Of a stretch of 31,676 nt of DNA, positions 1-31,676 are shown one piece after another; the stretch's first letter is position 1, and each line of letters begins with the position of its first letter. The position numbers were made by a program, and so were the translations under genes. A model generated the notes under the pieces. That model had not been told where the DNA came from. It saw only the letters and a list, made by a program, of their open reading frames with translations, and did no database searches. This DNA comes from a virus (Duplodnaviria > Caudoviricetes), in IMG/VR virus record IMGVR_UViG_3300044831_000021, positions 1 through 31,676 of that record, one strand, 5' to 3'.

Positions 1-54
1 GGAATAGCCCTGGTGGAAAAAGAAGAAAGAGATCCACACGTCCGGGTGCTATGA
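1..54 (+). CDS. 3' end of a phage gene (GIALVEKEERDPHVRVL*), possibly Mu gp26-like
   Basis: Open frame 1 ends in TGA at 52-54, overlapping the ATG at 51 (ATGA coupling). Its position upstream of a gp27-like gene matches Mu gp26. Only 17 aa are visible. Confidence 0.35.
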   Translation, partial: GIALVEKEERDPHVRVL

Positions 55-212
55 GATCGGACGCAATGAATAGCTGTCACGCGTGCACCAAGCTGACCGT
101 GAATGGATCGTTGACCTGTGACGGGTGTAGGGACAAGGGACATCGGGATTTGAATTGCGTGGAGTGCCGGCAAGAGAACACGAAGGTGATTTCAATCGCG
201 AATGGCAAGTAA
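51..212 (+). CDS. Small Cys-rich putative zinc-binding protein (53 aa)
   Basis: Not in the ORF track. Translates as MRSDAMNSCHACTKLTVNGSLTCDGCRDKGHRDLNCVECRQENTKVISIANGK with three CxxC motifs and overlaps both neighbouring genes. Confidence 0.55.
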   Translation: MRSDAMNSCHACTKLTVNGSLTCDGCRDKGHRDLNCVECRQENTKVISIANGK

Positions 213-909
213 AAAGCCAAAGACCGGAGAAAAGCGGCGCACGCGGCAGCCGCTCAAGATCGACAAGCTGCCTCTTGAGGTCCGTGATGAAGTTCAGAAG
301 CTGCGCGCTGCAGGCAGAACATGGATAGAGATAGAGGAGCTATCGGCCAAGTTTGTTAAGTGGGAGTCGCTGCCAACTCCAGTTCTGGAACTGTTTCCAG
401 ATATGCGCTTGCCACACAGCTCTCTTCAGCGCTGGTACGACCTGAGAGTTGACCAGGTCAGGCGTGAGGTGATGGCACGCGCGGATCGCGCAAGGGAATT
501 TGCACAGTCGTTTGCCGGGAAGGGGTTTAAAGAACTTCCTGACGCGGTGATGAATGCATTGCGAGACCAGATTTTCATACTCATGGAATCGTCAGATGAC
601 GGCAGTAGGACGAAGGCAATTCAGGGCCTGGGATCTCTCGGCTTAATGATTTCGCGTATTGAACGCACAAAAGTTGCGCAGCGGAAGCTGGACATAGAGG
701 AAGAAAAGCTCGAAGCCGCAAAGAACCGGCTGAAGGAACTCGGAGATCCGCGCGAGCTGTATCTGGGTGTCGTCCAGGAAATTTTAAAGAAGCTACGCAC
801 ACGAAAAGACGTGCGGGCTGTGATCGATCCGATCAAAGAAGAGTTGATTCAGGAATTTTCTTATGGTGCTGAAGCGTACGCAAAACAGATCGAAGCGGGA
901 GCGGCTTGA
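202..909 (+). CDS. DUF3486 / Mu gp27-like putative terminase small subunit
   Basis: N-terminal KIDKLPLEVRDEV motif typical of DUF3486, helical and coiled C-terminus, directly upstream of the large terminase. Confidence 0.75.
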   Translation: MASKKPKTGEKRRTRQPLKIDKLPLEVRDEVQKLRAAGRTWIEIEELSAKFVKWESLPTPVLELFPDMRLPHSSLQRWYDLRVDQVRREVMARADRAREFAQSFAGKGFKELPDAVMNALRDQIFILMESSDDGSRTKAIQGLGSLGLMISRIERTKVAQRKLDIEEEKLEAAKNRLKELGDPRELYLGVVQEILKKLRTRKDVRAVIDPIKEELIQEFSYGAEAYAKQIEAGAA

Positions 910-2515
910 ACACTCGCGCGCTCAGTTGCGCGCGATCTTTCAGGCCGGTACCGCAACTGATGGAGTCACGAAGGGCTTCCGTCCGCAGACCGTTTTGAAG
1001 GCGGCGTGGGATCTCGCTTCGGACATTGAGAGCTTCGTGCGCAAGTATCTGGCTCACTACATGGTTGACCAGGACACGGGGGTCGCCGTTGAGCCGGCCG
1101 AGTTTCACAAGGAGCTGTACCAGATTCTTCTCACAACCAAGCGCGGCGCTGTTGCTGCTCCACGCGAGCATGCGAAGTCGACCGTGGTATCGCTCTTCTT
1201 CGTTCTTTACTGCGTCTGCTATAAGCTGCGCCGATTCATCGTGCTCCTGAGCGAAACGATGCCGCAGGCGCGACTGCTGCTGAACGCCAACAAAGTCGAG
1301 CTGGAAGGTAACGACGCGCTGATTGAGGACTTCGGCAATCTGGTGAATGATGCGAAGTGGGGAGAGGAAGACATTCTCACCACAACGGGAATTCGGGTTG
1401 TGGCGCGCGGCGCTGGACAGTCACTGCGCGGACTTCGCCAGCGGATGTATCGCCCGGACCTGGTCATTGGCGACGATCTGGAAAATGACGAGACCGTCGA
1501 CAACCCTGAGTCGCGCAAGAAGCTTGAGCGCTGGTTTAAAAACGTAGTGCTCAACCTGGGCAAGACGTGCCAGGTCTTTGTGGTTGGCACGATCCTGCAT
1601 TTTGATTCTCTGCTGGCTCATCTGCTGGACCCTGACAAATACCTAAAGTTCTTTAAGCGGCTATTCCAGGCGGTCGACGATGATTTCACTCCCGAGACGG
1701 TGCTCTGGCCGGCTAAGTGGTCACTGGATGATTTGAAGGCGAAGGAAGAGGATATCGGGCCAACGGAGTTCAATCAGGAATTTCGCAACCGTCCGATCAA
1801 CTCCGACACACAGAGTTTTAAAGAGAGCGACATCATTCGCCACGCTTACACGCGCGCATCGATTGAAGGCATGTCGCTGGTGAAACTCACCGGCATCGAT
1901 CCCGCGATCAGCAAGAAGGAAAAGGCCGACGACTTTGCCAGCGTGACGGTCGGCATCGATCCTGACGGATTCATTTTGGTCCTGCGAGCCGAAGGTAAGA
2001 AACTCAGCTTCCCTGAGCAAAAGAAATTTGTTTTTGATCGCTATGACGAGGAACAGCCCGTCGCCATCGGCGTGGAATCCGTCGCATACCAGAAGGCGCT
2101 CAAGCAGGATCTGGACGAAGAAGGCCGCAAGAGTGGCCGCTATATTCCCGTAGTAGAACTGCAGGCGGACACCGATAAGTTCCGCCGCATCACGGCGATC
2201 TCGCCGCTGGTTGAAAACGGCACGATTCGATTCTGCCTGGACGGCACGCAAAAGAAGCTGATATCGCAGCTCCTTTTCCTGGGCAAGATGCACGACGATC
2301 TTGCCGACGCGCTCACGATGGCAGTTAGCCTGGCGCGCAGCCGCAGCTTCAAGCCGGCAATGGGAATGATCGTTGCTAAAGACGACTGGTACACAAATCA
2401 GCAGCGCGGCATCATGACGCGCACGGCGCAGGAGATCTCCGGGCGGGATCGCCAGGATGAAGACGCGCAGCCGGCAGTGTCTGGCGGCAGGAGGTCTCTA
2501 TGGGCTTCTCGCTAG
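863..2515 (+). CDS. Terminase large subunit
   Basis: Walker A-like APREHAKST, Walker B VIGDDLE, coupling motif VVGT, nuclease motifs GIDPA and HDDLADAL. Exact start uncertain. Confidence 0.93.
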   Translation: MVLKRTQNRSKRERLEHSRAQLRAIFQAGTATDGVTKGFRPQTVLKAAWDLASDIESFVRKYLAHYMVDQDTGVAVEPAEFHKELYQILLTTKRGAVAAPREHAKSTVVSLFFVLYCVCYKLRRFIVLLSETMPQARLLLNANKVELEGNDALIEDFGNLVNDAKWGEEDILTTTGIRVVARGAGQSLRGLRQRMYRPDLVIGDDLENDETVDNPESRKKLERWFKNVVLNLGKTCQVFVVGTILHFDSLLAHLLDPDKYLKFFKRLFQAVDDDFTPETVLWPAKWSLDDLKAKEEDIGPTEFNQEFRNRPINSDTQSFKESDIIRHAYTRASIEGMSLVKLTGIDPAISKKEKADDFASVTVGIDPDGFILVLRAEGKKLSFPEQKKFVFDRYDEEQPVAIGVESVAYQKALKQDLDEEGRKSGRYIPVVELQADTDKFRRITAISPLVENGTIRFCLDGTQKKLISQLLFLGKMHDDLADALTMAVSLARSRSFKPAMGMIVAKDDWYTNQQRGIMTRTAQEISGRDRQDEDAQPAVSGGRRSLWASR

Positions 2516-3984
2516 TCAAGACCGTGCAGACCTGGTCCGCGTCGGTGAAAAAGGCGCTCGGTAAAAAAGTGGCTGAAGCCGTGACGCCGTTCCTCTTCGG
2601 TTTGACCGCCGCTGATGGCGAAGATGCAAAGTTCCGCCGCATCACCTCGCCCAACACGATCCGCGATCTTAACCCGCTGATGCATGAGCGGATGCAGGCG
2701 GTGTGCTTCTACCTGAAATCAACGACGCCTTTTGGCAAGCGCATTGTTGAGGTCATCACCAGCTACGTGGTTGGTGAAGGATTTAAACCGTCCGCGACTG
2801 ACGAGACCGTTCAGGAAGTGATCACGGAATTCTGGAATGACCAGGTCAACAATATCGATCAGGCGTTGAAAGACTACTGTGATGAGCTCACTACGTTCGG
2901 CGAGTTGTGCCTGCCTGTCGCGGTGAATCCAGTGAACGGCAAAGTGCGCCTTAGCTATATAGATCCGCTGCTACTGGAATCCGTGGAGTACGGAACTATC
3001 GAAACGTCCAGCGGCCAGCAGCAGATTCTCATTCCAGTAGCTGTGCGACTGAAGCGTAAGCAGTCAGAGACCGAGGGCCAGCGTCTGGAGATCGTGCGGG
3101 TCGACGAAGATCCGAACTCTGAAACCTTCGGTCAGCTTAAAGGCGATTGCTTCTATTTTGCGATCAACAAAGCCAAGGGCGCCAGCCGCGGACTCTCTGA
3201 ATTATTCAGCCTGGCTGACTGGATCGACGTGTTCGACCAGATGATGTTTGATTTCGCGGACCGTGTGCGCTTCCTGAATGCTTTCGTGTGGCACTACTCC
3301 ATTAAGGGCGCGAGCGAGCCTGACCTGGAGAAATGGAATAAGAAGGTCACACAGAACCCTCCGCGCCAGGGCAGCGTGTGGACGACGAATGAAAATGTGA
3401 CTATCGAAGCGAAGACTCCCAGCTTTGCCGGCGCGGACATGTCGGAAGCCACGCGCTCCATCAAACTCTATGGTTTGGGCGGTGCTGGACTGCCGGCATG
3501 GTTCTTCGCCGATCCCGTTGACAGTAACCGCTCCACGGCCGACGAGATGACAGGGCCGACAGGAAAGAAGCTCACAGACCGCCAGAATCATTTAAAGAGC
3601 GCGTTGATGCAAATCCTCATATTCGTGGTGCAGCAGGCGATTTACCACGGAGTACTGGCTGAGGGAGTAGACACAACGGTGAAGCTGCAAGTCCCCGATC
3701 TGATGATCAAGGACATGCAGAAAGCCGCTACCACAATGGCAGCGGTGGTGAACTCGGTTTCCATCATGGCTGAAAACTTCTTTATCACCAGGAAGACGGC
3801 CGCGCGCGCGTCCCACGTCGTGCTCACGCAGATCGGGATTGAAGTTGATGCTGACGAGTTCGAGCAGGCGCAAAAGGAAAAGGCGGCGCACGAAGCTGAT
3901 CTGATTCCGGAGCAAACAGTTTTAAGTAAGGCTCTCCAGCAACTCGAAACGCCTGCCCAGCCAGCGTCAGGAGCTGTGCAATGA
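2500..3984 (+). CDS. Portal protein
   Basis: 494 aa gene after TerL with a GGAGG RBS. Portal-like segments (VVGEGF...EFWNDQVN, TFGELCL, RGLSELFSLADWID, GLPAWFF...SNRSTA). Confidence 0.85.
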   Translation: MGFSLVKTVQTWSASVKKALGKKVAEAVTPFLFGLTAADGEDAKFRRITSPNTIRDLNPLMHERMQAVCFYLKSTTPFGKRIVEVITSYVVGEGFKPSATDETVQEVITEFWNDQVNNIDQALKDYCDELTTFGELCLPVAVNPVNGKVRLSYIDPLLLESVEYGTIETSSGQQQILIPVAVRLKRKQSETEGQRLEIVRVDEDPNSETFGQLKGDCFYFAINKAKGASRGLSELFSLADWIDVFDQMMFDFADRVRFLNAFVWHYSIKGASEPDLEKWNKKVTQNPPRQGSVWTTNENVTIEAKTPSFAGADMSEATRSIKLYGLGGAGLPAWFFADPVDSNRSTADEMTGPTGKKLTDRQNHLKSALMQILIFVVQQAIYHGVLAEGVDTTVKLQVPDLMIKDMQKAATTMAAVVNSVSIMAENFFITRKTAARASHVVLTQIGIEVDADEFEQAQKEKAAHEADLIPEQTVLSKALQQLETPAQPASGAVQ

Positions 3985-4865
3985 GCCTCCAGCAGCAGTT
4001 CTCGGCCAAGATCGCCGACATGATCGCGCAGTCCGCAAACCTTTCTCTCGAGGCGCGCCGCAAGGTGCTGGAGATGCTGGATACCGTGCGCAAAGAAATC
4101 GTCGTGCGCCTGGCGGGAATGAATACGTCCAGCTTCAGCGCCGCGCAGCTCGCTGTGCTTAAGGGCCAGATCGATGTGCTCTTTAAAAGATTCAGCGCCG
4201 ACGCGACGAAGCTGCTCGACAGCTACGAGGCGCAGGAATTAACCCTGGGGTCGCAGATGATCGTGCAGCCGATCACTGTCTTGGGCACCCCATCGCTGGG
4301 GCAAATATCCACGTCGGCGCTCACCATTGCCCAGGCTTACACGGCGGACCTCGTCTCTGGCTTATCTGTGGATGCGGCGGCCAAAGTAAATGCTGCGATC
4401 GCGCGCGCCTTCTTTGGCGGCCAGCAGATCATGGACATCATCGCGCAGATGGGTCGCGCGATCGGCGGCGACAAATTCAACGGGATATTTGACGCGCTCG
4501 GCCGGCGCGTGACCACAATCGCGCTGAATGAACTTCTGCGCGTGCAGTCCATCGCCGCGCAGGCGCGGCTGGAAGATGCATTCAGCCGTCTACCCGATCT
4601 GCAGAAGCAATGGCGTCACCTGAATCTGGCGCGCGTGCCCAGGCCTGGACACATCGCTGCGGACCGCCAGGTGGTGGGAGTGAAAGAGTTTTTCATCGTG
4701 GAAGGCGAAGCGTTGATGTATCCGCGCGATCCCAGCGGATCGGCGGGGAACACGATCAATTGCCACTGTATGACTGCGCCATACTTCGCGCCTGAAGTGT
4801 TGAAGGCCACGGCGTCGCAAAAAGGTTTGTTGGAGAGTTTGGGAATTTCAGTCAGCGCCGCATAG
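3981..4865 (+). CDS. Minor head morphogenesis protein (Mu gpF / SPP1 gp7-like)
   Basis: C-terminal KQW...RPGH...YPRDP...INCHC motif; follows the portal gene with an ATGA overlap. Confidence 0.85.
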   Translation: MSLQQQFSAKIADMIAQSANLSLEARRKVLEMLDTVRKEIVVRLAGMNTSSFSAAQLAVLKGQIDVLFKRFSADATKLLDSYEAQELTLGSQMIVQPITVLGTPSLGQISTSALTIAQAYTADLVSGLSVDAAAKVNAAIARAFFGGQQIMDIIAQMGRAIGGDKFNGIFDALGRRVTTIALNELLRVQSIAAQARLEDAFSRLPDLQKQWRHLNLARVPRPGHIAADRQVVGVKEFFIVEGEALMYPRDPSGSAGNTINCHCMTAPYFAPEVLKATASQKGLLESLGISVSAA

Positions 4866-4883
4866 CGGCAGAAGGAGAGCGAC

Positions 4884-5303
4884 ATGGCAGAGAAAATCCA
4901 GATTCCAGACGCACCCGCAGGATTGCCGGCAGCGGTGGAAAAGAAGTGGAAGCAGACTTACGAGTCTGCTTTCAAAGAAGCCCAGGAAGAATCGCCCGAT
5001 GATTTGACCACTCAAAGACAGCTCGCTTTGCGTGAAGCAAACCGTCTCTTGAAGACGCCGGAACTCACCAGCTACAGCCAGGCGATGGACATCGAGGACT
5101 TTCACTTCCTGCTGCGCGAGCCCAGCAAAGACGGAAAGACGCTGCGCGTGGTCACGCGTCACGGAAAAAAATACAACCTCCCGATTCCGGCGAAGGCGCA
5201 GAAGCCGGTTGACGACAAGACCGACGACAAAAAGAAGGGCACCCAAAACGCAAACGGCAATGGCGGCGGCGAAGGTACTGGCAGCGCGGCAACAGGCGCT
5301 TAA
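4884..5303 (+). CDS. ChaB-like small phage head-module protein
   Basis: N-terminal LPAAVEKKWKQTYESAF...ALREAN resembles the ChaB helical pattern. AAGGAG RBS. Low-complexity charged tail. Confidence 0.55.
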   Translation: MAEKIQIPDAPAGLPAAVEKKWKQTYESAFKEAQEESPDDLTTQRQLALREANRLLKTPELTSYSQAMDIEDFHFLLREPSKDGKTLRVVTRHGKKYNLPIPAKAQKPVDDKTDDKKKGTQNANGNGGGEGTGSAATGA

Positions 5304-5337
5304 CCCAGCTTTTTAAAAACCAAGCTGAAAGGCTGAG

Positions 5338-7851
5338 ATGAAAACGAAAAAGAAAAACGGCACGCGCGTCCTGCTCACCAGGGAGGCAGACATGTCCTTC
5401 GACGATCTGGAGTGTGAACTTCAGGAAGAGTTGCAGGAGAAGTTCGGCACCGACGCGTTCGGCTCGCCGCTTTACATCTTGGTTGAAGCTTTCCCGGACT
5501 ACGTGATCGCGCGTGGTCCGGGCGGCAAACTATTCCAGCTTTCTTACTCGGTTGATGACCAGGGCGAAGCGACGCTGGGAGATCCGCAGGAAGTGGAGAC
5601 AGCTTTTGTACCTGTCTCTCAGTCCGGGATATTCATGGCCGCTGAAGCCGGCGTTGCCGTGGATGATTGGGTCTATCCGGTGCAAGTCATGCAGACAGGC
5701 TGGGCACACGGTGCTGTGGCCGGTCAGAAGAACGTGCCGCATTACTTCACGCCTGCGGTCGTGGCAGAAGTCGCTGCCGCCGTCAATGGCGCAAAGTTTG
5801 GGCGTATGCATCCGGTGAACGGCACGGGCGCGGAAGATGCGAATCGCGTCGCAGGCTGGATGGAGAACGGCAAACTCGTCGGTGAAGCAGCCGTTGGCGA
5901 CGTTCATCTTTTGAAAAACGAAACGGCGCTGCAGGCCAAGCTTTATGCAGCCAGAGCTTCCGGCAAGCTGGACCTTTTCGGCGTCTCGATGCTCGGCTAC
6001 ATCCAGTTCGAGGCCGGCAAGGTCGAAGGGAAAGACTGCCTGGTCTCAAAGAGGCTGGGCAAATTGATCAGTGTTGACCTCTGCGCAGAAGCTGGCGCGG
6101 GAGGAAAGTTTCTGCAGTATGCGGCATCGAAGGCGGTCCTGGCCGAGATCTCGCAGATGCAAAAAGAATCGCTGGTGAAAACCAGCGAAAGCGGCAGCGC
6201 AGACAGCGCGGCCAGAAAAACAGGAGCAATGATGAAGGAACGCATTAAGAAGTTGATTGAATCGCTCCGGAAGCACGATGCCGGCCGCGCCACTGCACTC
6301 ACTACGGAATTCGCAGCTGTGAAAGACGAGCAGCTCTCGGATTTCATGTTGACGGTAAGTGAGGCCGTGACTGAAGCTTCGGAGAAATCCTCGCAGACGG
6401 TGACAACTCACACAGAGATGACCGCGCTCGTCACTGAATCCCGCGCCGCGCTGGATGAAGCGAAGAAGATAAAGAGCGCCAACCTGGTGGAAACCAAATT
6501 GGTCGCGTCCAAACTTCCCGCGCCGGCAATGCAGTTGGTGCGCCAGGCTTTTGTTGACGACAAAGGCGAACAGCTGATCGTGGCTGAATCTGCGGTTGAT
6601 AACAAGATCAAGCAGATCCGCGACGCGTTTGCGGCTTACTCCAACATCGGACGCATCGGCGGAGGCCGCACAGAAGTGGGACTGGAATCGCGCGACAAAG
6701 CGCAGCTCGCGATGGACCGGATGCTCGGAGTAACTGAGTCTGGGCAGAAGGCATACGTCGAGGTTATGGGGAAAGCTGGGAAAGAAGTGACGCTGCTCGC
6801 GGGCGAAGCGGGCATCAAGGCATTTCGCGGCCCCAAGGAAGCCTACATACTTATTACGGGGGACCGTGACTTCAGCTTCGGGCGCAATGGCGAGGGAGGA
6901 TTCACAAAGGTGACGGAGGCCGTGGCCACAACGGATTTTCCGAACATCTTGCTCGATTCCATGTTTAAGCGGCTTATTCAGGACTACAGCGAAGTGGGAA
7001 TGAGCGGTCTTGATCAGCTCATCACGGAAGGTCCCGCATTGACCGATTACCGGACGCAGAGCCGTATCCGTGAAGGCTATATGTCCGATCTCCCAATCGT
7101 CGCGGAAGGCGCACCCTATCTGGAGTTGACGAAACCCACAGACGAGAAGGTCACCTACGCGCCGCAGAAGCGCGGCGGATTGCTGACCATCTCGGAGGAA
7201 ACGATCCGCGCCGACGATCTCGGAAAGATCAAGCAGTTTCCCATGCGTCTGGCGCGCTCCGGGCGGCACACGCTGAAAACGTTCGTCACCAACTTCTTTA
7301 TAAATAATCCCAATTATGTGCCTGACGGCGTGGCCTGGTTTAACGTCGGACACAACAACCTGGCAGTGTCTCCTTTTAGCATCGACGCCTTGATCGCGCA
7401 GGAAGCGATCCAGATGAAACAGACGGAGAAGGACTCCGGGAACCGACTCGCGCGTCGGATCTCATGGGTCATGGTTCCCGTGGATCTCGCTGCTCAGGCG
7501 TGGAAGGCCAACAACAGCCAGAACTACAACCCTGGCTCTGGCATCTTTGAGCCCAATCCTTTCTATCAGCGATTTGGACCTCCGGGCACAGGCAAGCAGG
7601 CGCCTCCGGGGATCATCGTCAATGAACTGCTGACTGATACGAACGACTGGTACTACGGCGTGGACGTTGCTGATGTGCCAATCTTCGAAGTCGGATACAT
7701 TGATGGCATCTCGACTCCGCAGATCTACCTGGCAGACATGCAGACGCAGGGCACGCAGTTCACCAACGACCAGATCCAGTACAAGCCCAAGTTCCCCTTC
7801 GGCGGGGCGATCCTGGACTTCCGTGGAGCTGGCAAATCGGTGGTGCCATAA
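5338..7851 (+). CDS. Fused prohead protease - scaffold - major capsid protein (Mu gpT-like HK97-fold capsid domain)
   Basis: Protease-like motifs (RMHP...VAGW, LFGVSM, ISVDLCAEAGAGG), an Ala/Glu/Lys-rich helical middle, and a capsid domain from about TTDFPNILLD with LTISEETIRADDLG and a terminal FGGAILDFRG. Better-RBS start at 5392 (GGAGG); internal start at 6229. Confidence 0.88.
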   Translation: MKTKKKNGTRVLLTREADMSFDDLECELQEELQEKFGTDAFGSPLYILVEAFPDYVIARGPGGKLFQLSYSVDDQGEATLGDPQEVETAFVPVSQSGIFMAAEAGVAVDDWVYPVQVMQTGWAHGAVAGQKNVPHYFTPAVVAEVAAAVNGAKFGRMHPVNGTGAEDANRVAGWMENGKLVGEAAVGDVHLLKNETALQAKLYAARASGKLDLFGVSMLGYIQFEAGKVEGKDCLVSKRLGKLISVDLCAEAGAGGKFLQYAASKAVLAEISQMQKESLVKTSESGSADSAARKTGAMMKERIKKLIESLRKHDAGRATALTTEFAAVKDEQLSDFMLTVSEAVTEASEKSSQTVTTHTEMTALVTESRAALDEAKKIKSANLVETKLVASKLPAPAMQLVRQAFVDDKGEQLIVAESAVDNKIKQIRDAFAAYSNIGRIGGGRTEVGLESRDKAQLAMDRMLGVTESGQKAYVEVMGKAGKEVTLLAGEAGIKAFRGPKEAYILITGDRDFSFGRNGEGGFTKVTEAVATTDFPNILLDSMFKRLIQDYSEVGMSGLDQLITEGPALTDYRTQSRIREGYMSDLPIVAEGAPYLELTKPTDEKVTYAPQKRGGLLTISEETIRADDLGKIKQFPMRLARSGRHTLKTFVTNFFINNPNYVPDGVAWFNVGHNNLAVSPFSIDALIAQEAIQMKQTEKDSGNRLARRISWVMVPVDLAAQAWKANNSQNYNPGSGIFEPNPFYQRFGPPGTGKQAPPGIIVNELLTDTNDWYYGVDVADVPIFEVGYIDGISTPQIYLADMQTQGTQFTNDQIQYKPKFPFGGAILDFRGAGKSVVP

Positions 7852-7860
7852 CGAATGGCT

Positions 7861-7975
7861 GCTGGCACTGGTTAGCCGGTGCCGGTTTGAAGGTTCCCTG
7901 GAGTCAACCAGCTCCAGGGGATTTTCCAAACCGCTCCCGCGAACGGAACGGTTTGCAAAATCAAAAACCGAGGTG
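7861..7975 (+). promoter_or_regulatory. Structured intergenic RNA after the capsid gene (alternative hairpins, possible attenuator or terminator)
   Basis: Stems GGCACTGG/CCGGTGCC and CCCTGGAG/CTCCAGGG. CAAACCG (7927-7933) is complementary to CGGTTTG at both 7883-7889 and 7949-7955. Confidence 0.5.
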
Positions 7976-7979
7976 AGAA

Positions 7980-8471
7980 GTGAAAAGAACAAGTCGATTT
8001 GAATTTCTAAAGGTGCTGCTGGTCCTGATGCTGGTGGTGTGCATGGTGCTGCCGCCTGTGCCGGCTGCGGCGCAGTCCATAAAGACGTACCGTGACGCCA
8101 CGGGCGGATTCCTGAATGAAACCACGTTCCTGCCTTCGGCCGCGTACACGACGAGCAACAACGCAATCGTGCCGATTGACGTGGGCGGATATGACGTTGG
8201 GGTAATCATCATCAACGTGACGGCCGTATCTGGCACAACGCCCTCGCTCACGGTGAACTTCATGGGATGCGACTCGCCTCCTGGATCTTCGACGTTTCCT
8301 GCGAACGCGAACTGCGGCATACATACCGCGTCCACGGCGATCACGACCACTGGGGTGTTCTTTGTCAAGGTAGACCACACCACGCGGTATTCCACAATTC
8401 AAACGGTGATTACGGGAACGTCGCCATCCTTCACGATGACGATCAGAGGACAGTTCAAGACCAGCGTTTAA
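7980..8471 (+). CDS. Beta-rich protein with an N-terminal signal peptide, in the head-decoration gene position
   Basis: GAGGTG RBS and GTG start. MKRTSR followed by a hydrophobic stretch and an AAA-Q cleavage-like site. Thr/Val-rich beta strands (INVTAVSGTTPSLTVNF). Confidence 0.7.
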   Translation: MKRTSRFEFLKVLLVLMLVVCMVLPPVPAAAQSIKTYRDATGGFLNETTFLPSAAYTTSNNAIVPIDVGGYDVGVIIINVTAVSGTTPSLTVNFMGCDSPPGSSTFPANANCGIHTASTAITTTGVFFVKVDHTTRYSTIQTVITGTSPSFTMTIRGQFKTSV

Positions 8472-8520
8472 AAAAAGAGGTTGGTGGTGCGCGGCGCAAT
8501 CTCCTCGCTGCGCGTCGGCA

Positions 8521-8560
8521 AGAGTCCGGGCTGGAAGGGGGACACCCGCCCGGGACTTTT
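8521..8560 (+). terminator. Possible intrinsic terminator
   Basis: Bulged stem AGTCCGGGC...GCCCGGGACT followed by TTT, preceded by a second stem GCGCGGCG/CGCTGCGC at about 8489-8513. Confidence 0.4.
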
Positions 8561-8584
8561 GTGAAACAGAAAGGATTAACGCAC

Positions 8585-8794
8585 ATGAAAGTGGTTCTTA
8601 CATCATGCCCAGAATGCGCAGAATGTGGTGCGCCGCTCCACATCGAGTTAATACCTAAATATTTTGATGAAGATAAGCAGGTTGAGATACCAGAGGGAAA
8701 GGTATGGGAGCATCCGCCAGTACCCAAATGCTCTTCGTCAGAGAAGACATTTGATCTCATAGCTGATCTAGAACCTGCAGAGTGGAAACTGTAA
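8585..8794 (+). CDS. Small hypothetical Cys-containing protein (69 aa), moron-like
   Basis: AAGGA RBS before ATG 8585 (ORF track frame 8267..8794). CPECAECG...H...C motif. Visibly more AT-rich than the flanking structural genes. Confidence 0.6.
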   Translation: MKVVLTSCPECAECGAPLHIELIPKYFDEDKQVEIPEGKVWEHPPVPKCSSSEKTFDLIADLEPAEWKL

Positions 8795-8805
8795 ACAGCT
8801 CTTTT

Positions 8806-9144
8806 ATGGATATCAAGCTCGCTAGATTCTCGGACCGGCAGATCTCGCTCATGATGGGCAGCCTGAACACAGGCAGAGATTGCATGGCCACGCGTTTGAT
8901 CTGCGAAGCCAGCTACCGCCTGGCGCGCGCGGGCGGCGCTGCCATGACCGAGGAAGAAGATGAGCTGCTTGACGACATTATGACTTGTGAATATCGCTTG
9001 CGCATCAGTCAGCGCAGGCAGCGGCGTGGTAAATACGAAACGGTGAGGAAAGGAGGTCGCGGAGAATTGTCAGAGCCATTGCCAGCGCGCAGACGTCGTA
9101 CAGCAATCGCCAGCACGACCCTGCGCCTGGTGGTGAAAAATTAG
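8806..9144 (+). CDS. Hypothetical protein with Arg-rich C-terminus
   Basis: Fills the operon gap. Start uncertain (GTG 8782 or ATG 8806). Confidence 0.55.
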   Translation: MDIKLARFSDRQISLMMGSLNTGRDCMATRLICEASYRLARAGGAAMTEEEDELLDDIMTCEYRLRISQRRQRRGKYETVRKGGRGELSEPLPARRRRTAIASTTLRLVVKN

Positions 9145-9148
9145 CCCT

Positions 9149-9886
9149 ATGAACCTCGCCGACTTTGAAACCGGAGTATTATCGCGCATCCAGGACAGCG
9201 CCAACAAAACCAGCCTGTCGGATCGAGACGATGCGATCACGCAGGCGGTGAAGCGCTATTCCAAGGATCGTCCACGCGAGATGGTGACGGACCTGGTGGG
9301 CGCGAACAATGCATTGTTGGCTCTTCCCACGGGACCCGCCACGCCTCCTGAAACTTTCGAAGATGGATTCTCCATCGTGCGCTGCATCGAATTCCCGGTT
9401 GGCAACCTGCCACCCACGTTTCTTGAAGGTGAAGACTGGCTGCTCTATCGCACACCAGCGGGATTGAAGATCGCTCTCACCAGCATGGTTCCGCAGGCCA
9501 GTGACACTCTTCGCGTGACCTGGACCGTGCGTCACATCCCCGGCACGTCAGGAGAAAGCCCAGTCGCAACAACGGTTCCCGACGCCGACTTTGAAGCCGT
9601 GTGCGATCTGGCTGCTTCCTTCTGCTGCGACAAACTCTCGGCGGCATTCGCGCGCACCAATGATTCCAGCATCCAGGCGGACGCGGTGAACTACCGTAGC
9701 AAGTCTCAGGAATACGCGTCGCTGGGCAAGCAATTGAAAAAACGCTATGACGACCACATCGGGATTGAGGAGAGCGGGAGCGGATCGTCGGGCGGCAGCC
9801 CCACAGCCGGCGCGATAGCAATCGGCGATATGAACCTCACTCAGGGATCTGGCGTGGACCGTCTCACGCACCGGAGGCCGCGCTGA
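9149..9886 (+). CDS. Head-tail adaptor / head completion protein
   Basis: First long gene after the capsid module. N-terminal helix pair, beta insertion, C-terminal EAVCDLAAS...ADAVNYRSKSQEY pattern typical of connectors. Confidence 0.6.
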   Translation: MNLADFETGVLSRIQDSANKTSLSDRDDAITQAVKRYSKDRPREMVTDLVGANNALLALPTGPATPPETFEDGFSIVRCIEFPVGNLPPTFLEGEDWLLYRTPAGLKIALTSMVPQASDTLRVTWTVRHIPGTSGESPVATTVPDADFEAVCDLAASFCCDKLSAAFARTNDSSIQADAVNYRSKSQEYASLGKQLKKRYDDHIGIEESGSGSSGGSPTAGAIAIGDMNLTQGSGVDRLTHRRPR

Positions 9887-10077
9887 TGGCACTGACACGT
9901 AAACAGCGAGAAAGAGTCCTCCAGCGGGTTCGGATGCTTCCGCCCGCTGCTCAGGACGCATTTTACAAATGGTCGTTTGACCAGGACGTGCGTACGGCAA
10001 ATGCGATGTTGTGGATGCTGGGTGTGATGGCGCTCGCGCTCATCGGCCTTTCTGTCTACGTGATAGGGATCAGCTGA
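9886..10077 (+). CDS. Small protein with one C-terminal transmembrane helix (63 aa)
   Basis: TGATG coupling on both sides. Hydrophobic segment MLWMLGVMALALIGLSVYVIGIS. Confidence 0.7.
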   Translation: MALTRKQRERVLQRVRMLPPAAQDAFYKWSFDQDVRTANAMLWMLGVMALALIGLSVYVIGIS

Positions 10078-10622
10078 TGGCGAATGAATTAAAGCTCACC
10101 ATCACCGGCCTGCTGGAAGCTCCAGCCGAGCTGCACGCCGCGATGATGGCTGGCATCCCGATTGGATTGGAAAAGATCGGCCTGCGTGGTATTCCGCTGG
10201 TGCAGGACCACACACCTGTGGGCGCGACGGGAAATCTTTTCGGCGGCGTCTTCGCGGAGTTTCACCAGGACGGACCGCGCATGGAGGAGATCATCGGCGT
10301 GCATCCTCCGGCTGACATGTATGCGGGTCCTGTTGAACTGGGCACGCGCCCGCACTTTCCGCCTCCATCGGCGCTCCTGCTGTGGGTGCAAAAGAAGCTG
10401 CACATCGAGAATGAGAAAGAGGCGCTATCAGTCGCCTTTGCGATCTCCAGATCGATTGCGAAACGCGGCACGCAGGGACAGCACATGTTTGACCAGGCGT
10501 TCGCGCAGCTGCAGGCGGAAGCGCCGGGAATCATGGAACGCGAGATCGCCGTCGCCATTGAAGAGTGGCAAGCGGGTAGGCAGCGCTTTGACCTTCTGGC
10601 AGGCTTCGGAGGCGTGAACTAA
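10077..10622 (+). CDS. HK97 gp10-like neck / tail completion protein
   Basis: TPVGATGNL, VELGTRPHFPP, LWVQKK and AFAISRSIAKRGT motifs. Start at ATG 10077 coupled to the upstream stop. Confidence 0.8.
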   Translation: MANELKLTITGLLEAPAELHAAMMAGIPIGLEKIGLRGIPLVQDHTPVGATGNLFGGVFAEFHQDGPRMEEIIGVHPPADMYAGPVELGTRPHFPPPSALLLWVQKKLHIENEKEALSVAFAISRSIAKRGTQGQHMFDQAFAQLQAEAPGIMEREIAVAIEEWQAGRQRFDLLAGFGGVN

Positions 10623-11110
10623 TGTCACTCCGCAAAATCATCGATCAGACGGCCGTCATCGCTGCAGCCGTGGCGAATTCCGGCAAGGTCTACAAACACC
10701 TGGTGTGGAGCACTGACGACGCGGACATCGTTGCTCTCTTTCAGGATGCGGCGGGGCGACTGAATACGATCATGATCACGCGGGAGAACACTGCGTCCGT
10801 GGATCGCGGCCCGAATGACAATCGCGACCGTCACACCATTCTGTTGAAGTGGTACCGCAGCGCGAAGGTCCTTGCCTCAGATGCTTCGTCGGTCACAGAG
10901 GATAGTTTTCAGGACGACGTGGAAGCGATGCGCACGGCGTTTAAGAACAATCGCAAATTGACGGACGCGCAGCAGGTTCACCAGGCTAGATGGTGCGATC
11001 CCATGACGGCGCGACTGGTCACGTTCGTGATGTTCAAAGGAATTCTCTGCAATTACGCGGAGCTGCTTTTTGTGGCCGAGGATGGGCCATTCAATACGAC
11101 ATCGGTGTAA
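10622..11110 (+). CDS. Putative tail terminator protein
   Basis: 162 aa alpha/beta protein between the gp10-like gene and the tail tube; TAATG coupling. Assignment by synteny. Confidence 0.55.
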   Translation: MSLRKIIDQTAVIAAAVANSGKVYKHLVWSTDDADIVALFQDAAGRLNTIMITRENTASVDRGPNDNRDRHTILLKWYRSAKVLASDASSVTEDSFQDDVEAMRTAFKNNRKLTDAQQVHQARWCDPMTARLVTFVMFKGILCNYAELLFVAEDGPFNTTSV

Positions 11111-11121
11111 CGGGAGGAAGT

Positions 11122-11439
11122 ATGGCAAGAGAAGATTTTGTCAACGTGAGGCTCACAGAGTTAGGCAAGGAGCGCGCTGCAGGCGCGCGCATTCAGGTTC
11201 ATGCCGGCAATCACTCGTTTGTCTTTGAGCCTGGCGAAGTGAAGATGGTAACGCGCGCGTTCGAGTGGGAGCGCGTGCTCAAGAATGAGCACTTCAATGG
11301 ACATGCTCTGTTTGAGATCGTGCCCGACGCGTCAGAAGAGACACCAGAGCAGGCTGCTGAAGGGCTGCGGGATCTCGGCATCGACGCTACAGCTACGCCG
11401 CAAGGCATCATGGTGGAAACCAAGGAGGTGAGCGCTTGA
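11122..11439 (+). CDS. Hypothetical phage protein (105 aa)
   Basis: GGAGG RBS before ATG 11122 within ORF 10990..11439. Stop overlaps the next start. Confidence 0.7.
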   Translation: MAREDFVNVRLTELGKERAAGARIQVHAGNHSFVFEPGEVKMVTRAFEWERVLKNEHFNGHALFEIVPDASEETPEQAAEGLRDLGIDATATPQGIMVETKEVSA

Positions 11440-12848
11440 TCAGGTTAAGTTACGGCTTCTTTAATATGGGCATTCGTTTTATCAACTGGATGCTGCGCTG
11501 CATTGTGCTGCGGTTTGCCTTCGAGCCGCAGGACGTGCTCGACATCCGCAACCTGGTCATTGCGCCCAACAAGCAAAACAACTTTCTCACGCCGGTCGCT
11601 GCAGCGAGCTACACGCAGCGGCCGCGCAATGCCGGCAATTACAACGCGGTCCATACTCCGTCCCATTACACTGATGAGCAAATGGCCAACAAAGGCCATC
11701 AGTGGGCTGCGACGAAGCTGCGCATTGCGGAAGCGAGCAGTTTTGACGGCACGATGGACCTGGACGCGTTCCTCGCCGGCTGGGTGCTTTTCTTCATCCT
11801 GGGCAATGAGACCGTCACGGGTGCTGGGCCCTTCGTGCACACGATGAAGTTCCTTCAGGCGACCAACCAGATGCCGGTGACCTCGTTGCTGTGCCAGGAA
11901 ACGAACGACGTGATCTTCCAGCTGCCTGACATGGCGATTCTTGACCTGGTCATCTCCGGAAAAGAGTCTGGTCCGCTGCAGGTGCAGTTCAAGATGGTGG
12001 GCAGCGGTAAGAAGGTGGACGGAGCGGTCACGTTCCCGCCATTGAGTGCGCCGCTATTCCTTTTTGGTTCGGACACCGATATCAAAATTGGGCCTTCCGC
12101 GCCGGACCTCACCGATCCGCGCTTCCAGATCGTGCTTTCGACAAGCGTACTCGGCGCGCAGGCGCAGCGCACTGCCTTCTATAGATTCACATATACGAAC
12201 GCTGCTGGTGAAACCATCGGCAGCCAGGAGATCTCAATTCTGGTCCCGGCGAACAGCGTATCGAAAGCGACGATGCCAGCGGCGCTGCCGCCCGGAGTTA
12301 CAGGTGTTTTCGTATATGCCGCGATTATCACAGCGACGGAAACAAAACAGGCTGGTGGACCATTCGCCGCTGCTGCCGTCTTCACCGAGCCGGGCACGGG
12401 CTTTGTTGTGGGCGCGGCGCTGCCTACGGCAACCACTGCGCTCAGCAGCATCAAGGAACGCGTGACAGACTGGCAGGTCCATATCACCGCCGAGATGGTC
12501 CCCAATCTCGCTCCAGGCAGCGGCTTCTGGGCAACCTTCATGAAGGTGCTGAAACAGCGCGCCAACGTGATGGTCAACGTGAAAGCGACCAGTGCCGACG
12601 ATATGCGCACGATTTCAGAGAACGACACGCAGAAGGAACTACAGATCATCACCAACTCCGGCGCGTCGCAACAGATGACCCTGCAGTTTCCTTACACCAT
12701 GCTGGACACATTCCAGATCGGGCAGAGCGGACGTGAGCAGATCTGGCAGATGAATGCCGGCGACAACGCCGTGCTCAAGCCCGGACCGCAGGAAGTGTTT
12801 CAGGCCATCGTGATCAATAACCAGGCTGCCTACGGAGTGGGCGCTTAA
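11436..12848 (+). CDS. Major tail (tube) protein with an internal Ig/FN3-like insertion
   Basis: Strong AAGGAGGTG RBS before TTG. Tube-like motifs (FILGNETVTGAGPFVHT, LQVQFKMVGSG). Internal YRFTYTNAAGET...GVTGVFVY domain. Position before the chaperones and tape measure. Confidence 0.75.
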   Translation: MIRLSYGFFNMGIRFINWMLRCIVLRFAFEPQDVLDIRNLVIAPNKQNNFLTPVAAASYTQRPRNAGNYNAVHTPSHYTDEQMANKGHQWAATKLRIAEASSFDGTMDLDAFLAGWVLFFILGNETVTGAGPFVHTMKFLQATNQMPVTSLLCQETNDVIFQLPDMAILDLVISGKESGPLQVQFKMVGSGKKVDGAVTFPPLSAPLFLFGSDTDIKIGPSAPDLTDPRFQIVLSTSVLGAQAQRTAFYRFTYTNAAGETIGSQEISILVPANSVSKATMPAALPPGVTGVFVYAAIITATETKQAGGPFAAAAVFTEPGTGFVVGAALPTATTALSSIKERVTDWQVHITAEMVPNLAPGSGFWATFMKVLKQRANVMVNVKATSADDMRTISENDTQKELQIITNSGASQQMTLQFPYTMLDTFQIGQSGREQIWQMNAGDNAVLKPGPQEVFQAIVINNQAAYGVGA

Positions 12849-12860
12849 ACAAGGAGAATC

Positions 12861-13067
12861 ATGGATCTGGACGACCTTTTTAGTTATCACCCGGTTGAGG
12901 CTGACCAAGTCGCGAAGTATGAAGCGATCAGAGCCGCAGCCAAACAGTTTGCCAAAACCATCCTGGAGAACACTCCGCGATCAGCTGACCAATCGGCCGC
13001 GATTCGCAAGATTCGCGAAGCCGTGATGACAGCCAACGCGTCGGTTGCTCTCAAAGGACGGTTCTAG
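12861..13067 (+). CDS. Acb2/Tad1-like helical-hairpin protein (putative cyclic-nucleotide sponge, anti-defence)
   Basis: AGGAG RBS. Sequence FSYHP...QVAKYEAIR...TPRSADQSAAIRKIREAVMTANASVA fits the recalled family pattern F-x-YH...P-x-SRE-x-S-x-A-x-x-K-L-x-EA-x-M-x-AN-x-x-IA. Confidence 0.7.
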   Translation: MDLDDLFSYHPVEADQVAKYEAIRAAAKQFAKTILENTPRSADQSAAIRKIREAVMTANASVALKGRF

Positions 13068-13076
13068 CGCGCAGTG

Positions 13077-13111
13077 CCGCAGGGTAGAGAAAAAAAAGCT
13101 CTGCCCTGCGG
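13077..13111. other. 13-bp hairpin with A-rich loop
   Basis: CCGCAGGGTAGAG-aaaaaaaag-CTCTGCCCTGCGG with one U-G wobble pair; no U-tract. Confidence 0.6.
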
Positions 13112-13140
13112 TCCATAGATGTGGTAAGAAAGATAAAGCC

Positions 13141-13455
13141 ATGATGATCGGACAATATTATTGGAGCACGTTCCTAACCGAGGACCACACCTTGGAACAG
13201 AAGCTTGCTTGGATTGCAGCGTACGCGCTTTATCTTAGCGAGGCACCGGAGCGTCCGGGCTGGTGCCAGAAAAAAGCCGACGACGATTACGGCCAATTCG
13301 TCGGTCAGGTCCAGTCTGAGGTTGAGCAAATATTGGACGGAATAGACCGGCAAGAGACTGATAAACCGTCAGGATGGTGGGAAACATCCACGGGTGCAGA
13401 GTTTGGTAAAGAACGTCTGCGCCTCATCAGGGATGCTTTTAAGCAAGTCCAGTAA
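13141..13455 (+). CDS. Hypothetical phage accessory protein (104 aa) with GWWETSTGAEFG motif
   Basis: ATG start within ORF 13045..13455. Distinctive LDGIDRQETD...GWWETSTGAEFG segment. Function unknown. Confidence 0.7.
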   Translation: MMIGQYYWSTFLTEDHTLEQKLAWIAAYALYLSEAPERPGWCQKKADDDYGQFVGQVQSEVEQILDGIDRQETDKPSGWWETSTGAEFGKERLRLIRDAFKQVQ

Positions 13456-13457
13456 GA

Positions 13458-13530
13458 CATCAGCATCGCTTCGCTGATGAGAGCAGCACCGCTTCGCTGC
13501 TCTGAGAGTCGGCACCGCTTCGCCGCTCTC
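13458..13530 (+). repeat. Three abutting hairpins sharing the loop AYCGCTTC
   Basis: CATCAGC-ATCGCTTC-GCTGATG (13458-13479), AGAGCAGC-ACCGCTTC-GCTGCTCT (13480-13503), GAGAGtCGGC-ACCGCTTC-GCCGCTCTC (13504-13530). Confidence 0.9.
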
Positions 13531-13590
13531 ACCGAGAAACGTTCCACGTAGCACAAAATCCAAAGTCAATTTTTCAGGAGAACTCCATTT

Positions 13591-14379
13591 ATGGAAGCGG
13601 CAAACGTTTTAGAGAACGGCAACGAACTCAGCAATGCAACCTGGACACCTCCAGCACTGCTCATGCTCGACGAACCTCGCGTGCTCGTGCTGCGCGAAGG
13701 CAAACGCGATTACACCTTTTACTTCCGGCGCATCCTGCAGCCCGACTGGGAGAGTTATTTCAGCGGGTTCTATATATCCTCCCGCACAGAAGGCGTGGCG
13801 CAGACGAACACCACTGATATTCAGACGACCGGCATCGAGCTGCTTGAATCCACATTGACAAAAGTGGTCGGCTATTCGCGCGAGCTGACCACACTGGAAG
13901 ATTTCAAAAAAATATTGCCGCGCCACTCTGTTCCGGTTTCCGGGCTGCTGAGTGAGGTCTACAGATCGGATATTGATGATGACAAGCCGTTCGACTGTGA
14001 TTCCGTGGAAGCGCGGATCGACGCCATGTGGTCAAAGACAACGCCGGCGAATAGCAACACCACATATAAAGGGTTGGTTCACCGCTTCAAGCCACCCACC
14101 ATCGAGCAGAAGAGACGCTACATGCGCGGCGGCGCTGTCAGCCGCGTGGGTGGCTTGCGCAAGGGCAGCACTACCGTCTACTCAACCAGAAACCGCCTGC
14201 TGCTGGAACTCTATGACCAGCTCATCCTTTCCGTCGATGGATATGGCGTGGCCGGCAAGGCATTGGAATCCGTCGAGCAGATCAGGCGCGAGATGGATGG
14301 CTACCACAAAGCGGAAGCAGTGGCGCAGCTTTTCGTCACGGGTGAAGCTCGGCCTGAGGGCGCTGTGGAGGGGGCTTAG
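13591..14379 (+). CDS. Putative tail assembly chaperone
   Basis: AGGAG upstream. Lies between the tail tube and tape measure. The two halves have similar patterns (FYFRRILQPDWESY / HRFKPPTIEQKRRY). Confidence 0.6.
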   Translation: MEAANVLENGNELSNATWTPPALLMLDEPRVLVLREGKRDYTFYFRRILQPDWESYFSGFYISSRTEGVAQTNTTDIQTTGIELLESTLTKVVGYSRELTTLEDFKKILPRHSVPVSGLLSEVYRSDIDDDKPFDCDSVEARIDAMWSKTTPANSNTTYKGLVHRFKPPTIEQKRRYMRGGAVSRVGGLRKGSTTVYSTRNRLLLELYDQLILSVDGYGVAGKALESVEQIRREMDGYHKAEAVAQLFVTGEARPEGAVEGA

Positions 14380-14382
14380 TCT

Positions 14383-14781
14383 GTGATCGTGACGCAACAC
14401 ATGGACGGCGTGCGACAAGCAGCGCTTGAGCTGATGGTGGAATCTCTGGACGCGGAGGACGTGGAACGGCAGCTCGATAATCTCCGCGCGCAGGACGCCG
14501 ACGAAGAGACGCTGGCCAAAGTGATGCCTATGCGCACCATGGCGGACGGCTTTTACGACTTTGCCAGCTACATCCTGTGGATTCGCGGATTGATCGATTC
14601 GAACGTGGAGATCCCGATCATGGCGGACGAAGCCGAGGGCCTGCGTGCGCTGGAGGCCGCCCGCCAGGAATTTGAGCGCTCTCATCCTGCGTGCCCGCAA
14701 TGCGGCACGAGGCAATATTCCAGCACCGCCATGCGCTGCCGCAAGAGCAGATGCGGCATGGACTTCAGGAAGTCACGCTGA
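14383..14781 (+). CDS. Putative second tail assembly chaperone with C-terminal zinc ribbon
   Basis: GGAGG RBS and GTG start. CPQC...CRKSRC motif. Stop coupled (TGATG) to the tape measure gene. In frame with the upstream gene. Confidence 0.65.
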   Translation: MIVTQHMDGVRQAALELMVESLDAEDVERQLDNLRAQDADEETLAKVMPMRTMADGFYDFASYILWIRGLIDSNVEIPIMADEAEGLRALEAARQEFERSHPACPQCGTRQYSSTAMRCRKSRCGMDFRKSR

Positions 14782-17700
14782 TGGCGACGCCAGTACAAAT
14801 CACGGTCACGGTTGATTCGAACGGAGCTGTTACCGGCTTCCAGCAGATCTCGTCTTCAGGCGATGCCATGGGATCGAAGGTCGTTACTGCTTCTGAAGCG
14901 GCAGCTGCGGCTATTGCTAACCAGAGCAAGGCCACACTCACGGGCGCAGCGGCCGTTGCGGTCCTCACAGCCAAATGGGAAGAAGAGCAGAAGACAATCG
15001 CTGAAGTGAACGCGCGCATTAAAGAGAACATGGCGGCGATGGCGGCCACTACTGCAGCTACCCAGAAGTCGGCAGCCGTCATGTCGGGAAGTTGGGTACC
15101 CATGGTAAGAAGCGCGTCCACCGCGTTCATGGGCATGACCAATGAGCAGACGAAGGCCAACGTCGCCGGCAGGCTACTGGAACAGACACTGGGACTTCAG
15201 AATCGCGCACTCAACCAGGTTATTTCACGCAGCTCTATCCTTGGCCCAATCATGGCGGCAGCATTCCCTCTTGCGATCATTGATGCGGCAGTGCCCATGA
15301 TTATGAAGGTTGGCGAGGGCATCGCCAATGCAGCCCAGGCCGCAGGCGGCATGACCGAAGCGATGAAGCGGCTGAACGATGAGACGCTCCAGGCGAATAA
15401 AGGAACGTTCCTCAATCCCAAGAATATGGACCAGGCGCGTGAGCACCTCAATATCGTCAACAGCGAGATTTCAGCCAACGACAAGCTGAAAGACTCTTTG
15501 AACGCGCGTCTTCAGAAAATCTATGACGAATCAACGATAACGCAGCAAATCCTGGGCATCACTACTTACCGCCTCACCAAGGAATATCTCCACAACTCTG
15601 CAGTCGACAAGGGCGTGGACCTGCTCAAAGAACAGAATGCTCTCATGGAGAAGCAGGCCGAGCTAATAAGGCAGGCCGGCGTAGACCAGGCTTCTATATC
15701 CGCCGAGAGCAGCGGAATGCACGGTTTCGCCAAACTCAACTTTGACGAAGCGAATGCGATCAACAACCTGCGGAACGATAAGAGTCTCGACGATACGCAG
15801 CGCCAGGTGAAGGAATACGACGTCCACTACGAGTTCACCCAGAAACGGATCGAGCTGGAGCAGCAGGAGACGGATAGAACGATTGCGCTGCGCCACCAGG
15901 TGGAAGATGAAACGCTCCACGGAACAGCAAAGATATTAGCCGACGAACAGGCGGCCATTGATGCACTCGCGCGAGCGCAGGAGCGCAGCGGCGGCGACTA
16001 TGCGCAATTCCAGCAGCAAAAAGTGCTCTTACATCTGAAGGCGCTTAATCAGATATCGGCCCTCAACAATGCCGCGGACCAGCATGTGAAAGACCTGCAG
16101 GAGCAGGCGGGCGCCAGCGCACTCACTGGCGATGACAAAATCCGAGAGGAAGGGCAGAAGCTCAAAGAGGCAGAGGGCCGCAGATTGGCTGAAGGACTTG
16201 AGAACGATAAGCAATACAACTCTGCAATCGTGGCCATCAACCTAGCCACTAATAACAAGATCCAGGCCGAAGACCAGAAAACCTTCGACAAGCACGCGCA
16301 GATACTCGCGCGAACCAAAGAAATGCAGGACCGCGCGGCCGAGGATATGAAGACCGCGCAGGAAGATGCAGCCCTCGCAGGCGTTCCGGAGTGGCAGCGG
16401 GCCAGCGCGCAGATACAGATTGAGTTGAACCGGCGCGAGCGCGCAATCGAGGACCAAAAAATCAGAGAGCTGGCAGCTGAACATCTGACTGCGGATCAGA
16501 TTGTCGCCATCAACCAGGACGCGGATGCAAAGCGCCTTGACGCGATGGTTCAGGCCAACGTCCGTATGAGAGAGGAAAACAAACGCCTGACTGAGCAGCT
16601 CGGCTCGGACCTTCAGTCCGTGTTTGACGACATCACCAGCGGCAACATCGGCAAGCGCATTCTCGCAAACATGGAGAAGATGTTTTTTCAGATCGTCGCG
16701 CAGTGGATTCTCTCGCTGCAGATCATGAAGAGCGCTGCCGGCAGCATCTTTGGCTCAATCGTCTTTGGGCCTGGCTCAACCGGCGCTGGTGTGTTCGGCG
16801 GCGGCGGTGGAGGCGGCGGAGGATCGATACTGGGCACCCTCTTTGGTGGCGGCAGCAGCACTGGACCCAGCGCTGCCGGCAGTGGCGGTTTTACCGGAGG
16901 AGGCGGCGGAGGATCGATCCTGGGCAGCCTCTTTAGCGGCGGCGGGGCTGGTAGCAGCACTGGGCCCAGCGGCGCTGCGTTCCAGCCTGGCGGGATTTTC
17001 AGCGATCCATCCACGTTCGCCGGAGGCACTAGTGGTCTTACCGGCGCGATTGCCGGCACTAGCGCCACGTCCGGCAGCGGACTGCTGCCATCGGCGAGCA
17101 ACGCGCTCACCACGTCCACCATGGCGGACGCGCTGGGGGGTGGAGTCGGCGGCGTGGGTGCAGGCGCTTCCGCAGTTACTGGAGGCGCGAGCAAAGCAGG
17201 CGGTCTCTCTTCTTTCTTCAGCGCGGGGAATCTCACCAGCCTCGCGGGGTTGGGGCTCGGTGCTGTCGGGAGCGCGTTCGGAGGAAAGACCGGTCAGACG
17301 GGCGCGCTGTTGATGGGCTTGCTGATGAGCGGCAAGCTCGCACCTGTCTTGAGTTCTCTTTATGGCAGCATCGGCCTTGCCGCCACTGGAGCGCTGGTGG
17401 GCGGATTAACGGGAGGATTGATCGGCTTCGGTATCGGGAAAAACAGTGGCGGTCTGGTCGGATCGCTGGCTGGCGCTGGTTCTGGCGCTCTGACCGGCTT
17501 CCTTGTTGGCGGTCCCATAGGCGCGCTTGTAGGCGGCATAATCGGGCTGCTGGGAGGGATATTCGGCGGGATATTCGGCGGGGCCCAGCGTAAGAAACAA
17601 GCGAACGCGCTCGCAGATAACACGCTGCTGCCTGACATCGCGCAGATCGTGACCGGCTTTGATGGATTCCAAGTCGACAACAGCTCGGCGATCCAGCAGC

Positions 17701-18152
17701 TGGAGCAGCTGCGCACGGACTCACAGAAACAATTGAGCGCGCTCAAGAGCCAGGGCAAGGACGTTTTTAACCAAAAGGTGAATCCCGCGATTGATGCGGC
17801 TGAATCTCACATCCGCGACACGCAGGGCGAGCGAGACCGCCGCAGTGCGCAGATATTTGGTCCACCGCAGTTCGATACAGGCGGGATGTTCAGCGTGATG
17901 CGCGGCGGCAACGCAGGTCTGGCCGTTCTCCACGATGGCGAGTTTGTGATCAATCCCAAGGCAACAAAAAAGAACCTTCCGGCGCTGCAGTCGATGAATG
18001 CCGGAGGCTCGGGCGGTCACAGCATCGGCAATATGAATATCTACCCGCAAAGGTTGGACCGCGCGTACGTCATGAGCAACCAGTTCCGTAAAGATCTTCT
18101 CGACGCGCTGGATCGCGCCGGGAAAGAAGGCGAGCTGCGAGGGGGATTCTAA
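14781..18152 (+). CDS. Tail tape measure protein (about 1123 aa)
   Basis: Start MATPVQITVTVD, long Ala/Gln/Glu coiled coil, Gly-rich and hydrophobic glycine-zipper region, C-terminal FDTGG...AVLHDGEFVIN motif. Confidence 0.9.
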   Translation: MATPVQITVTVDSNGAVTGFQQISSSGDAMGSKVVTASEAAAAAIANQSKATLTGAAAVAVLTAKWEEEQKTIAEVNARIKENMAAMAATTAATQKSAAVMSGSWVPMVRSASTAFMGMTNEQTKANVAGRLLEQTLGLQNRALNQVISRSSILGPIMAAAFPLAIIDAAVPMIMKVGEGIANAAQAAGGMTEAMKRLNDETLQANKGTFLNPKNMDQAREHLNIVNSEISANDKLKDSLNARLQKIYDESTITQQILGITTYRLTKEYLHNSAVDKGVDLLKEQNALMEKQAELIRQAGVDQASISAESSGMHGFAKLNFDEANAINNLRNDKSLDDTQRQVKEYDVHYEFTQKRIELEQQETDRTIALRHQVEDETLHGTAKILADEQAAIDALARAQERSGGDYAQFQQQKVLLHLKALNQISALNNAADQHVKDLQEQAGASALTGDDKIREEGQKLKEAEGRRLAEGLENDKQYNSAIVAINLATNNKIQAEDQKTFDKHAQILARTKEMQDRAAEDMKTAQEDAALAGVPEWQRASAQIQIELNRRERAIEDQKIRELAAEHLTADQIVAINQDADAKRLDAMVQANVRMREENKRLTEQLGSDLQSVFDDITSGNIGKRILANMEKMFFQIVAQWILSLQIMKSAAGSIFGSIVFGPGSTGAGVFGGGGGGGGGSILGTLFGGGSSTGPSAAGSGGFTGGGGGGSILGSLFSGGGAGSSTGPSGAAFQPGGIFSDPSTFAGGTSGLTGAIAGTSATSGSGLLPSASNALTTSTMADALGGGVGGVGAGASAVTGGASKAGGLSSFFSAGNLTSLAGLGLGAVGSAFGGKTGQTGALLMGLLMSGKLAPVLSSLYGSIGLAATGALVGGLTGGLIGFGIGKNSGGLVGSLAGAGSGALTGFLVGGPIGALVGGIIGLLGGIFGGIFGGAQRKKQANALADNTLLPDIAQIVTGFDGFQVDNSSAIQQLEQLRTDSQKQLSALKSQGKDVFNQKVNPAIDAAESHIRDTQGERDRRSAQIFGPPQFDTGGMFSVMRGGNAGLAVLHDGEFVINPKATKKNLPALQSMNAGGSGGHSIGNMNIYPQRLDRAYVMSNQFRKDLLDALDRAGKEGELRGGF
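16809..16971 (+). repeat. Imperfect direct repeat inside the tape measure gene (GGGGSILGxLFxGG...SSTGPS x2)
   Basis: GGAGGCGGCGGAGGATCGAT-CTGGGCA-CCTCTTT...AGCAGCACTGG-CCCAGCG at 16809 and 16899, a 90-nt offset. Confidence 0.8.
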
Positions 18153-18154
18153 AG

Positions 18155-19438
18155 ATGAGTGAGCAGAACATCCTTAATCCGACTGCGGCGAGTCAAATGA
18201 ATCCAACTTACTCCATCCCGCACAAAGACCCGGCGCTCATGGCGAGCTGGCAGCCTCGCAGTGGAAAGCCTTACTCGCGTTACATGTTGGCGCGAGGGAT
18301 GGAGTTTCAGCTCCATTGGGACAAGGTCCAGTACTCGACCTATGAATCTCTCTTACAGTGGTTTCATCAGTACGAGCAGGACTTCTTTTCATATTTCAAT
18401 TTTCAGCGCAACCGCTATTTCAGCGGGCAGTTCCTCGCCGAGCCGCAATTCGAGGAAGTGGGGAATAACCAGTTCAACATCAACGCCACGTTCGTGGAGA
18501 TTCCGACGCTGCCGATGTTTCAATATCCCAACGCCTGGGGAGTGACATCCGTCTTTGTAGAAGAACGCAACGGCTTCGGCCAGGACCTGGTGAAGCTCAC
18601 GGGAACGTGGGATCGCGGCGATAAGAATTATGTTCTCTGGTCCGAGCAATTCGATAACGCGGCATGGACCAAGGCGAATGCCACGGTGACACCGAACGTG
18701 GTGACCGATCCTAACGGCGGTGCGACCGCAGATTCAGTGGCGTTTTCCGTCACCGGGGCCACCGCTCAGATCACGCAGGCCATCACGTCCCCGATTCCCG
18801 TGGGCGGCCAGCGCGTGACGTTAAGCATTTGGATGAAGGCCGCGTCTGGAGCTCCGTCTATCACACTTCAAGTGCTTGGCGCGACCGGTTCCACCAGCCA
18901 GGTATTCGTGCTGAGCACAGTCTGGCAGCGTTTCACGATCACCACGGTGCTGGCGGATAGTGAAACCGCTCTCACTTTTATGGTGCTCAGCCCAACGTCA
19001 AACGCGATTGCCTATCACCTGTGGGGCGCGCAGCATGAATTCGGTGGAGCTGGTGCGCCGAGCACTTACACGCAGACAGTTGGCAGCGCGGCCGTGTTGA
19101 TCGCCGCGCAGCAGAATTCTAACTACCACAACGGCTTCTCTTATTTCGATCCGGGCACAGTGATCACAGACGCAGCCGAGTGGAAGTACGTCGGCTACGG
19201 CTTCAGAGTGTGGGCACCGAAGAATGCGCAGATGGGAATCATGCAGGTCTTTGTCGACGGAGTATCCCAGGGAACAGTTGATCTTTACTCTGCGGCGCAC
19301 GCAGCCTCCTCTGTTCTCCTCACTGTCCAGAGCGTGGCGCTCGGAGAGCACCGCGTGAAACTCGCGCCCACCAACACAAAGAACGCGTCCAGCTCCGGCT
19401 TCATCGTGGCAGCGGACGCGATAGAGGTGATGAGGTAA
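18155..19438 (+). CDS. Distal-tail (Dit/gpM-like) protein with carbohydrate-binding-like domains
   Basis: First gene after the tape measure. N-terminal ~115 aa Dit-like (ends INATFVEI). Then a jelly-roll domain (VFVDG...VDLYS...LGEHRVKL...ADAIEV) interrupted by an LWSEQFDNAAWTK...LWGAQ module. Confidence 0.7.
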   Translation: MSEQNILNPTAASQMNPTYSIPHKDPALMASWQPRSGKPYSRYMLARGMEFQLHWDKVQYSTYESLLQWFHQYEQDFFSYFNFQRNRYFSGQFLAEPQFEEVGNNQFNINATFVEIPTLPMFQYPNAWGVTSVFVEERNGFGQDLVKLTGTWDRGDKNYVLWSEQFDNAAWTKANATVTPNVVTDPNGGATADSVAFSVTGATAQITQAITSPIPVGGQRVTLSIWMKAASGAPSITLQVLGATGSTSQVFVLSTVWQRFTITTVLADSETALTFMVLSPTSNAIAYHLWGAQHEFGGAGAPSTYTQTVGSAAVLIAAQQNSNYHNGFSYFDPGTVITDAAEWKYVGYGFRVWAPKNAQMGIMQVFVDGVSQGTVDLYSAAHAASSVLLTVQSVALGEHRVKLAPTNTKNASSSGFIVAADAIEVMR

Positions 19439-20149
19439 ATGCCGATCACACAGCCAGCGGGTACCGAAACCTTCCTCGCCAAGCAGAGCGGTATGTTCGT
19501 ACCCGTCGTGTTGCTGGACATTCAAACGCTCGATGGCACGCAGTACTTCTGGAGCGACTTTGAAGGCACTTATCCCACGAAGTTCACTAGCGCGAGCCAG
19601 TTCTACAACGGCTGGATCAAGAGCGGCTGCAACTTCACCTGCACGCGCGACATGACCAGCAACGCCGGCGATCTGCTGCTTCAGAATATTTCCGGCAACA
19701 CGATTGATCGCGAAGTGGCCGCAGCGCTGAAGAATCATGAGTTCGAGGGCGCCTACGCGGTCACGCGTCTATGGATTCCTCTGCTCGACGTTGCCATCCG
19801 TGAATTTCACTGCTCGCTCACCGAGCAAAACCCGAAGGAAGATGAGGCGGGGTTCCGCGAGCTGCAGCTGTTCGATCCTTCTCAATATGTGCTTGCTGGC
19901 GACGTGGAAGTGGAAACCTGCACCCTCCGATTCAAATCCGCGCAGTGTGGATCCACCGGATCGGCGGTCGCGTGTCCGAAAAGCTTTATCGCCTGCCAGG
20001 ATGTTACGCGCGCAGCCCAGGAGCGCTTCAACGCAATTCAGACTACCGTACCGAACACCGTGTTTACGCAGCCACTGGCAGGCAATGGTAAAAATCCTGA
20101 CGCTGGCGGTGGTACTCGTGGAGGAGTGAGAAAGCCGAATCTTTTTTAG
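19439..20149 (+). CDS. Minor tail protein, lambda gpL-like hub with putative Fe-S cysteines
   Basis: VVLLDI N-terminus and a C-terminal four-Cys cluster CTLRFKSAQCG...CPKSFIAC; synteny. Confidence 0.75.
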   Translation: MPITQPAGTETFLAKQSGMFVPVVLLDIQTLDGTQYFWSDFEGTYPTKFTSASQFYNGWIKSGCNFTCTRDMTSNAGDLLLQNISGNTIDREVAAALKNHEFEGAYAVTRLWIPLLDVAIREFHCSLTEQNPKEDEAGFRELQLFDPSQYVLAGDVEVETCTLRFKSAQCGSTGSAVACPKSFIACQDVTRAAQERFNAIQTTVPNTVFTQPLAGNGKNPDAGGGTRGGVRKPNLF

Positions 20150-20152
20150 ATC

Positions 20153-23050
20153 ATGCCGACCGTAACTCTCAATCCCGCAGACGTGGCTAATGCGCAGCTT
20201 GGCATCGATCTCCCCGTCATTTATGGATCTGTGCGCGGCCAGGGGAATGAGATTCTGAATCACGCGCTCCCCAACAAAAACCGCATCGTCATCCGCATTC
20301 TTTCCGAGGGCGAGATCGATGGCATTGATCGTCTTTTTATCAACGGCACGCGGGCGAACGAGTTCGATACAAACCTGATTCACTTCCATCCCGGTATAGA
20401 TGGCGAACTGGGCCACGGTCTCACTCCCGATTCAAACGGCGGGGATCAGCGCGTGGATAACTTCTGGTCATTGCTGCCTGGAAATTTCCAGCCCACCACG
20501 TTCAGCCGCAAAGCCTACATCATGCTCAATGTGCCTCCCGATCCGGCCGCGCCCAGCGCCACGCTTACAATCGCGGCCGACTATCGCGGATGCAAGGTGC
20601 GCCGGTTCGATTCCAGCGGCAATCAGACGGGATACGGGTTCAGCACCAACGGAGCGGAGCAGTGTCTTGACGTGATTCTGCGCACGATGCTGAAACCGGA
20701 GTGGAATCCAAGCGCGACCGCTGCCGCTGGCGGTGACCTCGTGACGGCCGAGAAGGCGCGCATCGACTGGCCTTCCTTCGCCGCTGCCGTGACCTGGTGC
20801 AACACTCTTCTGGCGAACGGACAGAAGCGCTTTGAATCTTCTATTGCCTTTGTGCAGCGCACAGGCGTGATCGACGCGCTGAAGCAGCTCTGCCTGATGT
20901 CTCAGCTCTACATCACGGAAGCGAACGGACGCATCTTTATTTGTGCTGACCAGCCGCGCGCGTCCAGCTTTATTCTCAAATCTGACCACATCGTCCCCGG
21001 CACGGCCTCATTCGACAAGATCAATTTGCACGGCGCGCCTAACCGCTTCATTGCTTCTTATAACGATCTCAATGCTCAGGGTATCGCCGATATAGATACC
21101 ATCGTGAACAGCGGGCTTCTACGCAGCGGCACTGGTTTGGTGACGGTCCAGACCAAGACGAATCATCCATTCCAGGTCGGGCAGACAATCCAGATTGTGC
21201 CCCCCACGGACGGCAGCACGCACGAAGGAGCGTTCGATGGATTGTGGCTCATCACGTCCCTGCCGGCAGCGAATAAATTCAACTTCGCGCAGGCCGGGAA
21301 TGCGAACTGGTTGCTGTGGTCAGAGGACGTTACCAACGCAGTGTGGACCAAGCCGAACGGCACCACCGTGGTTGGAAACAATCAGACCGATCCACTCGGC
21401 GGATCGACTGCAGACACTGTAACGTCAGCGATTACAGGGGGCTTCTGGGGATTATTCCAGGACTCTGGTTTAACGTCGACGTCGGGCAAACAATACACGC
21501 TCAGCGTGTGGCTTAAAGCGGCATCGAGCATCAGCATCAGGATACAAATTGAACGCCCGGGAGCTGATATCGAATTTCTGGACGTCACCGTCACGAACGT
21601 ATGGCAACGGTTCACCTTCACACATTCAGGAACATGGACAGGAAGCGCGGCGGTCGAAGTATTCATCGGTTCGGTCATTGCCAGCCAGGTCTTCTTCGTG
21701 TGGGGCGCTCAACTTGAAGATGGGACGGCCGCAACCACCTATCGCCAAACCACCAACGCGACCAACGGCGTAACCAGCGGCAACGGCACAGTGGGGACAC
21801 CCGAGAGCCGCTTCGCGGTCCGCGCACCCGTGGTTGATCATCAGCAGCACCAGAACGCGATCGGTCAGCGCGGCCTCAGCCTGACGCCGATCTTCCGCGT
21901 GGTGCCTCTCTCTCTGTCCATGGGCAACAACACGGATGAGCGGGTGAAGCGCATCCTCAATTTTCTTAGCGCTCGCAATCTTGGCATCCCAACGACACCT
22001 TATGTTGCGCCGTGGTCCGGTACCGTAACCTGCTTCATGGATGCCGTGGACATCAACAACAAGGCGCTGATCTCGCAACTGCCGGGAGACATCATCAGCG
22101 TCGACGCCACGGTGAGTGAGGAGTACCAGGCGGACTACGAGATCATAAAGGCAGTCTATGTTGTGCCGGCAGCGGATGGTAGCAGCAACAGCGGATCGAG
22201 CGGCCAGTCTAACCGCGCGACGATTGAACTCACTCTTCTGCAATATCTGGCGGCCGCATTTTCTGACACCAGTTCCGTCACGCTCAGCCTCCGAGCGTCG
22301 ATCACATCTGGTCTGGCTCCGCTGGCGCAGGTGGACTCGCTGGGCGTGCAGCGCCTGGCGTCTACGAAGCAGAACAATCCCACGAACGTGGCGAGCTACT
22401 TCACAGGCGGCAATCCGCTTAGCCAGAGCGGCAGTTCCTCCACAATTCTAGTGAGCAGCTTCACCATTCAGTACGGCTTTGGCCAGGTCAGCTATAACAG
22501 CGGCTCCGTCAATCCCGGCTCTCTCGGTACGTGGACGGTCTACACGCGCGATCCGCAATTCACGGGAGGCGCTGTCACCTATTTTGCTGTGCTTAGCACC
22601 AGTCAGTCGACGCTGACATCATTCGATGATGTGGTGTGCGTCGGCACAATTGTATTGACGGGTGGCGGCGGTGCGCATGGAACGGGCGGCGGCGGCGGCG
22701 CATGCTTCAGCGGCAACGTAAAAGTGAGAGTGCCAGGCGGCCTCGCCCTCCTGGAAGGACTTGATCCTGTGTGTGTGATCACGACAGAGTTCGGCCCGCG
22801 TATGGCTGATGTGATCGTGACCGAGTACTCCGGCGAGATGCGCGATATGGGAGACCGTCAACTCGTGACGCCTGGTCATCTTATTCAGGCTGGTCCGGGA
22901 TGGCTGCCGGCGTCGATGCGATGGGAACGCGTGGTTTGCTTCGAAGGCAAGGTCTACACGCTCCGCGTTCACACTGAGATCGACGAGGAGCGCCACTTCA
23001 TTCTGGAAGACGGCACCAAGGCGCACAACATCAGTCCACCGCCGCAATAG
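20153..23050 (+). CDS. Tail tip / host-specificity protein (gpJ-like) with FCCH-like and CBM-like insertions and a C-terminal Hint domain
   Basis: LPVIYGSVR, ILSEGEIDGI, RGCKV, RIDWPSF and NRFIASYND gpJ-type motifs. Poly-Gly linker then CF...TPGH...VYTL...AHN. Confidence 0.85.
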   Translation: MPTVTLNPADVANAQLGIDLPVIYGSVRGQGNEILNHALPNKNRIVIRILSEGEIDGIDRLFINGTRANEFDTNLIHFHPGIDGELGHGLTPDSNGGDQRVDNFWSLLPGNFQPTTFSRKAYIMLNVPPDPAAPSATLTIAADYRGCKVRRFDSSGNQTGYGFSTNGAEQCLDVILRTMLKPEWNPSATAAAGGDLVTAEKARIDWPSFAAAVTWCNTLLANGQKRFESSIAFVQRTGVIDALKQLCLMSQLYITEANGRIFICADQPRASSFILKSDHIVPGTASFDKINLHGAPNRFIASYNDLNAQGIADIDTIVNSGLLRSGTGLVTVQTKTNHPFQVGQTIQIVPPTDGSTHEGAFDGLWLITSLPAANKFNFAQAGNANWLLWSEDVTNAVWTKPNGTTVVGNNQTDPLGGSTADTVTSAITGGFWGLFQDSGLTSTSGKQYTLSVWLKAASSISIRIQIERPGADIEFLDVTVTNVWQRFTFTHSGTWTGSAAVEVFIGSVIASQVFFVWGAQLEDGTAATTYRQTTNATNGVTSGNGTVGTPESRFAVRAPVVDHQQHQNAIGQRGLSLTPIFRVVPLSLSMGNNTDERVKRILNFLSARNLGIPTTPYVAPWSGTVTCFMDAVDINNKALISQLPGDIISVDATVSEEYQADYEIIKAVYVVPAADGSSNSGSSGQSNRATIELTLLQYLAAAFSDTSSVTLSLRASITSGLAPLAQVDSLGVQRLASTKQNNPTNVASYFTGGNPLSQSGSSSTILVSSFTIQYGFGQVSYNSGSVNPGSLGTWTVYTRDPQFTGGAVTYFAVLSTSQSTLTSFDDVVCVGTIVLTGGGGAHGTGGGGGACFSGNVKVRVPGGLALLEGLDPVCVITTEFGPRMADVIVTEYSGEMRDMGDRQLVTPGHLIQAGPGWLPASMRWERVVCFEGKVYTLRVHTEIDEERHFILEDGTKAHNISPPPQ
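22703..23029 (+). other. Intein-like Hint domain (109 aa), predicted non-splicing
   Basis: Block A CFSGNVKV, block B VTPGHLI (TxxH), block F VYTLRV, block G HFILEDGTKAHN. The +1 residue is Ile. Confidence 0.85.
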
Positions 23051-23066
23051 GAAAGGTGAGGGGAGA

Positions 23067-23465
23067 ATGAAACTCAAGAAGGACGTCGCGATCACACTGG
23101 GCAGCGGAGTGACCGTCATTCATTCTGCCGAGCTGCTGGACATCCGGCACACGGCCGATGGCGCTTCTGTCGCGAGCGCCGCCTGCTGCGGCAAGGTGGG
23201 CGCTATTATCACCTGTTCTGGGTGCGCTGGTTCCGGCTGTCCGGCCTGCGGAGGCAAGGGCTCTATAAAGGATGAGGACACCAGGTCTGACCACGCCTTC
23301 TATGACATCGCCGGCATGAGTGAGGCTGACTTGATGGCCGAGATTCAGGGGCACGTCGACCGCGTCGCCAACCACCACGCTGGAGCACATAGAGCCAGGG
23401 AGTTTATGGCATCCCTGACGGCAGCCGATCCGGTCGCTACTGACGCTCCGGGCAAGGTGGGCTGA
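23067..23465 (+). CDS. Terminal prophage gene with DnaJ-type CxxCxGxG zinc-finger motifs
   Basis: GAGGGGAG RBS. CSGCAGSG and CPACGGKG motifs plus a CC pair. Confidence 0.75.
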   Translation: MKLKKDVAITLGSGVTVIHSAELLDIRHTADGASVASAACCGKVGAIITCSGCAGSGCPACGGKGSIKDEDTRSDHAFYDIAGMSEADLMAEIQGHVDRVANHHAGAHRAREFMASLTAADPVATDAPGKVG

Positions 23466-23490
23466 GTGGCGAACCCAGCGCGAACGACTC

Positions 23491-23553
23491 ACTGCAGGCT
23501 AAATCGCCCTTACTGCAACTCAATTCGCCCATTACTGCAGCCGACCGCGCCCA
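23491..23553. repeat. Putative transposase-binding sites of the prophage right end
   Basis: ACTGCA-N7-TCGCCC at 23491 and 23512 and ACTGCA-N7-GCGCCC at 23534 (21-22 bp period). The last unit ends in CA (TG on the minus strand). Confidence 0.75.
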
Positions 23554-23573
23554 GCCCCATGTGCGATTCCGGT

Positions 23574-23602
23574 TTGAGTGAATTCAGCGACGTTGTTATA
23601 AT
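23574..23602 (+). promoter_or_regulatory. Sigma70 promoter for tRNA-Phe
   Basis: TTGAGT (23574-23579), 17-bp spacer, TATAAT (23597-23602) with an extended -10 TGn. Confidence 0.8.
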
Positions 23603-23673
23603 CAAAAGCGTTCCGTACGCACCCAGTCTTCAGCGATCCCACCGAAGATGCACGTATGTAACCCACCCGAAAT

Positions 23674-23749
23674 GGCCAGGTAGCTCAGTCGGTAGAGCGC
23701 AGCCCTGAAAAGGCTGGCGTCGGCGGTTCGATTCCGTCCCTGGCCACCA
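23674..23749 (+). tRNA. tRNA-Phe (GAA)
   Basis: 76-nt cloverleaf: acceptor GGCCAGG/CCTGGCC, D arm GCTC/GAGC, anticodon arm CAGCC-CTGAAAA-GGCTG, T loop TTCGATT, encoded CCA. Confidence 0.98.
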
Positions 23750-23921
23750 TCTTTACCACTTGCTTCAATAACGTATTGCCCGTGCTGTAGGGTTAGCGCT
23801 TTCACGCGGGCCTACCTGATCGGCAATAGATACGGGACTCGCCTCCAAAGGTCGCTGGAGCGCTGGAACTTAAGAGTTTTTAATGTTCATTTTAGGTAAT
23901 ACTAACCGACGGTTGTCACGC

Positions 23922-23927
23922 TATAAT
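23922..23927 (+). promoter_or_regulatory. Possible -10 box for the downstream small membrane protein gene
   Basis: Perfect TATAAT in an AT-rich intergenic region; no convincing -35. Confidence 0.35.
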
Positions 23928-23974
23928 CTTCCAGACGCGGGCTGTTTTCCGCGTAATTGATGGGACCGAACTTG

Positions 23975-24298
23975 ATGCGTAAGATTCAGAGATATCTGCG
24001 TTGGGCGTTGCTGGGGCTGATTTTCGTGCTCACGGCTTCGGTCAACCTGTTCTGCGTCGTTATTGACAACGATGGCGATGGCGATCCTACGACGGGAGTA
24101 ACCATTGAGTTCACTATTGTTCAGGGCAAGAGGATACAGGTTGTAACCAACCCAATCCACTTGCATTCCACGCACGCCTCTAAGGTCTTTCGCGCAGGAT
24201 TTTTCTACAAGCAGCGAATGGAGCGTTCGGATGACCTGAACACTAATTCCAGCTATTTTAATCTGACAGTCCTCCTCGCCTCTCCGCTTCGCTGCTAG
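23975..24298 (+). CDS. Small membrane-anchored protein with C-x3-DxDGD-x-T-x-VTIEF and C-terminal PLRC (paralog 1)
   Basis: Basic N-terminus and TM helix; similar to 25187..25504. Start may be 23960 or 23975. Confidence 0.75.
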   Translation: MRKIQRYLRWALLGLIFVLTASVNLFCVVIDNDGDGDPTTGVTIEFTIVQGKRIQVVTNPIHLHSTHASKVFRAGFFYKQRMERSDDLNTNSSYFNLTVLLASPLRC

Positions 24299-24444
24299 CG
24301 TCTAAAAATCCTTTCTAAATCTTCGCCATTAATTCGTGTAATCCGCTCTGTGTCATGCGGGCCGCGCGCGAAATCGTGGCGCTTTATTTACCTAATGTCC
24401 CGGTGCGGAGTAATGCCCGCTAGACGCCGGGGACGGAGGAATTT

Positions 24445-24645
24445 ATGGGGCGCGTTAAAAGCAAGAGACAACTATCCACAAGGGAGTTGAAGCAGCTAAC
24501 CCTGTGGGGCGGACTTCTGTTTGTGATCCTTCTCGGGCTGGTGTACTGCCTGGTGCGCACCGGCGCTATCATTCCGGTAGGTAATGGAATTGTCCATGAG
24601 GCGGGCGGAGGCGTTCACGGTAGCGCCGCAAATTCGCATCCATAG
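24445..24645 (+). CDS. Small single-TM protein (66 aa)
   Basis: GGAGGA RBS, basic N-terminus, hydrophobic LWGGLLFVILLGLVYCLV. Confidence 0.7.
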   Translation: MGRVKSKRQLSTRELKQLTLWGGLLFVILLGLVYCLVRTGAIIPVGNGIVHEAGGGVHGSAANSHP

Positions 24646-24721
24646 GGCCGCTGATCTGAGCTATGCGCTCCCCTTAGCGGGACGGGACCAAAGAGGCATT
24701 GGTTCGGGACATTGATAACCA

Positions 24722-24757
24722 GCCGCGAAGGTTAGACGGTTTTGACCTTCGTGCGGC
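24722..24757. other. Intergenic hairpin
   Basis: GCCGC-GAAGGTTA...TGACCTTC-gt-GCGGC. Confidence 0.4.
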
Positions 24758-25186
24758 GCATTCCTGCTTGATCGTGCTGCTGTTCTTTACCTGATCAAAG
24801 ATCCGCTTACATCAAGGATCTGCCCTCGCGCCTTCCTATTCGAGTAATAGGCTGGGCGGCTGCCGGCATTTGTTCCTCTAATTTCTTTCAAGAATCGAAA
24901 TTGTTTGGCGGCGTTCGTCTGCCGGACTACGCGCTGATTGAGTCCTTGCCAGCCCTTCTGTCGCCCCCGCGCTGATGGATTCCAATACTCATACCCCAGC
25001 TTTTTAGATCGTGCAACCTTCCGCCTTTTCCCAACGGCCCGACCATATTTCAAGCGTGGCTTCCTGATAGTCCGTCGCACCCCCAGAAAATTAAAAAGTC
25101 TAATTAGCGGTTAAGACCGCCTTAATGTCCATTGAGCAGAATGACTCATCGCCACAGTGCTCTGCGGCGACCCTTGTTTACAAATT

Positions 25187-25504
25187 ATGAACTCGTTTTT
25201 CACAAAATGTTTTCGTAGCGCCGTGCTGGCCATGATGCTCCTGCTTTCAGGGCTGGCAAGCATGGTCTGCTTCTCATACGACGCAGATGGCGACGAGAGC
25301 ACTCCTCCAGTGACGATCGAGTTCAATGGTGTTGTTCCCAGCAAGAAAAGCATTCAGATTCCAAAACCACATTCGACCGCAGCCGCGCACCACGTTCGCG
25401 ATGCACAGCCGGCTTCTCTCGCCCTGTTGGTTTCCACGGACTTCTCGTCCGCTCCCTTGCTTGACAAAGGATCACCGCAACTCCTCGTTCCACTCAGGAC
25501 CTAA
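25187..25504 (+). CDS. Small membrane-anchored protein with C-x3-DxDGD-x-T-x-VTIEF and C-terminal PLRT (paralog 2)
   Basis: ATG within ORF 25157..25504. TM helix then CFSYDADGDESTPPVTIEF; ends LLVPLRT. Confidence 0.78.
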   Translation: MNSFFTKCFRSAVLAMMLLLSGLASMVCFSYDADGDESTPPVTIEFNGVVPSKKSIQIPKPHSTAAAHHVRDAQPASLALLVSTDFSSAPLLDKGSPQLLVPLRT

Positions 25505-25821
25505 TCCAAGGCCCCAATCCCTCTTTTTTCGTCGTAAACAGTCCAGGCATTCAAGCACATTGCGCTCGCTAATGAGCGCGATGATTAGATCAAGCTCACC
25601 CAGTTTCGTTATGGAGCTTGGACCGCCTGAACTACTGCACAGACGTTAACACCAGCGTTCACGACGAAAACCTCCACGCATAACTTCGATCACTCTACCG
25701 GCATTTTTCGTCCAGTGAGGGATCACACCTACACCTATTAAGAACACCTGTCTGTGGTGCTTTCGGCCCGAAATGTTGGCCGAGTACCAGCAGACCAATG
25801 ACGACTCTGAGGAGATCAACA

Positions 25822-28437
25822 ATGAAACCGTCTTCCGGGACTCTGGCTATTATGCGCATTTTTGTATGGGTAATCGCAATCACCGTGGCCCTTGGATATT
25901 TTGCCCATGTACGCGCGCAGAGCAGCAGGTTGGCTGAACAGGGGATGGTAATTCCTCTGCGTCCGCTTGCTCCTTTATCGACTGTCCCAGTTCCTCCGGT
26001 ATTCGGGATGGAAGGGATTCTTGCCGATAAGACAGCGGCGATTGAGTTAGGCAAAGCTTTGTTTTGGGACATGCAGGCCGGCAGTGACGACATTCAGGCC
26101 TGCGCCAGCTGCCACTTCAACGCGGGAGCAGACAGCCGCGCCATCAACCAGTTGAATCCTGGGCAGGCAGGTGGCGACAACACTTTCCAGATGGGCGTTT
26201 CCGCTAATGGCTCATTAGGACCAAACCACCACTACAGTGCAGGCACGGCAGGCGCGGGTTTTGGCGGCTACCATGACGGAGATTTCCCGTTTCGCAAGGT
26301 GGCCAACGTCGAGGACCGTTTCAGCGTAATTTCCGACGTCAATGATGTCTCTGGTTCCCAGGGGCAATTCGGCCTGACCAATGACAAGATCAAAGTAGAT
26401 GTTCAAAGAAGCTCAAATCTTGATAGCAATACCCGGTCGATCCAGGACCACGAAGATGCCGATCCCGGACAGAATGAGCAGTTCACCTACGGAGTAGATA
26501 CTCCGCACCTGCCCACCGGCAGAAAGGGTCCTGCAAACAGTTCCGGCAAGAATAGGGGCGCGACACAATCAAGCGGCAGCAAAGGGAATCTCATCAGGGG
26601 TTCCGTTACCAACACGAACAGCGTGGAATTGACGACTTCGGTCATTGACCCGGTCTTCTCTTATCCCAATCCTGAAGACTCAACCAAACGGGTTAACGTT
26701 CGCAGAGTAACCGGCCGCAACACGCCGAGCGCAGTGAACGCAGTTTTCAATTTCCGCAATTTCTGGGATGGCCGCGCACAGAACGTTTGCAATGGCGCGA
26801 ACCCCTTTGGCGCTCGCGATAATTCCTTGCACCTGCTGGTCTTAGGCACTGACGGCAAGCTGGGCCCGGCCCACGTGGGTATGGCGAACTCAGCACTGTG
26901 CTCGCAATCGTTGGGTCCGATCCTCAGCAGCGTTGAAATGTCAGCCGATGACAGGAATTTTCACCAGGTGGGCAAGAAACTTCTGGCCCGCACGCCATTG
27001 GGCACGCAGGCGGTCGATCCTACTGACAGCGTTCTGGGAACTCTGTCAAATGCCCCTGGCAAGGGCCTTAAGACCTCTTACTCGACACTGATCCAGCAGG
27101 CGTTTCTGCCGGAATGGTGGCAGTTCTCGCGTCACATCTGCACCGCAGCTGACGGCAGCACGGTAACCAACGTTGACCCGGCGGCATTTGAAACCTGCCC
27201 CTCTGGCACGGACGATTACAGCCAGATGGAGTACAACTTCTCGCTTTTCTGGGGCGTAGCAATCCAGATGTATGAGAGCACACTGATCGCCGATCAGACG
27301 CCTTTTGACAAGTACATGGAACAGCAGAAGACGTACACGCTGATAGGCGACAACCACAATCAGAACTACACCATTCAACTGGCGCCCGGGATTCAGCCCT
27401 ATTCGGTATCAGTGATCGCACTCGATCCGCTGGCTGATTTCACCGACCAGGAAATGGCATATGCCTTTGACTATGGCGATGGACGCGTCATGGGCGTGGG
27501 GCTGGATCAGGGATTCATTGATTACGCTACCGGCAAGCTGACGGTGCAATTCGGAATGCCGCCAGTCAGCACGTTCCCCATCAAGATCAGCTACTCCGTG
27601 GGCGCCACGCCAATGACCACGGGCCAGTTACGCGGTCTGCTCGTGTTCCAGACGAAAGGGCGTTGCGTTAACTGCCATGGCGGACCGGAGCTTTCCAACG
27701 CGTCCGTAGGCACGGTGAGCACCGTTGGCCCGGCGGAACGCATGATCATGGCCGACATGCAGGTCCGGGTTTATGACACCGGCTACTACCACATCGGCGT
27801 ACGGCCCACCGCGGAAGATGGCGGACTGGCTGGTACAGATCCGGTAGCAGGAAAGTCGTTATCACAATCGGAATATCTGAGAGAGCGCGTTTGCGACGAT
27901 CCCTCCGAGGCAATCATGATCCCTGGACGCCCGGGAGACGGCATCTCCATGGCGCCCCTGAATTGCGGCGACGAAACGGCGCGGGGCGGCTTCTTCAAAG
28001 CGCCGCAACTGCGCAACGTGGCACTGACCGCTCCTTATTTCCACAATGGCAGCCAGTTAACGCTGGAACAAGTGGTTGAGTTCTACGACCGAGGCGGCGA
28101 CTTCAATACCTTTGGTGAAGAACATCAATACATGGATGCTGACATCGACAACCTGGGGCTTACTCTTCAGGACAAGACCGATCTGGTCGATTTCATGCGC
28201 AACGGCCTAACCGACTCGCGCACGGTAAACCAATCAGCGCCTTTTGATCACCCACAACTGCTTACTCCCAACGGCCACCCTCAAGGAGCCAACGGGTACC
28301 CAGTTCAACCTGACCCGAAACATCCGGGGCAGGCCACATCGCAGTTAATGGAAGTTCCAGCGGTCGGGAAAAATGGCGGCAAACCGCTGCCGACGTTCCT
28401 GGAAAACATGCTGGGGGTGACCAATGGCTCCAACTAA
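25822..28437 (+). CDS. Large secreted di-haem cytochrome c peroxidase / MauG-family protein
   Basis: GAGGAG RBS and signal peptide. LGKALFWD, CASCH (26101-26115), RNTPS...NFWDGRA, CVNCH (27664-27678), FKAPQLRNVALTAPYFHNG. Confidence 0.92.
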   Translation: MKPSSGTLAIMRIFVWVIAITVALGYFAHVRAQSSRLAEQGMVIPLRPLAPLSTVPVPPVFGMEGILADKTAAIELGKALFWDMQAGSDDIQACASCHFNAGADSRAINQLNPGQAGGDNTFQMGVSANGSLGPNHHYSAGTAGAGFGGYHDGDFPFRKVANVEDRFSVISDVNDVSGSQGQFGLTNDKIKVDVQRSSNLDSNTRSIQDHEDADPGQNEQFTYGVDTPHLPTGRKGPANSSGKNRGATQSSGSKGNLIRGSVTNTNSVELTTSVIDPVFSYPNPEDSTKRVNVRRVTGRNTPSAVNAVFNFRNFWDGRAQNVCNGANPFGARDNSLHLLVLGTDGKLGPAHVGMANSALCSQSLGPILSSVEMSADDRNFHQVGKKLLARTPLGTQAVDPTDSVLGTLSNAPGKGLKTSYSTLIQQAFLPEWWQFSRHICTAADGSTVTNVDPAAFETCPSGTDDYSQMEYNFSLFWGVAIQMYESTLIADQTPFDKYMEQQKTYTLIGDNHNQNYTIQLAPGIQPYSVSVIALDPLADFTDQEMAYAFDYGDGRVMGVGLDQGFIDYATGKLTVQFGMPPVSTFPIKISYSVGATPMTTGQLRGLLVFQTKGRCVNCHGGPELSNASVGTVSTVGPAERMIMADMQVRVYDTGYYHIGVRPTAEDGGLAGTDPVAGKSLSQSEYLRERVCDDPSEAIMIPGRPGDGISMAPLNCGDETARGGFFKAPQLRNVALTAPYFHNGSQLTLEQVVEFYDRGGDFNTFGEEHQYMDADIDNLGLTLQDKTDLVDFMRNGLTDSRTVNQSAPFDHPQLLTPNGHPQGANGYPVQPDPKHPGQATSQLMEVPAVGKNGGKPLPTFLENMLGVTNGSN

Positions 28438-28540
28438 TTTCCGGCACAACGCGGTTCGACGAGAGTTAAACGATTTCCCCCTATCAGCACGGCAGAGCAC
28501 GTTAACGAAATTGAAGGACGACGACGGAAGGAGCTTCAAA

Positions 28541-31201
28541 ATGACGGGTTTCGAGCAAACAAAAAATATTCTGAGGGTAGCGGGTGTTCTGCTGTTGCTG
28601 ATGATGGTGATGGGCGCGAGCATGTCAGCCCAGAGCCTGAATCCGGTCCCCTTTCCAACGCCGGCAGTGGTTCCTCCGCCTCCGGCCATCATGCCAGCCT
28701 ACCAAAGCATCCCTGCTGGCGTCTTTCCCGCGGGGCAGATGCAATATGCCTCTCTGGACGCAAGTCCTGGGCTGTGCAACAAGGATGACAATCCGGCCCC
28801 CACGCCTGATAATCCGCCGCTGCCTGCTGGCTGCAAGATGACGGGTGGCTGGATGCAGGTTAACGATGAGTTGATCCGCATCCCGGCAGGCACCATCGTC
28901 GTGATGCCGAACACCTTCCTTACCTGGGAAGAGGTGTTCGAATTCAACCCCAATGTTCACCAAGCCGATGCCGTGAAGGAAACCGGACTGGCGATGGCTG
29001 ATGTGGTCAGGTTCCCCGGCACGTACGAAGTCGGAATCGACGCCAATATCGTCAATGGACAGCACATTGCGGGCATCGTCCGCATCGCCCAGGATCCCCT
29101 CAACAGTATCTCTGGCTTCATTGAGAAGATCGACTATGCCAACGGCGTGCTCTATGTCGCCGGACAGAGAATCCAGCTCAACGATCCGAAGATCACGATC
29201 TCCATTCCCAACCCCGATGGCTCACCAACGGGTCAGGTCGTTACCAAGGGCCGTTACAGCGCCGGACAGTCGCCTGATATCCGCATGCAGGTAGACCAGG
29301 GCAATCCGACGGTACGCACCGCGATGGGCTATCCCATGTGTGTACCGGTGGTAGCTCCCGGAACCTACAACAATGAACTGGGCATTCCGGGTGTTCCTGA
29401 CCCGTACGTTCTGGTTGCTCCTCCTGGCTCGACCCTTACGGGCATGGACGATCCCCAGTGTCCGGAGATCAACCGGCCGCGCGATCCCAACGGTCTCGGA
29501 CTTCTACCAACCTTCATCATGAACGGGCCGGGCGATGCACCGACCCCTGACAACCCATTTCCCCAGGATCCGTACGCAGAGATGCCCTACGAAGTGGGCG
29601 ATTTCGTGGATGTCATTGCCACGCAGGAAGTCGATGCTCTTGGCCCGTACATGACGGCGACCGAAGTTGTAGGCAACGTGGGTAGCTATACCGCCCCGGG
29701 CGTCGATCCCGCTTACATCGTGGTGGAAACCACGATCATGGGCACGTCAGGCATGCCTGATCCTCTGTTCCCGCAGGAAGCCGGCGTAAGAACCAGGGTG
29801 GAAGGTTTCAGCACTGACTCGACGCGCAACATAGATGTTTCCGCGATCGATATGGACTGCAACGGCAACGTGACTTTCCGCGAACCCTCCTGGGTTGCGA
29901 ACTTCACCGTTGAGCCAGGACTACCCGGAATCGGCAAAAAAGGACGCTGGCGCGTACGTTTCCCGCAGGGCGGTAATTTCGAGCCTCCCACGCAGAACAT
30001 TGGCGCACGCATCAGCGGCGGCGTGCTGGGTAAGAACAAGAGCGGTCTGGATTTCGATGAATACCAGTTGCCCACCGGAGAGTTTCTCTATCCGGAACTT
30101 CTGGTGCCGGGCAATCCTCCGCCTCGCAACAATTTCCGCGACTTCCAGTATCTGTCCAACGGCTCAGGTCCGCTGCCTTTGATTGGTAGTGTCTTTGAAA
30201 GTAACCAGCTCCAGTTGGGCCTGGCTCCGTCGAATTTCTATCCCAACCAAAATTCCATCCAACTCAGTCCGTTCCCGGATGACACGCTGCCTCCGTTGAC
30301 GTGCACACCTGGCACCTTTACTTCGGTTGCCCGGCCCGTCTTCACTTCAGCGCCGAATCCGCCGTTTGCGGGTGTAACCGTCACCCTGGACGGAACGGCC
30401 AGCACTCCGCCGACCGGTCCGTTTTCCTGGGCGCAGATCATCAATCCTGGCGATCCGGTCGTGACGATTCTGAACGCCAACAAAGCCAAAGCTACCTTCG
30501 TAGCTCCCGTAGTGGCAGGCCCGCAGAACCTGGCCTTCCAACTGATTGTGGGCGGCGACGCATTTACGCCGGCCTCAGCTCCTGCAACCGTGCTGGTGCC
30601 GATCATTGTACCGCCGCCAGGCACGCCTCCAACCGTTTCCGCCAGCTCGTCTCCGGCTAACAATGTTGCCAGCGGCGCTCTTGTAACGCTCACTGCCAGC
30701 GCGGTTGATCCTTCGAGTGGAGCTCTCACCTTTAACTGGACGGCTCCGGCTGGAATCGTCCTTACACCGGCAGCTCCTGATGGTTCGGTGCAAACCTTCA
30801 TCGCACCCATCGTTCCGCAGCTCACGGCACCACAGTCATTCACCTTCTCCGTAACGGCGACAAGCGCCGCCAGCGGTCTGACCAGCGCTCCGGTGAGCGT
30901 AACCGTGATTGTCAATCCGCAGGCTGACATCATTCAGGTCACCGTGGCGACTTACAGGACGAAGAAAGCGCGTCTTGTGGTGACCGCCACCGACTTCACT
31001 CCGGGTGTAGAGATAACTTGCACCTTGGACATCATCAACCAGGCAACAGGGTTGCCGTACTCGGCCGTCATGGGACCGAGCATTCCGTCGGCGCCGGGTG
31101 TGTTCCAGGTGTTCTTCACCAACATACCGCCGCCGAACGTAATCACTCTCACCTCGACCGGAGGTGGAAGCTCAACCACTGGCATAACAACCCTGAGGTA
31201 A
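28541..31201 (+). CDS. Secreted Pro-rich protein with C-terminal PKD/Ig-like domains (about 886 aa)
   Basis: AAGGAG RBS before ATG 28541 and a signal peptide. Two PKD-like repeats (VTLDGTAS...FSWAQ...ATFVAP; VTLTASAVD...FNWTA...TFIAP). Confidence 0.85.
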   Translation: MTGFEQTKNILRVAGVLLLLMMVMGASMSAQSLNPVPFPTPAVVPPPPAIMPAYQSIPAGVFPAGQMQYASLDASPGLCNKDDNPAPTPDNPPLPAGCKMTGGWMQVNDELIRIPAGTIVVMPNTFLTWEEVFEFNPNVHQADAVKETGLAMADVVRFPGTYEVGIDANIVNGQHIAGIVRIAQDPLNSISGFIEKIDYANGVLYVAGQRIQLNDPKITISIPNPDGSPTGQVVTKGRYSAGQSPDIRMQVDQGNPTVRTAMGYPMCVPVVAPGTYNNELGIPGVPDPYVLVAPPGSTLTGMDDPQCPEINRPRDPNGLGLLPTFIMNGPGDAPTPDNPFPQDPYAEMPYEVGDFVDVIATQEVDALGPYMTATEVVGNVGSYTAPGVDPAYIVVETTIMGTSGMPDPLFPQEAGVRTRVEGFSTDSTRNIDVSAIDMDCNGNVTFREPSWVANFTVEPGLPGIGKKGRWRVRFPQGGNFEPPTQNIGARISGGVLGKNKSGLDFDEYQLPTGEFLYPELLVPGNPPPRNNFRDFQYLSNGSGPLPLIGSVFESNQLQLGLAPSNFYPNQNSIQLSPFPDDTLPPLTCTPGTFTSVARPVFTSAPNPPFAGVTVTLDGTASTPPTGPFSWAQIINPGDPVVTILNANKAKATFVAPVVAGPQNLAFQLIVGGDAFTPASAPATVLVPIIVPPPGTPPTVSASSSPANNVASGALVTLTASAVDPSSGALTFNWTAPAGIVLTPAAPDGSVQTFIAPIVPQLTAPQSFTFSVTATSAASGLTSAPVSVTVIVNPQADIIQVTVATYRTKKARLVVTATDFTPGVEITCTLDIINQATGLPYSAVMGPSIPSAPGVFQVFFTNIPPPNVITLTSTGGGSSTTGITTLR

Positions 31202-31214
31202 CCAGTTAACCAAC

Positions 31215-31240
31215 GGCTGCCGGGCTTCGGCCCGGCAGCC
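31215..31240 (+). terminator. Strong GC hairpin with UUCG tetraloop (terminator or mRNA-stabilising stem)
   Basis: GGCTGCCGGGC-TTCG-GCCCGGCAGCC, a perfect 11-bp stem; no U-tract follows. Confidence 0.55.
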
Positions 31241-31326
31241 CAAACTTGAATCGCTGCCAGTCTGTGAATTTCAAGAAACAGGGTGGCAAGGAATCAGCAG
31301 AAGAACAAATAAGAGAGGAACCGAAC

Positions 31327-31676
31327 ATGAACTCCAAACCTACGCGGGCCCCCAGCAAGGATCTGCAGTCAAACGATAATTCCTTGCTAACTCGCTTCGC
31401 GACACGCATTGCGGCCATCGCGCTAATAACTCTGCTGTCAGCGGTCAGCGCATTCGCTTCACCTAGTAAGCAGATTGCCAACCAGGGTATCAACCAGCCC
31501 CGCGGTATGGTTCGCTCCACTGTACCTAACCCTGTGATCGGCGGCTTGCCGCTCCATGATTATTGGGTCGCGGACACAGTCCTTGGTTTCTGCCGCATTG
31601 ACCAGGTGCCTGACCCGGCCAATCCGCCGCTCACGCACGGTGTGCTCAATGCGGGCACCTGCCTTGCTACCGGCAT
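31327..31676 (+). CDS. 5' part of a secreted protein, possibly a beta-propeller (runs off the window)
   Basis: Not in the ORF track because it has no stop. GAGGA RBS. MNSKPTR...IAAIALITLLSAVSAFA signal, then QPRGM...YWVADTVLGFCRID. Confidence 0.75.
   Translation, partial: MNSKPTRAPSKDLQSNDNSLLTRFATRIAAIALITLLSAVSAFASPSKQIANQGINQPRGMVRSTVPNPVIGGLPLHDYWVADTVLGFCRIDQVPDPANPPLTHGVLNAGTCLATG

What the first reader, a model, noticed from the sequence alone, without database searches (positions are those of the whole stretch)
22660..23050. Tail-tip protein ends in a minimal, non-splicing Hint (intein-like) domain behind a poly-Gly linker
Seen: residues 851-959 of the gpJ-like protein carry all four Hint blocks (C1-F, TPGH, VYTL, terminal HN). 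They are preceded by GGGGAHGTGGGGGA and followed by only ISPPPQ, with no endonuclease. Established: splicing needs Cys/Ser/Thr at +1, and bacterial intein-like and Hedgehog Hint domains instead autocleave, Hedgehog by transferring the N-fragment to a nucleophile through a thioester. Inference: the tip protein self-matures at GGGA|C, either shedding a folding chaperone or covalently ligating its C-terminus to a small molecule or another virion protein. That would be a self-encoded virion modification system.
Basis: partly seen in the sequence, partly recalled or inferred. Interest (0 to 1): 0.85.

Follow-up and report, generated by a model that had tools for sequence, protein, structure and literature searches.

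The report
Optional self-excising Hint on tail tip
The tail-tip protein of an uncultured phage, likely of acidobacteria, ends in an intein-like (Hint) domain that about half of its relatives lack; the domain likely cuts itself out and may re-attach its six-residue tail, so it is likely an optional self-removing cassette rather than a system that ligates outside molecules to the virion.

Summary
Observation confirmed. Residues 851-959 of ORF 20153-23050 model as a 109-aa Hint domain (Z 13.3, rmsd 1.9 A to C. thermocellum BIL) with C851, T906/H909, H948, H958-N959. Behind the same shoulder-like domain and Gly run, 52 of 113 distinct tails carry a Hint, 57 a short peptide, 4 a head domain, interspersed on the hub tree. 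So the Hint is dispensable, and no sterol/adduct-binding region exists. 'Non-splicing' is unproven: type-A BILs can splice without a +1 nucleophile (PMC4031507). All 58 C-exteins hold Lys (23), Ser at +2 (27, including this one) or other Ser/Thr/Cys (8). Likely mechanism: excision at A850|C851 and N959, partly re-ligating ISPPPQ, giving a Hint-less-like tip. New here: shoulder, Gly tail and a downstream Cys-Cys gene travel together on siphophage hubs and podophage needle-slot proteins. This scan found Hint caps on tail proteins before on other DNA (160 notes). Ten literature searches found no description. No biochemistry yet.

The parts
20153..23050 (+). Tail-tip hub / central tail protein (T5 pb3, lambda gpJ-like), 965 aa
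   Evidence: follows a 1153-aa tape-measure-like ORF (14691-18152) and two tip genes (inferred from position; no family hit for the tape measure)
21302..21763 (+). Inserted carbohydrate-binding-module-like domain (residues 384-537)
   Evidence: NCBIfam NF048003 E 2.5e-20; CBM22/CBM4 Foldseek hits
22385..22651 (+). Conserved ~90-aa beta domain before the Gly run, resembling the shoulder domain of trimeric receptor-binding proteins
   Evidence: VIA Z 6.1 A-1(L) fibre, 5.4 Mtd, 5.2 SPP1 gp22, 5.0 p2 RBP (middling Z, a lead only); coordinates
22658..22702 (+). Gly-rich segment TGGGGAHGTGGGGGA, present in Hint-bearing and Hint-less alleles
22703..23029 (+). Minimal Hint domain C851-N959 (type-A BIL anatomy): C851, T906, H909, H948, H958, N959
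23030..23047 (+). Six-residue C-extein ISPPPQ; Ile at +1, Ser961 at +2 (Ser at +2 in 27 of 58 Hint rows, one lineage)
23067..23465 (+). Small partner gene ('CC', 132 aa) with invariant C40, C41, H104 and near-invariant H19 (likely a metal site); co-travels with the shoulder + Gly tail, with or without Hint
23491..23559 (+). Three 21-22-bp spaced direct repeats ending in CA: likely right end of a Mu-like transposable prophage
   Evidence: Mu gp27- and gpF-like genes

Best explanation
The C-terminal 115 residues are a Hint domain plus a six-residue tail on a phage tail-tip protein; the Hint likely excises itself (thioester at A850|C851, Asn959 cyclisation) and likely re-attaches ISPPPQ to part of the molecules, which would leave a tip ending in the Gly run with or without that peptide, like the Hint-less alleles. 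Shown: fold, intact catalytic residues, optional presence, a nucleophile in every C-extein, co-travel with the shoulder domain and the CC gene. Inferred step 1: C851 with T906/H909 forms the thioester. Inferred step 2: H948/H958 drive Asn959 cyclisation. Inferred step 3: the thioester is captured by the tail itself, through the freed Ile960 amine or first through Ser961 (Lys in most other lineages), or is hydrolysed. Inferred step 4: the uncovered Gly tail of the trimer is the working end, possibly the dock of the CC protein. The cassette is an optional self-removing passenger or maturation timer. It is likely kept intact because an uncleaved 12-kDa cap would spoil the tip.
For: Fold. Residues: TxxH in 35 of 35 and block-F His in 31 of 35 CF-type Hints. 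No Hint-profile hit lacking Cys1/His-Asn among the 63 other proteins (best E 0.35, not terminal). Selection: L022 vs L023 dN 0.08, dS 1.09. Optional: 52 Hint, 57 short tail (1 truncated), 4 head among 113 distinct tails. 15 changes among 57 hub rows against a shuffled mean of 19.2, with 16 of 300 shuffles at or below 15; Hint rows rejected as one clade among 24 close rows, p-AU 3e-57. Hint-less ends are real: the CC gene follows directly in 19 of 20 such loci, mostly within 30 nt. C-terminal chemistry is kept although the C-extein is only 3-8 aa, and all 58 C-exteins hold Lys (23), Ser+2 (27) or other Ser/Thr/Cys (8); Lys and Ser+2 never co-occur. Three have Ser at +1. C-exteins and Hint-less ends are both Pro-rich and acid-poor against control termini (P 17.5% and 9.5% vs 5.4%; D+E 1.2% and 3.7% vs 8.8%). 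Three Hint-less tails end Gly-run-HN-XX, like deletion relics (2 lineages, shuffle P>=2 of 0.05), and sit near Hint-bearing shoulders. Precedent: type-A BIL splicing by aminolysis (PMC4031507) and BIL2 isopeptide ligation (PMC8616854).
Against: No cleavage or splicing is shown. In BILs cleavage products dominate (PMC4031507, PMC7664689), and one review says type-A BILs cannot ligate (PMC7765530). His-Asn in all Hint rows is partly built into my classifier. The Ser+2 rows form one lineage, so 27 rows are one event, and Ser961 may be structural. The composition tests treat related sequences as independent. The predicted spliced tail (median 21 aa) is still shorter than Hint-less tails (median 26; cleaved 16). 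The relic signal is marginal. Block F has Thr where inteins usually have Asp (recalled). A neutral passenger without an endonuclease should be easy to lose, yet six Hint sequence clusters sit at this site and Hint co-diverges with the shoulder (Mantel r 0.78), which hints at an unidentified benefit.
Confidence: 0.55

Rival explanations
1. Cleavage only: the Hint is a shed cap or timer. The A850|C851 thioester is simply hydrolysed or thiolysed, and His-Asn and the tail are kept for structural reasons.
For: BILs give mainly cleaved products. Ile at +1. The cleavage product keeps the conserved shoulder and ~16-residue Gly run. Self-cleaving C-terminal domains are known on tail fibres (S74; PMC7824862).
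Against: Does not explain why His-Asn, block-F His and a side-chain nucleophile are kept in 3-8-aa tails across six Hint clusters. A chaperone role is not essential, since 56 intact alleles lack the Hint.
Confidence: 0.25
2. Trans-ligase: the thioester is transferred to another virion protein (a neighbouring subunit, or the co-encoded Cys-Cys protein) or to a small molecule.
For: The Gly-rich end resembles an activated ubiquitin-like C-terminus, and BIL2 conjugates ubl4 to other proteins without ATP (PMC8616854). The CC gene lies 16 nt downstream in the window and follows 12 of 14 Hint-bearing loci.
Against: CC also follows 19 of 20 Hint-less loci, so it does not need the Hint. There is no adduct-recognition region after Asn. 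Presence of the Hint is nearly random on the hub tree, which does not fit an essential modification.
Confidence: 0.12
3. The Hint stays attached as a structural or receptor-binding head, in the slot where some relatives carry a lectin-like domain.
For: It occupies the position behind the shoulder-like domain where 4 of 113 tails carry a head domain.
Against: The invariant residues are the catalytic ones, not a variable binding surface, and they are kept in lineages only 16-27% identical to this Hint.
Confidence: 0.06

Closest known systems
Type-A bacterial intein-like (BIL) domain, e.g. Clostridium thermocellum BIL, PDB 2LWY
   Same: Best structural match (Z 13.3, rmsd 1.9, 107 aligned); Cys1, TxxH, His-Asn, no +1 nucleophile, no endonuclease; variable host region
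   Different: Smaller (109 vs 138 aa); 15% identity; no PT-HINT hit; C-extein is a 6-aa peptide, not a domain; host is a phage tail-tip protein
Tetrahymena BUBL1 BIL2 (PDB 6Y75/6TMM; PMC8616854)
   Same: Hint without +1 nucleophile (Z 12.5) behind a Gly-rich end; side-chain nucleophile of the C-flank used for ligation
   Different: No ubiquitin-like flanks. This C-extein has no Lys; its lineage has Ser at +2, although 23 of 58 relatives have Lys
Vint (PF14623; PDB 8R2C) and Hedgehog Hog domain (PDB 1AT0)
   Same: Hint fold (Z 12.9 and 10.8); C-terminal position; weak Vint profile hit
   Different: No VWA/Vwaint, no sterol-recognition or other C-terminal extension; His-Asn retained
Intramolecular chaperone peptidase S74 of tail fibres (PMC7824862)
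   Same: C-terminal, self-removing domain on a trimeric tail protein (functional analogy)
   Different: Unrelated fold and chemistry (Ser/Lys); here about half the alleles do without
T5 pb3 / DT57C baseplate hub / lambda gpJ
   Same: Hub fold of the N-terminal part (E 4e-10 to 5e-8) and gene position
   Different: Carries a CBM-like insert and ends in a shoulder-like domain, Gly run and Hint instead of FNIII domains plus a spike or fibre

Membership tests
Hint superfamily | Hint beta-horseshoe fold | tested here: met
   (top 30 VIA rows all Hint-fold)
Hint superfamily | Cys/Ser1 and block-B TxxH | tested here: met
   C851, T906, H909; invariant; 35 of 35 CF-type rows
Class 1 intein | Cys/Ser/Thr at +1 | tested here: not met
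   Ile960; Ser at +1 in only 3 of 58 relatives
Class 1 intein | Insertion in a conserved site of an essential enzyme, often with a homing endonuclease | tested here: not met
   109 aa, no insert; sits in a variable Gly tail
Type-A BIL | C-terminal His-Asn without +1 nucleophile, no endonuclease | tested here: met
   H958-N959-I960; definition from PMC4031507 and PMC7765530 passages
Type-A BIL | Located in a hypervariable region of a non-conserved protein | tested here: met
Type-A BIL | Family profile match (PT-HINT / Hint_2) | tested here: inconclusive
   Window protein: no PT-HINT or Hint_2 hit at E<=0.1; relatives P0028, P0033, P0035 pass the Hint_2 cut-off; L038 PT-HINT E 0.3
Type-A BIL | N- and C-terminal autocleavage with some splicing | not testable with these tools
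   needs expression and mass spectrometry
Hedgehog Hog domain | Sterol-recognition region after the Hint | tested here: not met
   only ISPPPQ follows; 3-8 aa in all 58 relatives
Vint proteins | VWA + Vwaint before the Hint; score above the Pfam cut-off | tested here: not met
   18 bits vs 27, positions 2-108 of 166, no VWA; definition in PMC2362128
BIL2-like Gly-Hint-Lys module | Lys in the C-flank as nucleophile | tested here: not met
   no Lys in ISPPPQ; Ser+2 lineage
gpJ / pb3-type tail-tip hub | Hub fold and position after tape measure and distal tail genes | tested here: met
   (low TM-scores because domains are oriented differently in the model; per-domain alignment not obtained)
RBP shoulder domain (p2 RBP, SPP1 gp22, TssK) | Shoulder beta-sandwich fold, trimer | tested here: inconclusive
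   Z 4.4-6.1, rmsd 3.3-4.1; oligomer not modelled

The most novel reading that the evidence does not exclude
A portable two-gene tip module (shoulder + Gly tail + Hint, and a Cys-Cys/His protein), shared by sipho- and podoviruses, uses an ATP-free Hint ligase to cap or crosslink the trimeric tail tip. The Gly tail is transferred to a side-chain nucleophile of the tiny C-extein (Lys isopeptide in most lineages; a displaced Ser at +2 here, a splicing route I found described in none of the papers searched) or to the partner protein, and the covalent cap matters for infection.
Probability: 0.18. Interest if true: 0.82.

Novelty: new variant of a known kind. Interest (0 to 1): 0.52.

Why it matters
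If it self-processes as predicted, it adds intein chemistry to phage tail maturation, next to S74 chaperones. It also supplies a natural matched set: the same tip with Hint, without Hint, or with a head domain, and with Lys, Ser+2 or Ser+1 C-flanks. That set can test directly whether BIL domains do anything for their hosts, which is a long-open question. At 102-111 residues these are very small Hint domains, and a +2-Ser or Lys-directed ligation would be of use in protein engineering. Against a high score: the domain type is known, it is dispensable, no activity is shown, no cultured phage carries it, and this scan has noted Hint caps on tail proteins many times.

Tried and rejected
Sequence search of the PDB with the Hint and with alignments A2 and A3: nothing significant. 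ESM Atlas for the shoulder (best 0.77) and the CC protein (TM<=0.45): no usable hit. Cultured phages (50,697 records): no match for residues 738-965 or CC; the hub matched only through its CBM part. 401 genomes of the order of G001: 6 with a match. 401 of the class searched with the CC profile: 2; the new one (L058) also follows shoulder + Hint. Viral scans with three single CC proteins returned only known contigs and one spurious locus, L054. Split-gene or truncation explanation for Hint-less forms: rejected. A second Hint in neighbouring tail genes: none in the window or in loci L001-L045 with my profile, though that profile also missed some divergent tail Hints (L018, L035, L038, L045). Hint as a free cassette swapped at the Gly run among close relatives: not supported; there the whole shoulder + Hint end is exchanged (13-row Hint clade, 16-row Hint-less clade; Mantel r 0.78). 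Sortase reading of LP(T/A/S)R tails: rejected, order reversed and not conserved. dN/dS was saturated in 20 of 21 pairs. Binding of CC and the family's full range therefore remain open. Model coordinates could not be read, so active-site distances (e.g. Ser961 to the scissile bond) were not measured.
Full report
1. Observation. ORF 20153-23050 encodes 965 aa. The Gly run T836-A850 is followed by C851 (22703), T906/H909, H948 and H958-N959, then ISPPPQ and a stop. Profiles see it only weakly: Pfam Vint E 0.0026, 18 bits against a cut-off of 27, positions 2-108 of 166. An AlphaFold model of residues 738-965, built on a 32-row alignment, has pLDDT 82.7. All 9 Foldseek hits at E<=0.001 are Hint proteins. 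The wide VIA search gives Hint folds in its top 30 rows: C. thermocellum BIL 2lwy Z 13.3, rmsd 1.9 A, 107 aligned; Vint 8r2c 12.9; BIL2 6tmm 12.5; Hedgehog 1at0 10.8. The full-length model (pLDDT 75, pTM 0.49) matches DT57C/T5 pb3, lambda J, Chi and T1 tail-tip hubs (E 4e-10 to 7e-7; TM 0.15-0.30). It carries a CBM-like insert at residues 384-537.

2. Context. The window is a linear virus record estimated 41% complete. Head genes include Mu gp27-like and gpF-like proteins and a protease-capsid fusion. Relatives lie in Terriglobales / 'Ca. Angelobacter' MAGs, so an acidobacterial host is inferred. Behind the last phage gene, three direct repeats ending in CA (23491-23559) are conserved to varying degree in the 12 sequences aligned, and are followed by different host DNA. 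This reads as the right end of a Mu-like transposable prophage (inference).

3. The family. Searches with residues 720-965 and 1-400 gave 70 and 77 proteins, 107 distinct. With the window, 45 end in a Hint, 47 in a Gly-rich tail and 16 otherwise (the rule misfiles at least P0061 and P0089). The constant element is a ~90-aa beta domain (745-833) plus a Gly run. That domain resembles shoulder domains of trimeric receptor-binding proteins (Z 6.1 A-1(L) fibre, 5.4 Mtd, 5.2 SPP1 gp22, 5.0 p2 RBP; middling scores, a lead only). Over proteins and loci, 141 sequences carry it, with 113 distinct downstream tails: 52 Hint, 57 short peptide (one truncated, P0072), 4 head domain. Hint-less ends are genuine, because the same small gene follows directly. 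On a hub tree of 68 rows, the 28 Hint and 29 Gly-tail rows need 15 changes, against a shuffled mean of 19.2 (16 of 300 shuffles at or below 15). Among 24 close rows the Hint rows are rejected as one clade (p-AU 3e-57). On the shoulder tree the window's 13-row clade is all Hint and a 16-row clade is all Hint-less (only 90 columns, many open forks). Shoulder and Hint identities correlate among 35 CF-type rows (Mantel r 0.78). So close relatives exchange the whole tip end, and deeper lineages gained or lost the Hint repeatedly. Six BLAST clusters of Hint occur at this site, some only 16-27% identical to the window's.

4. The module is portable. The shoulder + Gly tail (+/- Hint) also ends other siphophage hubs (L029; L043 and L045, central tail fibre J). 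It also ends podophage proteins encoded behind a head-closure Hc3 gene (L035, L038, L039, L041), in L035 ahead of an acetyltransferase. That slot is the P22 gp26 needle position (recalled). A small gene with invariant C40, C41, H104 and near-invariant H19 (23 rows) follows in 31 of 34 distinct loci with at least 300 nt downstream: 19 of 20 Hint-less and 12 of 14 Hint-bearing (17 sequences seeded the profile). The one locus found from this gene's side also has shoulder + Hint upstream (L058). The two Hint loci without it (L049, L051) are Ser+1 alleles, and one head-bearing locus (L008) has a different next gene. The partner tracks the headless shoulder, not the Hint. A tip cap or chaperone role is inferred; binding was not tested.

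5. Is the Hint active? TxxH is present in 35 of 35 and block-F His in 31 of 35 CF-type rows. No degenerate Hint appeared among the 63 non-Hint proteins. One later fragment, P0111, is frameshifted inside the Hint (error or decay). In the only unsaturated DNA pair of 21, the Hint has dN 0.08 and dS 1.09, like the shoulder (0.03 and 0.42). Activity is therefore likely but not shown.

6. Which reaction? A +1 Cys/Ser/Thr occurs in 3 of 58 Hint rows (59 rows, one spurious minus-strand row dropped), so canonical splicing is excluded here. But PMC4031507 (passages) states that type-A BILs have His-Asn and can splice through attack of the freed C-fragment amine, with cleavage dominating. PMC7664689 (passages) says cleavage predominates, and PMC7765530 (passages) says they cannot ligate. 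PMC8616854 (passages) describes BIL2 forming a Lys isopeptide without ATP. Earlier notes of this scan pointed to a conserved Lys in such tails, which I tested. Of 58 C-exteins, 23 hold Lys, 27 hold Ser at +2, none both, and the other 8 hold Ser, Thr or Cys. Sister CF-type Hints have Lys at +2 (AKEPT, VKIG, NKVL, GKVY), where the window's lineage has Ser. The Ser rows form one clade, so this is one event. C-exteins and Hint-less ends are both Pro-rich and acid-poor against 138 control termini (sequences not independent). Three of 56 Hint-less tails (2 lineages) end Gly-run-HN-XX, like in-frame deletion relics (P>=2 = 0.05). Tail lengths are 16 (cleaved), 21 (spliced) and 26 (Hint-less) by median. 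If only N-terminal shedding mattered, His-Asn and a nucleophile-bearing micro-tail would not be needed. I therefore favour excision at both ends with partial re-ligation (0.55) over pure cleavage (0.25), trans-ligation (0.12) and a retained head (0.06). Hedgehog-type small-molecule ligation lacks its recognition region. An essential chaperone role is contradicted by the Hint-less alleles.

7. Comparison. It works like a type-A BIL and meets the sequence features tested; the profile match is inconclusive and activity is untested. It is not a class 1 intein, a Hog domain or a Vint protein (PMC2362128, passages), and it lacks the Lys of the BIL2-like variant. The functional analogue on tails is the S74 chaperone (PMC7824862, passages).

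8. Novelty. Ten searches gave no listed paper on Hint domains in tail-tip proteins, judged from listings. Passages read in PMC3556154, PMC5259590, PMC5526547 and PMC8790156 place phage Hints in terminase, ribonucleotide reductase or helicase contexts. The tail-fibre atlas PMC12143355 has no occurrence of 'intein' or 'Hint'. Amitai 2003, Dassa 2004 and Aranko 2013 were seen only as cited by those reviews. Subscription papers and all supplements were not seen and could hold annotations. BFVD holds many viral Hint proteins, including unnamed caudoviral and giant-virus ones. No cultured phage matched. Within this scan the general kind is recurrent: 160 notes in at least 132 genomes hold the words, but none matched this sequence. 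These are unchecked AI notes, not support. What this window adds is the shoulder-Gly-(Hint)-CC module shared across tail types, the near 1:1 Hint / Hint-less allele set, and the Lys-to-Ser+2 switch. Verdict: new variant of a known kind, interest 0.52.

Noticed in passing
window 23491-23559; L001, L002, L004, L011, L013, L020, L022, L023: Three 21-22-bp spaced direct repeats ending in CA, followed by different host DNA in each locus: likely the right end of a family of Mu-like transposable siphophages of Terriglobales.
   Followed up: partly
window 23067-23465: Unannotated CC protein family (C40, C41, H104, H19). Some members carry a CxxC...CxxC zinc-finger insert (window, L007, L009), some are tandem duplicates (L050, L052); no Pfam, PHROG, PDB or Atlas assignment.
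   Followed up: partly
L035:3840-4841, L038:5594-7642, L039-L042: The same shoulder-Gly(-Hint) end plus CC gene sits in podophages behind head-closure Hc3, in the tail-needle slot.
   Followed up: partly
L049, L051, P0041: Alleles with Ser at +1, i.e. potentially canonical mini-inteins at the same Gly site; L049 and L051 lack the CC gene.
   Followed up: no
P0047, P0078, L036:4328-7351: Hint-less tails ending GGGGSHNYP and GGGGYGHNQN, resembling in-frame deletions of the Hint core.
   Followed up: partly
P0111: Frameshift inside the Hint fuses it to the CC protein; sequencing error or decayed prophage.
   Followed up: no
window 5338-7851: 837-aa protease-capsid fusion with a long N-terminal part (PF25209 at 527-831; phrog_29592, phrog_133).
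   Followed up: no
window 18155-19438 and 21302-21763: Both the distal-tail-like protein and the hub carry related CBM-like inserts (BLAST cross-hits; NF048003): probable glycan-binding modules, which would leave the Gly tip another job.
   Followed up: no
window 19439-20149: The gpL-like gene before the hub also ends in a short Gly-rich, basic tail (DAGGGTRGGVRKPNLF), without a Hint.
   Followed up: no
window 14383-14781: Small ORF with a C-terminal zinc ribbon between the putative tail chaperone and tape-measure genes (weak).
   Followed up: no
window 23674-23749, 25798-31201: Host flank: tRNA-Phe, a di-haem cytochrome c peroxidase-like gene and a PKD-domain gene, plus two similar short ORFs at 23957-24298 and 25157-25504.
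   Followed up: no
BFVD rows: Several Hint-domain proteins of giant viruses (Cafeteria roenbergensis virus, Satyrvirus, Tupanvirus), some annotated with IPT/TIG or DUF2341 domains; no paper found.
   Followed up: partly
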